In this document: piece after piece, positions 1-64,000 of the stretch
How positions within the stretch are numbered: position 1 is the stretch's first letter
Layout of the letters: each line of letters opens with the position of its first letter
Assembly (NCBI GenBank): GCA_018818885.1
Contig: JAHIRB010000007.1
Coordinates: forward strand, 18,357-82,356
DNA: 64,000 bases
Direction: 5' to 3'
Source: Patescibacteria group bacterium
GTDB lineage: Bacteria; Patescibacteriota; Patescibacteriia; Buchananbacterales; SURF-54
Position numbers and translations under genes: made by a program
The notes under the pieces: model-generated
Told to the model about the DNA's origin: nothing
The model's input: only the letters and a program-made list of their open reading frames with translations
Databases searched by the model: none

Positions 1-92
1 TTTTTGTGTTAACTTACAATATCTCATTGTGGAGATAGAGCGGCCGCGCTCTTAAAACATACGAAACGCCAACTCTAAAAAGGAGGAGAACA

Positions 93-662
93 ATGAGTGA
101 GCGCGTAAGAAGACTAGGTACATTAAAATGGGAGGAAACACCCGAAATAACGATATGTACATATTCGTATGCATATACCATGGATGGAGGCGCTACAACC
201 ATAGTGCCAATGGTTCTAACTCTCGATACTGATGATATTTGGCACAACACTTTCGAAAAACTACCAAAACTTATAAAGAAGCTTCAAGGTAGTTCCCCGT
301 CCACATTTTTTCTGGAACAATGTATCTCCGACCTCGAAGTAGAATGGAAATTGACTTTTATTTTCGAAGGTCCTCCTAGAAATCTGGCTGGTTGCCTCAA
401 AGCTGCAGCCAAATTCTTGGAGAAGGAGTTCAAAAATATTCTCCATGAGGAAACGACAGTACATCTCTTATCTAAAAGTGATTCACTTCTACCTCTAAGT
501 AATCACAAGGAAACCACAGTTTGTGGAATAACATTCAATTATCGTGATGGCACGCTTGTTACAAAAAAAATTGGTGCAGATATCGACCACCCAGATGTAT
601 GTCCTGACTGCAGGGCAAAATTCAATGGGGAGTTCTGGGTAGCCGTCAAGATTGACGAATAG
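93..662 (+). CDS. hypothetical protein (GC-rich ORF, CPDC motif near C-terminus)
   Basis: 189-aa ORF with consensus SD (aaaggaggag) 7 nt upstream of ATG; GC content clearly above window average; followed by rho-independent terminator; no recognisable family. Confidence 0.5.
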   Translation: MSERVRRLGTLKWEETPEITICTYSYAYTMDGGATTIVPMVLTLDTDDIWHNTFEKLPKLIKKLQGSSPSTFFLEQCISDLEVEWKLTFIFEGPPRNLAGCLKAAAKFLEKEFKNILHEETTVHLLSKSDSLLPLSNHKETTVCGITFNYRDGTLVTKKIGADIDHPDVCPDCRAKFNGEFWVAVKIDE

Positions 663-683
663 TAAGTCAAAACACGTCTATCA

Positions 684-721
684 GAAGACCGCGACAGCAA
701 TGCCGCGGTCTTCTTCTTTTA
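684..721 (+). terminator. rho-independent terminator
   Basis: stem agaagaccgcg/cgcggtcttct with 9-nt loop followed by ttctttt. Confidence 0.7.
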
Positions 722-746
722 TATTATTGACTTAACTATATTACCA

Positions 747-773
747 GTAGGTCGAGGCCTGACCCCGACCTAC
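747..773. repeat. GC-rich palindromic extragenic element (GTAGGTCG...CGACCTAC)
   Basis: 8-bp stem gtaggtcg/cgacctac with GC-rich loop; same motif family recurs at 25540-25599. Confidence 0.5.
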
Positions 774-794
774 AAGTATTAAATTTAATTTTAC

Positions 795-1172
795 TTAAAT
801 CCCAAGCTTTTCTTTTATTCTTTTAACCAAATCATCTAGATCTGTTTTTGCTTTTACAAAGTATTCATAATCCCCTACTGCATTCACTTGATCTCTGCTA
901 TCTTGGCTATCTAAGTTACTTAAGACTATCACAGGAATCTTGTTTGTTTTTTCTCCGTCGTGGATCATTTGCAAAACAGAAATGCCTTCTATCTTTGGCA
1001 TTAAGATATCTAAAATCACAAAATCAGGAATATTGGTTTCTAAATAATTAATAGCTTCTTCGCCATCCATAATCTTTTTGACATCAAAACCTTCGATAGA
1101 TAATTTTTTTTCCATCAAGGCAGATATATCTGGATCATCTTCTACAAGTAATATAAGTTTTTTCTGAGACAT
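795..1172 (-). CDS. response regulator receiver domain protein (CheY-like, stand-alone)
   Basis: 125 aa; LLVEDDPD...DFVILDILMP...IPVIVLSN pattern of receiver domain with conserved Asp positions. Confidence 0.8.
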   Translation of the reverse strand: MSQKKLILLVEDDPDISALMEKKLSIEGFDVKKIMDGEEAINYLETNIPDFVILDILMPKIEGISVLQMIHDGEKTNKIPVIVLSNLDSQDSRDQVNAVGDYEYFVKAKTDLDDLVKRIKEKLGI

Positions 1173-1561
1173 TATTTTTTGCTTTTAGTTATATTTGGCT
1201 CTTTGCCATAATGAGGTATAACAAATTTGTTGTTTTTTATTTTAGAGATTAGTTTTTCTGACTTTATAACTACTTGATCTAGATCAGTTTGTTTTATTCC
1301 AACAACTGGAATTTTTAAGCTCCACGAAAGCGTGTTTGCAACTGTTGCTCCAATTCTTAAGGCAGTAAACGAGCCTGGTCCAATAATAACAATTATTCCT
1401 TTAAGTTTATTTAAGTTGATATTAAGTTTTTCAATTTGCTTGAGTAGTAATTCAGCTTGTTTAAACTTAGCCTTAAACTCTATTTTCTTTTTTAGTTTTT
1501 GGTTGTCTATTAGCGCTACAGTAGCTTTCGCAGAATCAGAAGTATCAATAAATAGTATCAT
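1172..1561 (-). CDS. tsaB: tRNA threonylcarbamoyladenosine biosynthesis protein TsaB (YeaZ)
   Basis: MILFIDTS start and GPGSFTALRIG motif; longer ORF-track start MIRLANKN probably an extension. Confidence 0.75.
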   Translation of the reverse strand: MILFIDTSDSAKATVALIDNQKLKKKIEFKAKFKQAELLLKQIEKLNINLNKLKGIIVIIGPGSFTALRIGATVANTLSWSLKIPVVGIKQTDLDQVVIKSEKLISKIKNNKFVIPHYGKEPNITKSKK

Positions 1562-1565
1562 GTTC

Positions 1566-2186
1566 TTATTTGCTAATCTTATCAATAACTACAATTTTTT
1601 TACCTTCGATGATATCATACAAAAATCTATCTGTGATATCTTGTCTATACTTAAATTCAGAAAGTGGCATAACTGTGTAATTTATTGGACGATTTAATGC
1701 ACGTTCGAACTTTTTAACGACTCTGACTAAATTTTTTTTGTTAACTTTTCCTATTAATAATAAATCTGTAGAAAAATTTTCCATCCCAACAAAAACTCCT
1801 GTCAATGCCAGATACTGTACTTGTGCAATTTTTTCTATTTCATTTATTAAATTTTTTTCAAGTAGCAATTGAGCTTTTAGAAACATTGCCTTTAACTCTG
1901 GATATATTACTGATTCAGTGTTAATCAAATAAAATTTTTTATACTGAGCAGTCTTTTTTTTACGTTGAGTATTTTTAGCAGGTTTCTTTGCTTCTACTTC
2001 GGGAATTATTTTGACTGATTTGATAATGCTAACTTTTTCTAAGTACAATACTTCTCTTCTCACAGAGTTTAGCTGTACTTTAATTTTTCTTGAAATTTCT
2101 CTTAAATAAAAAGATTTGCCCGGATTATTCAAAAGAAGCATTAAAAGTCTTACTCTAGTTTTTGAGCCAAATAATTGTTCAAGCAT
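1566..2186 (-). CDS. winged-helix DNA-binding protein (transcriptional regulator-like)
   Basis: N-terminal LFGSKTRVRLLMLLL...FYLREISRKI winged-helix signature; start taken at internal Met MLEQLFGSK. Confidence 0.45.
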   Translation of the reverse strand: MLEQLFGSKTRVRLLMLLLNNPGKSFYLREISRKIKVQLNSVRREVLYLEKVSIIKSVKIIPEVEAKKPAKNTQRKKKTAQYKKFYLINTESVIYPELKAMFLKAQLLLEKNLINEIEKIAQVQYLALTGVFVGMENFSTDLLLIGKVNKKNLVRVVKKFERALNRPINYTVMPLSEFKYRQDITDRFLYDIIEGKKIVVIDKISK

Positions 2187-2248
2187 ATATAGCAATATTG
2201 TTGTATTTATAGTATAATATAACCATCTTATTTGCACAATATACTTAA

Positions 2249-4486
2249 ATGTCTTCTTACATACCACAAATCAGAGAATTGATAATTGCACCGCCCGATA
2301 AAGCGGCTTCTTATTGTAAATTTTTAAATTCCTCGGTTGAATCACAGTACCATCAAAACTTTGGTTATCTTTTTGGTTTGATTGAATATGAGGGCCCAAT
2401 TGAAAGTATTGATGATTTACTCAACCAATTACTTGGGGAATTACAAAACAATTTTTATTATGATAATTACGAAAAGGATATAGATTTAGAACAGCGACTA
2501 GAAATTGCTCTGCAAAAAACTAATAGCAATTTTTTAAGAATTTTAAATGCCTCTAAAGTAAATATTGAACTAGAAAAACTAAATCTTAATATTGCACTAG
2601 TTAAAGACAAAGACTTATTTTTAATTACAGTCGGAAAAATTCCAGCACTATTAGCTCACAAAGCAACAGATAATGAATACAAAATGATTGACATTGGAGA
2701 ATCCACTTCTGGAGATAAAGCAGGTAATAAAATTGACCCTCTAAAATTATTTTCTCAAGTAATTTCTGGTAGCATTACAACAAACGATTATTTATTTTTA
2801 GCCAATACTACTGTACTAGATTATCTTTCTTTAGAAAAAATTAAAAAGATTATTACTCTAAACAAAATCGATGATGCAATTTTAGAATTAAAAAAACTGC
2901 TTGATGAAGTTAATACTGATTTTAGCATGGGGTTAGTGATTATCTCTGTTGAACCAGCGCTAAAAGATCAACCAGAAATCATCATCAAACAACTAGAAGA
3001 ATTCGAATACACAAAAGCTGCCTCTAAAGATTCAATGCACGAACTTATCAGAACCCAAAACGCTACTCAAAAAATATTAAATACATCTTATTTACCTGAT
3101 ATCAATAAATACAGAACTGTATTCAAGAGATCAATGCAACAATATTTAAATAAAGTTAGAAGTGTACCAATACCAAAAATTCCATCGATTAATAAATTGA
3201 CCTCCATGCAAAAAGCCACTCAACAAATTGAAGAAAAACAATATAGACCCACTATGCAAGACAGACTTTCTAGCATACCAAATCCTTTAAAAAGTTTTAG
3301 GATTTTTAAAAGCGTAAGGTTTAAACTGCCATCAATAAAATTTATTAAAGAAAGAACCAGACAAATGACACCAAAAAGTCGTTTACTTTTATTTGCATCT
3401 ATTGCCCTAATAGTTATTTTTGGAATTAATGTGGTTTACATTGGTGTTAAAAATAAAAATGAGACCAATGCAGAACTGGTTCGCGAAACAATGCTTGCGG
3501 TTCAAGAAAAAAATGACGAGGCCAAAGCTAGCCTGATTTATGAAGACGAAACAAAAGCAAGAAAATTACTGCTAGAAGCAAAAGAAATACTTAATGAACT
3601 AACTAGTGAAAATAAAAAAGAACCTGCCATACAAAATTTAGAACAAGAAATTGAACTGCAACTATCTAAATTAAGACATTTAGTAGAAATTAACGATCCA
3701 CTCATGCTTGCTAATTTCGAAAATGTTAATTCAGCTGCAAGTGTTGCGCCGCTAATTGTGCTGTTAGAAAATAAAATATACAGTCAGGATCATAACAACC
3801 AAGCAATTTATAAACTTGACCCAGACACAAAAAATATCACAACAATTTTTCAAGCTGATGTAAAAATTAAAAACGCAATTTCTTCTAGGCCATTTAGTAG
3901 CTCGAAAATTATATTCTTGAATGAAAACCAAACAGTTTTTGAACTCAATACAAATTCAGATACAATTAGCCAACTGGGATTGAGTATTAATCCCGGAGCT
4001 GAGGTTAACGATTTTGATGTTTATAATCAGCGCTTATATTTTATTGATAAGAAAAATAATCAAATATATAGATATCGTGAGTTAGAAGAAGGCTTTGGCT
4101 CCCCTACTGATTGGATTAAAGAAAAAGTAGATCTATCGATGGTTACTTCTTTTGCCATCGACGGACAAATATTTTTACTAAAAGAAAACGGACAAATTAC
4201 CATGCTTTTGAATGGCTTAAAGACTGATTTTGAAGTATCTGATATTGATCCAGCGCTACAAAACCCAACTAAAGTAAAAACTTTTGTTGATTCAGACTAC
4301 TTATATATTTTAGATCCCTCCAGTAGTCGCTTAGTTGTAATAGATAAAACAGGTAAACTAATTATTCAATACCACTCGAGTAGTTTTGACAATTTAAAAG
4401 ATTTTGCAGTTGACGAACGTAACGATAAGATATATCTTCTAAATGGTAATATGGTTTTTGGAATTTCTGCTAATCACTTAGAATAA
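2249..4486 (+). CDS. large hypothetical membrane-anchored protein (cytoplasmic N-domain, one TM helix, coiled coil, C-terminal beta-propeller-like region)
   Basis: 745 aa; TM segment LLLFASIALIVIFGINVVYIGV mid-protein; coiled-coil stretch; repeated hydrophobic/aromatic blades near C-terminus. Confidence 0.5.
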   Translation: MSSYIPQIRELIIAPPDKAASYCKFLNSSVESQYHQNFGYLFGLIEYEGPIESIDDLLNQLLGELQNNFYYDNYEKDIDLEQRLEIALQKTNSNFLRILNASKVNIELEKLNLNIALVKDKDLFLITVGKIPALLAHKATDNEYKMIDIGESTSGDKAGNKIDPLKLFSQVISGSITTNDYLFLANTTVLDYLSLEKIKKIITLNKIDDAILELKKLLDEVNTDFSMGLVIISVEPALKDQPEIIIKQLEEFEYTKAASKDSMHELIRTQNATQKILNTSYLPDINKYRTVFKRSMQQYLNKVRSVPIPKIPSINKLTSMQKATQQIEEKQYRPTMQDRLSSIPNPLKSFRIFKSVRFKLPSIKFIKERTRQMTPKSRLLLFASIALIVIFGINVVYIGVKNKNETNAELVRETMLAVQEKNDEAKASLIYEDETKARKLLLEAKEILNELTSENKKEPAIQNLEQEIELQLSKLRHLVEINDPLMLANFENVNSAASVAPLIVLLENKIYSQDHNNQAIYKLDPDTKNITTIFQADVKIKNAISSRPFSSSKIIFLNENQTVFELNTNSDTISQLGLSINPGAEVNDFDVYNQRLYFIDKKNNQIYRYRELEEGFGSPTDWIKEKVDLSMVTSFAIDGQIFLLKENGQITMLLNGLKTDFEVSDIDPALQNPTKVKTFVDSDYLYILDPSSSRLVVIDKTGKLIIQYHSSSFDNLKDFAVDERNDKIYLLNGNMVFGISANHLE

Positions 4487-4494
4487 ATTGCATA

Positions 4495-4530
4495 CAAAAA
4501 AATCTCGCTTAGGTTTGCGAGATTTTTTTG
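4495..4530. terminator. bidirectional rho-independent terminator between convergent genes
   Basis: A-run, stem aatctcgc/gcgagatt, T-run. Confidence 0.7.
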
Positions 4531-4541
4531 TATTTTTAAAA

Positions 4542-4979
4542 TTATTTCAAAGTTACTTGTCCGCCTGCTTCTTCTAACTTCTTTTTCATGTTTTCTGCTT
4601 CTTCTTTCTTTACCCCTTCTTTGATAACTGCTGGAGCAGAATCAGCTAAATCTTTAGCTTCTTTTAAACCAAGTTCTGTTACTTCTCTTACTGCTTTAAT
4701 AACACCAATTTTGTTATCACCTGTAGAAGTAAGTTCAACAGTAAATTCTGTCTTTTCTTCTGCAGCAGGTGCATCAGCACTTGCAACTGCCATAGCTACT
4801 GGAGCAGCAGCAGAAACACCAAACTTATCTTCTAAAATGCCAACTAGTTCTGCTAAATCAACTACTGACATCTTTTCGATTTCAGATACAATTGATTTAA
4901 ATTTTTCTGGAACTACTACGTCCTTTTCTTGACCTGAGTTGGTTGAAGGTTTTTCTTCCTTAGTTTTTTCGTCTGTCAT
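4542..4979 (-). CDS. rplL: 50S ribosomal protein L7/L12
   Basis: [10 protein letters not shown]...Ala-rich hinge...[19 protein letters not shown]...EAGGQVTLK; ~18-aa N-terminal extension relative to typical L12. Confidence 0.9.
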
Positions 4980-5023
4980 ATTGTTTTAGTTATTATTAAT
5001 TAAATATTAGAAATTAATTATTG

Positions 5024-5548
5024 TTATTCTTTACTTTCTTTAATTGCTTGCAAAGTATATACTAGATTACTTAGGTTACCCTTTAAAGCAAAGACAAATC
5101 CAGCAATTGGTGATTTGAGTGATCCTACAACTTTAGCATATAACTCTTGTTTAGAAGGTAGTTTAGCTAGTTGTAATAAGTATGCTTCGTCTACATATTC
5201 ATTTTCTATCAATCCACCATACATTTTTAAAGATTCATGGTCTTTAGCAAAGTCAGCAATAATTTTTGCTGGTAATACTTCGTCTTCATATCCAAAAACA
5301 GTAGAAACACCACGTTCAAAACTTTTTACATCAACTTCTTTAAGCTCTGCTTTTTTAATTGCGTTTTTGAGCAAAGTCTTTTTAGTAACTTCAAGATCAA
5401 TATTTTGCTCTTCGCACTTATTTCTAAGTTCTTCTAGTTCTTTTACCGATAATTTATCAAAATTAGCAAAAACAACTGACTTAACTTTCTTTAATTTTTC
5501 TACTAAATTTTTTACTATTTCTTCTTTTTTCTGTTTAGTTTTAGCCAT
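5024..5548 (-). CDS. rplJ: 50S ribosomal protein L10
   Basis: 174 aa, position upstream of rplL, typical L10 N-terminal region. Confidence 0.9.
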   Translation of the reverse strand: MAKTKQKKEEIVKNLVEKLKKVKSVVFANFDKLSVKELEELRNKCEEQNIDLEVTKKTLLKNAIKKAELKEVDVKSFERGVSTVFGYEDEVLPAKIIADFAKDHESLKMYGGLIENEYVDEAYLLQLAKLPSKQELYAKVVGSLKSPIAGFVFALKGNLSNLVYTLQAIKESKE

Positions 5549-5700
5549 ATTATATTTAATTAATTTAAAAAATCTGTGGCAAATCCACAGACTAAAATTA
5601 AGGCCTTTTTCCTCGATAGGGTTATACTTTTAAGCTAATTTAGCCCCTATTGTCTGTGGAAATATTTAATTAAGTATAGTTTAGCAGATTACCAGAATTT
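5549..5700 (-). promoter_or_regulatory. rplJ leader region with attenuator-like hairpin (tctgtgg/ccacaga + T-run)
   Basis: hairpin 5567-5595 followed on minus strand by tttttt immediately upstream of rplJ start; L10 leaders are commonly autoregulatory. Confidence 0.4.
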
Positions 5701-5778
5701 GTCAAGAAAATGTATTAGTCCAGCACATATTGGACACATAGTTATTTTTTAATAAGTAATCCACAGGAGTCTCTAAAT

Positions 5779-5973
5779 TCAGACCCCAGTGGAATCGTTT
5801 TGTATTATACCAAACCAGCCATCAGCTGATTTCCTGGTATCTGCAACTTCTGATGTTCTGCATGAATCATTTTTTATATCCTGTAGATATTCTTCTCCTT
5901 GCTTATCCTTAATCCGATCTAAAAATTTCTGCCAGCATTCCAAACATAAATCTTCGCCATCCAGAATCGTCAT
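5779..5973 (-). CDS. small hypothetical ORF (64 aa, Cys-containing), possibly gene remnant
   Basis: ORF only; GC slightly elevated; adjacent 24-codon ORF in another frame suggests frameshifted remnant. Confidence 0.2.
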   Translation of the reverse strand: MTILDGEDLCLECWQKFLDRIKDKQGEEYLQDIKNDSCRTSEVADTRKSADGWFGIIQNDSTGV

Positions 5974-6066
5974 CCTTCCCTCTGTATCTAATTCTTTTTA
6001 AACCTGTCCAAATTAGTAAGTTGCTTTTCTTTTTTGACATATTTTTCAAATCCTTCAGACATAGTA

Positions 6067-6753
6067 TTAGCTAATTACTGTTCCTTTGATCTTTTTGTTA
6101 GTTAATATACTTTTAAGATTATTGAGATCACTACCCATAGCTATCACTAGAGTTAGTCCTAGTTTGTGTGATAATTTTGTAGCGATTGGATCAAAAGGCA
6201 CATGTGCACCTGGTACCCACTTATAACCAACAATTTTTTGAAAATCATTCCATTTCATTTGTTTATACTTTTTGGCATTTTTAAATTTATTTGGATCTTT
6301 GTCGTAGACATAAGATATGTTTGAAAGATTGATTAATGTCTTGGCATGAAAATTTTTAGCTATAAGTACTGCGTCTTTATCTGATGATGATCCAGGCAAG
6401 TATCCGGCGCCAACAATAATTTTTTTAGTAGTTTTGATTTTTGCTGATGGATTATGTATAACTTTTTCATATGCTAAATTTCCAAAAATTGCTCTAACTA
6501 ATTCTGCGTTAATTTTTGTTGTAGCAATCCCAACCCAATCTAAATCTATATGGGTAACTTTAGGATTGACTTTTTTTGCTGCCCCTTGATATTTTCTGCA
6601 TGTATCTCCTCCACCGCAGACAATTATTACACGATTTCCTTTTTTTACAAAATCTATAATTATCTTTTTAAAATTCTTTAAAAATTTTACATCTACGCCT
6701 TTTGGTGCAATTAGTGACCCGCCGAGTGACATTACGATAGTTTTGTTAGCCAT
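6067..6753 (-). CDS. pyrH: uridylate (UMP) kinase, amino-acid-kinase family
   Basis: MSLGGSLI...VIIVCGGG motifs of UMP kinase/aspartokinase fold. Confidence 0.75.
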   Translation of the reverse strand: MANKTIVMSLGGSLIAPKGVDVKFLKNFKKIIIDFVKKGNRVIIVCGGGDTCRKYQGAAKKVNPKVTHIDLDWVGIATTKINAELVRAIFGNLAYEKVIHNPSAKIKTTKKIIVGAGYLPGSSSDKDAVLIAKNFHAKTLINLSNISYVYDKDPNKFKNAKKYKQMKWNDFQKIVGYKWVPGAHVPFDPIATKLSHKLGLTLVIAMGSDLNNLKSILTNKKIKGTVIS

Positions 6754-6841
6754 AATGTATAGTTATGTTAATAAAGTTAATACGGTTGATATGTTAATAT
6801 AGAAATCGTATTAACTATATTAACTGTATCAACTACACTTC

Positions 6842-7879
6842 TCAATCTAAATACTTAGCCCTATTCGCTGCGTGACCTTCTAAATTTGATGCATAATGTA
6901 CTGTTCCGTCTTCTTCTGTTAAAAAATAATAATAACTATTTTTATCTGGATATATTGCAGCCATAATTGAAGAAAGTGATGGGTTACAAATTGGTCCTGG
7001 CGGTAATCCAATATATTTATATGTGTTGTAAGGATTATCAATTTTTGTTTCTTCTATGCTTGAACGCGTTTTACCTGTTTGGGTGAAAAAATTAATGGTA
7101 GAATCTGCCTGTAGGGGCATGTCATTATTTAATCTTTTATAAAATACTGAGGCTACTAGCTTTCTATCCTCATCTGTTGCTACTTCTTTTTCGATTATTG
7201 AAGCTAGGGTAAGAGTATCGTGAATGTTGACATTATTTATTTTGATTTGTTCTTTCATCTCAGTTGTTAATTTTTGTTCGAAATTATCTAGCATCTTTTT
7301 AACGACTGTGATTAGTTCTGCATCATGATATATTCTGTAAGTATCAGGAAATAAATACCCTTCTAACCCTTGATCTTTTGGTTTATCGAATAAAAAGTCG
7401 TAATGTTCGGAAAAATCATACAGACCCACATCTTCACCTACCTCGTAAGTTTGACCTGGTTCTCCAACTAATTTGTATAAATCATCAGCATTATACACAC
7501 CTTCTTGTTCAAAATAGTATGCAATATCGCGTGTATCCCAACCTTCAATTATTGTTATTGCACGTTCCTTGTCTTTGACTAAGCCGCCTGATAAAACTTG
7601 TGCTACTTCTTTAATACTTAAATTTTTTGCCAAATCATATTCACCACTCATTAATTTTGAACTAATACCATTTTTCCAAACATACAAAACAAAAACTTGA
7701 TTACTTTTTATAAAACCTTGTTTTTCTAATTGCTCAGCTATTTTCATACTCCCCCAGCCTGGGTGAACAATAAACTCTTCTACTTCGGAAACTTTGGAAT
7801 ATGGTGAACCAACTACATACAGATAATACAAAAAAAGTATTACAATAATAATGATGATTGTGAAAACTAATTTTCTCAT
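6842..7879 (-). CDS. mltG: endolytic murein transglycosylase MltG (YceG family)
   Basis: N-terminal TM helix, YNTYKYIGLPPGPICNPS motif characteristic of YceG/MltG. Confidence 0.85.
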   Translation of the reverse strand: MRKLVFTIIIIIVILFLYYLYVVGSPYSKVSEVEEFIVHPGWGSMKIAEQLEKQGFIKSNQVFVLYVWKNGISSKLMSGEYDLAKNLSIKEVAQVLSGGLVKDKERAITIIEGWDTRDIAYYFEQEGVYNADDLYKLVGEPGQTYEVGEDVGLYDFSEHYDFLFDKPKDQGLEGYLFPDTYRIYHDAELITVVKKMLDNFEQKLTTEMKEQIKINNVNIHDTLTLASIIEKEVATDEDRKLVASVFYKRLNNDMPLQADSTINFFTQTGKTRSSIEETKIDNPYNTYKYIGLPPGPICNPSLSSIMAAIYPDKNSYYYFLTEEDGTVHYASNLEGHAANRAKYLD

Positions 7880-7880
7880 G

Positions 7881-8591
7881 TTATTTTGGACCTTGCCAAT
7901 TATTTTTTACGTCTTCGTAACGCTTAAATGTTCCTGTGTCAAACCATTGGGCATTACTTTTAAAACCATATAATTTTTCATCTGATGCTAATTTAGGAAA
8001 AACATCTTTTTCAAACATGACAAAATCATTGTCTGGAATGTATTTATAAATTTCTGGTTTAAAAATATAGTAGCCTGAATTTGCGTAATTGCTAGGTGCA
8101 TTTTCTTCTGCTGGTTTTTCAATAAAATCTACAATTTTATCATCATCCATTTTTGCTATACCATAGTGTGTTACATCGTCTACCTTAGTTAAAGCTATGG
8201 TGGCGATCCCATCGTGGCTTATATGAAATTCTAACATTTTATTTAAGTCTAAAGCAAATAAATTGTCTCCGTTTATTACAATAAAATCTTCCTTTTCCTC
8301 GCATCCTATTTGCTTCATCAATACTAATGGTCCTGCAGTTCCCATTGGCTTTTCTTCTATTAGATAATTGATTTTGAGTCTAAACTTTGCACCATCACTA
8401 AAGTGTTGCTTGATCTTTTCTGCTTTGTAACCAAGGCTTAGAATGATATCGGTGATATTATACTTTTTTAAAATATCAAAAACATGCTCAGTAAGAGTTT
8501 GACCTTGCACATCTATTAATGGTTTTGGAGTTGTGTACGTAAGCGGCCTAAGACGAGTGCCTTCTCCACCTGCTAAAATTATTGCTTTCAT
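7881..8591 (-). CDS. sugar-phosphate nucleotidyltransferase (NTP_transferase family, short form)
   Basis: ILAGGEGTRLRPLT...KPL signature. Confidence 0.75.
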   Translation of the reverse strand: MKAIILAGGEGTRLRPLTYTTPKPLIDVQGQTLTEHVFDILKKYNITDIILSLGYKAEKIKQHFSDGAKFRLKINYLIEEKPMGTAGPLVLMKQIGCEEKEDFIVINGDNLFALDLNKMLEFHISHDGIATIALTKVDDVTHYGIAKMDDDKIVDFIEKPAEENAPSNYANSGYYIFKPEIYKYIPDNDFVMFEKDVFPKLASDEKLYGFKSNAQWFDTGTFKRYEDVKNNWQGPK

Positions 8592-9598
8592 TTTTCTCGT
8601 TCAATTTGATCTTTAAAAATAATATCTTTAATAAATTGCCTTAATTGTGCTTCGGTTTCCGTAGTTGTGCCTAATCTTGCTTTATTGTGTTGTGCTAACG
8701 CCGGTCTTGCTTTTTTTGTTACTGTATCAGACAACCTCAGCATTTCAGTATCACCTTGCAAAACTAATCTACCTCTTGCGGCATACGACTTAACCATATC
8801 TATTATTTTATTATCTTCATAATTATCAACGATTGTTTCAAGTGCTTTTCTCACCTCCATCCAGTTATTTGAACGACGTAGTTCTTCCACACCAATATTA
8901 AACATAAATTCTAAAACTTCTGTAGCTTTTTTATCTATTTCTGCAGTTTGTTTTTTAGGATTGTATACAATATCTGGTAAATTAAGCACTGGCTCACTTA
9001 CTTGCTCTCCGTCTTTAGAAGAAAAGATAATATCACTGGTAAGTAATTCACCTATACCACCATGCTCCTTGTGTGTTTGACTAACATGTTGCGTGGCAGT
9101 AGCTAGAGCTTGAAAACGATCAATTTCATTTAATCTATCAGAGTCTATTTGATCAGAACGATAAATATCCTGCAAGGCTATGCCTTGGGTATATAGTTCC
9201 TGCTGTTTGATTTCAATCCCGTTTACATGTTCACCATAATAGTCTTGTAATCCTAACCTTTTAATGTTTTGTAACTTTTCTTCTTGATTGCCACGATATC
9301 GTTTTGTGCCAGGAGCTAAAAATTTTAAAAACCATTTTGGATGTTTTTTTAACAACTTCCATGGTTCCTCTAAAAGATGCTCATCATATGTTCTTAGTAC
9401 AGCATCACCTTTTTGATCTCCCTTTGAAACAACACCCGTTGTATCGTAAATCATTTTTTCATCCTGCATCTTTAATTTTCCACCATATATACCAACCGTG
9501 CTTTCATAATTAACATTAGGCAATCGTGACTCATTAACTGTTGACTGTACTTTTTCTTTCATACCTTCTAGAAAAGATTGTGATTCATGTTTGGACAT
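8588..9598 (-). CDS. hypothetical protein (possible atypical kinase-like HGGIGELLTSD motif)
   Basis: 336-aa ORF overlapping upstream gene by 4 nt (operon); no confident family. Confidence 0.5.
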   Translation of the reverse strand: MSKHESQSFLEGMKEKVQSTVNESRLPNVNYESTVGIYGGKLKMQDEKMIYDTTGVVSKGDQKGDAVLRTYDEHLLEEPWKLLKKHPKWFLKFLAPGTKRYRGNQEEKLQNIKRLGLQDYYGEHVNGIEIKQQELYTQGIALQDIYRSDQIDSDRLNEIDRFQALATATQHVSQTHKEHGGIGELLTSDIIFSSKDGEQVSEPVLNLPDIVYNPKKQTAEIDKKATEVLEFMFNIGVEELRRSNNWMEVRKALETIVDNYEDNKIIDMVKSYAARGRLVLQGDTEMLRLSDTVTKKARPALAQHNKARLGTTTETEAQLRQFIKDIIFKDQIEREK

Positions 9599-9599
9599 A

Positions 9600-10265
9600 T
9601 TACTCTTGGTTCAATTGCATTCTAAATTTAATTAAAAAGTCGACAACTTCATATAATTTTTCTAAACCCAAAACGGTATTTTCTTTAAACTCATCAATAA
9701 TTTCATGTTGAGCTTTCTCAACAGAAAAAGCTTCTTTATAACTACGCTTTGAAAGCATTGCATCTACTTCGTCTGCAATCCTAAGCAACTCAATAGATTC
9801 TAATTGTTCATTAGTTAATTCACCGGTTGGAGAAGTATAATTGTGATGGCTTTCTATTAATGGTAATTCTTTTTCTAAGCCGAGTTTATTTTTTGCAATA
9901 CTAACGCCGTCTTCAACATGTTTACCCATTACCTCGGCAATCTGTTCTTTTGGGATTTGTACATCACTATTTAATATTTCTTGATCAATGCTAGTTTTTC
10001 CTAAATCATGGACAAGTGCAGACTTCACTAAAACATCTTTTGCTTTGTCACTGATATTAAGCTTTAGCCTCTTAACCATCTCTAAACACATTTCTGAAGT
10101 ACGTAAAGAATGATCATAACTGCCTTCGTCCCAGCCTTTTAAACTGTTGAGCTCGTCGGCAACTTCTTTTCTTTGTTCTTCATCAAAAAGCATCAAAATC
10201 TCTTGAGATATTAATTTTTCACTATTTTCTTTTTCCGCAAGTGCAGAAGAATATTCTAAATTCAT
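9600..10265 (-). CDS. HD-domain phosphohydrolase
   Basis: H...HDLGK...D pattern of HD superfamily. Confidence 0.65.
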   Translation of the reverse strand: MNLEYSSALAEKENSEKLISQEILMLFDEEQRKEVADELNSLKGWDEGSYDHSLRTSEMCLEMVKRLKLNISDKAKDVLVKSALVHDLGKTSIDQEILNSDVQIPKEQIAEVMGKHVEDGVSIAKNKLGLEKELPLIESHHNYTSPTGELTNEQLESIELLRIADEVDAMLSKRSYKEAFSVEKAQHEIIDEFKENTVLGLEKLYEVVDFLIKFRMQLNQE

Positions 10266-10267
10266 AA

Positions 10268-10888
10268 TTAATCTTTAATTAATGGTACAAAAACAAATCC
10301 TGGAAAAATTTCTTCGTCGTACTTGTTTTTGTCTGTTTTGACTACCAAACGTATATCTTGATTAGCAGTCGGTATTACTAACCTTCCATTGACAACTAGC
10401 TGTTCTTTTAAAGCATTTGGCACTTCTTTAACTGCTGCAGACACAATTATCCTATCAAAAGGTGCATATTTTTTCAAGCCTTGGTATCCGTCAAAATTAT
10501 AAAACTCAACATTATTGAATTTATATTTTGCTACATTGTTTTGCCCAAATTCATTTAATTCTTTAATCCTTTCGATTGCATAGACTTTTCCTGACTTTCC
10601 TACTATATTTGCGAGCATGGCAGTTGTCCAGCCAGAGCCAGAACCTACATCTAATATTTTTTGACCTTTTCTTGGTTGCAAATTTTCAAACATAAAAGCA
10701 ACTGTTAAAGGTTGCGAGATTGTCTGGCCATGTCCAATTGGTAAAGGTGAATTCAAAGTTTCTTGACCTTGTAATTCTTGCGAAATAAAATCTTTACGTT
10801 TGACCGTTCTGAAGGCTTCGATAATTTCTGGACTCTTTAAATAGCCTTGGGAAATTAATTGATTAATTAAATTTTGCATACTAAACAA
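10268..10888 (-). CDS. pcm: protein-L-isoaspartate O-methyltransferase
   Basis: GQTISQP and LDVGSGSG motifs. Confidence 0.8.
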   Translation of the reverse strand: MFSMQNLINQLISQGYLKSPEIIEAFRTVKRKDFISQELQGQETLNSPLPIGHGQTISQPLTVAFMFENLQPRKGQKILDVGSGSGWTTAMLANIVGKSGKVYAIERIKELNEFGQNNVAKYKFNNVEFYNFDGYQGLKKYAPFDRIIVSAAVKEVPNALKEQLVVNGRLVIPTANQDIRLVVKTDKNKYDEEIFPGFVFVPLIKD

Positions 10889-11702
10889 CTAAATATAGTG
10901 TAATCAAAATTACAAAACCTAAAATTATTCTATAAAGCGCAAAAACTTTTAAGGAATGGCTAGACAAAAACTTTAAGAAATATTTTATAGTAAAAAATCC
11001 AGTTACTGTGGCTGCTACAAAACCTATCAAAATTATTAACCACTGATTTAGATCCATGGCTTGACAATTTAGATCTAATACTTTCTTTATACCTGCACCA
11101 AAGACAATTGGCATAGAAAGTAAAAACGAATACCTGGCAGCAGCATCTCGTTTAAGTTTTTGGCTTAAACCTGCTATAATTGTAATACCAGATCTTGAAG
11201 TGCCAGGTATTAGTGCGATTACTTGAAAAATACCAATCAATATTGATCCCCAAAACCCAAGCTTATCTAAATCATTAATTTTCTTGCTAAGTTGATCAAA
11301 AAGATAAAGTATCAGTCCAACAGCAATAAGCATAAAAGCTACTATGATTGAACCACGAAACATTAATTCGATTTGGGTTTCAAAAAAATACCCAGCAATG
11401 GCTGCGGGTATAGTACCAATTAATAAAAACCACGAAAGTCGTTGATCAATATTATTTTTCAAATCCCATTTAATGAAACTTTGAAAAAATGCACTAATCA
11501 AATCAATGACATCTTTATAAAAAAATAATAATAATGCTAACAAAGTTGCAAGATGCAGTGCAACATCAAAAAATAAATCATCGGCTAATCTAAAGCCGAA
11601 AAATTCATGAAATAATACTAGATGTCCAGAACTAGAAATTGGTAAAAACTCCGTCAGACCTTGTAACACTCCGGCTAAGATTGCAAAAATATAATTTGAC
11701 AT
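10881..11702 (-). CDS. uppP: undecaprenyl-diphosphatase UppP (BacA)
   Basis: LQGLTEFLPISSSGHL N-terminus and 8-TM profile. Confidence 0.85.
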   Translation of the reverse strand: MSNYIFAILAGVLQGLTEFLPISSSGHLVLFHEFFGFRLADDLFFDVALHLATLLALLLFFYKDVIDLISAFFQSFIKWDLKNNIDQRLSWFLLIGTIPAAIAGYFFETQIELMFRGSIIVAFMLIAVGLILYLFDQLSKKINDLDKLGFWGSILIGIFQVIALIPGTSRSGITIIAGLSQKLKRDAAARYSFLLSMPIVFGAGIKKVLDLNCQAMDLNQWLIILIGFVAATVTGFFTIKYFLKFLSSHSLKVFALYRIILGFVILITLYLVV

Positions 11703-11744
11703 AATTAATTAGAAATTAAAAATTGAAAATTAGTAATTATTTCT

Positions 11745-12191
11745 ATGGACTATCTAGTACTCATTATACCAATTATCGTTGTTTTTGCCACTCAAATTTT
11801 AAAACTTTCTATTGACGGCATCAAAGGAAACCTCAACTTTAGAAATCTTTTTTTAACTTATGGAGGGATGCCTTCTAGCCATACTGCTATTGTTACATCT
11901 TTGACAACTGTAGTCGCTTTAGTAGAGGGTTTAAGTTCTGCCGTTTTTGCGGTTGCAGCTATATTTAGTTTTATTATTATTCGTGATGCTTTTACATTTA
12001 GAAAACATTTAGAAGATAAGTCCAGAATTGTAAATCAGCTTGTGAAAAAATTACCAGAATCAGAACAAAAAAAATATCCTACGTTACCAAATGATTTAGG
12101 ACATACAGTTTCTGAGGTAATAGTAGGAATTGTTTGGGGATTTTCTTTAACTGTATTGCTTAACTGGCTAATCACCAATTACTTATATTAA
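11745..12191 (+). CDS. divergent PAP2 family membrane protein (DUF212)
   Basis: GGMPSSHTA motif. Confidence 0.7.
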   Translation: MDYLVLIIPIIVVFATQILKLSIDGIKGNLNFRNLFLTYGGMPSSHTAIVTSLTTVVALVEGLSSAVFAVAAIFSFIIIRDAFTFRKHLEDKSRIVNQLVKKLPESEQKKYPTLPNDLGHTVSEVIVGIVWGFSLTVLLNWLITNYLY

Positions 12192-12215
12192 TTAATTAAC
12201 GAATGCCATATTTTG

Positions 12216-12304
12216 CCGGAATGACACACTTTTTCGCCAGAGGCGAATCATACTCAGGCTGAAGTGTGTTAAAAACGATAACAGTCTAAAGACTGTCAAT
12301 CCGG
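12216..12304. repeat. REP-like 89-bp element copy 1 (two hairpins: acacact...agtgtgt and acagtct-aa-agactgt)
   Basis: near-identical (1 mismatch) to 12926-13017; partial third copy with expanded loop at 12316-12376 containing the transposase stop codon. Confidence 0.8.
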
Positions 12305-12362
12305 CTCTATTGTTACCAACGATAACAGTCTACCTTCGAAAAGTTAAGGTCAAAAAAGACTG

Positions 12363-12914
12363 TCAATCCGGTGGGGTTTTGGTAAAATCTATCACTGAAT
12401 ACTCTTCAAACACAGATAAGATCCATTCTTTTCCGTATTTCTTTAAATAATAATTATAACTTGAAAATTTATAACTTTCTAGCTGATCAAGGCTTCTAAC
12501 ATAATCATGTTTTATAGGATTGCAATGAATATAATTGAAACGTGTCCAGAAGTCTTTTTCTGATTCTAGAATAGTATCATGATATTGATGCCATACTTTT
12601 CTACCTCGTTTATCGTCTAGACTATTCACAAGAAAAGAACTCTTTCCATTAATCAACTTAGTAATTTTTTTCAAATTATCTTTATTCTTAATTCTACAAT
12701 TTAAATGATAATGATTTCTTAAAACAACCCATGCTAACAAATTTTCATTACATTCATCAAATGCATTCTTAATACATTCTGATAATATTTCTCTTTTTTT
12801 GTCACTATGAAAATAATTAAATTCCTTATAGGTTCTTGCTGTAATAAAATATTGAGTATTATCTAAATATATATGAGGTAAACGGTGTATATTTCGTTTT
12901 TTTGGATAATGCAT
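12363..12914 (-). CDS. IS200-like / REP-associated tyrosine transposase (HuH Y1 transposase, RAYT)
   Basis: 183 aa; HuH motif NHYHL, conserved Tyr region, flanked on both sides by REP-like repeats. Confidence 0.75.
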   Translation of the reverse strand: MHYPKKRNIHRLPHIYLDNTQYFITARTYKEFNYFHSDKKREILSECIKNAFDECNENLLAWVVLRNHYHLNCRIKNKDNLKKITKLINGKSSFLVNSLDDKRGRKVWHQYHDTILESEKDFWTRFNYIHCNPIKHDYVRSLDQLESYKFSSYNYYLKKYGKEWILSVFEEYSVIDFTKTPPD

Positions 12915-12925
12915 AAAAAATCTTG

Positions 12926-13017
12926 TCGGAATGACACACTTTTTCGCCAGAGGCGAATCATACTCAGGCTGAAGTGTGTTAAAAACGGTAACAGTCTAAA
13001 GACTGTCAATCCGGTGG
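12926..13017. repeat. REP-like element copy 2 (direct repeat of 12216-12304)
   Basis: direct sequence identity, begins 12 nt upstream of transposase start. Confidence 0.8.
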
Positions 13018-13129
13018 GATCACTGACAATACTTGCCGACTTTTTTTGTAATATGAATAATGTCACAGATTCCTTTTGTTGTTAATGTAAAAGTTTTGCT
13101 ATATACCATGAAATTATGCTTATTCTATC

Positions 13130-13173
13130 TGTCATCCCGAGCATAATATAAAATAACAAAGGTCGAGATGACA
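13130..13173. repeat. hairpin of the TGTCATYCYGA dispersed family
   Basis: tgtcatcccgagc ... gtcgagatgaca inverted arms; related motifs at 17325, 18046-18140, 53957. Confidence 0.45.
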
Positions 13174-13185
13174 ATAATGATTAAG

Positions 13186-14052
13186 TTATTTTTGACAAAC
13201 GTCACAAAAATGCGTACCACGCGCGTTTAATTGTATCTTTCTTATAACCCCCTTACAGCCCTGTCTTTTGCATTTTTGACCTTTACGTCCATAAACTTTA
13301 AGAAACGGCACCATCCCGCCAACTGTGCCATCTGTTCTGACATAATTATTAGCGGATGTCCCTTTCTTTAAAATTGCAAACTCCAAAACTTTGGGTATAC
13401 ATCTATGTAATTTTTTAATTTCTTCTTCTTTTAATGTTTTGACAATCCGCATGGGTTTAATATTTGCACAAAAACAACTTTCATCTGTATAAATATTGCC
13501 CAATCCTGCAATTAAAGCTTGATCTAATATTACTTGCTTGATTTTTCGATTTGGATAGTGCATTAATTGTGCCTTGAATCTTTCGTAAGTAAAATCATTT
13601 TTTAGTGGTTCAAGCCCAAAAGAGTTTCTAACTAAAAGATATAGCTTGTCATCTACCAATCTTACCCAACCAAATTTTCTAACATCATTAAAAAATAGTT
13701 TTGATCCATCAGAAAATGTAAAGATGATATGAGAAAACTTGTTCGGTAGATGTCCTAAATTTTTTATTGAATGTCCACCAGAAATTGTTTTACCGATTTT
13801 TGGAACATAGACTAGTTGTCCTGTCATTTTTAGATGAAACAATAAAAAATTGTGGCCATATAAATCCACAACTATTAATTTTGCTCTACGATAAACGTGT
13901 TTAATTTTCTTACTGCGGACTTTTCGTACAAACTCGCTTATCGGTAAATTTACCATCTTTGCTACTTTTATTTCTACATTTATGATGGTTTTGTTTTTGA
14001 TTTTAGAATTCAATTCACGTCTAATTGTCTCAACCTCTGGCAATTCCGGCAT
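13186..14052 (-). CDS. mutM: formamidopyrimidine-DNA glycosylase
   Basis: N-terminal MPELPEVE, C-terminal zinc finger CKRQGC...C. Confidence 0.85.
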   Translation of the reverse strand: MPELPEVETIRRELNSKIKNKTIINVEIKVAKMVNLPISEFVRKVRSKKIKHVYRRAKLIVVDLYGHNFLLFHLKMTGQLVYVPKIGKTISGGHSIKNLGHLPNKFSHIIFTFSDGSKLFFNDVRKFGWVRLVDDKLYLLVRNSFGLEPLKNDFTYERFKAQLMHYPNRKIKQVILDQALIAGLGNIYTDESCFCANIKPMRIVKTLKEEEIKKLHRCIPKVLEFAILKKGTSANNYVRTDGTVGGMVPFLKVYGRKGQKCKRQGCKGVIRKIQLNARGTHFCDVCQK

Positions 14053-14085
14053 GGCGTTAAAATTTACAATTTAATTATTGAAATT

Positions 14086-14125
14086 TGTTTGGGATTTGGG
14101 ATTTGGATATTGGGATTTGGAATCA
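14086..14125. repeat. tandem octamer repeat (tgggattt x ~5)
   Basis: visible tandem repetition in fpg-guaA intergenic region. Confidence 0.7.
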
Positions 14126-14126
14126 A

Positions 14127-15659
14127 CTACTCATACTCCACAGTAGCTGGTGGTTTTTGTGTTATGTCGTATAAAACGCGGTTAACTTCTTTTACCTCGT
14201 TAACAATTTTACTTGAAATCTTAATTAAAGTTTCATATTTAAATTTATACCAATCAGCTGTCATAAAATCTTCTGTTGTCACAGCGCGTAAACTTACAAT
14301 ATATTTATAGGTTCTGGCATCACCCATTACACCAACTGATTTAGCTGGTAGTAACGCTGCAAACGCTTGGGTTATGTTGCTATAATCTCCAGATTTTTTT
14401 AGTTCTTTCATATAAATTTCATCTACTGCTTGCAGGATTTTAATTTTTTGAGATGTTATATTACCTAAAATTCTTACAGCTAAACCTGGACCTGGAAAAG
14501 GATGACGATATATGACGTCTTTATCAAGTCCTAAATCTAGACCTAATTCTCGAACTTCGTCTTTATATAAATCTTGTAATGGTTCGATGATTTTAAAATG
14601 TAGTTTTTCTGGCAGAGTTAAATTATGATGGCTTTTAATTTTATCAGCCTTATTAGAACTGGCAGCTGATTCAATTCTATCAGGATAAATTGTTCCTTGT
14701 GCAAAATATTTAATATGCTCTTTTTTAGAAATTTTCTTACCTTCAGTTTCAAATACCTTAATAAAAGTATGTCCAATTATTTTTCTTTTCTTTTCTGGCT
14801 CAGTTACTCCTTTTAGTCTATTCAAAAATAAATTTCTAGCATTTACTACTTTAAAATTTTTAATATTTAATTTTTTGTAAATCTTTCTTATTTCTACAGT
14901 TTCATTTTTTCTCATTAAACCATGATCTACAAATACACAATACAAATTATCTCCTACTGCCTTATGAATTAATGCAGCAACTACGGTTGAATCTACTCCG
15001 CCAGAAGAACCAAGCAAAATTTTATTATCTCCAACTTGTATTTTAATTTGTTCAATTAAATCTCTGGATAGGCTTTTTACTTTCCAAGTCTTTTTTGCTT
15101 TGCACACACCAAAGACAAAATTTGCAAGTATATCCTTGCCGCGTTTAGTATGAACTACTTCTGGATGAAACTGCACACTATACATTTTCTTATTTGTATT
15201 TTCCATCGCAGCAATTGGACAGCTTGGACTTGTAGCAGTTCTAATAAATCCTTTTGGTAATTTTGATACAATGTCATAGTTTGAAAACCAAGTTTGCTGT
15301 TTTCCCTTAATTCCTTGAAATATTTTTCCTTGCTTTGTTACTTTTATAAAATACCTGCCAAACCTACCAACTTTTCCTGGTTCAATTTTAATATTAAAAA
15401 AATCAGCAATAAGCTGATGTCCATAACATATTCCCAAAATTGGAATACTCATTTTAAATATTTCTTTTTTAACTTGAGGTGAACCTTTACCGTAAACGGA
15501 TGCAGGGCTACCAGAAAAAATAATGCCATCTGGTTTTAGTTTCTTGAGTTGCTTGCTAGATACATTGTGTGGCAAAATTTCAGCATAAACACCGAGTTCT
15601 CTAACTCGGCGGGCAATTAGGTGAAGATATTGTGATCCAAAATTTAATATAACTATCAT
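14127..15659 (-). CDS. guaA: GMP synthase (glutamine-hydrolysing)
   Basis: 510 aa; class I GATase N-domain plus ATP-PPase SGGVDS and C-terminal dimerisation domain. Confidence 0.9.
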   Translation of the reverse strand: MIVILNFGSQYLHLIARRVRELGVYAEILPHNVSSKQLKKLKPDGIIFSGSPASVYGKGSPQVKKEIFKMSIPILGICYGHQLIADFFNIKIEPGKVGRFGRYFIKVTKQGKIFQGIKGKQQTWFSNYDIVSKLPKGFIRTATSPSCPIAAMENTNKKMYSVQFHPEVVHTKRGKDILANFVFGVCKAKKTWKVKSLSRDLIEQIKIQVGDNKILLGSSGGVDSTVVAALIHKAVGDNLYCVFVDHGLMRKNETVEIRKIYKKLNIKNFKVVNARNLFLNRLKGVTEPEKKRKIIGHTFIKVFETEGKKISKKEHIKYFAQGTIYPDRIESAASSNKADKIKSHHNLTLPEKLHFKIIEPLQDLYKDEVRELGLDLGLDKDVIYRHPFPGPGLAVRILGNITSQKIKILQAVDEIYMKELKKSGDYSNITQAFAALLPAKSVGVMGDARTYKYIVSLRAVTTEDFMTADWYKFKYETLIKISSKIVNEVKEVNRVLYDITQKPPATVEYE

Positions 15660-15770
15660 AATAAAATTATATGGATTTTTGCAATATATTACTATCCATG
15701 AAATTACTCGATCGCTTCAAATGAACACAATGTGCCCCTTTGAAGCTCACTCGTAATTATATAAAAATTT

Positions 15771-15816
15771 TGACAAAAAGAAAAGGGGGCTTCTGGAATT
15801 TAATCCATATCGCCCC
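15771..15816 (-). terminator. rho-independent terminator (minus strand)
   Basis: minus-strand ggggcg...gccccc stem with structured loop followed by ttttcttttt. Confidence 0.6.
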
Positions 15817-16091
15817 AATTTCACCCAATTATTTCCAGCGGCTTGGGCGGCCGGGATGGACTTTTTGCGTCTTGCGCATAGTCCTGCCCTGCATTCGGGC
15901 TAATAACGCTAATTATAGCGCCTGGTAGTCTCAAGTTACATCAAATCATAATTAGGTTTCTGGCTTGAGGTACAACATTCCCTCCTTTCAGCATTTTTGG
16001 TTGATCACGGTCGAACAATTAGCTTACCCGCTGCACAAGTAATATGGTGTTGCTGCAGGCAAAGTGCAAACACCTTATTACGCTTCCTTCC
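15817..16091 (-). other. GC-rich untranslated region (candidate structured RNA or long 3-prime UTR), class unknown
   Basis: approximately 275 nt markedly GC-richer than surroundings, no convincing ORF, bounded downstream by terminator. Confidence 0.3.
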
Positions 16092-16640
16092 TTAATTGAT
16101 CTTCATTTTGCTGCTCACAACAGCAGTAAGCTTGCACCGTGCCGATTCCCAGATTTCTTCCCAGCAGTCAAATACTGCTGTCCAACAATGCGGTCGTTTT
16201 CCTGACCAATCAAATCCGGTCACTCGCCAACGAAGGTATGTCTGACAGAATTCTGCTTTCCAGAATTGTCCACCCGGAATGACAATACCTACCTCTGAGT
16301 AGAAAATCATCTTACCTTTATTGGTGTAGGGTTTTGGAATTATTAAGCCGGTCATGAATTCAATCTCGGCTTTTTTCAAGCGTTCCCCCAACACACGTAT
16401 GTCCTCGCAGACAACACATACCATTTTGCGCATTACTTGAGGAGTACTTCCCTTACGAGAAGAAGGCGGACAGAAGTATACATCCAACTGTCCATTTCCG
16501 TTTTGACAGGCTCTTTGAAATCTAACCATGAGCCTTTCAGGTATGAGGAATACTGGCAGTGTTCTTTTCTTTGCCATTTGTATAAACTTGGCTGGTGTTT
16601 TTTTATTAACTAGATTCATTATGAGCCTGCCCCCTTTCAA
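16092..16640 (-). CDS. hypothetical protein of atypical (GC-, Trp-, Cys-rich) composition
   Basis: 182-aa ORF in compositionally anomalous island; no recognised motif. Confidence 0.35.
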   Translation of the reverse strand: MKGGRLIMNLVNKKTPAKFIQMAKKRTLPVFLIPERLMVRFQRACQNGNGQLDVYFCPPSSRKGSTPQVMRKMVCVVCEDIRVLGERLKKAEIEFMTGLIIPKPYTNKGKMIFYSEVGIVIPGGQFWKAEFCQTYLRWRVTGFDWSGKRPHCWTAVFDCWEEIWESARCKLTAVVSSKMKIN

Positions 16641-16728
16641 AACAACATTGGTTTAGATCCTTAAATAAACTACAGGTTTACTTAAAGATCATTGTCAAAA
16701 TACTAACCTTAAATCATAGCATAAAAAC

Positions 16729-16760
16729 AAAAAAATGTCAAATGGTATGACATCTTTTTT
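16729..16760. terminator. bidirectional terminator hairpin (atgtca...tgacat flanked by A-run and T-run)
   Basis: direct inspection. Confidence 0.55.
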
Positions 16761-16782
16761 GCTTATTTTATTTAAAAATTAT

Positions 16783-17316
16783 CTATTCCAGTACATATTC
16801 CCACCCAGGCTGCCATTGCCACGGATCTGTTAAAACCTTTTCAAGAGAATACCCTTTTATCCAGTGCTCCAAACCATATTGAGTTACTCTATGCCCTATT
16901 ATCATAATCTTCTTGTCTTGATAGTCTTTATTTAAGTCATCAAAAAAACTTTTCATTCTTTCCATGCACTCTTGATAACTTTCCCCGATAGGGAACGGTT
17001 GATTAATATATTTTGATCTTACTTTGTTTACTTCTTCATTGGGGTGATGTTCTAAATCCCCGTAATCACATTCACGTAATCTTTTATCTTTTATAATTTT
17101 GAAATCTCTATTCTTAAAAGCTATTTCTGCAGTATTGTAAGATCTTTTTAGATTAGAACAAAAGATAGCGTCAAAGTGTTCATTCTTGTAACGCTCTCCT
17201 AATTCTTTAGCTTGTTGTTGTCCTAGTTCAGATAGCTCAACATCATCTAACCCAGAAGCTAATCCTTTCTCATTATCGAGACTTGTGGCATGTGATTCAA
17301 AAATTATCGTAACCAT
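16783..17316 (-). CDS. histidine phosphatase superfamily protein (phosphoglycerate-mutase-like)
   Basis: ESHATS...GHR arrangement resembling RHG...H catalytic pair but with R/G substitutions. Confidence 0.55.
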   Translation of the reverse strand: MVTIIFESHATSLDNEKGLASGLDDVELSELGQQQAKELGERYKNEHFDAIFCSNLKRSYNTAEIAFKNRDFKIIKDKRLRECDYGDLEHHPNEEVNKVRSKYINQPFPIGESYQECMERMKSFFDDLNKDYQDKKIMIIGHRVTQYGLEHWIKGYSLEKVLTDPWQWQPGWEYVLE

Positions 17317-17324
17317 ATTATTAT

Positions 17325-17456
17325 ATTGTCATCTCGACCGTTATTTATTTATTTTATGCGAGTGGAGAGATCTCACCCCAAACTTCTTGAAAGGTGTGAG
17401 ATTCTCCGCCAGAGGCGGATCTGCCTATGGCATGACTCGACAAGCTCGGAATGACT
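17325..17456. repeat. composite REP-related hairpin cluster
   Basis: ggagagatctcacc/ggtgtgagattctcc hairpin; gccagaggcggatctgcctatggc palindrome shared with REP and with CDS tails at 47071 and 55461; gctcggaatgac terminal motif. Confidence 0.55.
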
Positions 17457-17460
17457 AAAA

Positions 17461-18027
17461 TTAACTAACTTGCTTAATTAGTTTCTTTGTTAATTCTATT
17501 GGCAAACCTTGCACACTATCAATTGTTCCTTCTATCTTAATTACATGATCCGCAATATCTGCATATGCCATGTTATACCCCCCAGCAAAAGTATAAACGA
17601 CTTTATCCTTAGCTATCTTTTCGATTTGATCATCAGAAAATTTGCTAAACCATAGCTTAGCAATGTCAATTCCCTCTGCTGTTTTGCCAGTTTTGGTATT
17701 TGTGGTTATTACAGATGTTACGGTTTGTACAGGATATTTTTCATAGCTTTGTAAAAATTTTCTAACCTCTGCTTCGTTTTCTGGTTTTTCTCGTATCTCG
17801 CCATCACAAACTCCCACTTGGTCAGATGTAATTAAAATTGCATCTTCTTTTATTTTTGGTAAAAGCGCTTCTGCTTTGGCACGACCTATTTTTAAAACTA
17901 GCTGTTTTGGGTCTTCATCACGAATGGCTTTTTCGTCAATTCTTGGAATCATCACTTCAAAATCATAACCCATACTTTCTAAAACTTTTTTGCGCCAAAA
18001 AGATTGTGAACCGAGAATTATTTTCAT
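17461..18027 (-). CDS. maf: Maf-like nucleoside triphosphate pyrophosphatase
   Basis: MKIILGSQSFWRK N-terminus (Maf signature LxSxSPRR-like) and full-length 189 aa. Confidence 0.85.
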   Translation of the reverse strand: MKIILGSQSFWRKKVLESMGYDFEVMIPRIDEKAIRDEDPKQLVLKIGRAKAEALLPKIKEDAILITSDQVGVCDGEIREKPENEAEVRKFLQSYEKYPVQTVTSVITTNTKTGKTAEGIDIAKLWFSKFSDDQIEKIAKDKVVYTFAGGYNMAYADIADHVIKIEGTIDSVQGLPIELTKKLIKQVS

Positions 18028-18045
18028 AATATTATCTATCCTCTT

Positions 18046-18140
18046 TGTCATTCTGAACACGTTCGTTACACTCAGTGTAAACTCCGTGAATAATCTCAGC
18101 TTAGATCCTTCAGTCGTTTACACTCCTTCAGGATGACAAG
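18046..18140. repeat. 95-bp element with terminal inverted repeat tgtcattctgaa/ttcaggatgaca
   Basis: direct inspection; internal palindrome gttacactcagtgtaaac. Confidence 0.5.
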
Positions 18141-18159
18141 TTAAGCACCATGACATTTC

Positions 18160-18363
18160 TTAAAATTGTTTCTGTAAAGCTATTATTGCAATAATAATCG
18201 CACCTAATGCAATTAAATTAGCGACTGCGGCCATCCAGAAACTCCAAGTTTTCCATTCTGGTTTTTTCATCACTCCGGCAATAGCTACAAGTGATTCTTG
18301 GCTTTTTTCTTTTAATCCCATAATTTTATTAAAATGAATTGTAACCTTTATTCCACATGACAC
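18160..18363 (-). CDS. small membrane protein
   Basis: 67 aa with one hydrophobic helix. Confidence 0.35.
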   Translation of the reverse strand: MSCGIKVTIHFNKIMGLKEKSQESLVAIAGVMKKPEWKTWSFWMAAVANLIALGAIIIAIIALQKQF

Positions 18364-18374
18364 TTTTAATCTTA

Positions 18375-18887
18375 TTAGCCCACAGAAATCTTATCTATCT
18401 TATCCTGAATATACCTTGAAAAATATCCTCTATATTTTTTTTGTAGTGTTTTCTTTTGCCAATCTTTACCAGCAATAATCTTACGACAATTTTTCTGTGC
18501 ACAGTTACATTTTGTTTTATAAATATCATTGTCTACCATTGCGTAATCAATGGTCAATTCTTCCTCTGCTTTAATATCTCGCATAGCCACAAAAGTAATT
18601 TCGCCTCGAACACCAATGTTCGGATTACATGAGTGATTTAAAAACATCATAATTTTACCGACCTCATTGCTTTTTAATGGACCTATAACAAAATCATCAT
18701 CAATTTGGAAATAGGAATCACCAATCAAATGTCTTATTCTCTGGAGAGTTTTCCAACCAATAATATGACCACCTTTGATACCGACCAACTCTCCTTTCTT
18801 AATTTGACGTATGCCAAATAATCCACGGCCTTCAATTAAACTTTTCTTTACCCTCGTTTTTGGTGATAAATAAGATTTTATATTCAT
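18375..18887 (-). CDS. SET-domain protein (lysine methyltransferase-like) with post-SET Cys cluster
   Basis: NHSCNPN and ELTIDY motifs plus CNCAQKNCR. Confidence 0.75.
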   Translation of the reverse strand: MNIKSYLSPKTRVKKSLIEGRGLFGIRQIKKGELVGIKGGHIIGWKTLQRIRHLIGDSYFQIDDDFVIGPLKSNEVGKIMMFLNHSCNPNIGVRGEITFVAMRDIKAEEELTIDYAMVDNDIYKTKCNCAQKNCRKIIAGKDWQKKTLQKKYRGYFSRYIQDKIDKISVG

Positions 18888-18897
18888 ATCTTTTATT

Positions 18898-18969
18898 CTA
18901 CATTACATAACACTTCTTATCCAAGATCTTTTTGCGAGGTTTGGATTGTGAGCCGAGGATTATTTTCAT
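18898..18969 (-). other. 23-codon upstream ORF that is a relic copy of the maf 5-prime end (MKIILGSQSKPRKK...)
   Basis: about 80 percent nucleotide identity to first 41 nt of maf; stop 10 nt before SET start codon. Confidence 0.6.
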
Positions 18970-19523
18970 TTTGACTTCTCTAACAATAGATAGGGATAAC
19001 CTTTAAAATCTCTCTCAACATTTTGACAGCCATGTTGTTTTAAAAAATCAATCATTTCATCTGATTTGTGCTTAACATCTGATATTTTTTTTAAACCGAT
19101 ATATTCTACTTCGATAAAACTGCCTAAATCCTTTACAGAATCAATAGCCACTTCATAATCTTGATAAATATATACTTTCCTTACTTTATCTACGGTTATC
19201 ACTTTTTTGAGATCTAATGCTTCTAAGATTTTTTGACCAGTGTCTTTGTCATCAATTACTATTTCATACTCATCGCAATGATAAGCTTTGCCGTCTTCTT
19301 GATAATGCCAGTTTTTGTAATTAATTGTATTCTTTTCCGCTTCTGTTCTTAATCGTAGCCATTCTTTAATTGGAGTGACTTTCGTAAAATCTCGATGAGA
19401 AGGGACATAATATTGATCGACTTGTTTATTTTCAAATTGAAATTTTCCTTTTTCTATTAAAAACTCTTCCAAGTCTTTTGTATCGTTTACTTTTACTTTA
19501 ATTTCTATTTCTTGATTAGACAT
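18966..19523 (-). CDS. CYTH-domain protein (CyaB-like class IV adenylyl cyclase / triphosphatase fold)
   Basis: EIEIKVKV N-terminus, RLR and SFIEVEY acidic strands typical of CYTH; start taken at ATG MSNQEIEIK rather than TTG of ORF track. Confidence 0.7.
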   Translation of the reverse strand: MSNQEIEIKVKVNDTKDLEEFLIEKGKFQFENKQVDQYYVPSHRDFTKVTPIKEWLRLRTEAEKNTINYKNWHYQEDGKAYHCDEYEIVIDDKDTGQKILEALDLKKVITVDKVRKVYIYQDYEVAIDSVKDLGSFIEVEYIGLKKISDVKHKSDEMIDFLKQHGCQNVERDFKGYPYLLLEKSK

Positions 19524-19524
19524 A

Positions 19525-19590
19525 TTATTTCTTATGACACTTCTTAAATTTTTTTCGCCAAGGAGATTGTGATCCAAGAATTATTTTCAT
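19525..19590 (-). other. 21-codon upstream ORF, second relic copy of the maf 5-prime end (MKIILGSQSPWRKK...)
   Basis: nucleotide similarity to maf start; stop codon 1 nt before CYTH ATG. Confidence 0.6.
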
Positions 19591-19614
19591 AAATTCTCTG
19601 TTACCCTTTATAAT

Positions 19615-20190
19615 TTAGTCAAAAATAAAAATGTTATTAACTAATCTTAGATGTAATGTTTCGATTTCTTTAATCTTACCCAACACCCATACCTCGCTTC
19701 CTCTCTTTGAATTTTTAAAAGTTGGATATTTTTCTAAGTCAACATTCTCACAAATAACTGACAGACCTAAAATAGAACCAGTTTTAGAATGAAAATATAA
19801 AGTAACTTTTTTATTATCGCTAATCGATAAACTTGAAAATTCTAACTTCCAACAAATTTTAATATCCTTAAAACTTTCTCTAATTGATGATTGCTGGAAT
19901 GGCGTTACAGACTCTACCTTCTCTTCAATCTCTTCAGGTGTAGGGCTTAACTGATACCCGCCATCTTCTATCATCTTCTTAACCTTTTGGGATAATTCTT
20001 TCTCAATAGGAATTTTCTCAATTGAGTCGTTGCTTGGAAAACTTTTAGAGACGGGTTTATCTGTGTCTGCATATTTTTTATTTTTTCTGTGTTTAAATAG
20101 CAACACTATCGATGGTAATAAAGTAAATATAATAACAACTCCTACCCCTGAAAAAATCCATTCTTTGTTTTGCCAAATATACTCTAACAT
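19615..20190 (-). CDS. hypothetical membrane-anchored protein
   Basis: one N-terminal TM helix; ATG start chosen over GTG of ORF track. Confidence 0.45.
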   Translation of the reverse strand: MLEYIWQNKEWIFSGVGVVIIFTLLPSIVLLFKHRKNKKYADTDKPVSKSFPSNDSIEKIPIEKELSQKVKKMIEDGGYQLSPTPEEIEEKVESVTPFQQSSIRESFKDIKICWKLEFSSLSISDNKKVTLYFHSKTGSILGLSVICENVDLEKYPTFKNSKRGSEVWVLGKIKEIETLHLRLVNNIFIFD

Positions 20191-20210
20191 AATATTTATC
20201 CACCATGACA

Positions 20211-20240
20211 CCCCGTACAGTCGCTTCGCGACTTACGGGG
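20211..20240. other. near-perfect 30-nt palindrome (13-bp stem with one bulge, ttc loop) downstream of secA
   Basis: ccccgtacagtcgc-ttc-gcgacttacgggg. Confidence 0.6.
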
Positions 20241-20253
20241 CATGCTCCTTAAA

Positions 20254-23076
20254 TTATTTGCCGTGGCACTTTTTAAACTTCTTACCACTCCCACATGGAC
20301 AAGCATCATTTCTCCCTACTTTTTGTCCGTTGTAATGGGTCTGTGCGCTGTCTTCTAACTTTGCTTGACGTTTTTCTACATCTTGTTGCATTGCTTGCTG
20401 CTCATCAACTTTCTGATCCCTGATCCCTGATCCCTGATTACTGATTCCCTGCCCCCGTTCCATAGTCTTTGCCGGTGCTACAAACTGCATGCCTGCCCGT
20501 TGGAATATTCCTGGAGTAAACTGCTGTGCTACACCAACTTTGTATATAGAGTAAACTACTTGTTTTTGAATTAAATTCATCAATTCTGTAAATAGCTTAT
20601 ATGCTTCTTTTTTATATTCAACTAAAGGATCGCGCTGGCCATAGCCACGAAGTCCAATCCCAGTACGTAAATAATTTATTGCATCTAAATGTTCTACCCA
20701 CAAATTATCTATAGCTCTCAAATAGATTTGTTTTTCTACTTTTCGTATTGGAATAACTTTTGTTTCTTGGAAGTCAGCTGTGTTCTGCATTGCTTGATTA
20801 ACATTATATTCAAGTTTATCATATTGCTCTTTTGCAATATTTAGTAAATGATTGATTATTTTAGTTCTAGCCTTTACTTCGTCTGGTTTTGACTTTTCCG
20901 ACATGTCTTCCTTTATCTTGTCTAAATCTAAACGAAGGGTTTGATCGACTCTAAAAATTGAATTAGCTACTTCGTAAATTTCTTTAATATCCCAAGATTT
21001 AGGATCATCAGAAGCAGTATGGAAAGAAACCACCGCCTCAATCTCTTGCTCAATTAACTCAATAACTTTATCTCTAATATCGTCTTTCTCTAGCACTTCA
21101 CGCCTTTTCTGATACACTACTTCCCTATGCTTGTTTATAACATCATCGTATTCTACCAAATGTTTTCTGATATCAAAATTATGTCCTTCTACTTTTTTCT
21201 GCGCTGATTCAATTGAACGAGTAATCATTTTGTTTTCAATTGGCATGTCTTCTGGCACTTTTAGAGTTGTCATCATGCTTTTAATTCTATCAGACCCAAA
21301 AATCCGCATTAGTTCATCTTCTAAAGAAAGATAAAATCTAGTACTTCCTGCATCTCCTTGACGGCCAGAACGTCCACGAAGTTGATTATCTATTCTACGC
21401 GACTCATGCCTTTCTGTACCGATGACATGCAAACCACCAGCTTTTTTGACGATATCTTGTGCACCTTCTTCTGGCGGGTTACCACCTAAAACAATATCAA
21501 CTCCCCTACCGGCCATGTTAGTAGCTACTGTAACACCACTCGGTCGACCAGCTTGAGCAATAATGTTTCCTTCTTTTTCGTGTTGTTTGGCGTTTAGAAC
21601 TTGATGTTCTATTCCCGCTCTATTTAACATCTGTGATAAAAATTCGTTTTGCTCAATAGCAACTGTGCCAATAAGTACTGGCTGACCCTTAGTTTGCTTT
21701 TCTTTGATATCCTTAATTAGCGCCTCGTATTTTCCCTTGGCAGTTTTGTAAACAAGGTCGTTTTTGTCATCACGTACCATTGGTTTGTTTGTCGGTATTA
21801 CTGTAACTTCTAAACCATAAATTTTAGAAAATTCTTCTGCTTCTGTTGCAGCAGTACCTGTCATCCCAGAAAGTTTTTTGTATTGCCTAAAATAATTTTG
21901 AAAAGTAATTGTTGCCAATGTTTTTGATTCACGTTGAACTGCCACACCTTCTTTTGCTTCTATTGCTTGGTGCAAACCTTCTGAGTAGCGACGACCTTGC
22001 ATCATTCTACCGGTGAATTCATCTACGATAATTACCTCGCCATCTTTTACCACGTAGTCTTTGTCGCGCTTAAATAATGCATGCGCCTTTAATGCTTGTT
22101 CAATATGATGAACCATAGTAATGCCACCTTCGGTATAAATATTTCCCATGCCCAACATTTTTTCCATTTTTGTTATTCCGTTTTCAGTCAAAGTCGATGC
22201 TCGCATTTTTTCATCAATATTATAATCAACGTCTACTTCTAATTTTTTGACTAGTTCTGCAAACCGAGCATATTGGTCTGTACTTTCTGTATCTGGCGCA
22301 GATATGATAAGCGGAGTTCTGGCTTCGTCGATTAAAATACTATCGATTTCATCAATAATACAATAATGCAAATCTCTTTGAACCATTTGTTCTTTTGTTT
22401 GCACCATGTTGTCACGTAAAAAATCAAAACCATATTCATTGTTTGTGCCATATGTTATATCTGCAACATATGCTTCTTTACGTTCAACTGGGCGTAAAAA
22501 TTCATGTACAATTTTAAACGCACCCGTTTTATCGCGTTCTTTATCTTGTTCTGACCCTTCCTCTTTAGGTGTTTGATATGCTGGGTCATACAAAAAAGCA
22601 GACTCATGTTGAATACAGCCTACTGATATACCTAAAGAATAAAAAACTTGTCCCATCCAGACGCTATCTCTAGCAGCTAAATAATCATTGACAGTGATAA
22701 GATGTACACCCTTGCCTTCTAGAGCGTTTAGATATGCTGCTGTAGTAGAAGCTAAAGTTTTTCCTTCTCCGGTTCTCATTTCTGCAATTATGCCGCGATG
22801 CAAAGTTATACCACCCATCAGCTGTACGTCGAAGTGTCGCTGTTTTAGTGTTCTTTTGGCAGCTTCTCTAACGCATGCGAAAGCATCCGGCAAAATTTCG
22901 TCAAGTGACTTTCCGTCTTTAAGTTGGGATTTAAAAACCGATGTCTGATTTTTAAATTCATCTTCAGACATCTTTTGATATTTTGGTTCTAATTTATTTA
23001 TCTCGTCGACTTTGTCTTGTAGTTCCTTAAGAACTTTGACATTTGGATCTCCGAGAATTTTTGTGAGGATGGACAT
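20254..23076 (-). CDS. secA: preprotein translocase ATPase SecA
   Basis: 940 aa, DEAD motor motifs, C-terminal CPCGSGKKFKKCHG zinc finger. Confidence 0.95.
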   Translation of the reverse strand: MSILTKILGDPNVKVLKELQDKVDEINKLEPKYQKMSEDEFKNQTSVFKSQLKDGKSLDEILPDAFACVREAAKRTLKQRHFDVQLMGGITLHRGIIAEMRTGEGKTLASTTAAYLNALEGKGVHLITVNDYLAARDSVWMGQVFYSLGISVGCIQHESAFLYDPAYQTPKEEGSEQDKERDKTGAFKIVHEFLRPVERKEAYVADITYGTNNEYGFDFLRDNMVQTKEQMVQRDLHYCIIDEIDSILIDEARTPLIISAPDTESTDQYARFAELVKKLEVDVDYNIDEKMRASTLTENGITKMEKMLGMGNIYTEGGITMVHHIEQALKAHALFKRDKDYVVKDGEVIIVDEFTGRMMQGRRYSEGLHQAIEAKEGVAVQRESKTLATITFQNYFRQYKKLSGMTGTAATEAEEFSKIYGLEVTVIPTNKPMVRDDKNDLVYKTAKGKYEALIKDIKEKQTKGQPVLIGTVAIEQNEFLSQMLNRAGIEHQVLNAKQHEKEGNIIAQAGRPSGVTVATNMAGRGVDIVLGGNPPEEGAQDIVKKAGGLHVIGTERHESRRIDNQLRGRSGRQGDAGSTRFYLSLEDELMRIFGSDRIKSMMTTLKVPEDMPIENKMITRSIESAQKKVEGHNFDIRKHLVEYDDVINKHREVVYQKRREVLEKDDIRDKVIELIEQEIEAVVSFHTASDDPKSWDIKEIYEVANSIFRVDQTLRLDLDKIKEDMSEKSKPDEVKARTKIINHLLNIAKEQYDKLEYNVNQAMQNTADFQETKVIPIRKVEKQIYLRAIDNLWVEHLDAINYLRTGIGLRGYGQRDPLVEYKKEAYKLFTELMNLIQKQVVYSIYKVGVAQQFTPGIFQRAGMQFVAPAKTMERGQGISNQGSGIRDQKVDEQQAMQQDVEKRQAKLEDSAQTHYNGQKVGRNDACPCGSGKKFKKCHGK
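20413..20451. repeat. in-frame heptamer microsatellite (ctgatcc x3 then ctgatta/ctgattc) inside secA C-terminal coding region
   Basis: encodes QGSGIRDQ-type repeat; same ctgattact unit recurs at 24505-24556. Confidence 0.7.
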
Positions 23077-23190
23077 AGAATGGTTTGGAGATACTAAGAT
23101 ACTGGATATAAAGATATTGAGAGCAACTTAATATCTAAGTATCTTAATATCAAAATATCTAATAATAAACTGTAACTTAAAAACTATACC

Positions 23191-23215
23191 AAAAAAACTT
23201 GCATAAAGCAAGGAT
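23191..23215. repeat. 25-bp direct repeat copy 1 with palindromic core cttgcataaagcaag
   Basis: 24 of 25 identical to 24100-24124. Confidence 0.7.
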
Positions 23216-23360
23216 TGACAAAAATTATTAAACGTGATAGAAGTAATGCATTAAACCTTTCAAAGCACAGCTGTGCTACTACTTAGTACCTACTTAGATA
23301 CTGTGATCTAACTAGCGAAAGGTGGTTTTGCCCTAGTGAACGGGCGAAAGGAGATTTAAA

Positions 23361-24041
23361 ATGTCTAAATCACCAAACTGGGGTCAAGGCACTCAACTCG
23401 AGAAACTTGGATTTCACCACGCTGAAATTCAAGAAATCATTGACAATCATCGAGCAGTTCATGAGTTACTAGCCAGTATTCGTGAAAAGAAAAGACGCTC
23501 AACTTTTCAGCGTATTATGTATGCCACAGGAATTATTGACCCAACAGGTTTTTTGAACAAAGCACTCACTCACAAAGAACTTCTGATCGGATTTCCTTCG
23601 GTTAATGGGAGAATTATTGACCTTCTGTTGAAAATTGAAATAAATGTCTCCCTGCACATCCTCAATCTTAATATTGTGCTACCAAACAAAGAGTCTGACG
23701 ACGAAGTACAATCCGCAATAAAAAAGATGAACTGGACATCGATAAAATCAAAAAAACTTGGTTCTTTAGAGGCGATGGAAGAAAATATCGATAGCACTCA
23801 CAAAGAATGCCGGCGTACAAATATTTGGGCAGCAATATCTATGGCAATATTGCATCCTGAATCTTTCAGGCAAGGTGAAATTTTGGTGTTTAGCCAGTTT
23901 CGATATAAATCTGCTTCACCACTACACAACCTTGTTGTTCCGATCTTAAGACTTAAACGCGGACAAATCTATATCGATGCTGCTGACTATTGCGACCCAA
24001 TAAGGGAAGGAAACTTTCACTCACTCAGATTGTATGGCTAA
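23361..24041 (+). CDS. hypothetical protein (226 aa) on repeat-bounded cassette
   Basis: ORF with SD aaaggag; 130-nt structured leader; own terminator. Confidence 0.5.
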   Translation: MSKSPNWGQGTQLEKLGFHHAEIQEIIDNHRAVHELLASIREKKRRSTFQRIMYATGIIDPTGFLNKALTHKELLIGFPSVNGRIIDLLLKIEINVSLHILNLNIVLPNKESDDEVQSAIKKMNWTSIKSKKLGSLEAMEENIDSTHKECRRTNIWAAISMAILHPESFRQGEILVFSQFRYKSASPLHNLVVPILRLKRGQIYIDAADYCDPIREGNFHSLRLYG

Positions 24042-24057
24042 AAACATACGTTTTAAA

Positions 24058-24097
24058 AACCCCCGCGTTGATGCGTTCAGCGCGGGTTCTTTTTTTT
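24058..24097. terminator. bidirectional rho-independent terminator (cccgcg...cgcggg + T8)
   Basis: direct inspection. Confidence 0.75.
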
Positions 24098-24099
24098 GC

Positions 24100-24124
24100 A
24101 GCAAAAAAACTTGCATTAAGCAAG
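24100..24124. repeat. 25-bp direct repeat copy 2 (cttgcattaagcaag core)
   Basis: see 23191-23215. Confidence 0.7.
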
Positions 24125-24163
24125 GATCTAATTGATATATCGTCTATAAAAATTTTCTTATTC

Positions 24164-24463
24164 TCACCTATGTGTTTCTTTATATTTAACTAGTATAGTT
24201 TTCAGATGATCTTTAACTTTATCGATTGCCTTATAAATATTTTTTGTAGTTTTTTCTACTCTTATTAATTTTCCCGGCACATCTAAATTAACTTCTGCTC
24301 TGTATAACTCTCCTTTTTTATGATGACGTGTTGTATACTCAACTTCAACGTCTGCTTCAATAATGCCATTATAGTATTTCATCAAAGATAATATTTTTTC
24401 TTCAATATATTGTTTCAGCTCAGGAGTAAGATTTATTTTTGTTGCTTTAATTTTTATTTTCAT
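24164..24463 (-). CDS. hpf: ribosome hibernation promoting factor (RaiA/HPF family)
   Basis: 99 aa, MKIKIKATKINLTPELKQYIEEK typical S30AE N-terminus. Confidence 0.8.
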   Translation of the reverse strand: MKIKIKATKINLTPELKQYIEEKILSLMKYYNGIIEADVEVEYTTRHHKKGELYRAEVNLDVPGKLIRVEKTTKNIYKAIDKVKDHLKTILVKYKETHR

Positions 24464-24504
24464 ATTTTTTGTTAAATAATTATTTATATATTACTATCAT
24501 TATC

Positions 24505-24556
24505 TCTGATACCTTGCACCTGATTACTGATTACTAGTCACTGATTACTCACTACT
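24505..24556. repeat. ctgattact microsatellite (3-4 units) in murB-hpf intergenic region
   Basis: direct inspection. Confidence 0.6.
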
Positions 24557-24567
24557 TAACTTCCCTA

Positions 24568-25530
24568 TCAAAACCCAACCATTTGTATTTCTTCGTGCAA
24601 TTGAATACCAACTTTGCTTCTCACTTTCTGCTTGATCATACTTATCAGCATGACAATATCTGTGGCTTTAGCATTATTAATATTGACTATAAAATTACAA
24701 TGTTTTTCTGATACTTGTGCTCCCCCGACAATTTTCCCTTTAAATCCAAGGTGTTCAATAATATAACCAGCTGGAAAATCCCCCAACTTCATTAGATTAT
24801 TGTATTCGCTTTCGGAAATATCCAAACCTTTCATCATTTTTTCTTTATCAATTTCTTCTGGGGGAATATTTTTAAATATTGAACCAGGATTTGGTTCTAT
24901 TGGAATGCGTTGAGTACGTTTTAACATTGTTTCTCTAGCTGTTTTTTGAATTTCTTCTGCATCACCTTTTTCTAATTTTAGTTTTACTGAAAGTATTACT
25001 CCCCCATTTTGTTTGAACGCACTATCTCGATAGCCAAAATTGCAATCCTTATTTTTGATTTTTTGTATTTTTCCGCTTTTATAAACTTTTACTTCCTCAA
25101 CAAGATTTGAAATACTATGGCCATATGCTCCGGCATTTCCCCTAACCGCACCTCCAATTGTACCATAAATTCCCACCATCCATTCCATTCCAGAAAGTCC
25201 TTGCTTAGCAGTCTCGTTGACTAACTTATTAAAATTGACACCGGCCTCAGCTTCAACTATTTGGCCTTGTGTCCTGCACGTTGTACCCTGCACCTTAACT
25301 ACTACTCCTTCAAAACCAGTGTCCGAAATCAATACATTGCTACCACCAGCTAAAAGAAAAAATGGTACTTCTAGTTCTTGTACAATCTTAACCACTTCTA
25401 GTAATTCTTTGCTACTATTGACTTCTACAAAATACTTTGCCTTACCGCCAATTTTGTATGTGTTAAATTCTTTCAAGCTGATATTTTGCTTTAAACTATC
25501 ACCTAATTTTTCTTTTAATAGTTTACTCAT
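24568..25530 (-). CDS. murB: UDP-N-acetylenolpyruvoylglucosamine reductase
   Basis: FAD-binding GGGSN-like region and MurB C-terminal domain. Confidence 0.85.
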   Translation of the reverse strand: MSKLLKEKLGDSLKQNISLKEFNTYKIGGKAKYFVEVNSSKELLEVVKIVQELEVPFFLLAGGSNVLISDTGFEGVVVKVQGTTCRTQGQIVEAEAGVNFNKLVNETAKQGLSGMEWMVGIYGTIGGAVRGNAGAYGHSISNLVEEVKVYKSGKIQKIKNKDCNFGYRDSAFKQNGGVILSVKLKLEKGDAEEIQKTARETMLKRTQRIPIEPNPGSIFKNIPPEEIDKEKMMKGLDISESEYNNLMKLGDFPAGYIIEHLGFKGKIVGGAQVSEKHCNFIVNINNAKATDIVMLISMIKQKVRSKVGIQLHEEIQMVGF

Positions 25531-25539
25531 ATATTCTTA

Positions 25540-25599
25540 GGGTAGGTTGGCCTTTAGGCCGACCTACTAACTACGGGCAGCCTAAAGGCAGCCCTACCC
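25540..25599. repeat. pair of inverted GC-rich palindromic elements (GGGTAGGTTGGCCTTTAGGCCGACCTAC and its mirror)
   Basis: same family as 747-773. Confidence 0.55.
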
Positions 25600-25602
25600 A
25601 AT

Positions 25603-27015
25603 CTAGAAATTAGAAATTATTTTATATACATCACCTGCTCCCATAACTGCGACGACTTCTCCAGCGCAGGCTTCTTTGGTTAAATATTCTGAAATGTTTT
25701 TTAGACTACCCTTATATTTAATGTTTAGATGATGATTAGATGCCAGTTTAGCTATGTCTTTAGAAGTTATACCTTTTGCTTTTTCTCTGGCAGAAGCAAA
25801 AATATCTGCTAAGATAACTTCGTTACAATCTACAAAACAAGTAGCAAATTCTTTTTTAAATGCTTTTGTTCTGCTCACCATGTGCGGTTGGAACACGCAT
25901 CTAACATATTTTTTTGGAAATTTTTGTCTAATTGCCTGTAGTGTTGCCCTAACTTCTGTTGGATGATGAGCATAGTCGTCAATAAACTGTATTCCTTTTT
26001 TATTCGCTATTGTCATTCTGCGTTCTACTCCCTTAAAATCAACCAAGACTTTTGCAATTCTAGCCTTACTTATTTTATTTATGTCACACACAATTATACA
26101 AGCCAAGGCATTCAAAACATTATGATCACCTGCTAGCCTAGTTTTAAATCGACCATAATATTTTTTATTTTTTTTGATTTTAAATTCAGTTAAATTTTTT
26201 ACATATTTGATATCGTATGCTTGCCAATTAGCATTTGAATTTAATCCATAGGTAATAATATTTTTCTTATTTTTGATAATTTTATTTATTGATGGCCAGT
26301 CCGAACAAGCAATTACTTTACCTTTATTTTTGAAAGTTTGATTGATCAGTTTTAAAAAAGTATTTTCGATTGATTTTAAATTCTTATAAACATCTACGTG
26401 TTCCCATTCCAAACTTGTGATGATTGTTAATTTTGATTTAAGATCTAAAAATTTTGCTATGTTTAGTTTTAAACTTTTAACGTATTCATCCCCTTCTACA
26501 ATAAAATGTTTGCCATCTTGCCATTGTCCGTTAGCTGGTAATCCATAGGCTTTCGATGAACCAAATAGATAACTTGGCTTTAACCCTAATGATTTAAACA
26601 TAAATGCGAGACATGACGTAGTGGTGGTTTTTCCGTGAACTCCCGTAATTGCAATTGTATTTTTTAGCTGACTAACGTAACCTCGCAATTCTGATTCTAG
26701 AACAGTTTTAAGCTTCTTTGTCCTGAGTTTATCGAAGGATTGTTTTTCGACAAAATCGTATTCTGGATTATTATTACTAAACGAAGTTCCTACCACAACT
26801 AAATCTGGGTTGAATTCACTGATATTCTTAGCACTAAAATTCTGAAAAATTTTGATTTTATTTTTAATTAACACTGGATCAGTAATAAATTTTTCTGAAA
26901 CATCAGAACCTGCAACATCATATCCCATTTGTTTAAAAATAATAGCTAAGCCTGACATGGCCACGCCCTTAATGCCTAAAAAGTATATTTTTTTTGCACT
27001 TTTACTAAGTTGCAT
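25603..27015 (-). CDS. murC: UDP-N-acetylmuramate--L-alanine ligase
   Basis: GIKGVAMSGLA and GTHGKTTTT motifs. Confidence 0.9.
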   Translation of the reverse strand: MQLSKSAKKIYFLGIKGVAMSGLAIIFKQMGYDVAGSDVSEKFITDPVLIKNKIKIFQNFSAKNISEFNPDLVVVGTSFSNNNPEYDFVEKQSFDKLRTKKLKTVLESELRGYVSQLKNTIAITGVHGKTTTTSCLAFMFKSLGLKPSYLFGSSKAYGLPANGQWQDGKHFIVEGDEYVKSLKLNIAKFLDLKSKLTIITSLEWEHVDVYKNLKSIENTFLKLINQTFKNKGKVIACSDWPSINKIIKNKKNIITYGLNSNANWQAYDIKYVKNLTEFKIKKNKKYYGRFKTRLAGDHNVLNALACIIVCDINKISKARIAKVLVDFKGVERRMTIANKKGIQFIDDYAHHPTEVRATLQAIRQKFPKKYVRCVFQPHMVSRTKAFKKEFATCFVDCNEVILADIFASAREKAKGITSKDIAKLASNHHLNIKYKGSLKNISEYLTKEACAGEVVAVMGAGDVYKIISNF

Positions 27016-28072
27016 CTTTTACTATTTGAATGATTTGATTTGCTAAATTATTTTCTTGATCTACAATGTTTAATTTTTCAATATTTCTAGAAAGATTTTC
27101 TAGTTGTGATTTGTCTACAATAATATTAGAAATGAATTCACTAAAATCTTCTGGGGTTAAATCGTTTTGTTTTAGATATATTGCAGCGTTATTTTTTGAA
27201 AATTCCAAAGCATTATCTTCTTGATGGCTATTAGGAATTGGTATTAAGGCAACCGCTTTTTTTAATGCAGCGCATTCTGTTAAAACTGACATGCTGGCAC
27301 GGCACACCACTAAATCTGCTGCGGCTAAGACATCTTTAAACTCGTCAGTTAAAAATTCCAACTGCAGATAATTATTAAAAAATATCTTTTCGCCTTTTCC
27401 CTTGCCAGTGATGTGTATTACTTGGGCATTTTTTGCAATTTGTTCTACAGATTCAAATACTAGATCGTTAATTGCTTTAGACCCTGTACCTCCACCTAAA
27501 ATTAAAATGATTGCTATATCGCTTTGTAATTTGAATTGTGCTATGGCTTTTTCTTTTGAGCCTTCATAAATTTCACTTCTAGCAGGATTTCCTGTTTGAA
27601 CTACTTTGGATGGGTTAAAATTATTTTTTGAATTTTCAAACGTAACCGTAATTTTTTTAGCAAAAGAAGAAATTATTTTATTTGCCAAACTCGGTCTAAC
27701 ATCTTGTTGATGAATTAGTACTGAAATTTTAAAAAATTTGCCTGCCCAAGAAAGCGGTACTGCTACATACGCAGCAGAAGATACAATTATATCTGGTTTA
27801 AACTTTTTGATAATAATTAAAGATTGGATAAACCCAATCAAAATTCTTGCAGGATCTAAAAAATTTTGCCAAGAAAAATAACGCCGCAGCTTGCCACTTT
27901 GGATTGCTTTAAACTCCAAACCATAACTTTTAATAAATTGTATTTCGGGGCCACTCTTTGTTCCTACCCATAAAAAATCCGCGCTAGGATAATCCCTTTT
28001 TATGGTTTGATAAACTGCAATCAAAGGGCTAACAGAACCAAAAGTTCCACCCCCAGATAATAATATCTTCAT
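27005..28072 (-). CDS. murG: undecaprenyldiphospho-muramoylpentapeptide beta-N-acetylglucosaminyltransferase
   Basis: LSGGGTFGSVSPLIAV N-terminus, GT28 fold. Confidence 0.9.
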   Translation of the reverse strand: MKILLSGGGTFGSVSPLIAVYQTIKRDYPSADFLWVGTKSGPEIQFIKSYGLEFKAIQSGKLRRYFSWQNFLDPARILIGFIQSLIIIKKFKPDIIVSSAAYVAVPLSWAGKFFKISVLIHQQDVRPSLANKIISSFAKKITVTFENSKNNFNPSKVVQTGNPARSEIYEGSKEKAIAQFKLQSDIAIILILGGGTGSKAINDLVFESVEQIAKNAQVIHITGKGKGEKIFFNNYLQLEFLTDEFKDVLAAADLVVCRASMSVLTECAALKKAVALIPIPNSHQEDNALEFSKNNAAIYLKQNDLTPEDFSEFISNIIVDKSQLENLSRNIEKLNIVDQENNLANQIIQIVKDAT

Positions 28073-28222
28073 ACCCGGTAGTAGAATTTCAAACGGTTAT
28101 TTTATTTAAATATATATATTATTGTATTGATTATTAAATAATTGTTAATCTTTTGAACAACTCGACATAAAACGCTCAAAATATTATCAAAATTATTTGA
28201 AATTTCACTACCGGGTCATATC
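28070..28222 (-). mobile_element. MITE-like element copy E1 (short-TIR subtype), ATG-bounded, fills gap between orf132 stop and murG start codon
   Basis: termini catacccggtagtagaatttcaaa / tttgaaatttcactaccgggtcat are inverted repeats; element ends with murG ATG. Confidence 0.55.
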
Positions 28223-28619
28223 AAAATCCAAATTTCATACCATCTTCAATTTGGTGTCCATATTCATCCATTAAAATTATATTTTCCACCCTTCCTTCAA
28301 GATAAGATTGGCACTGATTTTCTGCTTCTGAATCAACATCTTCTAATGGATTGTGCACAATATCAATTGCCCAGTTTGGCACAATTTCTTCTGCTAAACA
28401 TGGTCTTTTTTCTAGATCAAAACCGCTGATTAACTTTTCATCTAACATCTTTCTTCCTTCTCTGATTGCGTTTGCTTTATTACTTTTAAAGTCATCCAAT
28501 TTTTCTTCACTACTTGCTATAATCTTATCCATGCTTTCTCTAACAATTTTGACGTTTTTGTAATACGCCACTCCGATAACAATTGCTATTATGATTGTAA
28601 GAAGCAACAATTTTTTCAT
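28221..28619 (-). CDS. hypothetical membrane-anchored protein within dcw cluster
   Basis: 132 aa, N-terminal TM helix. Confidence 0.45.
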   Translation of the reverse strand: MKKLLLLTIIIAIVIGVAYYKNVKIVRESMDKIIASSEEKLDDFKSNKANAIREGRKMLDEKLISGFDLEKRPCLAEEIVPNWAIDIVHNPLEDVDSEAENQCQSYLEGRVENIILMDEYGHQIEDGMKFGF

Positions 28620-28628
28620 ATATTTAAA

Positions 28629-29768
28629 TTAATTATGTCTTTGCCTAGAAACATTGGCTAACAAACCTGCTGCAGCAAAAAGTGTCATAAGCGAGGTTCC
28701 CCCGTAACTAATGAATGGTAATGGTACTCCGGTTAAAGGAGCAAGGCCAATCATGGCAGCAATATTTATAAATGACTGAAAAATTATCCAAGTAATAATT
28801 CCCACCACTAAATATTTTCCAAAATTATCAGGTGCATTACTGGCAAGTTTAAAGCCTTTGATCATCAATATGATAAATAATACTATCAATAATGCTGAAA
28901 AAATAAAACCTATTTCTTCTCCTATTATAGCAAATATTGAATCTCCCGTAACTTCTGGTAAATATGAAAATTTCTGAATTGATTTTCCAAAACCTCGCCC
29001 TAACCAACCACCAGAGCCAACAGCAAGTATCGCTTGATTTAAGTGATAACCAATGCCTTCTGGATCTGTTCCTGGATGCAAAAATACTAGCAAACGATTA
29101 AAACGATATGGGGCCTGAAATATTAGTAAAGTTAATAACGCAGCTCCCATTCCGCCAAAAAATATTAAATGCAAAATTTTAGCACCTGCCACAAAAAATA
29201 TTGTTAAAGCAATAACTACTATTATTGATGCGGTGCCAACATCTGGCTGCAAAACTACTAGTCCTAAAACAACTCCAAGTAGCACAACAAAAGGAACAAA
29301 GCTAATACGAAAATGTTGCAAATCTTGCTTTGTTTTTATGCTAAACCACGCTGCTAAATATATTGTTAAAGTCAATTTTATTATTTCGGAAGGTTGCAAA
29401 GAAAATCCACCAATACTTAGCCAACTTTTTGCATAGCCATATGATGCAGCAAGTCCAGGCACAAAAAGTGCTACTAAAAGTAAAATATTTCCACCCAAAA
29501 TCAATAAACTCCATTTTTTCCAAAAGTGATAATCAACACGATACAAAATATAAAAAAGTACCAACCCAGGTAATACGCCTACAGTAATTTGATGGATCAA
29601 CAAATAATATGTGCTACTATACTTTTGATAGCTAATTACACTCGAGGCAGAAGAAAGCACAACTAGCCCAAATAAAATAATAAATCCTATTATTCCCAAA
29701 ATAAAATAATCTGGTGGTGGGTCCAACAGTGTTTTAGAAAAAATCTTATTTAATATTTTTTTCTTCAT
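28629..29768 (-). CDS. ftsW: peptidoglycan glycosyltransferase FtsW/RodA (SEDS family)
   Basis: 10-TM profile with conserved SEDS periplasmic loop. Confidence 0.85.
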   Translation of the reverse strand: MKKKILNKIFSKTLLDPPPDYFILGIIGFIILFGLVVLSSASSVISYQKYSSTYYLLIHQITVGVLPGLVLFYILYRVDYHFWKKWSLLILGGNILLLVALFVPGLAASYGYAKSWLSIGGFSLQPSEIIKLTLTIYLAAWFSIKTKQDLQHFRISFVPFVVLLGVVLGLVVLQPDVGTASIIVVIALTIFFVAGAKILHLIFFGGMGAALLTLLIFQAPYRFNRLLVFLHPGTDPEGIGYHLNQAILAVGSGGWLGRGFGKSIQKFSYLPEVTGDSIFAIIGEEIGFIFSALLIVLFIILMIKGFKLASNAPDNFGKYLVVGIITWIIFQSFINIAAMIGLAPLTGVPLPFISYGGTSLMTLFAAAGLLANVSRQRHN

Positions 29769-31168
29769 TTCAACTTCTTTACAATATTTACAAATTGATC
29801 ACCACGATCAAATTCGTTGGTGAACAAATTAAAACTTGCACAGGCAGGTGAAAGAAGTACTATATCATTTTTCTTAGCAAGACTATTGGCGATTGATACT
29901 GCCTCAACCATAGAACTAACTTCACTTATTAATGATTTGAATTTTACTTTTTTTAACCTAGGAATTATATTTTTACTACCCTCGCCTTTTAATAAAACTA
30001 ATGCGTGGCAATTTTTCTTAATTTCTTTTGCTAAATTTTCAAATTTTAACTTTTTATCAGTACCTCCAGCAATCAATACAATGTTTTTCTTCTTTGCAAT
30101 TGTTTTTAATGCTGCTATAGTTGCGTCTGGAGTTGTGGAAGCTGTGTCATTATAATACTTGATATTATTGATTTCTTTAATAAATTGTAGCCTACTTTCT
30201 ACTCCACTAAATTTTGAAAGTACTTTTTTGATTTGTAGTTTTGGCACACCTAGTAATTTTGCTACGGTAACAGCCGCTAAAACATTTTCTATGTTATGTT
30301 CTCCCAAAATCTTGACTGCAGAAACTGACGCAACTTTAGTTTCTTTTCCGTCAAGACGAAATACTATGTTTTTATTTTTTACAAAACTACCATTTTCATT
30401 TTTAAATTCTTTTTTCGAAAACCAAAATCTCCTACCGCAGACTAATTTGCCCATTGCTTTGGTGTGTTGATTGTCGCGATTCAAAACAGCTACGTCAAAA
30501 TATCTTTGGTATCTCAATATATTTTCTTTTGCTCTAATATATTCTTTAAATGATTTGTAACGATTAAGGTGGTCTGGCATAACGTTTGTTACAACAGCAA
30601 TATTGGGACAAAGTTTTTGGTCTCCAAGATTTTCTAAATGCCAAGAAGATAGTTCCAGTACTACCTCGTTTTGACCCTTGATTTGATCAATAACATTAAA
30701 CATTGGCACAGTACCAATATTTCCAGCAAGCTTTATCTTTTTAAATTTTTTCTTTAAAAGTTCGTAAATTAAAGTTGTGGTAGTTGATTTTCCTCGAGTG
30801 CCTGTTATGCCTAATATTTTTTGAGGATTATGAAGTTTAAAAAATAATGTTGCTTCGTTTTCTATTTGTACTCCAGCTTTTTGAGCAATTTTTAAAAATT
30901 TAGATTCTTTTGGCACAGCTGGATTTTGTACAATAATATCATTTTGTATAAAATCATTATATTGATGACCACCCAAATGATAAGTTATGTTGAGTGGTTT
31001 TAAACTATTTACTGAATCTATTAATTGATTTTTTGTTTTTAAGTCTGTAACAATAACCTTGGCTCCAGCTTTTACCATCCATCTTGCAACAGAAACACCG
31101 CCTCCGTGCAAACCAAGGCCCATAATTAATACATTCTTTTTTTTAAAATCAGACTTTTGTAGTTGCAT
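29765..31168 (-). CDS. murD: UDP-N-acetylmuramoylalanine--D-glutamate ligase
   Basis: N-terminal GLGLHGGG and GTRGKSTTT motifs. Confidence 0.9.
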   Translation of the reverse strand: MQLQKSDFKKKNVLIMGLGLHGGGVSVARWMVKAGAKVIVTDLKTKNQLIDSVNSLKPLNITYHLGGHQYNDFIQNDIIVQNPAVPKESKFLKIAQKAGVQIENEATLFFKLHNPQKILGITGTRGKSTTTTLIYELLKKKFKKIKLAGNIGTVPMFNVIDQIKGQNEVVLELSSWHLENLGDQKLCPNIAVVTNVMPDHLNRYKSFKEYIRAKENILRYQRYFDVAVLNRDNQHTKAMGKLVCGRRFWFSKKEFKNENGSFVKNKNIVFRLDGKETKVASVSAVKILGEHNIENVLAAVTVAKLLGVPKLQIKKVLSKFSGVESRLQFIKEINNIKYYNDTASTTPDATIAALKTIAKKKNIVLIAGGTDKKLKFENLAKEIKKNCHALVLLKGEGSKNIIPRLKKVKFKSLISEVSSMVEAVSIANSLAKKNDIVLLSPACASFNLFTNEFDRGDQFVNIVKKLK

Positions 31169-31169
31169 A

Positions 31170-31880
31170 TTATTTTATACCTATTATTGCTGCCATACTT
31201 TCAACTTGTCTTGGTTTATCTCGACGATATGAAAAGTATTTATCATTTTGACAATAAGTACACTCATCACTAATTTCGATATTATTTTTAGATACTCCTG
31301 TGCTAACTATTTGATCGTAGGCGTACGACTTTAAATCAATATAGTTAATATCGTTTTTTTTGATTTGATACTTTGCATCGATTTGCTCTAAAACATCATC
31401 CTTAACTTCAAAATGACATTTACCAATTCCTGGGCCAATGGCAACTTTAACGTTATTAATATCTGAATTAAGTTTACTTAATTCATCAAAAAAGTTTGGA
31501 ATTATTCCTTTAGTTAAACTTTTCCAGCCAGAATGCATAACTCCGCAGATTGAATTTTTTGAATCGTAAATAAAAATTGGTAGACAGTCGGCAATTGTTA
31601 CCATCAAAAAAATACCTTTTTTATTTGTAATTAAAGCATCACAATTTTTTACTACTTGATTGTTATTTTCAACAATACAGATGTTTTTCCCGTGTATTAA
31701 ATCTCCTAAAACTATTTGTTTAAAATTAATACCCAATAAGCTAGCAAATTTTTTTTGATTATTGATTACTTCAATTTTGTTATTTGTATCGATTCTTTGA
31801 TTCCCCAATTGCTTTGTAGAAAATCCACAAATTATTTCTGTTTTACTGGCAAAAATTTCAGGGATTATAATGTCTGACAT
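31170..31880 (-). CDS. pgeF: purine nucleoside phosphorylase / peptidoglycan editing factor PgeF (YfiH, DUF152)
   Basis: ADCLP, HSGWK and GPG...C motifs. Confidence 0.75.
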   Translation of the reverse strand: MSDIIIPEIFASKTEIICGFSTKQLGNQRIDTNNKIEVINNQKKFASLLGINFKQIVLGDLIHGKNICIVENNNQVVKNCDALITNKKGIFLMVTIADCLPIFIYDSKNSICGVMHSGWKSLTKGIIPNFFDELSKLNSDINNVKVAIGPGIGKCHFEVKDDVLEQIDAKYQIKKNDINYIDLKSYAYDQIVSTGVSKNNIEISDECTYCQNDKYFSYRRDKPRQVESMAAIIGIK

Positions 31881-31881
31881 T

Positions 31882-32922
31882 TTATGTTCTGTCGATTAAA
31901 AATATAATTAACCCAATTACTGCTGTAACACCAGAAACTACCCAAAGACGCATTACAATTTTTGGTTCGGGCCAACCAATTGCTTGAAGATGATGATGAA
32001 AAGGCGAAGAAAGAAATATTTTCTTTTTTCTAATTGATTTAGAAGCCCACTGTAATAAAACTGATGAAGTTTCCATCACAAAAATAAACCCGATAATAGG
32101 TAACAATAATGATGCATTAGTAAGCATAGCAATCACACCCAAAGTTACCCCTAAAGACATTGCACCAGTATCCCCCATAAAAAATCTTGCGGGGTTAATG
32201 TTGTACCATAAAAATGCTAACAGTGCTCCAATAATTACTCCGCAAAATGTTGCTAAATCAAATCTTCCTTTAGCAAAAGCAATTGACCCATATGCTGCAA
32301 AAGCTACTAAAAGTGTTCCTCCCGCTAAACCATCAAGGCCGTCGGTTAAATTGACTGAATGAGCTGTGGCTATAATGATAAAAATAAAAAATGGAATATA
32401 CCACAATCCAATATCAAAATTTCCAAAAAACGGAATATACAAGGTTGTCCAATCCAATTTAAAGTAAAACCATAAAGCACCTACTGTTGCAATGATAGCG
32501 TAAATTAAAAATCGATGTCTCATCCTAAGACCACCCCCATTATGCCCGACTTTCCAAATATCGATTAAATCATCAATCAAGCCCACAATAGCAGAAGCAA
32601 CTAACGCCCCAAGGGGAAGCAATGTTTCACTTCTAGAAAGAAAATTGAGTTGGGTAAATACTCCGTTAAATATTTGTGATAAAAAATAAAATCCTAAAGC
32701 AAAAACTAAAACTGTTACCCAAATTAAAACACCACCCATCGTAGGTGTGCCTTTTTTACTTTTGTGTAATTTAGAAAATATTGGTGCAGATTTTTCGTCT
32801 CTGATTTGCTTGCCTAATTTAAACTTATACAAAAAATGTGTAAGTAGTGGCGTCCAGAGCATTGTAACGATAAATGCTAAGGTTGTTAGAAAAAATATTT
32901 TTGTGATATAAATGTTTTCCAT
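31882..32922 (-). CDS. mraY: phospho-N-acetylmuramoyl-pentapeptide transferase
   Basis: HSVNLTDGLDGLA motif, 10 TM. Confidence 0.9.
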   Translation of the reverse strand: MENIYITKIFFLTTLAFIVTMLWTPLLTHFLYKFKLGKQIRDEKSAPIFSKLHKSKKGTPTMGGVLIWVTVLVFALGFYFLSQIFNGVFTQLNFLSRSETLLPLGALVASAIVGLIDDLIDIWKVGHNGGGLRMRHRFLIYAIIATVGALWFYFKLDWTTLYIPFFGNFDIGLWYIPFFIFIIIATAHSVNLTDGLDGLAGGTLLVAFAAYGSIAFAKGRFDLATFCGVIIGALLAFLWYNINPARFFMGDTGAMSLGVTLGVIAMLTNASLLLPIIGFIFVMETSSVLLQWASKSIRKKKIFLSSPFHHHLQAIGWPEPKIVMRLWVVSGVTAVIGLIIFLIDRT

Positions 32923-32927
32923 TTGCT

Positions 32928-33314
32928 TTAAGTTTTTATGTTGATAATTAAAATGCCTGCTAAAAACAACAAAAATTCATAAAAAATTGTTGCTAGTATA
33001 ATAAGGTTACTTAAAAGTTTAGCCTTTAAATAGAACATCTGAGCTAACAAAAAGTTCATAACTAATATTATTGTTCCAGCAACAGGTATTAATAGAATAT
33101 TGATTGCCGAGCCAAAAAAATCCACTCCAAAATAAATGTTATAGTGCAAAGCAATGTGCTCTTGTGAAACATTAAATTTAATATACAAAATTATCCACGT
33201 TGCAGTATTAAATATAATGGAAAGTAGTAAGCTTATCTGCGTTATCCGCTGTCTTAAAAAAAGGCTTTTAAAAAACCTCTTGTTTGTAGTTATGTCTGTT
33301 AATAAATTAAGCAT
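32928..33314 (-). CDS. hypothetical polytopic membrane protein
   Basis: 128 aa, 4 hydrophobic helices. Confidence 0.4.
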   Translation of the reverse strand: MLNLLTDITTNKRFFKSLFLRQRITQISLLLSIIFNTATWIILYIKFNVSQEHIALHYNIYFGVDFFGSAINILLIPVAGTIILVMNFLLAQMFYLKAKLLSNLIILATIFYEFLLFLAGILIINIKT

Positions 33315-33359
33315 AATATATTACATCTAATACATAAAATATACAAAATAAATGCAACT

Positions 33360-35144
33360 TTGTCTATAATGGCACAAATATTACTAATATGTTATAATAT
33401 ATCCACTATGTTAACACCCAAACAACTAAAAAGCATACTTGTTGAGGAAGGTGTGCTTTCAGAAAAAGAGTTAGAACTAAATTTAAAGGAGGCCGAAAAA
33501 GAAGGAGTTTCTTTAGAAGAATATCTTGAAGCAAAAAAACTTGTTTCTCAACATGATATTTATAATGCTGCAGCTAAACACTATAAAGTTGCATTTATTG
33601 AGTTAAAGAATTTGACCATCAGAAAGGACATCTTGTTATTAATTCCAGAACCTATTGCACAAACTCATAAAATTATTGCTTTTGAAAAAAATAATAATAA
33701 ACTTAAAATTGCAGCGCTAGACCCACAAGACTTGGAAATATTTGAATTTTTAAGAAAAAAAACTGGCCTAGAAGTTGAAATTCATTTAACAACACCCCAA
33801 AATCTTAATGACGTTTTAAAACAATACCACAAAGGCCTAAAGGCAGAATTTGAAAAAATAACAGAAAAGAAAGCAACAGAAACAACTGACGAGAAAACAG
33901 GTGATAAGCTAAAAGAATTAGCAGAAGACCTCCCGGTTATTCGAATAGTTGATACATTGCTTGAATACGCAATTATTGAAAACGCCTCTGATATTCATAT
34001 CGAGCCATTAGAAAAAGAAGTTAATGTCCGGTACCGAATTGACGGTATTTTAAGAAATGTGATGACTCTACCTAAATCAGTTCATGCAGGTGTTATAGCT
34101 CGTATTAAAATATTATCTCACTTAAAACTAGACGAACACCGCCTACCTCAAGATGGGAGATTTAAAGTTGTTAACCCAGAATATAAGGTTGCTTTTAGAG
34201 TTTCGATAATGCCAACTTTTGATGGCGAAAAAGCAGTTTTGAGATTGTTGAACGAAAATTCCCAAAAGCTGACTCTAGAGCAACTTGGTTTTCAAAACAA
34301 ACCGCTAGAAATTATTCAAAGAAACATTAAAAAACCTCATGGCATGATTTTAGTTACTGGCCCAACGGGATCAGGAAAAACAACTACTCTGTACACAATT
34401 CTAAACATCTTGAATAGAACAGAAGTAAACATTTGCACTATAGAAGACCCAATCGAATATAGAATGCAACATATTAACCAAAGCCAAGTCAGCCCAAAAA
34501 TTGGTTTTAATTTTGCCACCGGCTTAAGATCTTTCTTAAGGCAAGATCCAGACATTATTATGGTTGGTGAAATTCGTGATACTGAAACTGCAGAAATTGC
34601 TGTTCACGCAGCCATGACAGGCCATCTAGTACTTTCAACACTGCACACAAATGATGCCGTAACCACATTGCCTAGATTAAGTGATATGAACATACCTTCA
34701 TTTTTAGTTGCTTCTACAACCAATATAATTATAGCTCAACGTTTGGTAAGAAAAATCTGCCAAGAATGCGTAGAAAGTTACAATTTAGATAAAAATGCAA
34801 TTAAGGAATTGGAAAAACAAGTAGATTTAGAAAAAATATTTAAAAAATTGGAAAACGAAAAAGAAATACTTCCAGGAAGACAGAAAATTGATAGCTTATT
34901 ATTCTATCGAGGTAAGGGATGTAGTAGATGCAATAAGACAGGGTACAAAGGAAGGATTGGCATCTACGAAGTACTTGAGATAAATGAAGAAATCTCAACT
35001 TTAATACAAAAAAACGCCAAAACTGATAAGTTGCTTGAAGCTGTAGAAAAACAAGGCATGATTACTATTCTAGAAGATGGTTTTATCAAAGCAAAAAATG
35101 GCATTACTACGCTAGAAGAGATACTTCGGGTCACAAAAGAATAA
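33360..35144 (+). CDS. pilB: type IV pilus assembly ATPase PilB (GspE family)
   Basis: Walker A VTGPTGSGKTTTLY, Asp box, His box, C-terminal tetracysteine; ORF-track start is TTG, true start probably ATG at 33369 or 33408. Confidence 0.9.
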   Translation: MSIMAQILLICYNISTMLTPKQLKSILVEEGVLSEKELELNLKEAEKEGVSLEEYLEAKKLVSQHDIYNAAAKHYKVAFIELKNLTIRKDILLLIPEPIAQTHKIIAFEKNNNKLKIAALDPQDLEIFEFLRKKTGLEVEIHLTTPQNLNDVLKQYHKGLKAEFEKITEKKATETTDEKTGDKLKELAEDLPVIRIVDTLLEYAIIENASDIHIEPLEKEVNVRYRIDGILRNVMTLPKSVHAGVIARIKILSHLKLDEHRLPQDGRFKVVNPEYKVAFRVSIMPTFDGEKAVLRLLNENSQKLTLEQLGFQNKPLEIIQRNIKKPHGMILVTGPTGSGKTTTLYTILNILNRTEVNICTIEDPIEYRMQHINQSQVSPKIGFNFATGLRSFLRQDPDIIMVGEIRDTETAEIAVHAAMTGHLVLSTLHTNDAVTTLPRLSDMNIPSFLVASTTNIIIAQRLVRKICQECVESYNLDKNAIKELEKQVDLEKIFKKLENEKEILPGRQKIDSLLFYRGKGCSRCNKTGYKGRIGIYEVLEINEEISTLIQKNAKTDKLLEAVEKQGMITILEDGFIKAKNGITTLEEILRVTKE

Positions 35145-35161
35145 AATTACTTAAAACAAAA

Positions 35162-36244
35162 ATGCAACCTTTATTTGAAAAAATAAAAAAATTTACAATA
35201 AATCTGCAAAGAGTTCCTGTTTCTCAAAAAATATTTTTTGTTCAACAGTTGGGCATTATGATAAAAACCGGCATTTCGCTTTCTGTAGCTTTAAACACTT
35301 TAAGCCGTCAAGCCTCAAATAAAAAATTTAAAACCATACTTTTATCTTTAAAAAGTGAAGTAGAAAAAGGAAATTTACTTTCTAAAGGTTTAGAAAAATA
35401 CTCCCAGGATTTCGGTGAGCTTTTTATTAATATGATAAAAACTGGAGAAACTTCTGGTAAGTTAGAGGACGTCTTAAAACAATTATATATTCAGATGAAA
35501 AAAGATCACGAGATTGTGGGTAAGGTAAAGGGTGCCTTAATCTATCCAGCGATTGTTATTACCATGATGATAGTAATAGGAATTTTAATGATGGTTTACG
35601 TTATCCCAAATATCACATCAATTTTTGAAGAAGTAAACGCTCAAATCCCACTTTTTACTAGAATATTAATATGGTTAAGTAAATTTATTACAGCCAATGG
35701 AATTTTAGTAGCTGCTGTTTCATTAATATCGATAACAATTTTTGTTCGCCTAATAACTTGGGAAAAAGGTAAATTTCAATTTCATAGAATTTTATTAAGG
35801 ACACCGGTTGTTGGAAAAATAATAGTAAAAATAAATTTAGCAAGATTCTGCAGAACACTTAGCTCTTTATTAAAAACAGATATACCTATTGTAAAAACTT
35901 TTGGCATAACTGCAGATGTATTAAGCAATCGCTTATACCGAAAAGCGTTAAATGAGGCTAAGGAACAAATACAAAAAGGGGTTAGTATAGAAAAATCTTT
36001 AAATGTTTACCCTAAACTTTTTCCACCAGTAATTTTGCAAATGATTGCAGTGGGCGAAGACACAGGTTCTTTAGACGACGTATTACAAGAATCAGCAATT
36101 TTTTACGAAGACGAAGTATCCCAAACCATGGATAATTTACCATCTATAATGGAACCAGTTTTAATGGTTATTTTAGGTCTTGGAGTTGCTGCCATGGCAG
36201 TTGCTGTTATTATGCCAATGTACAGCTTAAGCCAAGCAATTTAA
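35162..36244 (+). CDS. pilC: type IV pilus inner-membrane platform protein PilC (GspF family)
   Basis: two T2SSF repeats, 3 TM. Confidence 0.85.
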   Translation: MQPLFEKIKKFTINLQRVPVSQKIFFVQQLGIMIKTGISLSVALNTLSRQASNKKFKTILLSLKSEVEKGNLLSKGLEKYSQDFGELFINMIKTGETSGKLEDVLKQLYIQMKKDHEIVGKVKGALIYPAIVITMMIVIGILMMVYVIPNITSIFEEVNAQIPLFTRILIWLSKFITANGILVAAVSLISITIFVRLITWEKGKFQFHRILLRTPVVGKIIVKINLARFCRTLSSLLKTDIPIVKTFGITADVLSNRLYRKALNEAKEQIQKGVSIEKSLNVYPKLFPPVILQMIAVGEDTGSLDDVLQESAIFYEDEVSQTMDNLPSIMEPVLMVILGLGVAAMAVAVIMPMYSLSQAI

Positions 36245-36245
36245 T

Positions 36246-36362
36246 ATGACCCAGTAGTGATCCCGTAAAATTTAAATTACTATTGGATTATAAAAACATA
36301 AAAAAATTTGGAATAATTAATAAATATAATAAATGCCATTTACGGGACTACTACCGGGTATG
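36246..36362 (+). mobile_element. MITE-like element copy E2 (long-TIR subtype, 118 bp), ATG-bounded, between pilC stop and pilin-like gene start
   Basis: TIRs atgacccagtagtgatcccgtaaaa / tttacgggactactaccgggtatg; AT-rich core; terminal ATG is start codon of downstream gene. Confidence 0.6.
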
Positions 36363-38633
36363 AAAACCAAAAATCAAAAAGGACTATCTTTAATCGAAGT
36401 ATTATTTTCGGTTTTTATTTTGGCTATTTTGAGTATAGGAATTTTTTCTCTGTTCCAAATTGCTTTGAATGTTTTAGCAGAAAATAAAGCCAGAGTTGGT
36501 GCAGTTTCGTTAGCCAACGAAAAAATGGAAATTATCAGAAACTTATCATACGAAAATGTTGGTACAGATGGCGGATGGCCATCAGGAGATCTTGAACAAA
36601 CAGAACTTATTACTAAAAACAATATTGAATATACTGTTAATATAGCTATTAATTACGTTGATGATCTTTTTGATGGTGATTGTGACACTGACTTAGATTG
36701 CAATGATTATAAAGACGTTGAAATCGAAGTGCTGTGGACTGGGCATTTGGGTGTGCGTAACGTGATTATGAGAACAGCAGTTGCGCCACGAGGTTTAGAA
36801 ACGATGACTGGCGGAGTTTTAAGAGTGAGTGTATTTGATGCTAATGGTGATCCTGTGGATAACGCACAAGTCCACTTAGTTAATAATATTATTTCTCCAA
36901 CAATTAATACAAATTTTTATACTAATGATAGTGGTCAGGTAATTATTCCTGATCTTGAAGAATCATTAAACACATACCAACTAGATGTAACAAAGATAGT
37001 AGTCCCAGGGGAGACAGAATACAGTATTGATAGGACTTGTGCTATTGATTCTAATTTTGCAGATTGCACAAACGGTAATGCAGACCCAACCAAACCACAC
37101 GCCTCAGTAATCGAAAGTGAAATTACAGAAATTAGTTTTGCCATTGACCTTGTCTCGACTTTAACCATAAGAACAGTTAATCAAACTACGCCTTTGGCAT
37201 GGATAGTTAATACCGGCGACCTTTCAGAAGATCAAGACAACCCAGCCATTACGGTGTGTGATAGTGGCGAATATATTTTTGGTTGGCGAGATGATGATTA
37301 TGGTATAGATAAAATATATAGCCAAAGATACGACGAATATGGTGAAGTGATTTGGGTAGAAGATAAAGCGATTTCAACGGCTTCGAAACAAAACAATATA
37401 GACTTAGCCGTAGATAATGATTGTAATATTTATGCTACTTGGCAAGATGATAGAGACGATAAAGGTAATGAAGATGTGTATTTTGTTAGTTACGATGACA
37501 ACGGAGATGATCGTTGGGACGGCGAAAAAAAGATAGTCACAGAAGCTGAAAGTTCAGATCAAAGCTGGCCAAAAATCACTCTAAACACTGCTAAAGATAG
37601 AGCTTATATTGCATGGGAAGATGAAAGAAATGATAATGGCGATATCTACATTATAAAATATGATATTTCATCAGAAGAAACTCCACTATCAGTAGTAGCA
37701 GAATTCGATCCAGCAATAAAGGTAAATTCTGATTCAATTGGTTCAGCGCAGGAAAAACCAGTGGTAGCTAACGATACAGATGATAATATTTACGTTGTTT
37801 GGGAAGATGATAGAAATTTTAATTATGATATTTATGCTCAAAAATTAAATAGTGATGGAACCAAGTTGTGGTCTGACACAAAAATAAATTCTGATTCTGG
37901 CGCATCTCAAGAAAATCCAGATATCGCACTTGATTCTTCAGACAATTTGTATGTTGTCTGGCAGGATTTTAGAAGTGATAATGATTATGACATTTATATT
38001 CAAAAATACGATAGCTCTGGCAATAGATTGTGGGCATTAGAAGATATTAAAGTAAATTCTGATTCTTCTGACGCATCTCAAGAAAATCCTGTAATAGCAG
38101 TATATGACCCCGGAACACCAGCTGATATTAGAATTTATGTCGTCTGGCAAGATTACAGAAACAGTAACTCTGATATATACATGCAAATTTTTGATTACAA
38201 TGGTAATAAACAATTAGATTATGATCTCAATATTGGAAATGGTAGTGCAGACCAAGAAAATCCAGATATAATAATTTCTCCGATCACTGGGTTTCCAACA
38301 ATAACCTGGCAAGACAACACCAACGGCGATTGGGATATAATAGCAGCGCAATACGGAGACACAATAGAAAACGGTGGTAACGTTGCAAATGTGGCTTTTG
38401 ACATGTCTGGCTCAAAAACTATTGGTGAAGATATAAACGAAGATCCTATCTATAAATATAACAATATTACCCTACAAACTGACGGTACTGGGACTCTAAT
38501 ACTTACAAATATGGAATGGGATACATACACAATTAATCTTGATCCTGACCGCACACTTCTAATGTCAGAACCCCCTATCCCCTTCTTATTAAATCCCAAT
38601 ACTTCGTTAACCGTATTTCTAAATGTTGAATAG
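36360..38633 (+). CDS. giant type IV pilin-like protein: prepilin N-terminus + seven ~45-aa YVVWxDxR...DIYxQK repeats (predicted beta-propeller)
   Basis: leader MKTKNQKG then LSLIEVLFSVFILAIL (class III signal); tandem sequence repeats visible in translation. Confidence 0.7.
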   Translation: MKTKNQKGLSLIEVLFSVFILAILSIGIFSLFQIALNVLAENKARVGAVSLANEKMEIIRNLSYENVGTDGGWPSGDLEQTELITKNNIEYTVNIAINYVDDLFDGDCDTDLDCNDYKDVEIEVLWTGHLGVRNVIMRTAVAPRGLETMTGGVLRVSVFDANGDPVDNAQVHLVNNIISPTINTNFYTNDSGQVIIPDLEESLNTYQLDVTKIVVPGETEYSIDRTCAIDSNFADCTNGNADPTKPHASVIESEITEISFAIDLVSTLTIRTVNQTTPLAWIVNTGDLSEDQDNPAITVCDSGEYIFGWRDDDYGIDKIYSQRYDEYGEVIWVEDKAISTASKQNNIDLAVDNDCNIYATWQDDRDDKGNEDVYFVSYDDNGDDRWDGEKKIVTEAESSDQSWPKITLNTAKDRAYIAWEDERNDNGDIYIIKYDISSEETPLSVVAEFDPAIKVNSDSIGSAQEKPVVANDTDDNIYVVWEDDRNFNYDIYAQKLNSDGTKLWSDTKINSDSGASQENPDIALDSSDNLYVVWQDFRSDNDYDIYIQKYDSSGNRLWALEDIKVNSDSSDASQENPVIAVYDPGTPADIRIYVVWQDYRNSNSDIYMQIFDYNGNKQLDYDLNIGNGSADQENPDIIISPITGFPTITWQDNTNGDWDIIAAQYGDTIENGGNVANVAFDMSGSKTIGEDINEDPIYKYNNITLQTDGTGTLILTNMEWDTYTINLDPDRTLLMSEPPIPFLLNPNTSLTVFLNVE

Positions 38634-39237
38634 AAATAAAACTGGATACACATTGCTTGAAATAATATTTGCCATTTCAATATTTACGCTGGCAATAACA
38701 ATGGTTTCTGCCTATATTGTAACAGGTTATAAAACCAGTAGATTTGCAGAGGAGCAAAATGAATCTATTGAGCACGCACGTAAAGGTATCGAAACAATGA
38801 TCGAGGAAATACGAGAAGCAAGCCCAGCCGAGAATGGAGATTTTGCCATAGCAGAAGCAGATGAACAAAATTTTGTATTTTATAGTGATATTGACGTAGA
38901 TCAACAAACCGAAAAAGTAAGGTACTTTTTAGAAGGATCAGACCTTAAAAAAGGCGTTACACAACCTACAGGTTTCCCAGTAACTTATCCAACAGAAAAC
39001 GAAGTGATAACAATCCTTTCTATGTATGTTAGAAATGATACTGATCCAATTTTTTATTTCTACGATGCTACTTGGGCTGGCACAGATACAAATGATTACC
39101 TTACAACACCAGCTTCTCCTAATCAAGTTAATATTATCAGACTAAACTTAGAAATTAATATTAATCCAGCCATTGCACCTAATCCATTTATTTTAGAATC
39201 ATACGTCAACGTCAGAAACCTTAAAGAAAATCTTTAA
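38623..39237 (+). CDS. type IV pilin / pseudopilin (prepilin-type N-terminal methylation domain)
   Basis: MLNRNKTG then YTLLEIIFAISIFTLAI. Confidence 0.7.
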   Translation: MLNRNKTGYTLLEIIFAISIFTLAITMVSAYIVTGYKTSRFAEEQNESIEHARKGIETMIEEIREASPAENGDFAIAEADEQNFVFYSDIDVDQQTEKVRYFLEGSDLKKGVTQPTGFPVTYPTENEVITILSMYVRNDTDPIFYFYDATWAGTDTNDYLTTPASPNQVNIIRLNLEININPAIAPNPFILESYVNVRNLKENL

Positions 39238-39254
39238 TCAAACAACAAATAATA

Positions 39255-40736
39255 ATGTACAAGTCCCAAAAAAATAAAAACAATAATTGGAAATTGGAAA
39301 TTGGAAATTGGAAATTTCAACAGAAGGGTGCTATACTTATAATGACAATGACCTTTACAGTTGTTTTTTTAATTATTGCTGGAGGTCTTATCGCCCTAAT
39401 AAATCAACAACAAAGATTAAATAGAATTAGAAAAGCTAAAGCACAAGCACTACATCTTGCAGAAGCTGGTGTAAATTATTACCGCTGGCATCTTGCGCAT
39501 GATCCCGATGATTATACCGATGGTACCGCTACTACCTGCAACGAAGAAACGAATCCATGTATTCATGATTATTTGCAAGGTGATACTATGGGTCAATTCT
39601 CATTAACCATTACGCCACCTTCCACTGGTTCAACAGTCGTAACAATTAAATCCACTGGCTGGGTAAATGATTTCGAAGATTATAAAAGAAGAGTTGTCGC
39701 AAAATACGGACTACCATCTTGGGCACGCTATGCTGTAGTTGCTAATGCAGATATGCGTTTTGGTGAAGGTACTATTGTCCATGGTCCATTACATTCTAAT
39801 GGTGGAGTTCGATTTGATGGTATTGCTTATAACGAAATTACTTCTGCCCAGGAAAGCTATAACGATCCAGATCATAGTGGTGGTAATGAGTTCGGAGTTC
39901 ATACACACGTAGACCCTACGGATCCTCTACCGCCCACAACCGTACCCGCTAGATTAGATGTATTTGCAGGAGGAAGAAGTTTTCCCACCCCTTCAATTGA
40001 TTTTAACGCCATTACGGTCGATCTAGCTATGCTAGAAGATGCAGCAGATGATGACGGTCTACATATCAAAAAATCTAATCAAGAAGGCTGGCACATTATA
40101 CTATCTCCAAATGGCACATTAGATTATAGAAAAGTTGATTCATTTGAATACTGTGGTAGTACTCCAACCGGAGGAGATTTAGATTATCAAGGTAATTGGA
40201 CAACCGATGAACCATTTCCCAACAATGGCATAATCTTTGTTTCAGATCATGTCTGGATTGATGGGAGTATAGATGGACACAGACTAACTATTGTAGCTGC
40301 AGAAGATCCACTAGCTTCTGGTGATGCTGATATTTGGATAAATACAAATTTAACATATACAAATTACAACGGAACTGATGCTATTGGCCTCATAGCGCAA
40401 AATGACATTAATATTGGTTTATATAGTGAAGATATTTTAAGAATTGATGGTGCACTTATTGCACAAAATGGACGAGTCGGTCGTTATCATTACTCTTCTT
40501 CGTGCGATCCAATTTATTACGACAGAGATACAATTACAGTTTTTGGTGCGATTGCGACAAATCAAAGATATGGATTTAAGTGGGTTTATGGAGACGGAAC
40601 CAAGGCATCAGGATATACAACCAGAAACCTAGATTTTGACGGTAATTTAACCTATGCTCCCCCACCTCTATTTCCCTCTACTGACACTTACGATTTTATT
40701 TCTTGGGAAGAGGTCTTAATAAACGAAACTTATTAA
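39255..40736 (+). CDS. PilX-like minor pilin / pilus-associated protein
   Basis: QKGAILIMTMTFTVVFLIIAGGL...AEAGVNYY resembles PilX_N domain; 5-prime coding end contains heptamer tract. Confidence 0.5.
   Translation: MYKSQKNKNNNWKLEIGNWKFQQKGAILIMTMTFTVVFLIIAGGLIALINQQQRLNRIRKAKAQALHLAEAGVNYYRWHLAHDPDDYTDGTATTCNEETNPCIHDYLQGDTMGQFSLTITPPSTGSTVVTIKSTGWVNDFEDYKRRVVAKYGLPSWARYAVVANADMRFGEGTIVHGPLHSNGGVRFDGIAYNEITSAQESYNDPDHSGGNEFGVHTHVDPTDPLPPTTVPARLDVFAGGRSFPTPSIDFNAITVDLAMLEDAADDDGLHIKKSNQEGWHIILSPNGTLDYRKVDSFEYCGSTPTGGDLDYQGNWTTDEPFPNNGIIFVSDHVWIDGSIDGHRLTIVAAEDPLASGDADIWINTNLTYTNYNGTDAIGLIAQNDINIGLYSEDILRIDGALIAQNGRVGRYHYSSSCDPIYYDRDTITVFGAIATNQRYGFKWVYGDGTKASGYTTRNLDFDGNLTYAPPPLFPSTDTYDFISWEEVLINETY
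39284..39313. repeat. heptamer microsatellite (aaattgg x4) in 5-prime coding end of PilX-like gene
   Basis: direct inspection; unit length not multiple of 3. Confidence 0.75.
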
Positions 40737-40742
40737 CAAATA

Positions 40743-41798
40743 ATGTTTTCTCCTAACACAACTGCATTTGGTCTAGATATTTCTGACTTTGCAATAAGAC
40801 TAGTTAATCTAAGAAAGACTAGATCAAGTGTTAGCATTGAATCATTTAACGAACTGAAAGTGCCTGCAGGCTATATTGTTGATGGTGAAATCAAGGATGA
40901 AGAAAACGTAACAAAATTACTCAATAAATTACTACTGACTGCTCAAGGTAAAAAATTATTAAAAACTGAAGTTGTTTCTGTGCTACCGGAAACAAAAACC
41001 TTTATTAAAATAATCACTGTTAAAAAAACTGAAAAAAAAGAGCTACCCAAAGCTATCAAGTTGGAACTAAAAAAACATATACCAATTAATATCGAGGAAA
41101 TCTACTTGGATTGGCAAGTAATTTCTGAAAATGAAAAAACTATGAATGTATTAGCTGGTATTGCCCCTAAAGTAATTGTAGATTCATACCTAAATATTCT
41201 AAGAAAAGTTAATTTAATACCACTGGTCTTAGAAATTGAAGCTGCTGCAATTTCGCGTGCCTTAATTGCTGGTGACGATAAAGCTAAGATAATAATTGAT
41301 ATAGGAGCAGCACGAACCGGTTTAATTGTTTATGTCCATAACACGATCGTGCTTACTGTTAGCTTACCTATATCAGGAGAAAAAGTAACACAAGAAATTT
41401 CACAAACATTAAATATTGATTACCAGAAAGCAGAGAAAGCAAAATATGTCTGTGGACTAGATAAAACAAGATGTAAAGGAGCATTAAGGAAAATTCTTTT
41501 TAATTCTATGGATAATCTAGTCTTTGAAATAGATAAGGCAGTTGAATTTTACACAACCCACTTTCCACAAAGTGAAAAAATATCTCAAATTTATCTATGC
41601 GGCGGTGGAGCGTATCTAAAAAAAATTGACAAATATTTATCTCATCGCATAAAAATGGAAGTGATAACTGGCGACCCGCTTAGAACAATCAAAAAAGATA
41701 AACTAAAAGAAATAAAATTTCCTGTGAATCGTTCTCTTTCTTACACAACAGCTATCGGTCTTGCCTTACGTGGAGTTGATAAAAATAATTTATTATGA
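40743..41798 (+). CDS. pilM: type IV pilus assembly protein PilM (actin-like ATPase fold)
   Basis: FGLDISDFAIRLV N-terminus, length 351 aa, position before PilN/O-like genes. Confidence 0.75.
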   Translation: MFSPNTTAFGLDISDFAIRLVNLRKTRSSVSIESFNELKVPAGYIVDGEIKDEENVTKLLNKLLLTAQGKKLLKTEVVSVLPETKTFIKIITVKKTEKKELPKAIKLELKKHIPINIEEIYLDWQVISENEKTMNVLAGIAPKVIVDSYLNILRKVNLIPLVLEIEAAAISRALIAGDDKAKIIIDIGAARTGLIVYVHNTIVLTVSLPISGEKVTQEISQTLNIDYQKAEKAKYVCGLDKTRCKGALRKILFNSMDNLVFEIDKAVEFYTTHFPQSEKISQIYLCGGGAYLKKIDKYLSHRIKMEVITGDPLRTIKKDKLKEIKFPVNRSLSYTTAIGLALRGVDKNNLL

Positions 41799-42334
41799 TT
41801 ACTCTTAATTTAATATCACCAGTACAAAAAAAAGAATTGAAGTTGATTCGTGCTTTTTTGATATTAAAAAACGTAATAATATATTTACTACTTTTCTTAA
41901 TCCTAACAGCAATTATTCTTCTTTTCTCTAAGCTTATTCTTCAAAATAATTTTAATCGTGTTATTGCAGAATTTAATCTTAATAATCAAACAGGGACTAT
42001 TTTCACCCAAGACATCAAACAATTTAACCAAAAAATAAAAGTTATAGAATCTGTACAAAACAGTTACATCTCCTGGTCCGAACCAATTGTTTATTGGTTA
42101 AATTTAATGCCAAAAAACGTTGTCCTTAACTCATTAATTATTAATAAAGAAAAACAAATTATACAAATTTCTGGCAGAGCTTTGAATAGAGCTGCACTAC
42201 TTGAGATGGAACAAGCATTAATGCAAGCAGAATGCATACAAAATTTATGTATGGAAGAAATTGATATTCCAATTTCACAAAAAATATTAAAAGAAAATAT
42301 TGATTTTCAAGTATCTGCAAAATTAATCATTTAA
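41795..42334 (+). CDS. PilN-like bitopic membrane protein
   Basis: single N-terminal TM plus coiled coil, 4-nt overlap with pilM. Confidence 0.5.
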   Translation: MITLNLISPVQKKELKLIRAFLILKNVIIYLLLFLILTAIILLFSKLILQNNFNRVIAEFNLNNQTGTIFTQDIKQFNQKIKVIESVQNSYISWSEPIVYWLNLMPKNVVLNSLIINKEKQIIQISGRALNRAALLEMEQALMQAECIQNLCMEEIDIPISQKILKENIDFQVSAKLII

Positions 42335-42339
42335 AAATA

Positions 42340-42867
42340 ATGAATATCGTAAAAAAATTTATAATATATTTAGTGATTGTAATCATTATTTATGTGTCAA
42401 TAATATTTTTTGTTATTATCCCAACAACAAGCGACATTCAGGCAATCAGTGACCAAATATATAACGAAAGAATTGACCTTGAAAAAAGATACAAAAAGGG
42501 TCAGTTGATAAAACAACTAGTTGAAGATTTTAGAAAAATTAAACCACAACAAGATCGATTAGAATTAATATTTGTTAAAGAAAGTGAAATTCTTAATTTT
42601 GTAACTAGCTTAGAAAATCTAGCTAATAATAATAATATTGATTTAAGCATAAAGCTTAAAGAAATCGAAAACACTAATAACATAGCTAGCATGCCTTTAG
42701 ACTTAACTATTGGAGGAAGCTATCAGAATGTCATTGCATATTTAAATGATATTGAAAAACAAGATTATTATTTTAGTATAGATAGTATAAGAATTAATAG
42801 TGCCGGGCAAACTGCTGGAATTATCAACTTATTTGTGCATGGCGATATTTTTATTGAATTAGAATAA
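42340..42867 (+). CDS. PilO-like bitopic membrane protein
   Basis: single TM, coiled coil, position. Confidence 0.45.
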   Translation: MNIVKKFIIYLVIVIIIYVSIIFFVIIPTTSDIQAISDQIYNERIDLEKRYKKGQLIKQLVEDFRKIKPQQDRLELIFVKESEILNFVTSLENLANNNNIDLSIKLKEIENTNNIASMPLDLTIGGSYQNVIAYLNDIEKQDYYFSIDSIRINSAGQTAGIINLFVHGDIFIELE

Positions 42868-42872
42868 TAACT

Positions 42873-43202
42873 ATGAAGCTTAATATAAAAAAAATAAAAG
42901 TCGGACTCAACATTAACATTATATACAAGCTAATTTATCCAGTAATGTTGATCGTGATACTTGTTGGAGTAGGTTTTTTAATGATATTTCTTTATAATGA
43001 CATTTACAAAACAATCACACATGCGGAGGAAGTATCAATACTTAGAACTGAGGTTGCACCAGAAGTTTTTCAAATAAAAACTTTCGAAGGTGTTATGGAA
43101 AATCTAGACCAAAAAACTACAAAAGCCTCAATTGATAAATCATTAATAAAAAATGTTTTTACCATTCCTCCTGTCGAAATACTAAAACCAGAAATACAAT
43201 AA
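42873..43202 (+). CDS. hypothetical membrane protein (pilus cluster)
   Basis: 109 aa, one TM. Confidence 0.35.
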   Translation: MKLNIKKIKVGLNINIIYKLIYPVMLIVILVGVGFLMIFLYNDIYKTITHAEEVSILRTEVAPEVFQIKTFEGVMENLDQKTTKASIDKSLIKNVFTIPPVEILKPEIQ

Positions 43203-43255
43203 ATTTATAATATAAAAAAAACAGTGACAAATAAACGGAACTGTTTTTTAAAATA

Positions 43256-44425
43256 CTATTTAATTGGTGACATTTGGCGAAGTCTTTGTATGATCTTTGG
43301 TAATATTCTGATTAATCTATCAACTTCATTCTTAGTGTTCTGCTTTCCCAGTGTGATGCGTAAACTACCATGAGCTAAATCATTTGGTATTTGCATTGAA
43401 GTAAGCACATGTGAAGGCTCCAGCGAACCAGAAGAGCAAGCAGAACCAGTTGATACTGCGAAACCTTCCATATCAAGCATTAACATTACACTTTCTCCTT
43501 CTGCATTTTTGAATGAAAAATTAACATTAGAAGCTACTCTATTTTTTATGTCGCCATTAACTTTAGTGTTTGGAATTTTTTTACTAATTTCTTTAATCAA
43601 ATAATCTCGAAGTTTTTTAATTTTTTGATTATTTTTCTTACCTACTTTGACTAATTCAATAGCTCTTCCTAGCCCAACGATACCTACAACATTATAAGTT
43701 CCTGGACGAATACCTAGTTCGTGATGACCGCCATATTCTATTGGTTTGAGTTTGATATTTTTTTTGATATAAAGTACCCCAACACCTTTTGGTCCATAAA
43801 TTTTATGTCCAGAAATTGATAATAAATCTACACCTAGTTTATTGACATTCATTTCGCAATAGTTGACTGCTTGGACTGCATCAGTATGGAAATATATTCT
43901 ATTTTTTCTTTTAGTATTTAATTGATCAACTAATTTACCTATTTCAGAAATTGGTTGAATGGTACCTACCTCGTTATTTACATACATCACAGAAATTAAT
44001 ATTGTATTGGGTTTAATTGCTCGTTTAATATCATTTACTTTGACTATCCCCTTTTTGGTGACAGGCACATAAGTAACTCCCACACCTTGTTTTTCTAAAT
44101 CTCGGCATACTTCGAGTATTGCGGGGTGTTCAATTTGTGTAGTAACAATATGCGGATTATTTATTTTTGAAGCTTTTACTATCCCCTGCAATGCAATATT
44201 ATCTGCCTCTGTTGCGCCTGAGGTAAAAATAACTTCTTCTGGCAGACAGTTTAGAAACTTAGCTATCGAAAGTCTTGATTGATCAATTGCCTTAGCTGCT
44301 ATCTGACCAAAAGAATGCATAGACGAAGCATTGCCATAATCTTTTGTAAAATATGGTTTCATCGCCTCAAAAACCCATTGGTCTAATGGCGTAGTTGCAG
44401 AATGATCAAAATAAATCTTTGGCAT
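43256..44425 (-). CDS. cysteine desulfurase (NifS/IscS class)
   Basis: PLP lysine motif SGHKIYGPKGVG, SxHK, C-terminal active-site Cys loop. Confidence 0.85.
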   Translation of the reverse strand: MPKIYFDHSATTPLDQWVFEAMKPYFTKDYGNASSMHSFGQIAAKAIDQSRLSIAKFLNCLPEEVIFTSGATEADNIALQGIVKASKINNPHIVTTQIEHPAILEVCRDLEKQGVGVTYVPVTKKGIVKVNDIKRAIKPNTILISVMYVNNEVGTIQPISEIGKLVDQLNTKRKNRIYFHTDAVQAVNYCEMNVNKLGVDLLSISGHKIYGPKGVGVLYIKKNIKLKPIEYGGHHELGIRPGTYNVVGIVGLGRAIELVKVGKKNNQKIKKLRDYLIKEISKKIPNTKVNGDIKNRVASNVNFSFKNAEGESVMLMLDMEGFAVSTGSACSSGSLEPSHVLTSMQIPNDLAHGSLRITLGKQNTKNEVDRLIRILPKIIQRLRQMSPIK

Positions 44426-44428
44426 AAC

Positions 44429-44653
44429 TTAAACTCCAACAACTTCTTTTACGCCTTTAACTTTTTCTTTGAGTACTCTACCGATGCCTTCTTTAAGTGT
44501 CACTTCTGACATCGGGCAATGTGTACATGCTCCTTTAAGCTGTACTTTAACTACTCCTGTTTTTTCGTCTACATCAATTAACTCTACATCGCCTCCATCG
44601 GCTTGTATGGTTGGTCGAATTTCTTCGATCACTTTTATTACTTCATCCTTCAT
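44429..44653 (-). CDS. NifU C-terminal (Nfu-type) Fe-S cluster carrier domain protein
   Basis: GACTHCPMS motif. Confidence 0.65.
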   Translation of the reverse strand: MKDEVIKVIEEIRPTIQADGGDVELIDVDEKTGVVKVQLKGACTHCPMSEVTLKEGIGRVLKEKVKGVKEVVGV

Positions 44654-44680
44654 ATTTTTGTTACTTAGTTAATAGATTAT

Positions 44681-45055
44681 TTAGTTAATGACTTTACTTT
44701 GATAATTATATATTGCCTCAGCTAAAGCTTCGTGCGCTAAAACAGAACAATGGATCTTAGATGTTGGTAAATTTCCAAGTTTTTTGACAATATCAGCTTT
44801 AGAAATATTTTTTGCTTTTTCCAATGGTTGACCTTTTGCCATATCAGTTAGTATGGACGAACATGCTATGGCAGCTGCGCAACCTAACGTCTCAAACTTT
44901 ATATCAATAATTTTATCGTCCTTGACTTTAATGTAAACTTTCATCATGTCACCGCACATTGGATTCCCAGTTTCCCCTACTCCATCAGCATTTTTAATAA
45001 CTCCCTGGTTGTGAGGATTTTTAAAATGATCCATTACAATTTTTGAATATTGCAT
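44681..45055 (-). CDS. Fe-S cluster scaffold IscU/NifU N-terminal domain
   Basis: three conserved Cys (NPMCGD, GCAAAIAC, HC). Confidence 0.8.
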   Translation of the reverse strand: MQYSKIVMDHFKNPHNQGVIKNADGVGETGNPMCGDMMKVYIKVKDDKIIDIKFETLGCAAAIACSSILTDMAKGQPLEKAKNISKADIVKKLGNLPTSKIHCSVLAHEALAEAIYNYQSKVIN

Positions 45056-45056
45056 A

Positions 45057-45470
45057 TTATTTATATAAATCAGTAAGTTTTGTAGATTCAAGTGATTTCT
45101 TAATACTTTTTTTTACATTTATCCACATATTTTTTGTCAAACAATCCTTTTTAGTGCAACAACGTGCATCAGCATCAGAGACACAATAGAATGGTGCTAA
45201 ACTGCCTTCGGTTGCTTCTATGACATCTGCTGCGGATATCAAATTTGGTTTTTTAGTCAAAATATACCCACCTTTAACACCCTTAGTACTTTTTACTAAG
45301 TTATTTGCTTTTAATTTAGCGATTAATTGTTCTAAATATTCTTTTGAAATCTTTTCTTCTTTTGCTATTTTAGCCAAGGAGATTGGCTCTTTGCCATAGT
45401 GCTTTGCCAAGTTAATCATTGCTTTCAAAGAATATTCAGCTTTAGTAGAAAATTGCATCATAAATACCAA
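45057..45470 (-). CDS. Rrf2-family transcriptional regulator (IscR-like)
   Basis: N-terminal winged helix FSTKAEYSLKAMINLA; three Cys for cluster ligation. Confidence 0.75.
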   Translation of the reverse strand: MVFMMQFSTKAEYSLKAMINLAKHYGKEPISLAKIAKEEKISKEYLEQLIAKLKANNLVKSTKGVKGGYILTKKPNLISAADVIEATEGSLAPFYCVSDADARCCTKKDCLTKNMWINVKKSIKKSLESTKLTDLYK

Positions 45471-45547
45471 GTAGATTACTTGGTATTTATATTAACATAT
45501 ATAAAATTGCTGTCAACCCCACCTCTCGCGAGAGGATGGGTCAAGCT

Positions 45548-46369
45548 CTATGGCCTCTCAACAATTATCATTACTTTTTTGCCTGAGTTCATTTCGTTAT
45601 CGCTCATTCCACCTTCTGCTAATCCATGGTTCCAATTATGTATAGCAGCTAGTAACACATCGTATTTATATTTAAAACCTTCGCCATTTCTGGTTCCAGG
45701 ATCATTAGTTATGAATTCATCTTCATCAAAACCTCTAATCATAAGCATATGAAAGATTGGACCAGGATAATGAAAGTTCGGATTACCTAAAAGCCGTCCT
45801 GCTGCTGGAACAAGAATTAATTTTTCTTGTTGTAAAATTTCTTTAATATTTTTTACAGTTACTTCTGTTGATATTGTTGAATCAAAACCAAAATATTCTT
45901 TAAGAATGGTTTTTGTTTCTAGCGCAGTTAAATCTACATTATATTCTCTTTCTTCTTCCCATGCTACAAGTGCTTGAATTTCACGTTCCATAATAATTGC
46001 GTCTAGCGATTCGCCATTGTAATGCTTTACTGCCATTATCATGGAGGCCTCTTCACAAGCTTCATCATGCAAATAATCCCAAATTGCAAATGGTGCTTGA
46101 GGAACAAAAGTAACATTTTGATCAAAATTATCCAAAATATTTTCTCTTTTTATGTCTTCGATTTGATCTATCTCTTTAATTATTACTACTTCTTTTTTAT
46201 CCTCTATTTCATTTTGCATATCAGTAGGTTCTGTGATTGCATCGTCTATGTCACCTTGAGAGTTTACCACTATATTTTGCTGAATTACATCAATAGAAAG
46301 ATGACTGGCTGCAGAACTTGCACAACCAGTCAAAAATAACAATGCTATGAGCAACAGGATTTTTTTCAT
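45548..46369 (-). CDS. lipoprotein, putative C39-like (papain-fold) peptidase domain
   Basis: lipobox LTGC; conserved Cys/His/Asn-containing segments. Confidence 0.45.
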   Translation of the reverse strand: MKKILLLIALLFLTGCASSAASHLSIDVIQQNIVVNSQGDIDDAITEPTDMQNEIEDKKEVVIIKEIDQIEDIKRENILDNFDQNVTFVPQAPFAIWDYLHDEACEEASMIMAVKHYNGESLDAIIMEREIQALVAWEEEREYNVDLTALETKTILKEYFGFDSTISTEVTVKNIKEILQQEKLILVPAAGRLLGNPNFHYPGPIFHMLMIRGFDEDEFITNDPGTRNGEGFKYKYDVLLAAIHNWNHGLAEGGMSDNEMNSGKKVMIIVERP

Positions 46370-46371
46370 AG

Positions 46372-46608
46372 TTATTCCTTTTCTTCTTTTTGACTTCTCA
46401 ATTCGTTAGACTTTTTTCTGCCTTGTTCAGATATTTCTAAAGTATCCTTAACTTCAGTCATTCCCTCAACAATCTCATCTACAGTAGAATCATCAACGAT
46501 ACGACCAGTTTGTTTCATATCTTTGCCGGTACCATCAACTATTCTTTCGGGTGGTACTATTCTTAATTTTTCGATTCCTCTTCCCATAATATTTCTCCTC
46601 CCTCCCAT
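46372..46608 (-). CDS. small hypothetical protein
   Basis: ORF; ORF-track start overlaps rpmA promoter so internal Met chosen. Confidence 0.3.
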   Translation of the reverse strand: MGGRRNIMGRGIEKLRIVPPERIVDGTGKDMKQTGRIVDDSTVDEIVEGMTEVKDTLEISEQGRKKSNELRSQKEEKE

Positions 46609-46643
46609 AATTAGTTCAATAAATATAACATATTTAAAAATTC

Positions 46644-46672
46644 TTGACAACATTATAAAATTGATATATACT
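46644..46672 (+). promoter_or_regulatory. sigma70-like promoter for rpmA (TTGACA-17-TATACT)
   Basis: near-consensus hexamers with 17-nt spacer 50 nt upstream of rpmA. Confidence 0.5.
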
Positions 46673-46721
46673 ATTTTTATCCTAAAAACTTATTACTTAC
46701 TTTAAAACTTACTACTAAACT

Positions 46722-47003
46722 ATGGCACATAAAAAAGCAGGCGGTTCCACAACTTATGGCCGCGATTCTACTTCAAAAAGACTAGGGATAAAACTTTACG
46801 CTGGCCAGCAAGCAAAAACTGGCAGTATTTTAGTGCGACAACGTGGTTCTAAACTTCGAGCTGGAGAAAATGTTAAAAAAGGCGGAGATGATACCTTATT
46901 TGCCACAACTTCTGGAATTGTAAAGTTTACCAAAAAGAAAATACGTAAGTACGACAATCGTCTTGAATGGGCAAAAATTGTAAACATTATTCCAAAAAAA
47001 TAA
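46722..47003 (+). CDS. rpmA: 50S ribosomal protein L27
   Basis: [16 protein letters not shown]... Confidence 0.9.
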
Positions 47004-47015
47004 TCAGTCACTATA

Positions 47016-47052
47016 TAAAAAAACGATCCCTAAATTTGGGATTGTTTTTTAT
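47016..47052. terminator. bidirectional terminator-like hairpin between rpmA and pyrG
   Basis: A-run, gatccc/gggat stem, T-run. Confidence 0.5.
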
Positions 47053-47061
47053 TGTCTATCT

Positions 47062-48714
47062 TTATTTTCTGCTAGAGGCAGATCCGCCTTTGGCGTGTTT
47101 CTTGGCCGATTTTATAAATTCTACAAAAAGAGGATGTGGGTTTAGTGGGCGTGACCTAAATTCAGGATGGAATTGCACACCAACAAAAAATTTATGCTTA
47201 GGAATTTCCACTATTTCTACTAATTTTTTATCTGGCGAAAGACCAGCTAAAAGTAATCCTTTTTTAGTTAGTCTATCTCTATAAGCATTGTTAAATTCAT
47301 ATCTATGGCGATGACGTTCGTCAATTCTTTTTTTACCATAAGCTATAAAGCTTCTAGATTTTTTTGCTAAGACGCAAGGGTAACTGCCTAACCTCATGGT
47401 ATTTCCGTACTGTTTCTTAGCAAGCTTTTCTACTTGCTCTTCCATAATGTGAATAACCGGATGCTTTGTTTTTGGTTTTATCTCTGTACTATTAGCATCT
47501 TTTAATTTGGCAACATTACGAGCAAATTCAATTGTTGCCAGCTGCATACCATAACATAAACCGAAATAAGGAATATTGTTTTCACGTGCATATTTGATGG
47601 CTTTTATTTTTCCTTCTATACCTCTGCTGCCAAATCCTCCAGGTACAATTATGCCATCATAATTTTTAAGTTCCTTAACTTTAGCAGGATTTTTTTCGTA
47701 TTCATCTGAATTGACCCACTCGATAACTGGTTTAACTTTATTAGCCCAGGCTGCATGCTTTAACGACTCAATAACCGAAATATATGAATCAGCTAAAATA
47801 AAAGCGCCAGTTGCAAAATACTTGCCAACCATTGCAATCTTAACTTCTTTTTTAACTGATTTAGCCGTTCTAACTAATTTCTTCCAATCACCAAGATCCT
47901 TTTTTGGTTTTGCTTTCAAACCTAGTTTGGCAATTATTTTTTGGCTTAAGTTTTCTTTTTCAAAATTGATAGGTACTTCGTAAATTGAATCAACATCTGG
48001 AGCAGAAATTACATCTTGTGGCAAAACATTGCCAAAAACTGAAAGCTTTTGTCTGCGCTTTTCGTCTAGGGGTTTGGCAGATCTGCACAAAATAAAATCA
48101 GGTTGAATACCTGCTGAATTAAGAGTTCTTATTGCATACTGCGTTGGTTTTGTCTTCATCTCCCCTATTGTGCCGGGGATAGGAAGATAACTCACCATTA
48201 TAAATTGAACATCCAAAGGATTTTTTAAATGCATCATTCTAGCTGCTTCTAAAAACAAAATATTCTGATACTCTCCAACAGTTCCACCGACTTCGATTAT
48301 AGTAATATCTGCCTTAGATTTTAAGGCAGCTTTTTTTATTCTTCTAATTATTTCTTCTGGAATATGCGGTACAACTTCTACACATTTTCCGTTATATTCT
48401 AAATTTCTTTCTTTATGAATTACAGACTCGTAAATTCTACCGGTAGTCATATAATTTGCTCGGTATATATCTTGGTTTAAAAAACGTTCATAATTTCCAA
48501 TATCTTGATCAGTTTCGTCTCCATCTTCTGTTACAAAAACTTCACCGTGTTCAGTTGGGTTCATTGTACCTGCATCAACGTTTACATATGGATCAATTTT
48601 GATGGCAGTTACTTTATATCCTCTAGCCTGTAAAATTTTTCCTATTGATGCTGACGCTACTCCTTTACCCACACCTGACATCACGCCACCAACTACAAAA
48701 ATATATTTTGACAT
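47062..48714 (-). CDS. pyrG: CTP synthase
   Basis: 550 aa, N-terminal synthetase and C-terminal GATase (GLCYGMQ); C-terminal tail AKGGSASSRK encoded by REP-like palindrome. Confidence 0.9.
   Translation of the reverse strand: MSKYIFVVGGVMSGVGKGVASASIGKILQARGYKVTAIKIDPYVNVDAGTMNPTEHGEVFVTEDGDETDQDIGNYERFLNQDIYRANYMTTGRIYESVIHKERNLEYNGKCVEVVPHIPEEIIRRIKKAALKSKADITIIEVGGTVGEYQNILFLEAARMMHLKNPLDVQFIMVSYLPIPGTIGEMKTKPTQYAIRTLNSAGIQPDFILCRSAKPLDEKRRQKLSVFGNVLPQDVISAPDVDSIYEVPINFEKENLSQKIIAKLGLKAKPKKDLGDWKKLVRTAKSVKKEVKIAMVGKYFATGAFILADSYISVIESLKHAAWANKVKPVIEWVNSDEYEKNPAKVKELKNYDGIIVPGGFGSRGIEGKIKAIKYARENNIPYFGLCYGMQLATIEFARNVAKLKDANSTEIKPKTKHPVIHIMEEQVEKLAKKQYGNTMRLGSYPCVLAKKSRSFIAYGKKRIDERHRHRYEFNNAYRDRLTKKGLLLAGLSPDKKLVEIVEIPKHKFFVGVQFHPEFRSRPLNPHPLFVEFIKSAKKHAKGGSASSRK
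47071..47094. repeat. REP-related palindrome (gccaaaggcggatctgcctctagc) inside pyrG 3-prime end
   Basis: 27/30 nt identical to 55461-55490; related to 17408-17431 and REP core. Confidence 0.65.
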
Positions 48715-48730
48715 TTTTGTTTAATTAATT

Positions 48731-48802
48731 ATAGTTATTATAGTTATTATAGCGATAATAGTTTAAAATAATATCTCTACATCCACTCTAATCGCTCTAA
48801 TC
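48731..48802. repeat. short tandem repeats (tagttatta x2; ctctaatcg x2)
   Basis: direct inspection. Confidence 0.55.
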
Positions 48803-48810
48803 TTTCTAAC

Positions 48811-49257
48811 TTATTCCTCTAGTTTATTTACAATGATAGTAATTCTAGCCTCTAAGCCATGTGGCAGGTTTAGTATTACTTCATGTTCACCTACTTCTTT
48901 AATATGTTCAACAAGAATTTGATCTTTAGAAACCTCAAAACCTTTTTCTTTGAGGACAGATACGATTTTTGACGAAGTTATTGATCCAAATAAAGTTCCT
49001 TCGTCTGATGCTTTTGCAAAAATTTCGACTTCTTGGCCATCTATATTTTGAGCTAATTGTTCTGTTTTGACCAAATCTGCTTCTGCAATTTTGGCTTGTT
49101 TTTCTTTTTGTGCCTTTACTTCTTTAATAACTTCTGGTGTTGCGACTTTTGCTAATTCTTTAGGAAATAAAAAGTTTCTGGCATATCCGATATTAACATC
49201 GATAATATCGCCAGCTTCGCCTAATTTTTCTACATTTCTTAGTAAGATTACTTGCAT
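48811..49257 (-). CDS. rplI: 50S ribosomal protein L9
   Basis: MQVILLRNVEKLGEAGDII... Confidence 0.85.
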   Translation of the reverse strand: MQVILLRNVEKLGEAGDIIDVNIGYARNFLFPKELAKVATPEVIKEVKAQKEKQAKIAEADLVKTEQLAQNIDGQEVEIFAKASDEGTLFGSITSSKIVSVLKEKGFEVSKDQILVEHIKEVGEHEVILNLPHGLEARITIIVNKLEE

Positions 49258-49339
49258 AGCTTTTTTCATATTCCTCAATAAGTATATAAAAAAAAAGACT
49301 ATATTGCAAGAAATGCCTTTTATAAAATGTCAATAATAG

Positions 49340-49615
49340 CTAATGTTTAATATTAAAGTCTGAAAATTCACCTGTAACTTGAGAAAAATCTACCTGAACC
49401 TGTTTAACATTGGCTGATTTTACACCATCTTCACACCATTGCGCTAAACATTTGAGCTTCTCTTCTTCTCCTTCAGCAATTATTATAACACTACCATCTG
49501 GTTCATTTTTGACATATCCAGTTATTTTTAGATACTTAGCTTTTTCTACTGTATTTATCCGATAGCAGACATCCTGAACATTACCAGTAATTCTAATTTC
49601 TGCTTGTTTCTTCAT
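49340..49615 (-). CDS. acyP: acylphosphatase
   Basis: GNVQDVCYR...[11 protein letters not shown] motif pattern. Confidence 0.75.
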
Positions 49616-49845
49616 ATTTTTCTAATGATACCTCTGGTTGCTAGCACTTCTACTTTATCTCCATCTTTAAATACTTTGGTAGCAATTTTTGTTCCTACAA
49701 CGCAAGGTATCTTTAATTCCCGCGAAACTATCGCTGCATGACATGTTAGTCCACCAACATTTGTTATAATTGCTCCAGCTTTTTTCATGGCAGGTACCAG
49801 CGCTGGATAAGTTGTTTCAGAAAGCAAGATATCTCCTTGATTCAT
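49612..49845 (-). CDS. stand-alone PEP-utilising-enzyme mobile (phosphohistidine swivel) domain protein
   Basis: [21 protein letters not shown]. Confidence 0.55.
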
Positions 49846-49931
49846 TTAACCATCAACTAACATAAAAACTGGAAATAAACTTACTTCGTATTCAGAAGCG
49901 ATTATTTCCCATTTTTCGTTTTTTTGCATAT

Positions 49932-51200
49932 TTATTCTGTCAATATTTCAATTGCTTTATCCATCTGTGTATCTACCCCGTTTTCAAAATCTTCTCTAGT
50001 TAATTTTACTTCAACATCTGGAACAATGCCTTCTTCGTTTATATTTGAACCGCTGGGTGTTAACCATTCAGCAATAGTAAGTTTTATCGAAGACCCATCA
50101 TCTAATTTGCGTAAATCTTGAACTGATCCCTTACCAAATGTTTGTTCACCTACAAGTTGTGCTAATTGGTAGTCTTGCAAAGCACCAGCTACGATTTCAG
50201 ACCCAGAGGCTGACCCAATATTTACCAAGACCACTGTTGGAATATTCTTAAATGGCGCGCTACCGCGTGGTCGATGTCCTTCTTGATAGCCATCTCTTTT
50301 CTTTTCAAATACTACCACATCATCCTCTACCCAGGCACCTGCTACTTCAATGGCTGTTCCTAAAAAACCTCCCGGATTATTTCTTAAATCTAAAATTATT
50401 CCATTTGGATTATATTGGATAACTTCATTTATTACTTTGTTAAATTCATCTAAAGTATCTCCATTAAAATATTTTACTTCTATGTATGCTAACCTATTTT
50501 CTTTTTGCTCCCACTCAACTGAAACAACATCAATTTTATCTCTTACTATGCTGATATCAAAAGGTTCGTCTACTTCGTCCCTAAATATTTTTAAAATTAC
50601 TTCTTCACCTTTGGGGCCACGAATTTTGTTTATTGCTTCGTCTAATGTAATGTTGAAAGTACTTTCTCCATCAATGGCAATTACACTATCACCTGCCTTC
50701 AAACCAGCTCTATCTGCTGGTGTATCAGAAAGAGGAGCGATTATTGTTAGTTGATCTTTCCTAATGCCAATTTCTGCACCAATACCTTCAAATGACCCGG
50801 AGAGCTCTTCGTCGAATTTCGCAGCTACTTCAGGTTCTAAAAATACTGAATAAGGATCACCTAAAGATGATACCAACCCCTCCAAAGCTCCGTAAAATAA
50901 ATCTTGATCTGAAATATCTTCTTTAACATAATTTTGCTTAATATGGCTCCAGGTATCAAAAAATAAATTAAAATCAACATCTAACTCAGAAACATTAGGA
51001 TATTGAGTAAGCAATTGTTTGGTGCTGATATTTTTTGTGTAACCTTCCAAACCAAACATATAACCTGCGGAAAATCCAAGAATAATTAGTACTGAAACTA
51101 AAAAGATCATTACAACTACCTTAAAAGGATGTTTTTTCGGTTTTTGATTTTGATTTTGTAAATTTGGCATTTTTTTATATTCTTTTAATATCAGCGCCAA
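49932..51200 (-). CDS. carboxyl-terminal processing protease (S41 family, PDZ domain)
   Basis: N-terminal TM, PDZ, catalytic GSASGSE and K. Confidence 0.8.
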   Translation of the reverse strand: MALILKEYKKMPNLQNQNQKPKKHPFKVVVMIFLVSVLIILGFSAGYMFGLEGYTKNISTKQLLTQYPNVSELDVDFNLFFDTWSHIKQNYVKEDISDQDLFYGALEGLVSSLGDPYSVFLEPEVAAKFDEELSGSFEGIGAEIGIRKDQLTIIAPLSDTPADRAGLKAGDSVIAIDGESTFNITLDEAINKIRGPKGEEVILKIFRDEVDEPFDISIVRDKIDVVSVEWEQKENRLAYIEVKYFNGDTLDEFNKVINEVIQYNPNGIILDLRNNPGGFLGTAIEVAGAWVEDDVVVFEKKRDGYQEGHRPRGSAPFKNIPTVVLVNIGSASGSEIVAGALQDYQLAQLVGEQTFGKGSVQDLRKLDDGSSIKLTIAEWLTPSGSNINEEGIVPDVEVKLTREDFENGVDTQMDKAIEILTE

Positions 51201-52455
51201 TTAAATTTAGGCGCAGATCGATTTTTTCGTATCCCCTATCTACTTGATAGATGTTTGATATTTTTGATTTACCTTCTGCCACTAACGCGGCGATGACCAA
51301 GGTCGCACCTGCTCTAAGGTCGGACATTTCCATTTCTTGTCCTGTTAATTTTGATGGCCCGACTATAATTACCCGATGAGGATCACATATTGTTGCATCT
51401 GCTCCCATTTTGATAAGTTCGTTAACATACTTTAGCCTACCCTCATACATCCATTCGTGAATTAAGCTTGTACCTTCTGCCTGTGTCATCATAACAGCAA
51501 AAGGCGGCAATAAATCCGACATAAAGCCTGGGTAAGGCATATCATGCACTCTTTTTACAGCCTTGAGCTTTGAGGCCTTGATTACTATATCTACTAATTT
51601 GTAATGATCTGCTTTTCCTACTTCTTTTATTTCGAAATCTACATTGGCTAGACGAAATTTTTCCATTTCAAGTCGCAAGAAATCAACTGTCGTATGTTTA
51701 ATAGTTATGTTGGATTTAGTAGCAGCTGCTAATGAAATAAATGTTCCAGTTTCAATGGGATCTGGAATTACATTATATTCTATACTTTTTAAATTTTTTA
51801 CTCCCTTAATTTCTAAATCGTGTGAATTCACTAATTTGATTTTTGCTCCTGCTTTATTTAAAAAAGTACACAAATCCTGTATTGAATAACCATAGTCTGC
51901 ATTAAGTAGTTTAATTTTATATTTGCCAACAGTCATGGCCAGTATAACATTGGCAGTGGCAGTAACAGATATTTCTGTTAGTAAAATTTCTGACAGTGGA
52001 TCTTTTGTCTTTTCAAAATATAAAAACTTTTCATCTTGTTTAACAACAAAACCGCATTTCTCAAGAGCTAGTATGTGAGTGTCAAAAGACCTTGCACCAA
52101 TCTGGCATCCACCTGGATAAGGCATTTTAATTGTTTGAAACCGATTAATTAAGCTACCAATAAGTAGCACTGAGGATCGTAATTTGCAGACTGATTCAGA
52201 ATTCATTTTCGTTGGATCTATATTGGCATTATCAATGCTTAGCTTATTTTCTCCAATCCATTCTGCTACAGAACCCATGCTTTCCATGATTTCTAACATA
52301 CGATTAACATCCTCAATTTTGGGCACATTATCTAAAGTTGTTTTTCCGTCAAATAAAAGAGAGGCTGCAATTAAGGCAGTTGCAGCATTTTTTGCGCCAC
52401 TTACAGTGATTTCTCCTGATAGTGGCTTATTGCCTGTTATTTCGAAATTCTCCAT
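51175..52455 (-). CDS. murA: UDP-N-acetylglucosamine 1-carboxyvinyltransferase
   Basis: 426 aa EPSP-synthase fold, KNAA N-terminal motif. Confidence 0.9.
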   Translation of the reverse strand: MENFEITGNKPLSGEITVSGAKNAATALIAASLLFDGKTTLDNVPKIEDVNRMLEIMESMGSVAEWIGENKLSIDNANIDPTKMNSESVCKLRSSVLLIGSLINRFQTIKMPYPGGCQIGARSFDTHILALEKCGFVVKQDEKFLYFEKTKDPLSEILLTEISVTATANVILAMTVGKYKIKLLNADYGYSIQDLCTFLNKAGAKIKLVNSHDLEIKGVKNLKSIEYNVIPDPIETGTFISLAAATKSNITIKHTTVDFLRLEMEKFRLANVDFEIKEVGKADHYKLVDIVIKASKLKAVKRVHDMPYPGFMSDLLPPFAVMMTQAEGTSLIHEWMYEGRLKYVNELIKMGADATICDPHRVIIVGPSKLTGQEMEMSDLRAGATLVIAALVAEGKSKISNIYQVDRGYEKIDLRLNLIGADIKRI

Positions 52456-52587
52456 ATTCTTAATCAGCTATAATATATTTAATTCGCTCAAAGCTATATA
52501 ATAGTCCAATGCTGTAACGAAAGTGGATAATTTGATACAATGTTATTATAATAGTTATTAGTGTAATTTTCAAGACTTAACACTTTT

Positions 52588-53949
52588 ATGAAACTTTGGC
52601 GAAGAAGAGCAGTATATATATCTTTTTTTGTTATATTTTTTATTGGTGCTCCAATACTGATATTTTATACTGCTGGATACAAATTTAATTTTAAGAATTT
52701 TAAGGTTGAAAAAACCGGTATTTTAGTTTTGGAAACAAAGCCAAAAGATGCGAAAATTTATATTAATGATAATCTGGTTGAATACACTACTCCTGCACAG
52801 ATTAATAATTTTCTACCAAATTTTTACCACATTAAGCTTCAAAAAGAAGGTTATCACTCATGGCAGAAAACCTTAAAGTTAGAAAGCAACTTAACTACAT
52901 TTGCTAAAGGAATAATTTTATTTAAACAATCTCTGCCGATCTTAAAGACTTCAGGTGATATTGTTGATATAAAGTACTTGTCTGGTAAGGATAGTGTCTT
53001 GTACTTACTTAAAGACCAAGAAAGATATGAACTCAGGCTATTAAATTTAAATTCAGAAAACGATCAACTTGTTTATAAATTTTTAGCTGGAGAAAATATT
53101 AATTTTAAAAATATTAAGACATCGTCTAATCAAAACAAAATTCTAGTAAATATTAATACTTCCATACCCAAAATTTTAGTAATTAACATAAATACATTAG
53201 AAAGTTCTGATTTATTTGAATTAACTAAAACCAGTTACGAACTAATTCGTTGGAGTGATACTGGTGATGGTGTCATCTATGGCTACAATGCTGGTATACT
53301 TTATCAGATTGACTTAGTTACAAATATTGTAAGCAGAATACTTGCAGCACAAATCAATGATTTTAAAATTGAAAACTTGTATGCTTATTACATCTCACCC
53401 GATAATTTGATCACAAAGATTAATACCATAAATTCAGATGAGATAGAATCTGTGAAATTACCAGCTAATAGTAATTTTTCGTTTGATCTTGAGCCATCTG
53501 ATTATCTTTCTTTAATTGACAAACAAAGCGGTGAATTAATAATATTAGATGATAACGTTTTTGAAACCGAAGATAATGTTTTAGATTCAATTATCATGCA
53601 GGCAGATACTTTTAATACGGTTTGGACCAAAGAAAGTAAAAACTTACTACATTATACTGATTTTGAACTTTGGGTATATAATTTTGATAGTTCAGAAAAT
53701 ACACTGCTGAATCGTATGAGCAAGGATGTTTTAAATGCTTTCTGGTATACTGATAACAAATACGTAGTATATCAAACAAATAATGAAATAAAAATAACGG
53801 AACTGGATTCAAGGGATAAAAGAAATGATACTGTGTTGACAAAGATGGAAAATATTTATGATAGTTTTTTAAGTGATGACGGCGAAAAAGTATATTTTTC
53901 TGGAGTGTTGGGAAATCAACAAGGGATATTTGAACTGCAGATACGTTAA
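52588..53949 (+). CDS. PEGA-domain membrane-anchored protein
   Basis: TM then KIYINDNLVEYTTPAQI...KEGYHSW PEGA-like segment. Confidence 0.5.
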   Translation: MKLWRRRAVYISFFVIFFIGAPILIFYTAGYKFNFKNFKVEKTGILVLETKPKDAKIYINDNLVEYTTPAQINNFLPNFYHIKLQKEGYHSWQKTLKLESNLTTFAKGIILFKQSLPILKTSGDIVDIKYLSGKDSVLYLLKDQERYELRLLNLNSENDQLVYKFLAGENINFKNIKTSSNQNKILVNINTSIPKILVININTLESSDLFELTKTSYELIRWSDTGDGVIYGYNAGILYQIDLVTNIVSRILAAQINDFKIENLYAYYISPDNLITKINTINSDEIESVKLPANSNFSFDLEPSDYLSLIDKQSGELIILDDNVFETEDNVLDSIIMQADTFNTVWTKESKNLLHYTDFELWVYNFDSSENTLLNRMSKDVLNAFWYTDNKYVVYQTNNEIKITELDSRDKRNDTVLTKMENIYDSFLSDDGEKVYFSGVLGNQQGIFELQIR

Positions 53950-53956
53950 ATCTATT

Positions 53957-53994
53957 TGTCATCCTGAACGAAGTGAAGGATTTCACCTTTGACA
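53957..53994. repeat. TGTCATCCTGAACG hairpin family member
   Basis: tgtcatcctgaacgaagtgaaggatttcacctttgacaa. Confidence 0.45.
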
Positions 53995-54080
53995 ATAAGC
54001 ATGGGTAAGATTCATCCGGTTCGATTATAATAACAAAAACAAAACAGACAATATTCATTTGTCTGATTTTTTATTCTTTA

Positions 54081-54794
54081 TTACTTCTTCGCCAAGTAAT
54101 TGGCAGTATCAAGCATGCTATCAAAACTCTCACCAGCATCTCCCCAGAAACCAGTTAACTTCTCGTAGGTCATCTCACCCTTTTGTATATAGTTATTATT
54201 GACATCAGTAATCTCTAATTCTCCCCTACCAGAAGGTTTTAGATCAGTAATAATATCCCACACTTGAGCATCGTACATGTATAGACCTATGACAGCTAAA
54301 TTAGTTTTTGGACTTTCTGGCTTTTCTTCTATGTTAACTATTTTTTCACCTTCTATTTCTGCTACTCCGTAGCTTTTAGGATTATCTACCTCTGACAAAA
54401 AGATTTTGGCGCCTTTTTCTTGATGTTGAAAATTTTCAACTACTGACTTAATATTATCTTCTACTACGTTATCACCCAAAATAACGAGAATCTTTTCATT
54501 ACCAGCAAATTCTTTACATAGACCTAAGGCTTGAGCAATTCCGCCAGGTTTTTCTTGTAAGCCATAAGTAAACTTCGCTCCAAATTCAGAACCATCTTTT
54601 AGTACTTCTAAAAAATCTTCTTTATGATTTACGCCAGTAACAATCATTATTTCTGTAATGCCAGCAGAAACCAAAGTAGTTATGGGATAAAAAATCATCG
54701 GCTTATTATAAACCGGCAAAAGATGCTTATTTGTAACTAATGTTGTGGGGCGAAGTCGTGTGCCTTCTCCGCCTGCTAGTATGATGCCTTTCAT
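54081..54794 (-). CDS. sugar-phosphate nucleotidyltransferase (RfbA-like short form)
   Basis: GIILAGGEGTRLRP motif. Confidence 0.75.
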   Translation of the reverse strand: MKGIILAGGEGTRLRPTTLVTNKHLLPVYNKPMIFYPITTLVSAGITEIMIVTGVNHKEDFLEVLKDGSEFGAKFTYGLQEKPGGIAQALGLCKEFAGNEKILVILGDNVVEDNIKSVVENFQHQEKGAKIFLSEVDNPKSYGVAEIEGEKIVNIEEKPESPKTNLAVIGLYMYDAQVWDIITDLKPSGRGELEITDVNNNYIQKGEMTYEKLTGFWGDAGESFDSMLDTANYLAKK

Positions 54795-54932
54795 AATGAT
54801 CTAATTATATCACAATGCTTAATTTTATTTAAATATGATTATTTTGTCAATTGAAACTTAAGCCATTGCTTTTTATCAAATAAAGATATATACTAACTGC
54901 TGATCATAATTAATTACTAATTTAAACAAAAT

Positions 54933-55511
54933 ATGAGAAACTTCAACAAAAACAACAGATCTAGTGGGGGTGGTTATAACAGAAGAGATTCTGGTAGACC
55001 AGACATGCACCACGCTGTTTGTGACAAATGCGGCAAGGATTGCGAAGTCCCGTTTAAACCTACTGGTGACAAACCAATCTATTGTAGTGATTGTTTTAAA
55101 AATGTCGAACCTAAAAGATCAGGTGGTCGTGATTTTCAAAGATCTAGTTTTGCGGATAAAAGAATGTATAAAGCTACTTGCGATAAATGTCATAATGAAT
55201 GCGAAGTACCTTTTATGCCAACTAGGGGTAAACCAGTTTATTGCGACAACTGCTTTGTAAGAGAGGATAAACCAAATTCAAGAGGTGGTAGCCCATCTAA
55301 CGATCAGCTTGCTAAAATTAACGCCAAACTAGACGAAATTTTAAAAGCCTTAGGCACAAAAGTAAAGCCAGAAAATAAGGAAGTGCCAGCAAAAGAAGAT
55401 AAACCAAAAAAGTCTGCAACGAAAAAAACTACTACCAAAAAGCCAGTAGCAAAGAAATCCGCCAAAGGCGGATCCGCCTCCGGCAGAAAAGTGGTTAAGA
55501 AAAAGAAATAA
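54933..55511 (+). CDS. tandem zinc-ribbon (CxxC-x17-CxxC x2, zf-trcl-like) Lys-rich protein
   Basis: two copies of CDKCxxxCEVPFxPTxxKPxYCxxCF; tail AKGGSASGRK encoded by REP-like palindrome. Confidence 0.6.
   Translation: MRNFNKNNRSSGGGYNRRDSGRPDMHHAVCDKCGKDCEVPFKPTGDKPIYCSDCFKNVEPKRSGGRDFQRSSFADKRMYKATCDKCHNECEVPFMPTRGKPVYCDNCFVREDKPNSRGGSPSNDQLAKINAKLDEILKALGTKVKPENKEVPAKEDKPKKSATKKTTTKKPVAKKSAKGGSASGRKVVKKKK
55461..55484. repeat. REP-related palindrome (gccaaaggcggatccgcctccggc) inside CDS 3-prime end
   Basis: see 47071-47094. Confidence 0.65.
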
Positions 55512-55524
55512 CAAACTCACATAC

Positions 55525-55560
55525 AAAAAACTCTCCCGCGAGACAGGAGGGTTTTTTGTT
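55525..55560 (+). terminator. rho-independent terminator
   Basis: aactctcc/ggagggtt stem followed by ttttttgtttt. Confidence 0.55.
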
Positions 55561-55666
55561 TTACGAGGGTGAAGCATGATATATTGACAAATAAAATAAT
55601 TTTTGCTATATTTAATTCTTGATAACAAGGTTTTTTGAAACGGCCTTTTATTTTTTTATTAAAATT

Positions 55667-57460
55667 ATGGAATACAAAGAAACAAGAAATATAGCTATCA
55701 TTGCTCACGTTGACCACGGTAAGACAACCTTAGTTGATGCAATGATGAAGCAAACCGGAATGGTAGAAGATGGCGTTAGTATGGATTCCAATACTCTAGA
55801 AAAAGAACGCGGCATTACTATTTATGCTAAAAATGCTTCATTAATCTATAAAGAAACTAAAATTAACATCGTGGACACACCTGGCCACGCTGATTTTAGT
55901 TCTGAGGTCGAACGTGTTTTACGTTCTATTGATTCAGTTCTACTTATTGTTGATGCACAAGAAGGCCCCATGCCTCAAACTAGGTTTGTTTTAAAAAAAT
56001 CTTTAGAGCTTGGTTTAAAACCAATAGTTGTTTTAAATAAAATTGATAAACCAGCTGCAAACCCCAACAAAGCCCATGATGATGTTTTAGAATTATTTAT
56101 GGATCTTGGAGCAAACGACAAACAGCTGGATTTTGTTACTATTTATTCCATTGGTATCAAGGGGATAGCCATGAAAAGTTTAAATGATAATACCAAAGAT
56201 ATTACTCCATTACTTGATACTATTTTAGAACATGTGCCTCCATCCCCTCATGACACCAAGGCTCAGCTTAGAATGCAACCTTTTAATCTAGCGTACGACG
56301 ACTATTTGGGTCGTTTAGCAATTGGCAGAATTTACGAAGGTAAGATTTCTAAAACACAAAAAGTTGTTGTTAAAAATTCAGAAGGAAAAAACAGAAAAGC
56401 AAGTATTACCAAACTTTTTACTTTTTATGGTTTTGAAAGGCAAGAAGTTCAAACAGCTAATGCTGGGGACATCATAATGGCTGCGGGGATAGAAGATATT
56501 GATATTGGTGAAACAATTTGTGAAAGTGAAGATCAAAAAGCTTTACCAGCAATTTCAATTGACGAACCCACAATTTCTTTAGACTTACTTGTAAACAACT
56601 CTCCTTTTGCCGGTTTGGACGGAACCTATGTTACAAACAATCAGCTCAATGAGCGACTAAGAAAAGAATTAGAAGTAAATGTCGGCTTAGTCATTGATTT
56701 TTCTTGCGGGGACAGCTATCGAATTCATGGTCGTGGCGAAATGCATATAGCAATTTTGCTAGAAAACATGAGACGAGAAGGATACGAAATGCAAATTTCT
56801 CAACCACATGTTATCACAAAAACAATTAAAGGTAAGTTACACGAACCATTCGAAGAAGTAACTATTGATATTCCAAGTGAATTTTCTGGTCTAGTAATTG
56901 AAAAACTTTCTAAGCGTGGTGGCAGGATGACAGACATGCATCAAAGTGAAACTCAAAATCGTTTGTTGTTTGAAATCCCAACCAGAGGAATACTTGGCTA
57001 TCGAGGTGAATTTATTATTGACACTCGAGGCGAAGGTATAATGGCTTCTAGAGTTATTGATTTTAAACCCCATGTAGGAAATATACAAAAGAAAAGTACT
57101 GGTTCTATGATTTCAATGGCAACTGGAAAAGCTTTAGGGTTTTCACTTGATAATTTGCAAACTCGTGGAAAATTATTCATTGGGCCAACAGTTGAAGTTT
57201 ACGAAGGCATGGTTATTGGTAATGTCTCCAAAGGAGATGATATGGCTGTAAACCCAATCAAAGGTAAACAATTAACTAACATGCGTTCTTCTGGTGCTGA
57301 TGATGCAATTTCCTTAACTCCTCCAATTAAATTAACTATTGAAAGTGGTATGGAAATAATGAATGATGATGAATATTTAGAAATTACTCCTAAAAATATT
57401 AGGCTTAGAAAACAGCTTCTTAAAGAGGTTGATAGAGTTAGAGCTTTTAGAAAAAAATAA
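55667..57460 (+). CDS. typA: translational GTPase TypA/BipA
   Basis: [26 protein letters not shown]-motifs; ATG at 55667 preferred over TTG. Confidence 0.9.
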
Positions 57461-57477
57461 CTTAAGATATTCCGAAT

Positions 57478-57511
57478 AAAAAACTTCCCCGTTTTGCGAG
57501 GGAAGTTTTTA
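57478..57511 (+). terminator. rho-independent terminator
   Basis: cttccc/gggaag stem + ttttt. Confidence 0.7.
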
Positions 57512-57531
57512 ATTTGACGATATTTCTTCTA

Positions 57532-57894
57532 TTAATTTTGTATCAAACCAGTGCACCGCCAGTTTACTTCTACGTTTTTGGTAACTTCTGAAATCACGCA
57601 GGCAGGATTACAGCCGTCATTTTCCAACTCTGGCATTCTTTCTATATCTATCCACCAGGTTTTTGTGTTTTCATTATAAAAAATATCCTGATGAGAGGGT
57701 ATACCTGCCATTGTGCAATTTTTGGTGTTGCCTGCAATCTGCTGTGCCTCTTCTTTTGTTAGTGTATTGGGTTTTCCTACATTGATATCTGGCTGGGGAG
57801 TTTCTTTAGGTTGCATCCCTAACAACATATACAAAATAAAACCTGATACTGTCAGTCCCATTAAAATGATGATAGTTATAATTGCTTTTGCCAT
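57532..57894 (-). CDS. hypothetical secreted/membrane protein
   Basis: N-terminal hydrophobic helix; start at MAKAIIT. Confidence 0.4.
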   Translation of the reverse strand: MAKAIITIIILMGLTVSGFILYMLLGMQPKETPQPDINVGKPNTLTKEEAQQIAGNTKNCTMAGIPSHQDIFYNENTKTWWIDIERMPELENDGCNPACVISEVTKNVEVNWRCTGLIQN

Positions 57895-57896
57895 AA

Positions 57897-58292
57897 TTAT
57901 AAATTTAAGTAAGTAATTGTTAACTGCAAAACTGTGGCAAACAAAACCCACAAAAGATAAGGAATTTGAATATAAGCAATCCAGCGTGAATGCGGATAAA
58001 TTGCCACCATTGCCCAGATCAAAGTTGCTAAGACAAGCACGATATCAACAGCAGCCAAATAATTATTTTTTAAACCAAACTGCAATGGAGTAAAAGAAAA
58101 ATTAAATATAAGATTTAACACAAACGGCAAAGCTATAATTATCGGTATTTGCTTTTTAATTGCCATCCAAAAAACTTTGCCAAATGAAATTGCGATTAGA
58201 ACATATAGGAATGTCCAAACAGGCCCAAACAACCAAGAAGGTGGAGACCACGAAGGTTTTATTAATTGTTGATACCAACTGTATGTTTCCAT
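57897..58292 (-). CDS. tspO: TspO/MBR family tryptophan-rich sensory protein
   Basis: PSWSPPSWLFGPVWTFLY motif, 5 TM. Confidence 0.75.
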   Translation of the reverse strand: METYSWYQQLIKPSWSPPSWLFGPVWTFLYVLIAISFGKVFWMAIKKQIPIIIALPFVLNLIFNFSFTPLQFGLKNNYLAAVDIVLVLATLIWAMVAIYPHSRWIAYIQIPYLLWVLFATVLQLTITYLNL

Positions 58293-58304
58293 AAGTTAAT
58301 TATA

Positions 58305-58385
58305 GCATGGTTATGAGTAGTAAGTAGTAAGCTGTAAGATATAAATTACTTTTGCATACTTACTGCTTAAGACTTACAACTTACT
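58305..58385. repeat. inverted repeat of agtaagtagtaag units flanking 40-nt spacer
   Basis: direct inspection. Confidence 0.45.
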
Positions 58386-58587
58386 ACTTTTTTGGTGTTA
58401 AAATATTTTGCACTCTACCTACTAACCCAGACTTCAAACGCACTTTAATGCCACGGTGATGTTGTGCAGAACTAGTTAAAAGATCCTTAACAATACCTTG
58501 GGATAGTTCTCCAGTACCTTGATGGTGTTTTTGGACAATTTCAACGTGTTGACCAGGATATATGTTTTTTCTAATAGTTGGATCCAT
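58384..58587 (-). CDS. YwbE-family small protein (DUF2196)
   Basis: GIVKDLLTSSAQHHRGIKVRLKSGLVGRV. Confidence 0.6.
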   Translation of the reverse strand: MDPTIRKNIYPGQHVEIVQKHHQGTGELSQGIVKDLLTSSAQHHRGIKVRLKSGLVGRVQNILTPKK

Positions 58588-58631
58588 AATTTGTTAATTA
58601 TAGCACAATTATATTCTTGATTGACAGTTAG

Positions 58632-58660
58632 TTGACAAAAATGTTTTTTTGTAGTAAAGT
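58632..58660 (+). promoter_or_regulatory. putative promoter (TTGACA-17-TAAAGT) upstream of HAD hydrolase gene
   Basis: duplicated ttgaca boxes; weak -10. Confidence 0.3.
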
Positions 58661-58709
58661 ACATTATTGAGTTTAGCAGTTCTTTGACTTCAATAAAAAT
58701 CCAAAGGAA

Positions 58710-59369
58710 ATGGAGGTGAATCTATTGAGATGGACAGAGGTTTTTAAGGTCTTAATCTTTGACCTCGACGAAACACTGTATAGCTCAGAAAAACTTCGCC
58801 TCATGATGAGGCAATTCTTTTTTGACTATGTTACAAAGCACAGCGACCTGTCGATACAGGAACTCTTAAATTTGCAGGAAGTGCATGGCATGAGAAAAAC
58901 CTGCCAAATTATAGGGTTTGACTTTGTATCTTATCTAGATGTACTCTCAGCGAACATTGATCCTTATCCCCATGTCAAACCTTATCAACCACTACGACCA
59001 CTGCTTGAAAATCTCAAAAGTTGGTTCAACCTGAGATACTTTGTGGTTACACACAATAGCGAAAAGCTAGCTCACAAAATTATTAATGCTATCTCTTTAG
59101 ATGGAAAACTTTTCGAAGCTATTGTCACACCAGAAACACTCGAGATATGCTTTGATAAGTACCACAAAGAATTTTGGGAAGCATTCTGCGAAGAGTACGG
59201 GATCGATCCGAACCAATGTCTCGCTGTAGGAGACAGATTGAAGACAGATATTGAAGCTCCAGCTAAAGCTGGCATAACTGCTGGATTTCTGGTTCATAAT
59301 GGACCGCGTGACATATCCAGTAAGTTGATACCTACCCTCCAACAACTCGCCCATCAAAAAAAGCCCTAA
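58710..59369 (+). CDS. HAD-superfamily hydrolase
   Basis: LIFDLDETLY motif I and downstream GDR...D. Confidence 0.7.
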   Translation: MEVNLLRWTEVFKVLIFDLDETLYSSEKLRLMMRQFFFDYVTKHSDLSIQELLNLQEVHGMRKTCQIIGFDFVSYLDVLSANIDPYPHVKPYQPLRPLLENLKSWFNLRYFVVTHNSEKLAHKIINAISLDGKLFEAIVTPETLEICFDKYHKEFWEAFCEEYGIDPNQCLAVGDRLKTDIEAPAKAGITAGFLVHNGPRDISSKLIPTLQQLAHQKKP

Positions 59370-59405
59370 GCAATCTAAAGAAACACGATTGTTTAGGGCT
59401 TGCTT

Positions 59406-60257
59406 TTATTTTAAGTATTCTCTTAGCGCGTCTTCCCAACTGCTCAATTTTTCAGCTTTAGTATTAATGAGTACGGCATGTTCTGGTCTTTTGGCTTTAT
59501 CTGGTCGTTCTGCGGTCTTCACGGCTTTTATATCAACCGTAATATTTTTTAAAGCAAATATTTTTTGAGCAAATTCATACCAGCTTACTCCCAATTTTTC
59601 AGCTTCGTTAACTAAGTGATATATGCCAAATGGCTTTTTATTTTCTATTAATTGAAGGACTGCTTGAGCTAAATCAACTGTATAAGTAGGTTTTCCGAAT
59701 TGATCGTCAACTACTTCTAACTGCTTATTTTTTGCTGCTAGTTTCAACATCAAATCTACAAAATTCATACCACGTGGTTTACCAACTTGAGGATTTTTAC
59801 CATAAAGCCATGAACTTCTTACTAAATAATATTTCTGACAGTTCTTCTGTAATAATTCTTCCCCTAACGCTTTTGATTTACCATACACGTTGATTGGGTT
59901 AGGTTTTGATGTTTCGTCATATACATCTTTTTCTTGACCATCAAAAACATATTCAGTACTTATGCTAACTAGTATTGCATCAATCTGGCTTGCAGTTTTT
60001 GCTAATTCCCCTACTGCGTGGCCATTAATTTGATTAGCTAGCTCTTCGTTGGTTTCTGCGCCATCAACATTTGTGTATCCAGTGGCATTAATAATAATTT
60101 CCGGTTTCAATTCAGAAATTTTTTGTACGATTTGATCGCTGTCTGTTATATCTAAATCTTCTATATCCCACGCAGTTACATCAAAGTCTAAAAATGCTTG
60201 AACCAAGTCTCGTCCAAGCATGCCATTTGATCCTAAAATTAAGATTTTTTCTGCCAT
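59406..60257 (-). CDS. rfbD: dTDP-4-dehydrorhamnose reductase
   Basis: ILILGSNGMLG Rossmann N-terminus, 283 aa. Confidence 0.85.
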   Translation of the reverse strand: MAEKILILGSNGMLGRDLVQAFLDFDVTAWDIEDLDITDSDQIVQKISELKPEIIINATGYTNVDGAETNEELANQINGHAVGELAKTASQIDAILVSISTEYVFDGQEKDVYDETSKPNPINVYGKSKALGEELLQKNCQKYYLVRSSWLYGKNPQVGKPRGMNFVDLMLKLAAKNKQLEVVDDQFGKPTYTVDLAQAVLQLIENKKPFGIYHLVNEAEKLGVSWYEFAQKIFALKNITVDIKAVKTAERPDKAKRPEHAVLINTKAEKLSSWEDALREYLK

Positions 60258-60931
60258 GCTTTTGAAAGTAGTTTAGCAATTTCTTTTTTAAATTTGATTT
60301 GCTGTGATATTGGATTGACTAATTCTAAACAAATATATTTTGAAAAATATTTCTTGGGAATATTTATAACATACTTTAGTTCATCTAAATTTTTTGCTTC
60401 ATGCCAGCTTTCTCCGTCTTTTCTTACTGCACTCAAGTGATTGCATCCAATCTTAAAATTCTCAGCCGATTTTTGCGACATAACGTAACATTCTTTTTCT
60501 GTAAGTCGAAACTGTTCATGATGAGAAAGATCAATACATACTCCTCCAACCTGGTTAAGTTTTGATAATTTCTCTATTTTGTGCTTTTTCCAATTATTTT
60601 CTATATAAATTTTCTTTTTGTGTTTAGAATTTTTAAAAAAATCAATGTATTGATAATGAAGCGTAAAAGCTTTTGTTTTATAATTTTTGACAAAATAATC
60701 GAGCTCATCTTCTGATTCTTCTTGTCTGATGTGCACATGCGGTATTGAATTTACCAAAGTATTTTCAAGAGCTTGATATATCCTTTTGCGCTCATTAATC
60801 TTAGCTCCGGTTAGAAATAAGCTAATTTCTTTTAGCTTCAATCTTTTCACATCTGCTATACTTTTTTCCCAATCTCCTAACCAAGTTACAACCGAAGGAT
60901 AAATTATTTTTAATATGTCTGATTCTTTCAT
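60239..60931 (-). CDS. hypothetical protein within rhamnose operon
   Basis: ORF overlapping both neighbours by 4-19 nt. Confidence 0.45.
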   Translation of the reverse strand: MKESDILKIIYPSVVTWLGDWEKSIADVKRLKLKEISLFLTGAKINERKRIYQALENTLVNSIPHVHIRQEESEDELDYFVKNYKTKAFTLHYQYIDFFKNSKHKKKIYIENNWKKHKIEKLSKLNQVGGVCIDLSHHEQFRLTEKECYVMSQKSAENFKIGCNHLSAVRKDGESWHEAKNLDELKYVINIPKKYFSKYICLELVNPISQQIKFKKEIAKLLSKAWQKKS

Positions 60932-61944
60932 TTTTTATCGATCTCTTTATAATTTTCTACAAAACCCTTACCTATTAGCGGTCGCCACCACTTTTCATTA
61001 TTCTTATACCACTCAACTACTTCGTCCATACCTTTTTCAAAATCGATTTGTGGCTGCCAGCCTAGTTTATTTTTTATTTTAGATATATCTAAAAGATAGC
61101 GTCTGTCATGCCCTGGCCTATCTTCTATATACTTTTTGAAATCGTCAGGTTTATCAAGTCTTTTCAAAACAGCAGATGCAATTTCTTCAATTGTTTTTTC
61201 TACACCACTACCAATGTTGTATGCTTCTCCAATTTTTCCTTTCTGTAATATTGCGTCGATAGCAGTACAATGGTCATGCGTATGAAGCCATTCTCTCTTA
61301 TTTAAGCTACTTTTAAATAAAGGAATTTTTTTGCCATCCATAGCATCTGTAATAAATCTAGGAATTACCTTTTCTGGAAATTGATATGGCCCAAAATTAT
61401 TTGAACAATGGCTTATTGTTACTGGTGTGCTAAAAGTATGAAAATATGCCATTACTTCGCAATTAGCACCTGCCTTTGATGCGTTGTATGGAGTTTTTGG
61501 TAGATAAGGATCATCTTCTTTAAATGATCTATCTTCTTCTAAACTTAAATCACCAAAAACTTCGCATGTTGAAATATGATGAAATCTTTTTAAACCGACA
61601 TCTTTTGCTGCTTCTAAAAGCATTTGTGTTCCTAAAACATTAGTTTTTACAAAAATATCTGGTTCTATCATGGCTCTGCCATTATGTGATTCAGCGGCAA
61701 AGTTTACAATTATATCAATTTGCTTTTCTTTGAGTAATTTGATGTTGTTTTTTAAATCTCCGATATCACCTTTTACAAATTCATAATTAGAATTGCTTTC
61801 TACTTCTTTAAGATTATCAAGATTTCCAGCATAAGTTAAAATATCCAGATTCACAACCTTGTCTTCTGGATAATTTTTCAACCAATAGTGTATGAAGTTT
61901 GAACCAATGAATCCTGCTCCACCGGTAACTAAGAGTTTTGACAT
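60928..61944 (-). CDS. rfbB: dTDP-glucose 4,6-dehydratase
   Basis: VTGGAGFIGSNF and YxxxK SDR motifs. Confidence 0.9.
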   Translation of the reverse strand: MSKLLVTGGAGFIGSNFIHYWLKNYPEDKVVNLDILTYAGNLDNLKEVESNSNYEFVKGDIGDLKNNIKLLKEKQIDIIVNFAAESHNGRAMIEPDIFVKTNVLGTQMLLEAAKDVGLKRFHHISTCEVFGDLSLEEDRSFKEDDPYLPKTPYNASKAGANCEVMAYFHTFSTPVTISHCSNNFGPYQFPEKVIPRFITDAMDGKKIPLFKSSLNKREWLHTHDHCTAIDAILQKGKIGEAYNIGSGVEKTIEEIASAVLKRLDKPDDFKKYIEDRPGHDRRYLLDISKIKNKLGWQPQIDFEKGMDEVVEWYKNNEKWWRPLIGKGFVENYKEIDKK

Positions 61945-62063
61945 ATATTTTTTAAAATCTCAAATTCCAATAATCAAATTTTAAATTGAAATGGCATAGA
62001 CGTTTGAATATTGCTCATTGGACATTGTTTGTTATTTGTGATTTGGTGCTTGATATTTAATTA

Positions 62064-62471
62064 TCATAATGCTTCTTTGATTTTTTCTGCAACTGATTCT
62101 GCCTCGTCCTCTTTATATTTACCACCTGCCCACATTTCCTTACCGTCATCTGCAGTTCTTGGCATAATGTGAAAATGAACATGATCCACAACTTGGCCTG
62201 CTACTTTTCCATTATTTAATCCTATATTGTACGCTGGGCTGCCTGTTCCTACCTTAACTGCTGATCCTATCTTTTTTACGGCGACTATTAGTTTTTCTAA
62301 AATTTTGTCTGGTGTATCGTCTACGCTAGTATAATGTGTCTTTGGTATTACTAAAGTATGACCAGGGTTAATTGGCATAATATCTAAAAATGCTAAGACA
62401 TCTTCATCTTCGTAAATTTTATTTGATGGAATTTCGCCTGCAATAATTTTACAAAAAATACAATCTTCCAT
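62064..62471 (-). CDS. HIT-family (histidine triad) protein
   Basis: HVHFHIMPR motif. Confidence 0.8.
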   Translation of the reverse strand: MEDCIFCKIIAGEIPSNKIYEDEDVLAFLDIMPINPGHTLVIPKTHYTSVDDTPDKILEKLIVAVKKIGSAVKVGTGSPAYNIGLNNGKVAGQVVDHVHFHIMPRTADDGKEMWAGGKYKEDEAESVAEKIKEAL

Positions 62472-62479
62472 AGTTATAA

Positions 62480-62516
62480 TTACTTGTTACTTGTACATTG
62501 TACATTGTTACTTGAC
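62480..62516. repeat. heptamer tandem repeats (ttacttg / tacattg)
   Basis: direct inspection. Confidence 0.6.
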
Positions 62517-62993
62517 TTAGCCTCCGTCTTTTACTTCATCTGGCCATTTGTAATTGACTTCTTCACTATTCCAAGGGTATCTCAACTCGTCAGGTTCTTC
62601 ATAGTCGTATTTTTGATTAGGCACATTGACAATTCGCGCCTCATCACAATTATGAGCAGTGAAACCATGCAACACACCAATTGGCACTTTGACAATAACT
62701 TGTTCTCCGCTTGTTGTTGGGTCTGTCATAATCACTTCTTGGACTTCTTTGTAAGTTGGTGAATTCTTTCGTGCATCATACATGACCCACAATGCTTGTC
62801 CTAAAACACATGTAACTCGGTCAATCTGTCCTTTGTGATAATGCCAAGCCTTAGCATAACCTTTTTTTACTCCAGTCATATAGACTTGGCCAAAGGTATC
62901 AAACATCTCGTCGTCGTTTCTTAACATCTCCATTAAAAAACCACGTTTATCTTTCATTACTTTTAACTTTTTTATCTCAACTCCGTCAATCAT
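62517..62993 (-). CDS. rfbC: dTDP-4-dehydrorhamnose 3,5-epimerase
   Basis: cupin fold, KRGFLMEM...WHYH motif. Confidence 0.85.
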   Translation of the reverse strand: MIDGVEIKKLKVMKDKRGFLMEMLRNDDEMFDTFGQVYMTGVKKGYAKAWHYHKGQIDRVTCVLGQALWVMYDARKNSPTYKEVQEVIMTDPTTSGEQVIVKVPIGVLHGFTAHNCDEARIVNVPNQKYDYEEPDELRYPWNSEEVNYKWPDEVKDGG

Positions 62994-63351
62994 TTTTATA
63001 AATTAATACTAAGCTAATTGACATTACGATAACTGCAACCATGGAAATAATAATTTCTTTTCTGCCTCTGCTAGCAAAACTATTGAATATAATAATTCCA
63101 AAGGTTATCGACAAAACTGCAATTAATAAATAGTAAAATATTTTTTTTACTATATTTAGTCTATCAATTTTTTGAAAACACAGCGCAGTTATGATACCAC
63201 TTAATATGCAAATTAGCAAGGCTATGTTTATATTGAAATAATTAGTTACCAAACCAGTTTTATACCATTCCATAATAAATAAAACTAGGTATGTGACAAA
63301 TGACACAAAAAATAAATCCTTAAAAATATGCGTAATTATTTCTTTTTTCAT
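62986..63351 (-). CDS. hypothetical polytopic membrane protein
   Basis: 121 aa, 3-4 TM; start codon supplied by MITE-like element E3. Confidence 0.4.
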   Translation of the reverse strand: MKKEIITHIFKDLFFVSFVTYLVLFIMEWYKTGLVTNYFNINIALLICILSGIITALCFQKIDRLNIVKKIFYYLLIAVLSITFGIIIFNSFASRGRKEIIISMVAVIVMSISLVLIYKND

Positions 63352-63488
63352 ACCGGGCAGTAGAAATTCAAATTGTAAGTATAATTTAAAATCATAATAT
63401 TTTTTGTGAATAATTTTTTAAATGTTTACGACTCATAATATGAACGAAATATGAACAAATATTTTTTGAATTTTCACTGCCCGGTCAT
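63349..63488 (-). mobile_element. MITE-like element copy E3 (short-TIR subtype)
   Basis: termini cataccgggcagtagaaattcaaa / ttttgaattttcactgcccggtcat; very similar to E1 termini. Confidence 0.5.
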
Positions 63489-63603
63489 ACCCGGTAGTGA
63501 TCCCGTAAATGGAATTTAATTTTTATTAATAATATTGAGTAGATTAAATAAATTTATTGCTAGATAGTAATTTTAAATTTTACGGGACTACTAGTGGGTC
63601 ATA
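63486..63603 (-). mobile_element. MITE-like element copy E4 (long-TIR subtype, 118 bp, inverted relative to E2)
   Basis: TIRs match E2 with few mismatches; shares cat junction with E3; terminal atga provides stop of upstream ORF. Confidence 0.6.
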
Positions 63604-64000
63604 ATGCTAGAATTTGTTGTTTAATTTTAGAAGCAATATCTTGCCATGTTTTAGGAATTCTTTTTAGCACAATATTAATTTCTTTAATCATCAAACCATC
63701 ATCCCCTGCCTTGATTTGTGGAAGAGATATTACAAAATGCAATTGATTGTCTTGTGTATCATATTTATCTAAATCGTTAAAGCGAATCAATTTTTGCTGA
63801 ACTTTCCCGTTATCACTTGGCGCGTCGTAGCGTGCGATCACATACTCAATTTTTTCTTCATCAAAACCCAAACCATTCTTTAAACTAGTAGGTGCTGGAT
63901 CGAAAAACATGTCTTTACTAAAACCAAACAATCCACGAGTGGTTATTTTTATATCATTTTTTGGCATGGTAATTTCTTTTATACCAAAATCTGTTTGCAC
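63599..64000 (-). CDS. hypothetical protein (runs off window end)
   Basis: 133-aa ORF, partial. Confidence 0.4.
   Translation of the reverse strand: MQTDFGIKEITMPKNDIKITTRGLFGFSKDMFFDPAPTSLKNGLGFDEEKIEYVIARYDAPSDNGKVQQKLIRFNDLDKYDTQDNQLHFVISLPQIKAGDDGLMIKEINIVLKRIPKTWQDIASKIKQQILAL

Follow-up and report, generated by a model that had tools for sequence, protein, structure and literature searches.

The 64-kb stretch of DNA analysed here (hereafter the window) contains, on the reverse strand at positions 12363 to 12914, a gene encoding a 183-aa protein of the REP-associated tyrosine transposase type (RAYT, or TnpA_REP), which is enclosed by two repeats in direct orientation located at 12216-12304 (downstream) and 12926-13017 (upstream, 11 nt from the RAYT ATG). 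This occurrence of an HuH-encoding ORF in between near-identical repeats had been described in a first-pass annotation and was retrieved at the same coordinates. The two repeats share an identical 53-nt core and align over 88 nt at 98.9% identity with a single mismatch; zero matches of this kind are expected in shuffled sequence. Each is composed of an inverted pair of tagged hairpins, REP-a on the plus strand and REP-b on the minus strand, whose outer tags pair as CCGGAATGAC / GTCAATCCGG to form an outer stem. In the upstream doublet, REP-a (12928-12979) consists of the tag GGAAT (12928-12932), a G, the stem ACACAC (12934-12939), a 34-nt loop (12940-12973) and the closing stem GTGTGT (12974-12979), with the loop holding a nested hairpin, CGCC-AGA-GGCG, plus AATC; its downstream counterpart (12218-12269, plus strand) has the same sequence and belongs to the 53-nt exact match. 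REP-b reads GGATT-G-ACAGTC-TTTA-GACTGT at both positions (12991-13012 and 12281-12302, minus strand) and is followed in the upstream doublet by CCGTTTTTAA. The partial third copy mentioned in the first-pass annotation is also present: it spans 12311-12375 (12311-12332 plus 12355-12375) and corresponds to the second hairpin with an enlarged loop (REP-b', 12325-12369, minus strand, GGATT-G-ACAGTC-[27-nt loop]-GACTGT). The RAYT stop codon TGA (12365-12363) falls inside its tag, at the junction with the stem, and the 5' flank CCCACC is common to REP-b' and to the upstream doublet.

The ORF listing and its translation display the peptide RNHYHLN, which contains the HuH metal-binding motif (N67-H68-Y69-H70), and the putative catalytic Tyr128 occurs within FNYIHCNP. 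As the first-pass annotation had proposed to search Y1_Tnp and RAYT profiles, the 183-aa ORF was compared with both and scored above the cut-off in each case, with 27.9 bits for the Pfam Y1_Tnp family (cut-off 23) and 87.4 bits for the NCBIfam equivalog NF047646, REP_Tyr_transpos (cut-off 80). H68, H70, Y128, N132 and P133 are invariant in 32 homologues, the tyrosine motif being Y128-I-H-C-N132-P133 in the window protein and YIH[HNY]NP across the clade, i.e. of the Y---NP form. When aligned with the E. coli TnpA_REP structure 4ER8, HYH lies opposite HMH and NYIHCNP opposite DYIYINP. The protein further carries W108-H109 and a weakly proline-rich N-terminus in which HRLPH occurs where the clade has HRPPH.

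These data bear on the designation of the gene as IS200-like, which holds at the level of the superfamily only. Were the locus an autonomous insertion sequence of the IS200/IS605 type, the entire 0.8-kb unit would be mobile and the direct repeats would mark its two ends, left and right, with hairpins in subterminal position on the same strand. Membership of the Y1_Tnp superfamily and the 98.9% identity of the flanking elements are in line with this, as is the established occurrence of similar hairpins, in one orientation, at IS200/IS605 ends (PMC8266576). However, the score against the IS200 equivalog NF033573 is 17.5 bits for a cut-off of 55, and the tyrosine motif is Y---NP, which is that of class 2 TnpA_Y1, rather than the Y---Q of class 1 and of IS200 (PMC6006769). 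In addition, the family profile matches 4ER8 with E = 1.6e-16 but the IS200/IS605 transposases, including those of IS608 and ISDra2, with ca. 1e-3 (8e-4 or worse), a difference of about 13 orders of magnitude. Sequence comparisons thus support the assignment of the 183-aa protein to the REP-associated branch of Y1/HuH enzymes and not to the IS200 transposases.

As regards the repeats, the two hairpins previously noted in each of them are supported by the folding of single-strand DNA (z = -4.8 for the downstream doublet and -3.9 for the upstream one). The strength of the predicted folding (z = -4.8, whichever strand is taken) might also be seen as indicating small structured RNA genes or a cis-regulatory RNA that became duplicated around the ORF. 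Against this, the 90-nt repeats match no Rfam family, either at gathering thresholds or at E <= 1, folding is as good on one strand as on the other, which is what DNA palindromes would show, and a doublet of REPs accounts for the architecture hairpin by hairpin, so that an RNA origin is hardly credible. A covariance model (R1), built from REPs of other genomes only with the window left out, was scanned over the 64 kb and had its best match in the upstream REP-b (20.3 bits, E = 0.004) and its second in the downstream REP-b (18.2 bits, E = 0.014). The foot next to the stem in the flanking REPs is ATTG or AATG (tags GGATTG and GGAATG) and the conserved GT[AG]G is absent; this foot is typical of REPs without being obligatory, and others are known in some subclasses (PMC6006769). 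In the window protein, the residue equivalent to E. coli R104, which contacts GTAG, is a Glu (E117). This suggests that substrate recognition may differ from that of E. coli or may even be lost. When the R104-equivalent residue was compared with the REP tag at 81 loci, non-Arg residues clustered in the CPR branch nearest the window and no clean rule of residue-to-tag covariation emerged.

The design of these hairpins is that found at homologous loci. Around 81 homologous RAYT genes, hairpins with a short loop and a stem of 5 bp or more, preceded by GGANT at a distance of 0-2 nt, have a density of 3.0 per kb up to 350 nt from the gene, versus 0.19 per kb at more than 1.2 kb from it and ca. 0.13 per kb in a shuffle control, and the combination of tag, stem and TTTA loop is enriched 16-fold beside the gene. 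Among 166 GGANT-tagged hairpins near RAYT genes, 79 have a TTTA loop and 38 a TTCA loop; the tag is mostly GGAGT(A/G/C), and the design of REP-b is the modal one of the clade. In other clade members the downstream REP begins 0-10 nt from the RAYT stop codon, and in a relative with 44% identity (locus L088) the RAYT gene likewise lies between directly oriented REP/iREP doublets. These observations support the view that the flanking repeats are hairpins of the REP type, built as those that flank homologous RAYT genes in many phyla. The clade itself is represented by at least 504 loci among species-representative genomes, mostly of Chloroflexota, and Patescibacteria account for 13 of the best 80 species-level loci. 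The first-pass remark that such systems are not commonly reported in CPR stands for the literature, in which no paper linking RAYT or REP to CPR was found, but not for the genomes, the family being common in Patescibacteria MAGs. To our knowledge, REP-RAYT studies are almost confined to Proteobacteria and Cyanobacteria. A 90-nt flank repeat together with the REP GGAATACACCCTTTAGGGTG was also observed in a complete Kerfeldbacteria chromosome (CP181398.1, locus L045).

The distribution of the repeats was surveyed over 83 kb, namely the window and a further 19.3 kb of the contig next to it, reached through the terminal genes. RAYT is single-copy, with one tblastn match in these 83 kb and a protein cluster of one member. 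Apart from the two flanking copies, the full 90-nt element is absent from the 64-kb window and from the adjoining 19.3 kb, no other REP-b copy was detected in the 83 kb, and a blastn-short search of the window for diverged copies returned only 10-11-mers at chance level. A generic scan for tagged hairpins gave 13 matches in the window versus 8.7 in shuffles, and the REP-b pattern AACAGTCT N1-31 AGACTGTCAATCCGG, exact or gapped, was not found in genome and metagenome contig collections that do not include the source MAG. The suggestion of an active or recently active REP-RAYT system goes beyond these data, the 90-nt element being confined to its locus in the 83 kb read; measured against the refuting condition of the first-pass annotation (repeats at this locus only), dispersal in this genome is at most presumptive. 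In the relative L088, the cognate REP is dispersed: it was found in 103 metagenome stretches and, among the 80 that were fetched, 4 carry a RAYT gene and 76 lack one. Within 4 kb on either side of 80 homologous RAYT genes, about 8 REP copies lie at more than 1.2 kb from the gene. A search for an empty site by means of identical DUF212 proteins returned the same contig alone.

A RAYT orthologue with 56% identity (P0002) occurs within a common neighbourhood, guaA-fpg-...-RAYT-DUF212-bacA-PCMT-HD, in which the neighbours of RAYT show 69-75% identity from one genome to the other. This argues for vertical descent of RAYT. The REP sequence differs between the two loci, and conserved neighbours with a different REP are what co-evolution of RAYT and REP predicts. 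The same comparison speaks against an insertion sequence, as do the single copy in 83 kb, where several near-identical copies of the whole element are not seen, and the absence of a tnpB gene; an IS200/IS605-type origin is thus largely refuted and must be regarded as highly improbable.

Read on the transcribed strand, both copies of REP-b with the T-run next to them qualify as intrinsic terminators (5 sites versus 0.7 expected), the upstream copy on the minus strand, and REP-b is likely to serve in addition to end the transcription of fpg and of RAYT itself. This raises the question of whether the repeats are simply hairpins with a regulatory role in the host, for instance in termination or in the stabilisation of mRNA, that were duplicated locally next to a transposase-like protein which does not act on them and is a relic or has another substrate. 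The lack of dispersed copies in the 83 kb and the change of the R104-equivalent residue to Glu would fit such a situation. In contrast, the tag, stem and TTTA design accompanies RAYT genes across many phyla, and since it tracks one gene family a generic terminator is disfavoured; moreover, the catalytic residues are intact and invariant, and the REP flanking the gene of L088 is the very sequence that is dispersed there. Host hairpins alone are therefore an unlikely explanation.

Other repeats in the window were examined with regard to the flanking REPs. One intergenic candidate for a dispersed REP doublet is located at 25540-25599 (GGGTAG-GTTGGCC-TTTA-GGCCGAC-CTAC ... CTAC-GGGCAGCC-TAAA-GGCAGCCC-TACCC), with R1 matches of 14.6 and 12.1 bits. 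It resembles the flanking REPs in its architecture and TTTA loops but differs in its canonical GTAG tag and in its stems, and may be linked to the window RAYT. The short motifs that the first-pass annotation had seen recurring at 17.4, 47.07 and 55.46 kb were all found at these sites. Rather than copies of the 90-nt element, they represent a separate family of small palindromes, which also occurs, nested, in one of the hairpin loops of that element. Its free-standing form, CGCCAGAGGCGGATC (17407-17421, plus strand), is intergenic, lies within a larger structured element (17345-17460) and recurs inside the REP-a loops. CGCCAGAGGCG occurs exactly at 17407 and with one mismatch at 47085 (minus strand) and 55460, while CGCCNNNGGCGRATC is matched exactly at 5 sites and with one mismatch at 2 others, both overlapping the 55.46-kb site, for 0.05 expected. 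CGGAATGAC is also found at 17447 and, within an ORF, at 16275, the latter probably by chance. That the three sites could be decayed 90-nt copies was considered and rejected, as they share just the 15-nt palindrome CGCC-N3-GGCG-RATC; at 17.4 kb its order relative to CGGAATGAC is reversed, and at 47.1 and 55.5 kb both sites fall in the 3' ends of genes.

Overall, the locus is best explained as a REPtron, that is a domesticated single-copy gene for a putative HuH/Y1 single-strand DNA endonuclease-transposase of the RAYT/TnpA_REP type (class 2 TnpA_Y1) with its cognate REP hairpins, a reading to which we give a probability of about 0.8. Family membership, the conservation of the catalytic motifs, the architecture of the REPs, the clade-wide association of REP and RAYT, synteny and the dispersal of the REP in a relative are the established elements on which it stands, and the REP/inverted-REP doublets on both sides of the gene are a BIME- or REPIN-like arrangement. 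Catalytic activity, cleavage sites and any mobilisation of REPs in the window genome would follow by analogy with E. coli TnpA_REP. In such a scheme, REP hairpins would fold when the DNA is single-stranded, and RAYT would recognise the stem and its loop of the TTTA type along with the 5' tag, GGATT-G or GGAAT-G. Tyr128 would then cleave near the foot of the hairpin and become joined to the DNA by a 5'-phosphotyrosine link, the metal ion being coordinated by H68 and H70, and rejoining of the strands may duplicate, move or homogenise REP units. Turnover of this kind, or gene conversion, could account for the near-identity of the two flanking doublets.

The type of system is well known and its mechanism is not new; it occurs here in a small genome of a little-studied lineage, the Patescibacteria (CPR). 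A more particular proposal, which we regard as doubtful, is that RAYT is kept at a fixed locus with REPs confined to its own flanks, an A[AT]TG tag in place of GTAG and a charge-reversing Arg to Glu change at the tag-contact residue and, separately, that REPs insert into the loops of other REPs. Were the former true, a flank-confined RAYT would represent a REPtron maintained for a function other than the spreading of REPs, such as local control of its own transcription or that of neighbouring genes, or genome maintenance. With respect to the latter, a loop-expanded REP with a nested CGCC-N3-GGCG-ATC hairpin occurs at the same position in the window genome and in the 44%-identical relative, and the nested design GGAGTGTCAAGC[CCCGCC-N3-GGCGGG-ATCTRCGA]CTTYA-GCTTGAC recurs in a relative, where 12 or more dispersed REPs possess it. 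If true, the insertion of one REP into the single-stranded loop of another would provide a direct trace of how REPs are disseminated.

The locus brings to light a RAYT clade that is set apart by HYH and YIHxNP and whose REPs can be recognised by their GGANT tag, their short and perfect stem and a loop of TTTA or TTCA. This clade is widespread in uncultured phyla and persists, at a syntenic position, in very small and gene-dense CPR genomes. In terms of annotation, such genes should be named REP-associated tyrosine transposase and not IS200, and the flanking hairpins should not be taken for IS ends.

Among the closest known systems is the E. coli REPtron, with TnpA_REP (RayT/YafM, PDB 4ER8) and its REP/BIME sequences, which belongs to group 2 of Bertels and to subclass 2.2 of Quentin. 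Both have an HuH motif and a single catalytic Tyr in Y---NP, a protein of ca. 165-185 aa, homology at the profile level over nearly the full length, and a single-copy gene flanked by REP/iREP pairs whose hairpins have a conserved 5' tag. They differ in that pairwise similarity is weak (E = 0.037), the window HuH is HYH instead of HLH or HMH, and the R104 equivalent has changed. Unlike those of E. coli, the window REPs have a short and perfect stem that lacks a bulge, a TTTA loop and GGATTG/GGAATG instead of GTAG, and a large dispersed REP population is not seen in the 83 kb of contig. With IS200/IS605 elements (IS608, ISDra2), the locus shares the Y1 HuH core, hairpins at both ends on one strand and a presumed single-strand DNA chemistry, whereas the Y---Q motif, a match to the curated IS200 model, multiple copies, mobility as a unit and the frequent association with tnpB are features of those elements only. 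REPINs are tied to a single-copy, vertically inherited RAYT (Bertels & Rainey 2011; PMC3116915, PMC3337134) and, like the doublets described here, are made of two REPs inverted around a spacer that form one long hairpin. In the window, however, the two halves have diverged (stems ACACAC and ACAGTC), one of them having a 34-nt loop with a nested hairpin, and two flanking copies stand alone in 83 kb instead of a population of copies. Finally, subclass 2.8 of TnpA_Y1 (median 199 aa) was defined on 8 cyanobacterial sequences with a proline-rich N-terminus, the motifs NHYH, W[YH] and YIHYNP, and genes flanked by long REPs of the GT[AG]G type; its authors also mention relatives "from other unrelated phyla" (PMC6006769). 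The window protein has just HRLPH at its N-terminus and flanking REPs without GT[AG]G, but shares NHYH, W-H and YIHxNP, a length of 183 aa that is within range, and REPtron-like REP flanks. By its sequence motifs alone, it would fit best in subclass 2.8 as defined by Quentin, Siguier, Chandler & Fichant (2018), and its clade, with short perfect REPs and small proteins, would be well suited as a third model of substrate recognition by TnpA_REP, in addition to groups 2 and 3.

The RAYT gene is a 183-aa minus-strand ORF (start at 12914, end at 12363) carrying RNHYHLN. It is bracketed by direct repeats at 12216-12304 and 12926-13017, which share an exact 53-nt core and differ, in pairwise comparison, by one mismatch over 88 aligned nt; shuffles are expected to yield no such match. 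Next to the gene is a partial third copy (12311-12332 plus 12355-12375), which contains the TGA stop codon of the gene (reverse complement of 12363-12365). Single-strand folding of the two flanking elements is well above that of shuffles (z = -4.8 and -3.9), and the base composition of the locus reveals nothing foreign except the GC-richer repeats. The first-pass annotation, which had placed an ORF with a HuH motif between near-identical repeats of two hairpins each (resolved below as REP-a and REP-b) and the stop codon in a partial third copy, was thus accurate.

The product had been named an IS200-like transposase (RAYT), to be checked by HMM search against Y1_Tnp and RAYT profiles. It passes Pfam Y1_Tnp (27.9 bits, cut-off 23) and the NCBIfam equivalog for REP-associated tyrosine transposases, NF047646 (87.4 bits, cut-off 80), but scores only 17.5 bits with the IS200/IS605 equivalog (cut-off 55). 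These NCBIfam models tell apart the two branches of the superfamily. The name RAYT is retained and an IS200 element is rejected. The only related solved structure in a pairwise search was the E. coli TnpA_REP (4ER8; E = 0.037), with HMH opposite HYH and DYIYINPVKHGWV opposite NYIHCNPIKHDYV. A profile of 32 homologues matched 4ER8 over nearly its full length (E = 1.6e-16) and IS200/IS605 transposases (ISDra2, IS608 and others) at 8e-4 or worse. H68, H70, Y128, N132 and P133 are invariant in the alignment of these 32 homologues, and the window protein is full length. In the classification of Quentin et al. 2018, Y---NP defines class 2 (TnpA_REP-like) and Y---Q class 1 (IS200), and the combination NHYH / W[YH] / YIHxNP is listed for the small subclass 2.8 alone, which is REP-flanked and has relatives noted in other phyla (PMC6006769). 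The window RAYT is tentatively assigned to subclass 2.8, as comparison was possible on motifs only. R104 of the E. coli enzyme contacts GTAG (PMC6006769); most of the clade has Arg at the equivalent position, but the window RAYT (E117) and its syntenic orthologue P0002 both have Glu, and the nearest CPR loci carry Ala, Asn or His. The tag of the RAYT-flanking REPs likewise departs from GTAG, and the two may be connected, which we regard as a lead and not a result.

Each element of about 90 nt is a pair of tagged hairpins inverted relative to each other and reads, on the gene strand, CC-GGATT-G-ACAGTC-TTTA-GACTGT - 11-nt spacer - ACACAC-[34 nt]-GTGTGT-C-ATTCC-G. The tag of REP-b is on the gene strand and that of REP-a, GGAAT-G, on the opposite strand; both tags lie at the outer ends of the doublet and pair with each other, which accounts for the outer stem in the folds. 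The third copy is a REP-b with a 27-nt loop, whose 5' flank CCCACC is shared with the upstream doublet and whose 3' variant TATCG is shared with the downstream one. On both sides of RAYT, REP-b with the T-run that follows it scored as an intrinsic terminator for the transcribed strand, and it could plausibly have a secondary role in terminating fpg and RAYT transcription. Directly downstream of fpg, an inverted repeat TGTCATCCCGAGC...GGTCGAGATGACA (13131-13176) has a counterpart at the matching position in the syntenic relative, GTCATTCTGAGCGAAGCGAAGAATC...GGTCAGGATGAC (L002 2395-2470); the two seem to belong to a second hairpin family, a widespread one whose foot is GTCATYCYGAGC.

Many homologues of about 175-185 aa were found, and a scan of one genome per species gave at least 504 loci. 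The best 80 of these are mostly from Chloroflexota, with 13 from Patescibacteria (Buchananbacteria, Kerfeldbacteria, Paceibacterota, Saccharibacteria) and others from Stahlbacteria, Zixibacteria, Planctomycetota and further phyla. At most of the best 80, repeats are common to both gene flanks, and in CPR loci they frequently take the form of long composite direct repeats (L045, 90 nt at 93%; L024, 114-177 nt; L011, 119 nt). Hairpins that combine a GGANT tag, 0-2 nt, a perfect stem of 5 bp or more and a loop of 3-6 nt reach 3.0 per kb in the 350 nt nearest to homologous RAYT genes, versus 0.19 per kb beyond 1.2 kb from them and ca. 0.13 per kb in the shuffle control. Of 166 loops, 79 are TTTA and 38 TTCA, and the tags are GGAGT (98), GGAAT (36), GGATT (25) and GGACT (7); the window REP-b is therefore the modal form. 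A covariance model, R1, built from 15 REPs of other genomes with the window left out and searched with filters off, had the two REP-b copies as its top two matches in the 64-kb window (20.3 and 18.2 bits; E = 0.004 and 0.014). Hairpin enrichment and ranking both agree with the REP-RAYT reading of the first-pass annotation. In L088, the locus of a 44%-identical relative (P0015), arrays of 53-57-nt doublets TGGAGT-GTTCGGC-TTTA-GCCGAAC ... GTCTGCC-TAAA-GGCAGAC-ACTCCA lie on both gene sides in direct orientation, a layout like that of the window.

P0002, the closest homologue (56% identity), belongs to a different CPR genome and is set in the same neighbourhood (guaA, fpg, (yjbQ), RAYT, convergent DUF212, bacA, PCMT, HD), whose neighbouring genes are 69-75% identical to those of the window. 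There the flanking hairpins differ in sequence, with two copies of ACCAAGC-TTTC-GCTTGGT upstream of RAYT and none downstream, where the DUF212 gene overlaps the RAYT end. The window RAYT is single-copy within 83 kb (window plus adjoining contig). RAYTs are described as having a fixed locus, neighbour-like divergence, a single copy and cognate repeats that change (PMC5581495), and in all four the gene behaves as RAYTs do and not as an IS.

Dispersal within this genome is the least supported part of the picture: no further doublet or REP-b copy was found in the 64-kb window and 19.3 kb of adjoining contig. An intergenic 60-nt doublet at 25540-25599, GGGTAG-GTTGGCC-TTTA-GGCCGAC-CTAC ... CTAC-GGGCAGCC-TAAA-GGCAGCCC-TACCC, shares the architecture and TTTA loops of the RAYT-flanking doublets but has canonical GTAG tags and different stems; this canonical REP/iREP pair could be left over from, or serve as substrate for, the window RAYT or another RAYT. 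The 15-nt palindrome CGCC-N3-GGCG-RATC has five exact sites in the 64-kb window (0.05 expected), two of them nested in REP-a loops, and two further one-mismatch sites overlapping the one at 55.46 kb. Recurrence of the CGCC core, reported at 17.4, 47.07 and 55.46 kb, was recovered at 17407-17421 (intergenic), 47081-47095 and 55456-55485. The latter two lie within gene 3' ends and encode the ...AKGGSAS[SG]RK tails of an ORF at 47062..48714(-) and a CxxC zinc-ribbon ORF at 54933..55511(+). The 115-nt element at 17345-17460, in the intergenic region separating His_Phos_1 from Maf, is structured (single-strand fold z ~ -5); it contains the CGCC palindrome together with GCTCGGAATGAC and a "double-foot" hairpin, GGAGA-ATCTCAC...GTGAGAT-CTCTCC. 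Within the clade, REP dispersal is real: the L088-type REP (TCTGCCTAAAGGCAGAYACTCC) is present in 103 metagenome stretches, and only 4 of the 80 stretches fetched from these 103 (511 kb) encode the RAYT. Sixteen contigs are from the one sample holding the RAYT contig, and the REP mostly occurs in doublets whose partner REP varies.

At least 12 loci of this dispersed population carry a loop-expanded REP, GGAGTGTCAAGC-[CCCGCC-N3-GGCGGG-ATCTRCGA]-CTTYA-GCTTGAC, which is doubly nested in two of them. The nested CCCGCC hairpin holds a fixed position in the relative's REPs (L092-L171; e.g. L112 2576, L126, L139, L158) and is also found as a separate tagged REP. The window REP-a, GGAATG-ACACAC-[TTTTTCGCC-AGA-GGCGA-ATCATACTCAGG]-CTGAA-GTGTGT, shares this design, including where the insertion lies, right after the 5' arm. 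The simplest reading of these sequences is one REP nested inside the loop of another; any link from such nesting to an insertion preference of the enzyme is speculative.

Other features of the window include a 47-nt sequence in three copies, 70-87% identical (17983-18029, 18925-18971 and 19546-19592; spacing 942 and 621 nt), which probably mark the conserved starts of a minus-strand series of tandem paralogues. At 37716-38273, diverged direct repeats, each about 34-53 nt long and recurring roughly every 171-174 nt (and 330 nt), suggest a repetitive protein-coding region. The sole Rfam family above its gathering score is an L10_leader (RF00557; 5557-5677 (-), 64.9 bits) upstream of the L10/L12 ribosomal protein genes, and no tRNA gene was found in the 64-kb window.

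Overall, the data support the REP-RAYT reading made from sequence: the locus is a REPtron, composed of a RAYT and its cognate REP doublets. No paper linking RAYTs or REPs to CPR/Patescibacteria was found in the literature searched. The locus represents a known kind of system in a lineage without earlier description of it, and its doublets have the same REP/iREP (BIME or REPIN) layout as that described for REPtrons (PMC8266576; PMC3337134).

Follow-up and report, generated by a model that had tools for sequence, protein, structure and literature searches.

In enterobacteria and Firmicutes, structured 3' UTRs and 3'-UTR-derived small RNAs end at the intrinsic terminator of the mRNA. In Bacillus, the STAB-SD element GAAAGGAGG, which precedes cryIIIA, stabilises mRNA from a position close to the transcript's 5' end by countering 5'-to-3' decay. 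The GC-rich stretch upstream of guaA described here, in the genome of an uncultured member of the Patescibacteria (CPR), resembles each of these in part. Its structured domain likewise lies between a stop codon and the terminator of the gene, with no separate promoter detected, but with 317 nt this tail far exceeds typical 3'-UTR RNAs in length and in branching. It also contains the STAB-SD nonamer, fully complementary to the 16S 3' end and situated far from any real gene start, although here the box belongs to the 3' UTR and precedes a start codon with a mini-ORF. As at smpB-ssrA, a protein gene (roughly 160–180 aa) is followed by a structured RNA (roughly 320 nt), but there is no SmpB Pfam match, no tmRNA (by ARAGORN or Rfam), no tRNA-like end and no tag ORF.

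The encoded protein is like those of other orphan Patescibacteria/CPR genes in having no family, few related genomes and fast evolution. It differs from typical CPR orphans in that the gene is demonstrably real, with its position, promoter and ribosome-binding region (the last in one homologue) kept over a large divergence, and in its unusually long GC-rich structured tail. As set out in the abstracts of three discovery papers, GC-rich intergenic regions of AT-rich genomes are enriched for structured ncRNAs (PMC11109978, PMC6429828, PMC8632094). The candidates in these abstracts are, like the tail described here, long, over-stable, without an Rfam match and beside a metabolic gene in an AT-rich genome; however, they were accepted on covariation across many representatives, whereas our tail has no demonstrable homologue and is not matched by the conserved RNA that we find in two related contigs (below). 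A full-text search found no literature on a CPR RNA upstream of guaA, only general papers on discovery in GC-rich intergenic regions.

The window, that is, the whole 64-kb stretch of DNA analysed, has a mean GC of 0.330 (sd 0.029) in sliding 851-nt segments. The maximum of the 64 kb, 0.442 at 15781–16631, is about 3.8 sd above this mean, with GC climbing at ~15800 and dropping at ~16600 when followed in 100-nt steps. The preliminary description of this DNA had proposed a GC excess over the flanking guaA and phosphatase genes, and this is what we see, with its coordinates right to within a base or two. The elements of the locus are as follows.

12363–12914, IS200-like Y1 transposase gene, about 3 kb from the GC-rich island
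14127–15659, minus strand, guaA (Pfam GATase and GMP_synt_C)
15756–15761, minus strand, TATAAT box directly past the terminator, a putative guaA -10 element that would mark the boundary of the unit and lie outside it
15775–15816, minus strand, predicted intrinsic terminator, in which GGGGC (15816–15812) pairs with GCCCC (15790–15786), with an inner 4-bp UGGA/UCCA helix
15775–16091, minus strand, non-coding GC-rich structured 3' region (3' UTR), 317 nt past the stop codon
15823–15957, minus strand, predicted multi-hairpin domain with a 10-bp closing helix (15957–15948 with 15832–15823)
15922–15905, 15900–15886, 15884–15858 and 15854–15835, minus strand, hairpins within this domain, with pair probabilities of 0.89–1.00 (partition function)
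15981–15989, minus strand, perfect Shine-Dalgarno box GAAAGGAGG within the 3' UTR
16092–16619, minus strand, protein-coding gene, 175 aa plus stop codon from the ATG at 16619
16620–16637, minus strand, ribosome-binding region AAAGGGGGCAGGCTCATA, adjoining the ATG at 16619
16713–16741, minus strand, predicted promoter of the ORF: TTGACA, 17-nt spacer and TATGAT, with TG before the -10 element (11 of 12 consensus matches)
16783–17316, minus strand, His_Phos_1 phosphatase gene flanking the GC-rich stretch

The ribosome-binding region and the Shine-Dalgarno box are read directly from the nucleotide sequence; promoter, terminator and transcript ends are predicted at consensus level.

The ORF is a real gene. 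Its frame can be extended to a TTG at 16640, giving 182 aa (16092–16640, minus strand), although the ATG at 16619 is the likely start because the ribosome-binding region aligns there with that of a homologue (AAAGGGGGCAGGCTCATA with GAAAGGGGGAAGATTCATG in the related contig L011, the one homologue for which this is so). Stop-free runs of at least 182 codons are seen in 13 of 3000 dinucleotide shuffles (p ~0.004). The ORF's GC at the three codon positions is flat (0.457/0.411/0.417, against 0.44/0.30/0.24 in host genes), and its fit to host codon usage is poor (0.05 bits/codon log-odds, against a host mean of 0.28, sd 0.11). A sliding-window GC and codon-usage analysis had been proposed as a check on the island, and on both counts the region stands out: GC is not uniform, GC3 is 0.42 rather than 0.24, and the codon score is low.

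A Trp/Cys-rich 182-aa ORF without a recognisable motif had been reported, and both parts of that statement hold. Cys and Trp are enriched ~4–6 fold, and searches of Pfam, NCBIfam, PHROGs, PADLOC and the PDB with the protein return chance-level fragments only. The single Pfam hit at E≤10 is a chance PucR fragment, SmpB (PF01668) being absent, no PHROGs family is matched by the window ORF, and no PADLOC family is matched by any of the three members of its family. NCBI annotates the protein in the MAG as 'hypothetical protein' (MBU1164049.1). AlphaFold2 gives a mean pLDDT of 44 from the single sequence and 68.7 (pTM 0.55) from the 3-sequence alignment. With the latter model, Foldseek finds nothing at E≤0.001 in the PDB and among the viral folds of BFVD (best E=0.012), and shows weak ferredoxin-like, PII-like and RRM resemblances (TM ~0.25). 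The protein is probably cytoplasmic and non-enzymatic.

The family to which it belongs is tiny, fast-evolving and lineage-restricted, with three members among ~15 billion proteins: the window protein (W175), P0125 and P0126. The two homologues are distant, 175–189 aa long, and encoded at the same position in two related Patescibacteria contigs, L010 and L011. By BLASTP, 123 aa of the window ORF align with the 180-aa L011 protein at 25% identity (E=2e-7, 39.7 bits), a score reached by none of 500 shuffles, and the L011 and L010 proteins match at 28.1 bits, again reached by none of 500. The similarity between the window and L010 proteins is not significant directly, and the link is transitive via L011. 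By tblastn the match is confined to the ORF frame, and the homologues have coding-type GC at the three codon positions (0.48/0.35/0.53 and 0.49/0.35/0.50). A word-indexed search of 5.8 billion proteins and exhaustive phmmer against 1.84 billion representatives yield, beyond the ORF protein itself, only P0002, which is spurious (an 18-aa motif repeated 12 times). A profile of the three members retrieves those three only, and no relatives were found in viral contigs (IMG/VR).

The related contigs used for comparison come from GuaA homologues. A GuaA search of genome and metagenome contig collections gives distant organisms only (43–51% identity), and identical-protein look-ups lead only to other assemblies of this genome, which show 100% identity wherever they overlap it. 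A further candidate relative, P0010, proved to lie among unrelated genes of archaeal type. Among the related contigs GuaA identity is 68–79%, and it is 68–72% for the ORF-bearing L010 and L011, against 25% for the ORF. The order His_Phos, ORF, gap, guaA, fpg, DUF212, BacA is common to the window and L010, the latter having an extra 71-aa gene in the slot between His_Phos and guaA. L011 keeps ORF, guaA, fpg, DUF212 and BacA, with no His_Phos in the stretch read. L009 has the same gene order but other ORFs in the slot (two membrane ORFs). As L009 is the closest genome by GuaA and lacks the ORF, the content of the slot is variable.

The predicted promoter is also kept. Upstream of the homologous ORF in L010 we see the same hexamers, spacing and TG (1243–1271), and in L011 there is a close variant, TTGACA-17-TATTCT with TG (4888–4916); the promoter regions of all three align with one another.

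The 317 nt past the stop codon contain no minus-strand ORF longer than 37 codons (16091–15775). The lack of a convincing ORF at 15817–16091 had been described, as had many short GC helices there, and the partition function indeed gives many high-probability hairpins. The minimum free energy of the 3' region is -101 to -103 kcal/mol, with z -2.9 to -3.0 against dinucleotide shuffles, a modest deviation to which the terminator contributes part; a guaA coding control gives z +0.3. The local structure signal peaks at 16000 to 15700. The structure of the domain at 15823–15957 is a single-sequence prediction only. A TTG 5 nt past the Shine-Dalgarno box starts a 7-codon mini-ORF, and according to the base-pair probabilities the box can pair locally with CCUC at 15970–15967. 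An AAGGAGG box with a start codon 5–8 nt on and an ORF of 2–7 codons is present in all four related 3' regions, that of L009 falling within the end of the upstream ORF.

A stable GC-rich hairpin followed by a U-run, the sequence signature of a Rho-independent terminator, lies at 15816–15775. The hairpin (15816–15786) has a folding energy of -16.3 kcal/mol (z -2.65), and the T-run CUUUUCUUUUU at 15785–15775 comes right after its stem, so that the minus-strand terminator with GGGGC stem previously placed at 15771–15816 is well founded. A simple terminator scan passes over it, presumably by its loop-size rule, since more than 8 nt lie within the outer stem. A hairpin and T-run also occur at the homologous position in L009, L010 and L011, and a terminator 5' arm with CGGTG is common to all three. 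Past the terminators, a block TTTTCTTTTTGTC...TATAAT/TATACT recurs in the window, L009 (twice) and L010 (z 5.2 for window versus L009), with a looser version in L011. The box at 15756–15761 may belong to a guaA promoter.

Rfam 15, whose families include RNase P, tmRNA, SRP, 6S, riboswitches and OLE/GOLLD/ROOL/HEARO/raiA, was applied to the window and to four related loci (L009–L012) at gathering and permissive thresholds. The sole match in the whole window is an L10 leader at 5557–5677, outside the island. At E≤10 on 15400–17000 there are chance-level matches only, all outside the GC-rich part, and the 3' region has none. ARAGORN finds no tRNA or tmRNA gene in the window or in L009–L012, and no second copy, paralogue or repeat of the island was found elsewhere in the 64 kb. 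An Rfam match to a housekeeping RNA, uniform GC, or identity of the ORF with a core protein had been named in the preliminary description as grounds against its view of the island; we find none of the three, and no family of any kind is matched in the GC-rich part.

In the related contigs an over-stable GC-rich stretch occupies the same place (z -2.5 to -4.9). The stretches of L009 and L011 are clearly a conserved RNA of ~190 nt: controls with shuffled partners go no lower than an alifold energy of -14.4, whereas the pair reaches -35.5 with 100% of cells paired, and the conservation follows no common reading frame. In both contigs a long-range helix between the Shine-Dalgarno box and CUCC closes the domain just before the terminator, and in L009 the RNA is present without the ORF. 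Two small ORFs in this RNA ('MAK...', 38 aa and 23 aa) were considered as a conserved peptide; the idea was rejected because their frames across the conserved 22-nt block differ. On L009–L012 Rfam gives no match at E≤0.1; for the stretches of L009 and L011, E≤10 adds chance-level matches only.

From these two guaA-upstream RNAs we built a covariance model of 210 positions (motifs GGCAAAGAG, CACCU, CUGAAAAAGG and CGAGCGAGUSGCG), which scores its training sequences at 208–211 bits. On window 15700–16150 with filters off the best score is 5.1 bits, from the Shine-Dalgarno box only, and the best on L010 is 7.3 bits, which is no match. Local alignment with shuffles between the window's 3' region and the relatives finds only the Shine-Dalgarno box and a 15-nt block, and the energy of window and L010 aligned by MAFFT and folded by RNAalifold is within shuffled controls. 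Covariation support for the window's 3' structure was not found, nor was significant conservation of sequence or structure with any relative; judged by such comparisons, homology of the window's tail with those of the relatives is not demonstrable. The one match to an RNA-motif pattern is attributable to chance.

Because of the homologues, the shared promoter and the over-stable tail ending in a terminator, we think it probable, with moderate confidence, that the island is one autonomous minus-strand transcription unit: a gene specific to the lineage, long resident at the locus, whose 3' UTR is long and structured. In this model, a strong sigma-70-type promoter with extended -10 would give a transcript with a ~85-nt leader, a ribosome-binding site and the 175-aa gene, followed by ~317 nt of GC-rich, base-paired untranslated RNA up to a Rho-independent terminator that would abut a separate guaA promoter. 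The structured tail and terminator may guard the 3' end of the transcript and may also shield guaA from read-through, while the Shine-Dalgarno box of the tail could either be masked by local pairing or load ribosomes onto the mini-ORF. The high GC would come from the unusual amino-acid composition together with the base-paired tail in a 33% GC genome. The gene's place in the slot between His_Phos and guaA-fpg probably predates the divergence of these lineages.

This reading is likelier than a guaA riboswitch, a mobile remnant or a recently arrived foreign island. Acquisition of the DNA by horizontal transfer, or its origin as a mobile-element remnant lodged between the phosphatase gene and guaA, seems to us improbable, even though the island has the highest GC of the window and the poor host codon fit of atypical DNA, its protein homologues are restricted to three contigs, the content of the slot varies (two membrane ORFs in L009, an extra 71-aa gene in L010), and the Y1 transposase gene at 12363–12914 is only ~3 kb off. 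In genomes with 68–72% GuaA identity this position is occupied by homologous ORFs under the same promoter, so a recent foreign insertion is probably not the explanation; as the ORFs are more diverged than their flanks, any acquisition predates the split and its composition should have ameliorated. There is no integrase or transposase inside the island, no tRNA, no target-site duplication, no copy in viral contigs and no second copy in the window. A perfect 10-nt inverted repeat does flank the unit (15767–15776 and 16692–16701), but a second perfect 10-nt pair occurs among 40 inverted-repeat pairs and such repeats are common in this AT-rich stretch; we therefore reject the pair as terminal repeats of a mobile cassette. 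Of the earlier proposal of a horizontally acquired gene with a long structured 3' UTR, the gene and its 3' UTR are upheld by the homologues, promoter, ribosome-binding alignment, over-stable non-coding tail and terminator, but recent acquisition is not. 'Compositionally foreign' in the sense of a recent event is not supported, given the slot shared among contigs whose GuaA is 68–79% identical, an ORF far more diverged (25%) than its flanks, where recent transfer would produce the reverse, and a conserved native-type promoter; a mobile element remnant has no support either, with no repeats beyond chance, no mobility gene inside the island and no tRNA. That the high GC is maintained is therefore likelier than that it records a recent foreign origin. 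It is very improbable indeed that the ORF is spurious and the whole 0.9-kb stretch one large non-coding RNA. Its flat GC over codon positions, a 4–6 fold Cys/Trp enrichment typical of random frames, the poor single-sequence AlphaFold2 model (pLDDT 44) and the over-stable ORF regions of L010 and L011 (better than shuffles, z ~-3.5) would fit, but the frame is open at p ~0.004 with in-frame protein-level homology, the L011 homologue aligns through its Shine-Dalgarno region and start codon, the homologues have coding-type periodicity, AlphaFold2 improves with the alignment, and the window ORF region itself is without unusual structure (MFE z -1.2).

The role of the 3' region admits other readings. 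It might be a functional ncRNA in itself, 3'-UTR-derived or independently transcribed, acting in trans or in an RNP with the adjacent protein, with the ORF as partner or mere neighbour; we hold this to be possible, if rather unlikely. It would explain why a GC-rich over-stable non-coding stretch is at the same place in four related contigs, is a conserved ~190-nt RNA without a common frame in L009 and L011 (alifold -35.5 versus -14.4), and occurs in L009 without the ORF, and the tail also fits the ncRNA enrichment of GC-rich intergenic regions reported in the abstracts cited above (PMC11109978, PMC6429828, PMC8632094). However, the covariance model misses both the window and L010, their consensus fold is within shuffled controls, no Rfam family is matched, and the window shows no promoter-like site from the ORF stop to the structured domain. 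The earlier suggestion of an unclassified ncRNA may hold for the 3' part, but conservation of the window's own sequence and structure was not found. A more elaborate and doubtful version is that this Parcubacteria-like clade keeps, in its slot before guaA, an undescribed class of structured RNA (~200–320 nt, GC-rich, perfect Shine-Dalgarno box at the 5' edge and terminator at the 3' edge) that includes the tail in the window as a diverged example, the orphan protein being its dedicated binding partner in a small lineage-specific RNP, or the transcript a dual-function mRNA/RNA. Highly improbable in our estimate is a cis-regulatory leader of guaA, a riboswitch or attenuator with the terminator as expression platform. 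The stretch is immediately upstream of guaA and on the same strand in all relatives, with the terminator 45–165 nt before the start codon, the closing helix of Shine-Dalgarno box and CUCC in L009 and L011 resembles a riboswitch P1, and CGGTG recurs in the 5' arm of the terminators in L009, L010 and L011; but in every contig a -10-type box (TATAAT/TATACT, partly with TG) separates guaA from the terminator, at consensus level the window has no promoter-like site before the structured domain other than the ORF's own, so that the RNA would be the tail of the upstream gene's transcript, riboswitch models (purine, PRPP, ppGpp, xanthine and others) are without a match, and the window's RNA lacks the motifs common to L009 and L011 and shares no significant sequence or consensus structure with the relatives.

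With a lineage-specific gene and its structured 3' UTR as our preferred reading, the finding is mostly a clarification, in that a CPR genome here shows a compositional anomaly which, though striking, is no evidence of recent transfer. It advises caution in composition-based calling of islands in very AT-rich genomes, where structured RNAs and odd small proteins stand out alike. The variable locus upstream of guaA holds at least one conserved unclassified structured RNA, that of L009 and L011, and the pool of CPR 'hypothetical proteins' gains one verifiably real member. If the protein and the RNA work together, they would form a novel small RNP, in a group where very few RNAs have been characterised.

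The GC maximum of the 64-kb window, in 851-nt sliding windows, falls in the island, a GC-rich minus-strand patch holding an orphan ORF and the non-coding 3' region that we call the tail: the GC content of 15781–16631 is 0.442 against a mean of 0.330 (sd 0.029). In 100-nt steps GC is 0.27–0.30 at 15600–15750, rises to as much as 0.54 at 15800–15899, stays at 0.38–0.48 as far as about 16550 and is down to 0.21–0.30 by 16650–16800. The GC excess over the flanks and the 182-aa ORF claimed in the preliminary description are thus both borne out. The ORF and the flanking genes are as follows.

14127–15659, minus strand: guaA, flanking the island
16092–16640, minus strand: orphan ORF, an open frame of 182 aa when read from the TTG at 16640
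16783–17316, minus strand: His_Phos_1 phosphatase gene, flanking the island

The window ORFs 93–662, 23361–24041 and 39255–40736 are also relatively GC-rich and lack a Pfam match; raised GC in this genome tends to go with unannotated, probably lineage-specific genes.

The orphan ORF is a gene, and several independent lines (shuffles, homology, GC by codon position, promoter and AlphaFold2) agree on this. Of 3000 dinucleotide-shuffled versions of the island, only 13 hold an open run of 182 codons or more. Related Patescibacteria contigs were reached through GuaA homologues (63–76% identity) and compared, and two of them, L010 and L011, have an unannotated ORF (189 aa and 180 aa respectively) at the position of the window ORF. 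The protein of L011 aligns with that of the window over 123 residues at 25% identity (E=2e-7, 39.7 bits; 0 of 500 shuffles above 23.9 bits) and with that of L010 at 28.1 bits, reached in none of 500 shuffles, while the window and L010 proteins compared directly give no significant match. Matches by tblastn within the window are confined to the frame of the orphan ORF, and GC by codon position is of coding type in the two homologues (0.48/0.35/0.53 and 0.49/0.35/0.50). The same strong predicted promoter lies ahead of all three ORFs, reading TTGACA, 17 nt, TG-n-TATGAT in the window and L010 (11 of 12 matches) and having TATTCT as its -10 box in L011. The ribosome-binding block GAAAGGGGGnAGnnTCAT, common to the window and L011 just 5' of the start, aligns at the ATG at 16619, which is for this reason the likely start (175 aa) rather than the TTG at 16640. 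The phosphatase gene has a terminator-like hairpin (AUGUCA...UGACAU, then a T-run) that overlaps the -35 box of the orphan promoter within 16651–16800 (minus strand; folding z -4.2), and such a terminator abutting a promoter is also found downstream of the orphan gene and at two places in L009.

The protein collection lists the window ORF product as a JGI entry, and a 161-aa variant is NCBI MBU1164049.1, annotated 'hypothetical protein KKA15_00630 [Patescibacteria group bacterium]'; the locus occurs in three other assemblies, 100% identical across the shared stretches and so offering no variation. The ORF was described as having no recognisable motif, and indeed the protein matches nothing in Pfam, NCBIfam, PHROGs, PADLOC or PDB sequences. 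A word-indexed search of 5.8 billion clusters returned nothing but the orphan protein, an exhaustive phmmer search of 1.84 billion representatives only the protein itself and one artefact, and a profile of the three members the same three and no others. AlphaFold2 gives a mean pLDDT of 44 on the single window sequence and 68.7 (pTM 0.55) with the three-sequence alignment; in the model, beta and alpha elements alternate through the N-terminal half, the C-terminal half is rich in beta strands, and there is a terminal helix. Foldseek against PDB and BFVD finds nothing at E≤0.001; the best E is 0.012, and resemblance to ferredoxin-like, PII-like or RRM folds is faint (TM about 0.25). Only ten columns of the three-member alignment are invariant and none is Asp, Glu or His, from which we infer that the protein may have a binding or structural role rather than being an enzyme. 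No hydrophobic N-terminus is visible on reading the sequence by eye.

Between the ORF stop codon and about 15775 there is no ORF longer than 37 codons. The RNA 16091–15775 (minus strand) folds to roughly -101 to -103 kcal/mol and is more stable than its dinucleotide shuffles (z -2.9 to -3.0; for comparison, the first 520 nt of guaA give z=+0.3), and in 150-nt sliding windows the signal is focused between 16000 and 15700. It contains the following elements.

16081–16039, minus strand: 12-bp hairpin, of high probability in the partition function
15989–15981, minus strand: perfect Shine-Dalgarno (SD) box GAAAGGAGG, its GAGG able to pair with CCUC 11 nt downstream (partition function)
15957–15948 with 15832–15823, minus strand: 10-bp long-range helix around four hairpins (partition function)
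15816–15812 (GGGGC) with 15790–15786 (GCCCC), minus strand: predicted terminator hairpin with an inner 4-bp helix, -16.3 kcal/mol (also of high probability in the partition function)

Directly 3' of the terminator hairpin is CUUUUCUUUUU, and a TTG 5 nt past the SD box opens a 7-codon mini-ORF. The earlier account of this stretch, as having no convincing ORF, many short GC helices and a minus-strand terminator with a GGGGC stem and T-run, therefore holds. A 1.6-kb Rfam search gives no match in the GC-rich part even at E≤10; the sole Rfam family above threshold in the window is the ribosomal protein L10 leader RF00557 (64.9 bits, 5557–5677, minus strand).

In two relatives the region 5' of guaA holds a conserved structured RNA, about 190 nt long and with a terminator after it, that is absent from Rfam.

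L009:5008–5262: conserved structured RNA and terminator
L011:5655–5900: conserved structured RNA and terminator

These are obviously homologous, with shared blocks GGCAAAGAG-hairpin-CACCU, CUGAAAAAGG and CGAGCGAGUSGCGWCGCSAUGA, and the SD box of each finds its pairing partner in a CUCC element just 5' of the terminator. All 39 pairs of the RNAalifold consensus are formed in both sequences, and both sides have changed in 15 of the 39 (0–3 in slid controls), a count that alone is not discriminating as shuffled controls reach up to 16; shuffling one partner brings the consensus energy from -35.5 to a mean of -7.4, with no control below -14.4. Small ORFs over the conserved block use different frames and it is therefore not coding. 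L009 carries this RNA without the orphan ORF, as would suit an independent or partner ncRNA. The covariance model R1, built on the L009/L011 RNA, scores its own sequences at 208–211 bits and, with filters off, reaches only 5.1 bits in the window tail and 7.3 bits in L010. The window and L010 tails have a common 15-nt block TGGAAAnAAUnGGGU and a hairpin order alike by eye, and their alignment z (1.6) and consensus energy (-12.5) are both within controls. The early idea of an unclassified ncRNA is a less likely reading of the tail, whose membership of a conserved RNA family is not borne out; the tail could have diverged from a common ancestor with these RNAs, or similar pressure could be acting on an unrelated sequence.

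The slot between the phosphatase gene and guaA-fpg is evolutionarily plastic, since L009 and L010, of all pairs the closest in GuaA and Fpg (79–82% identity), differ in their RNAs and only L010 has the ORF. The order His_Phos, unknown ORF(s), gap, guaA, fpg, DUF212, BacA is preserved in L009 and L010; L011 preserves guaA, fpg, DUF212 and BacA, with no His_Phos within the stretch read. Immediately 5' of guaA lies, in each of the four related contigs, a GC-rich stretch (0.44–0.58, mostly above the locus mean) more stable than its shuffles (z of -4.2 in L009, -2.5 in L010, -4.9 in L011 and -2.6 in L012). In L009, L010 and L011 it is closed by a hairpin and T-run, and a -10-type box comes next. 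This post-terminator block, TTTTCTTTTTGTC...TATAAT or TATACT (TG-n-TATAAT in L010), matches between the window and L009 at z=5.2. We read it as a putative guaA promoter, in which case the island would be insulated from guaA as a transcription unit. An AAGGAGG box followed 5–8 nt on by a start codon and a 2–7 codon ORF occurs in the window, L009, L010 and L011; the L009 box falls within the upstream ORF, at its end, so that a mini-ORF is less plausible there.

Further features were seen around guaA. A very stable imperfect hairpin at 15702–15758 (minus strand; -21.6 kcal/mol, z -4.9), between a putative guaA -10 box (15761–15756) and the guaA start, would make the 5' end of the guaA mRNA, and no equivalent was noticed on reading L009 and L010. 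No Shine-Dalgarno sequence is visible for guaA at window 15660–15680, L009 5450–5470, L011 5985–6003 or L012 5980–6003, and a -10-like box (TATAAT, TAAATT or TAAACT) lies only 6–10 nt 5' of the ATG at these loci, pointing to a guaA mRNA with little or no leader in this clade. L009:5295–5400, between the conserved RNA and guaA, is a second short structured element with its own hairpin and T-run (GACGGUGAGGC...GCCCUCACCGUC UUUUUCUUUUU) and a duplicated promoter block, and could be a small RNA gene. In L012 (equal to L013 and L014; Candidatus Buchananbacteria) the 546-nt gap 5' of guaA, 5455–6000, reaches 0.55 GC where the genome has 0.40 (folding z -2.6) and is not alignable to the others; one assembly calls an opposite-strand 109-aa ORF in it, without Pfam match. 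Beyond the four close relatives the best GuaA matches (57–60% identity) bear the name of Candidatus Woesearchaeota, which are archaeal, wherever a source is named, and the homologue P0010 has an archaeal-type purine gene context, a hint that guaA may have moved between domains in an event that involved this clade.

For a horizontally acquired, foreign island, as first proposed, speak the atypical GC and the poor host codon fit of the ORF (0.05, against 0.28, sd 0.11, for the host). Against it, genomes with GuaA just 68–72% identical have ORF, promoter and a structured tail at this same locus, and the ORF proteins have diverged far more than the flanking genes, which disfavours recent transfer, as this would give the reverse; after an ancient transfer the composition should have ameliorated. 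The companion proposal of a mobile element remnant finds no support, as the island has no mobility gene, tRNA or significant terminal repeat and no second copy within the window; viral contigs held no relative of the protein. It is more likely that function (base-paired RNA and a Cys/Trp/Arg/Pro-rich protein) maintains the GC excess. Elsewhere, an IS200-like Y1 transposase gene (window 12363–12914, minus strand; L009 8603–9142; Pfam Y1_Tnp E=2.7e-6) lies between fpg and DUF212 in the window and L009, is absent from L010, L011 and L012, and may be of a domesticated or REP-associated type. Between the phosphatase and Maf genes, 17335–17460 is a GC-rich intergenic element with long inverted repeats (GGAGAGAUCUCAC.../...GUGAGAUUCUCC; -38.7 kcal/mol, z -3.6, minus; -40.2 kcal/mol, z -2.9, plus) and no Rfam match.

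At the level of sequence the unit runs from promoter, SD and ORF through a non-coding GC-rich tail and terminator to the next promoter, and we consider this architecture and its long residence at the locus probable. The unit would be strongly transcribed, yielding a small cytoplasmic protein, and the tail and terminator would stabilise the 3' end and block read-through into guaA, a stabiliser and insulator role that we put forward only tentatively; the SD box in the tail would be masked by local pairing or would draw ribosomes to the mini-ORF. Less probable rivals to this working model are the independent or partner ncRNA, the acquired island, the guaA leader and a spurious ORF, the last opposed by the homologues and shuffles.

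Although no known family is matched, the object is familiar in kind, a hypothetical gene confined to one lineage whose 3' UTR is structured. Of greater interest would be an RNA class or small RNP associated with the slot upstream of guaA, a possibility that draws mainly on the L009/L011 RNA and, on present data, is not extendable to the window.

Follow-up and report, generated by a model that had tools for sequence, protein, structure and literature searches.

In the Patescibacteria DNA analyzed here (a stretch of 64 kb, referred to as the window), four unrelated small genes lie between secA and maf, neighbours that usually abut, and every seam of this cargo carries a leftover piece of the start of maf and/or the end of secA. 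How could such an arrangement have been built? The genomes of Patescibacteria are tiny and contain few recognisable mobile elements, the organisms depend obligately on salvaged nucleotides, and to our knowledge the ways in which they gain and swap genes are little understood. The locus offers a readable record of gene acquisition without visible mobile-element machinery, and its seams preserve datable fragments of both flanking genes, from different donor alleles.

The array, the features of which are all on the minus strand, is anchored upstream by secA (20254-23076; from the ORF list, with Pfam SecA domains including SEC-C) and bounded downstream by an intact maf of 188 aa (17461-18027; Pfam Maf, 1.5e-38), the product of which is a nucleotide pyrophosphatase. 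Read from secA, it consists of a split secA-tail relic, the gene X1, a 14-codon maf head fused to a secA tail, a CYTH gene, a 17-codon maf head fused to a secA tail, a SET gene, a secA tail, a small transmembrane (TM) ORF (X4), another secA tail, a MITE-like element and maf. It reaches to 20283, beyond the extent given in the initial annotation. Both core genes are intact despite the duplicated fragments, as the Pfam match of maf covers positions 1-186 of 187 and secA has its SEC-C tail. The last 16 codons of secA (20254-20301) encode this zinc-finger tail, CPCGSGKKFKKCHGK-stop (secA-tail HMM, E 2e-12), and are the source sequence type for all secA-tail relics; the true SecA end in the window is ...GKKFKKCHGK-stop. 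The first 14-17 codons of maf are the source sequence type for the maf-head relics, and the head MKIILGSQSxxRKK is invariant or almost so across the family.

The initial annotation had reported the maf 5' end in three same-strand copies (at 18027, 18969 and 19590), and our searches confirmed this: the pattern ATGAAAATAATYCTYGGNTCACAATC gave three matches, at 18002-18027, 18944-18969 and 19565-19590, all on the minus strand, and matched in none of 100 shuffles. A repeat search returned a 47-nt family in which the upstream copies are 70% and 87% identical to the maf copy, and an HMM of the maf head built from 28 loci scored relic 2 at E 1e-8 and relic 1 at E 3e-8. Similarity to the maf head does not end after about 10 nt but spans 42 nt in relic 2 and 51 nt in relic 1, and the sequences upstream of the three heads show no conservation, as had been stated. 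The ORF list likewise bears out the two annotated relic ORFs of 21-23 codons. Relic ORF 2 (21 aa, MKIILGSQSPWRKKFKKCHKK; 19525-19590) joins maf codons 1-14 (19549-19590, MKIILGSQSPWRKK) in frame to the last 7 codons and stop of SecA (19525-19548, FKKCHKK-stop), and its stop lies 1 nt before the CYTH ATG (19523), a stop-t-ATG spacing equal to the native secA-maf spacing in the relative L002. Relic ORF 1 (23 aa, MKIILGSQSKPRKKILDKKCYVM; 18898-18969) joins maf codons 1-17 (18919-18969, MKIILGSQSKPRKKILD) in frame to a degenerate SecA tail (18898-18918, KKCYVM-stop), with 10 nt between its stop and the SET ATG (18887). As read from their sequence, the relics are maf-head::secA-tail chimeras. The string aagaagtgtYat, proposed earlier as a junction motif, does occur exactly twice (0.03 expected), but it reads as the SecA codons K-K-C-H/Y, which had been overlooked.

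The relic heads were also compared with the maf heads of relatives. The head of relic 2 is nearest to that of L012 (90%), followed by those of L011 and of the maf gene in the window (88% each), and the head of relic 1 is nearest to an L013-type maf head (83%) and has a GC3 of 0.54, compared with about 0.25 in neighbouring genes. At 12 family-conserved codons, the relic heads show seven differences, every one of them synonymous (7/7, P ~2e-5), which indicates that these heads are derived from other functional maf alleles.

Downstream of secA, the window has five secA-tail relics, three of them besides those in the relic ORFs. They end in FKKCHKK-stop, KKCYVM-stop, KCHVE-stop, FKKCHGA-stop and CHGG-stop, are on the same strand throughout, and each sits directly 5' of a cargo gene or of the MITE that precedes maf. 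The six-frame motif KC[HY]xx(x)-stop matched six times in the 64 kb, and five of the six matches are on the minus strand within 18141-20271; four relic tails in 18101-20250 stand against 0.06 expected, and none of 2000 shuffles attained four. The motif CH[GK]x-stop matched five times in the window, four of these in the array region. Relic 2 ends in KKFKKCHKK-stop, compared with KKFKKCHGK-stop at the true secA end. The relic nearest to maf, (RNN)FKKCHGA-stop (18141-18173; motif match and secA-tail HMM, E 0.025), overlaps the last codons of X4 in another frame, and the peptide it encodes exactly matches the C-terminus of SecA in L011. A degenerate relic (18348-18377; six-frame motif match and cluster test) comes right after the SET stop as TAA TAA GAT TAA AAG TGT CAT GTG GAA TAA, with its core KCHVE-stop at 18348-18365, 26 nt before the small TM ORF; judging from these codons, the relic may extend upstream of KCH, with the three TAA codons being former Lys codons. 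KKCYVM-stop and KCHVE-stop are below HMM-scorable length, and their assignment is based on the motif-cluster statistic and on position. The remaining, probable relic (20196-20253; based on sequence, fold and the relative L097) is split by a hairpin and runs in the order tttaaggag (approximately FKK), catg, a 30-nt GC-rich hairpin (20211-20240) and tgtcatggtggaTAA (CHGG-stop, 20196-20210), ending 5 nt before the X1 ATG. The hairpin occurs once in the window and has a fold of -25.8 kcal/mol (z -3.35), and an identical one is found in L097, flanked by GHGKK..KK and CHGV-stop and directly 5' of CYTH.

Loci of relatives came from an alignment-based metagenome scan, and a maf-only scan of a genome collection gave three useful loci. 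Comparison of the relatives' maf loci, which the initial annotation had suggested, revealed that the site is empty in some of them and holds other cargo in others. The junction of L002, secA-TAA-t-ATG-maf, is an empty site; the gap between the secA and maf alignment ends was 5-13 nt at six loci and 44 to 2958 nt at 22 loci, and the filled gaps hold differing small genes, mostly nucleotide house-cleaning enzymes. In closer relatives, the cargo differs from that of the window: it is a 245-aa membrane protein with Ldh_2 in L011, NUDIX with UMPH-1 in L013, and CYTH with a foreign 84-aa gene in L012/L097, and across lineages it comprises NUDIX, NTPase_I-T, dCMP deaminase, HD/YfbR-like, MazG-like, Nuc_deoxyrib_tr, CYTH, SET and DUF1653. 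Cargo of the window recurs elsewhere: a CYTH orthologue (72% identical) in L012/L097 is likewise followed by a maf-head relic, and a SET gene (30% identical) lies in the secA-maf gap of L085. Extra secA tails were found in at least 11 other lineages (L013, L027, L028, L030, L034, L040 with three copies, L043, L044, L071, L074 and L085), all on the maf strand and 5' of maf, with matches of E >1 falling on either strand. Extra maf heads are restricted to the window's clade, and across lineages secA-tail relics are much commoner than maf-head relics. A search for a maf head on an unrelated gene far from maf found none in 833 kb of related loci.

In this group of Patescibacteria, genes accrete at the secA-stop/maf-start junction, a hotspot that spans just a few nucleotides in many relatives. 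The earlier description of single-gene units stacked at maf was right in that unrelated units are stacked and displaced maf starts are kept, but the target is this junction. The hotspot may be where these organisms tune nucleotide sanitation, because NUDIX, MazG, ITPase-like enzymes, deaminases, nucleotidases and CYTH change at a site beside maf.

We consider it likely that the array was built by repeated homology-anchored illegitimate recombination at the compact secA-maf junction. Because secA and maf abut, an insertion would duplicate one gene end: to spare both genes it must carry its own copy of one gene end and break the resident copy. Each unit is a fragment of a 'secA-tail, cargo, (maf-head)' locus of a related genome, and the units are joined end to end; insertions of this sort would leave a truncated secA tail at every seam and a truncated maf head at two of the seams here. 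Incoming DNA from relatives would pair through a long homologous anchor and require no dedicated recombinase; this anchor is most likely secA, rather than maf, because secA-tail relics are widespread and maf-head relics are rare. The other end would be joined illegitimately, through microhomology in A-rich Lys-Lys codons (AAAAAA / AARAAR) of either the secA tail or the maf head. The process would be homology-facilitated illegitimate recombination, or 'displacement', in which older units are pushed along and not deleted.

In the secA tail as well as in the maf head, the breakpoints fall within A-rich Lys-Lys codons. Relic 2 and L012 have a maf head that is cut off after codon 14, that of relic 1 is cut off after codon 17, and the secA-tail pieces begin at F, KK or KC. 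Displacement is supported by spacings like those between native neighbours: CYTH is preceded by TAA-t-ATG, and its own stop overlaps the ATG of relic ORF 1 (ATGA). Relic decay that is not monotonic along the array argues against displacement, as two degenerate relics lie between FKKCHKK-stop and FKKCHGA-stop, both of which are intact. In addition, the hairpin-split tail precedes X1 here and CYTH in L097, so that internal insertion or deletion is needed and not addition at one end alone. Relatives share just 57-62% SecA identity, so that the core genes of donor and recipient may be too dissimilar for RecA to pair them efficiently. No close donor was found, and a sliding-window comparison of SecA with 16 relatives, which looked for a mosaic 3' end, reached 62% at best, with no relative close enough. 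Under recombination of this kind, the relic ORFs would be scars, and to judge by their sequence they may give CYTH and SET an incidental stop-start coupling context, because they keep a start, an open frame and the native secA stop.

Other origins of the array were weighed against this reading. Site-specific integration, which the initial annotation had likened to islands at tRNA genes, would have an integrase insert cassettes at an att site that overlaps the 5' end of maf, with a replacement start brought in by every cassette. Such islands are classically recognised by a regenerated gene end and a direct repeat that has been displaced, the three maf heads are direct repeats, and islands at the dusA 5' end are a precedent (PMC4482086). 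However, a Pfam search of called genes and scanned ORFs of >=150 aa found no tyrosine or serine recombinase and no IntI in the 64-kb window, in agreement with the annotated lack of an integrase, and the only transposase-like gene is Y1_Tnp (12363-12914). The maf-head repeats are 70-88% identical, differ in their end points (codon 14 or 17, with variable starts of the secA tails) and share no fixed or identical crossover core; the seams are free of secondary structure (junctions between genes, z +0.06 to +0.61 against shuffles), with no hairpin or attC-like site. The relic order, maf head then secA tail, is the opposite of the attL/attR hybrids that a native secA-tail/maf-head site would give, and in most lineages secA-tail relics occur without a maf-head relic. 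We regard this origin as very improbable. Under a model of homologous recombination through circular intermediates, proposed earlier for rhs arrays (PMC2935791), repeated secA tails would recombine and excise circles of 'tail + cargo', which would be transferred to another genome and integrate there by a single crossover at a secA tail or maf head, and the chimera would be the closure joint. A circle closed from maf head to secA tail, followed by Campbell-type insertion, yields the exact chimeric order, and L097 does differ from the window by one complete unit that has secA-tail copies at its borders. The repeats, at 21-51 nt and diverged, would nevertheless be poor substrates for a RecA-dependent single crossover, most relic tails are cut at variable points and are not the full hybrid copies expected from a crossover, and the first closure joint would still require an illegitimate event; this route seems rather unlikely to us. 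An in-situ tandem duplication of the interval from secA tail to maf head, with differential loss and divergence, or a metagenome assembly chimera of co-existing strains, is scarcely credible. The maf-head::secA-tail joint is the textbook novel junction for such a duplication, and the contig does come from a metagenome assembly, but the cargo genes belong to unrelated families, differential deletion would not reproduce the native spacing of cargo to flanks, and the relic heads, which differ by synonymous changes alone, resemble alleles of other lineages. Three contigs have the SET protein on record, each of them reported as the same gene neighbourhood, the CYTH-linked relic is present in two other samples, and the joins are not at shared k-mers, so that an assembler would have no reason to make them.

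A further question is whether the relic ORFs are kept for a function, as portable leader peptides or coupling adapters under selection, through which newly acquired genes are translated. Both start with an ATG, stay open and end in frame at the native secA stop, 1-10 nt away from the cargo ATG; CYTH and SET have no obvious Shine-Dalgarno sequence within 25 nt upstream, and a promoter/terminator scan found no terminator between secA and maf, with promoter-like matches in this AT-rich DNA carrying no interpretable signal. That both maf::secA fusions are in frame and intact may point to selection on these ORFs and away from pure scarring, although two in-frame fusions have a chance of 1 in 9. The synonymous-only pattern in the heads would also fit selection, but descent from functional maf alleles accounts for it equally. 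Moreover, the orthologous relic of L012/L097 no longer has an ATG, reading TAC there, and continues into foreign DNA, and the maf head is on no other gene in the related loci searched. Selected leaders are decidedly improbable on this evidence. In a broader and still unlikely form, the secA-tail/maf-head junction would be a 'plug-in adapter', through which cargo inherits stop-start coupling via the relic ORFs and is expressed from the secA-maf transcript without signals of its own, and which repeatedly welds the SEC-C tail onto cargo (L085, L034), a recombinase-free cassette capture kept by selection. In L085 and L034, cargo ORFs run into a complete old SEC-C tail adjoining maf, forming a NUDIX::SEC-C fusion in the former and a cargo::SEC-C ORF in the latter. 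The locus shows how scars of gene ends can turn into small upstream ORFs or C-terminal domain fusions. The spread of the SEC-C motif to non-SecA proteins has long been noted, and the adapter, if real, would provide a concrete evolutionary route for it.

The claim that this is an undescribed stacked-cassette system was overstated, as precedents exist at rhs (PMC2935791), T6SS (PMC5361080) and dusA (PMC4482086) loci. By analogy, the best reading is that the array resembles the rhs and T6SS displacement arrays and not a dedicated cassette system. In rhs C-terminal displacement and CDI orphan cdiA-CT/cdiI arrays, a conserved gene is followed by heterogeneous modules (Jackson et al. 2009, PMC2935791). 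The secA-maf array shares with these the leftover 3' fragment of the anchor before each module, the lack of a dedicated integrase, and laterally acquired modules that shunt older ones downstream, and it shares with displacement arrays in general the heterogeneity of the modules and the presence of other modules at the same locus in relatives. It differs from rhs/CDI in that the anchor is the housekeeping gene secA, with about 7-16 codons duplicated; in that the cargo consists of small nucleotide-metabolism and miscellaneous genes and not of toxin tips and immunity genes; and in that a second core gene, maf, bounds the array and adds its own relics, producing chimeric maf::secA mini-ORFs. The orphan immunity arrays of Vibrio cholerae T6SS, for which sequential displacement by homology-facilitated illegitimate recombination was proposed (Kirchberger et al. 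2017, PMC5361080), would combine an upstream homologous anchor with a downstream illegitimate join in successive additions, as we propose here. There the old effector is replaced and the immunity genes alone persist, whereas whole cargo genes persist in the secA-maf array, the seams are visible as fused gene-end fragments and the lineage is Patescibacteria. A parallel to integrons, without an integrase, was noted for the T6SS arrays (PMC5361080). The secA-maf array has in common with integron arrays its promoterless single-gene units in one orientation at one site, newer ones displacing older, but it lacks IntI, attI and attC hairpins, and its junctions are unstructured fragments of core genes. 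Islands at the dusA 5' end, which have DusA-associated integrases (Farrugia et al. 2015, PMC4482086), also use the 5' end of a protein gene, restore its start and leave the displaced 5' fragment as a repeat. They rely on a specific tyrosine integrase and precise att cores, in contrast to the imprecise, integrase-free seams described here, and unlike theirs, the secA-maf relics also include the 3' end of the upstream gene. The locus works like displacement arrays but belongs to none of those toxin families, and the 'displacement array' idea, known for toxin loci, is extended here to a housekeeping gene.

The cargo of the window consists of enzymes and small membrane proteins, without toxin tips and immunity genes, and a PADLOC defence and toxin scan of it gave nothing convincing beyond one weak N-terminal match. 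Pfam agrees with the Maf, SET and CYTH identities first assigned. An exact-protein look-up of Maf in its 188-aa and 199-aa forms had no match, and one of SET led to the source contig. X1 (19615-20190; a called gene in the source contig) encodes a predicted 191-aa membrane protein that is an ORFan, with no Pfam match and only itself among 5.8 billion proteins. The CYTH gene (18966-19523; 185 aa; Pfam CYTH, 5e-19) encodes a class IV adenylate cyclase/CyaB-like protein and matches TIGR00318 cyaB at 83 bits, above the cutoff. The SET-domain protein (18375-18887) has 170 aa (Pfam SET, 1.4e-15), and X4 (18160-18321; a called gene in the source contig) is a candidate gene for a predicted single-helix membrane peptide of 53 aa with a weak DUF2231 match, under the cutoff. 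Two candidates from relatives were rejected. The end of the L012 CYTH protein, KKFKKYHEQ-stop, was considered as a CYTH::secA-tail fusion, but homologues natively end in LLLKKKYGI, LLLNKKYHI and similar sequences; a gene in L032 beginning MKIVLGSIS was considered as a maf-head relic, but this start is native to an NTPase_I-T protein.

A MITE/REP-like structured element (18047-18137) separates the last secA-tail relic from maf; it has GTCATYCTGAA inverted termini and a fold of -34.1 kcal/mol (z -3.7). A gapped pattern search for a MITE family returned nothing, and an Rfam scan of the region gave as its sole match a sub-threshold Cyano-2 at 17284-17425. The terminal motif of the element is enriched in the window, with eight matches compared with 1.8 expected. 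The 64-kb window also contains a type IV pilus cluster, which is compatible with DNA uptake.

The locus between secA and maf is best read as a hotspot of recombination where these two genes meet, in which displaced gene ends remain as scars. The initial annotation had proposed that single-gene cassettes were stacked at the 5' end of maf. The stacking of cargo units (cargo being the genes between secA and maf) was upheld, but we place the site at the secA/maf junction and read the seams as gene-end scars. Every gene of the region lies on the minus strand and, 5' to 3' on that strand, secA (20254-23076) is followed by X1 (19615-20190), a cargo gene for a 191-aa membrane ORFan with an N-terminal membrane helix, by the 21-codon relic ORF 2 (19525-19590), a CYTH/class IV adenylate cyclase gene (18966-19523), the 23-codon relic ORF 1 (18898-18969), a SET-domain gene (18375-18887), the 53-codon membrane ORF X4 (18160-18321), a 91-nt MITE-like structured element (18047-18137), and maf (17461-18027). 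Pfam agreed with the identities first given to maf, SET and CYTH, and NCBIfam assigned the CYTH protein to cyaB. X1 had no homologue but itself among 5.8 billion proteins; its sole other match was weak, N-terminal, and to the PADLOC candidate PDC-M43A.

The copies of the maf start reported ahead of the SET and CYTH genes were confirmed as real and proved richer than first described. A 26-nt core occurs three times in the window and in none of 100 shuffles, a repeat search of the window returned a three-copy family of 47 nt (70% and 87% identity), and an HMM of the maf head (the first codons of maf, from 28 loci) matched the two relic heads with E values of 1e-8 and 3e-8. As claimed, the two short ORFs stop 10 nt (SET) and 1 nt (CYTH) ahead of the start codons. 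The string aagaagtgtYat is common to both relics as described, but what had been called a junction motif consists of the SecA codons K-K-C-H/Y. The SecA C-terminus ends in CPCGSGKKFKKCHGK and a stop, relic ORF 2 reads MKIILGSQSPWRKK joined to FKKCHKK-stop, and relic ORF 1 reads MKIILGSQSKPRKKILD joined to KKCYVM-stop. Judged by sequence, both relic ORFs are maf-head::secA-tail chimeras, since their tails match the end codons of SecA.

Further secA-tail relics were found on the same strand: KCHVE-stop (18348-18365) directly 3' of the SET stop codon, FKKCHGA-stop (18141-18164) overlapping the end of X4, and a hairpin-split tail, FKE-hairpin-CHGG-stop (20196-20253), directly 3' of the true secA stop. 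In a six-frame search, the motif KC[HY]xx(x)-stop matched six times in the window, and five of the six matches lay on the minus strand within this 2.1-kb stretch. With the true secA end left out, four matches remained against 0.06 expected, and 0 of 2000 shuffles reached four. Relic stops lie 1-26 nt ahead of the next gene in all cases except FKKCHGA-stop, which is followed by the MITE-like element and then maf. Window 20211-20240 and positions 129-158 of L097, a related locus, carry the 30-nt GC-rich hairpin CCCCGTAAGTCGCGAAGCGACTGTACGGGG at 100% identity, though the CYTH protein of L097 is only ~73% identical, and in both it interrupts the secA-tail relic between KK and CH. The gene that follows the split tail is X1 in the window and CYTH in L097; sequence must therefore also be gained or lost internally, from one tail copy to another.

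The relic heads carry a record of where they diverged. Over 12 family-conserved codons they differ from the maf head seven times, and all seven differences are synonymous, a pattern with a probability of about 2e-5 under neutral decay; amino-acid differences are confined to the family-variable positions 10-11. The relic 2 head is nearest to the maf head of L012 (90%), followed at 88% by the L011 head and the maf of the window itself, and the relic 1 head is nearest to an L013-type head (83%) and has a GC3 above its surroundings. Because the differences are synonymous only and the heads resemble those of relatives, we conclude that the relics diverged inside functional maf genes of other lineages. 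The same two observations led us to reject duplication in situ followed by decay.

In a large Patescibacteria Maf family, the N-terminal sequence MKIILGSQSxxRKK(I/V)LE hardly varies. In the related locus L002, a single nucleotide separates secA from maf (TAA-t-ATG), which is the spacing between relic ORF 2 and CYTH. For the 28 loci in which secA precedes maf, the distance separating the two alignment ends was 5-13 nt in six and 44 to 2958 nt in the remainder. In the closest relatives, the genes in the gap differ: it held a 245-aa membrane protein and Ldh_2 in L011 (Maf 71% identical to the window's), NUDIX, UMPH-1 and a small reverse-strand ORF in L013 (62%), and, in L012/L097 (85%), a CYTH orthologue (72%), a maf-head relic with its ATG changed to TAC, and a GC-rich foreign segment bearing an 84-aa reverse-strand ORF. 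Over the lineages, cargo consists mostly of nucleotide house-cleaning and salvage enzymes (NUDIX, NTPase_I-T, dCMP/cytidine deaminases, HD/YfbR-like 5'-nucleotidase, MazG-like, nucleoside deoxyribosyltransferase-like), alongside DUF1653, SET (also in the L085 gap), ASCH, GNAT, a methyltransferase and others. The locus points to a conserved site of turnover of nucleotide-sanitation genes. Separately, L099 carries a ~10-kb one-strand run of small nucleotide-hydrolase genes (408-10765; six NUDIX, MazG-like, nucleoside deoxyribosyltransferase, two CYTH, HAD and pyrophosphatase), with a weak secA-tail-like match just 5' of its first gene.

An HMM scar census over 95 loci (833 kb), followed by inspection, placed extra secA tails 5' of maf in L013, L027, L028, L030/31, L034, L040 (three copies), L043, L044, L071, L074 and L085. 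These were on the maf strand in every case, with low-scoring noise matches on either strand; extra maf heads occurred only in the window and L012/L097. In L027, L028, L040 and L044, secA has a variant tail followed by a REP-like stretch and then an old tail, (D)GSGKK[FY]KKC[HC]G[KRA]-stop, which is directly ahead of maf in L044 and separated from it by more sequence in the other three. In L085, a NUDIX ORF (9037-9498) runs into a complete old SEC-C tail (Pfam SEC-C match) and stops 4 nt short of the maf ATG. The L034 case is a cargo ORF (about 9340-9910) for an uncharacterised protein of ~190 aa, which ends in VGRNESCPCNSGKKFNQCHGK and a stop, a complete SecA zinc-finger tail, about 90 nt from the maf ATG across a REP-like stretch. 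Such tail capture, which the locus exemplifies together with upstream ORFs derived from scars, may be a route by which the SEC-C motif spreads to non-SecA proteins. In L058, a secA-tail-like KKYKKCCGV-stop (6266-6294) immediately 3' of the maf stop suggests that maf itself can sit 5' of a displaced secA tail in some lineages.

The array is unlikely to be a chimera produced by assembly, given that the SET protein is recorded on three contigs, each reported as the same gene neighbourhood, that the CYTH-linked relic was seen again in two other samples, and that the seams do not fall at shared k-mers. Site-specific recombination at the junction is argued against by the seams, which are imprecise (the break in the maf head follows codon 14 in relic 2, 17 in relic 1 and 14 in L012, and the secA tail begins at F, KK or KC) and for which folding found no structure, and by the lack of an integrase in the 64-kb window. 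Seams in the window lie at 19548/19549, 18918/18919, 18377, 18173 and 20253. The relics also run maf-head then secA-tail, an order opposite to the one expected of attL/attR hybrids at the native site. The contacts of each cargo gene with its flanks look native (for CYTH, TAA-t-ATG ahead and an ATGA overlap behind), and the array therefore resembles an end-to-end series of pieces, each taken from a secA-X-maf locus with one cargo gene. Breakpoints fall within A-rich Lys-Lys codons common to both gene ends (CGN AAA AAR in the maf head; AAR AAR TTT AAR AAR in the secA tail).

The best-supported route, whose mechanism and direction of growth we infer, is displacement, in which DNA from relatives would enter by homology-anchored illegitimate recombination. 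As secA and maf abut, both would stay intact only if incoming DNA brought a spare gene end and broke the resident one, which would be why the scars are always gene ends. Across lineages, secA-tail relics are far more numerous than maf-head relics, and this makes secA the likelier usual anchor. A variant with a circular intermediate is possible. Displacement has been proposed for the immunity arrays of the V. cholerae T6SS (PMC5361080) and for rhs tips (PMC2935791). We regard the present locus as a variation on such known displacement arrays and not as a categorically new cassette system; it is a concrete, testable record of gene gain without a recombinase in Patescibacteria.

No terminator was predicted between secA and maf, and CYTH and SET have no obvious Shine-Dalgarno sequences. 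Because both relic ORFs are intact and each ends at the native secA stop beside a cargo ATG, termination-reinitiation coupling of the cargo through them is plausible on sequence grounds. That the relic ORFs are under selection for this or another function is argued against, as the start codon is gone from the orthologous relic of L012/L097 and two in-frame fusions are statistically unremarkable; for the same reasons, coupling is treated as a possible by-product.

Several other features of the window were observed. A type IV pilus cluster, which may bear on how these bacteria take up DNA, lies at about 33360-43000 (PilB with an MshEN domain, PilC, PilM, PilO-like and a large N_methyl pilin-like protein). 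A CTGAT-rich short direct repeat inside the secA 3' linker (20416-20446; similar copies at 24502-24553) encodes low-complexity sequence of the QGSGIRDQ type. A Y1_Tnp transposase gene (12363-12914, minus strand), IS200-like and possibly REP-associated, has a direct repeat of 108 nt on either side (12197-12304 and 12907-13014; 92% identical). Members of a strongly folding MITE/REP-like intergenic family with GTCATYCYGAR termini (8 motif matches in the window against 1.8 expected) occur at 13131 and 53958 and on both sides of maf: at 18047-18137, 5' of it and following the last secA-tail relic (-34 kcal/mol), and at 17320-17455, close behind its 3' end (-48 kcal/mol).
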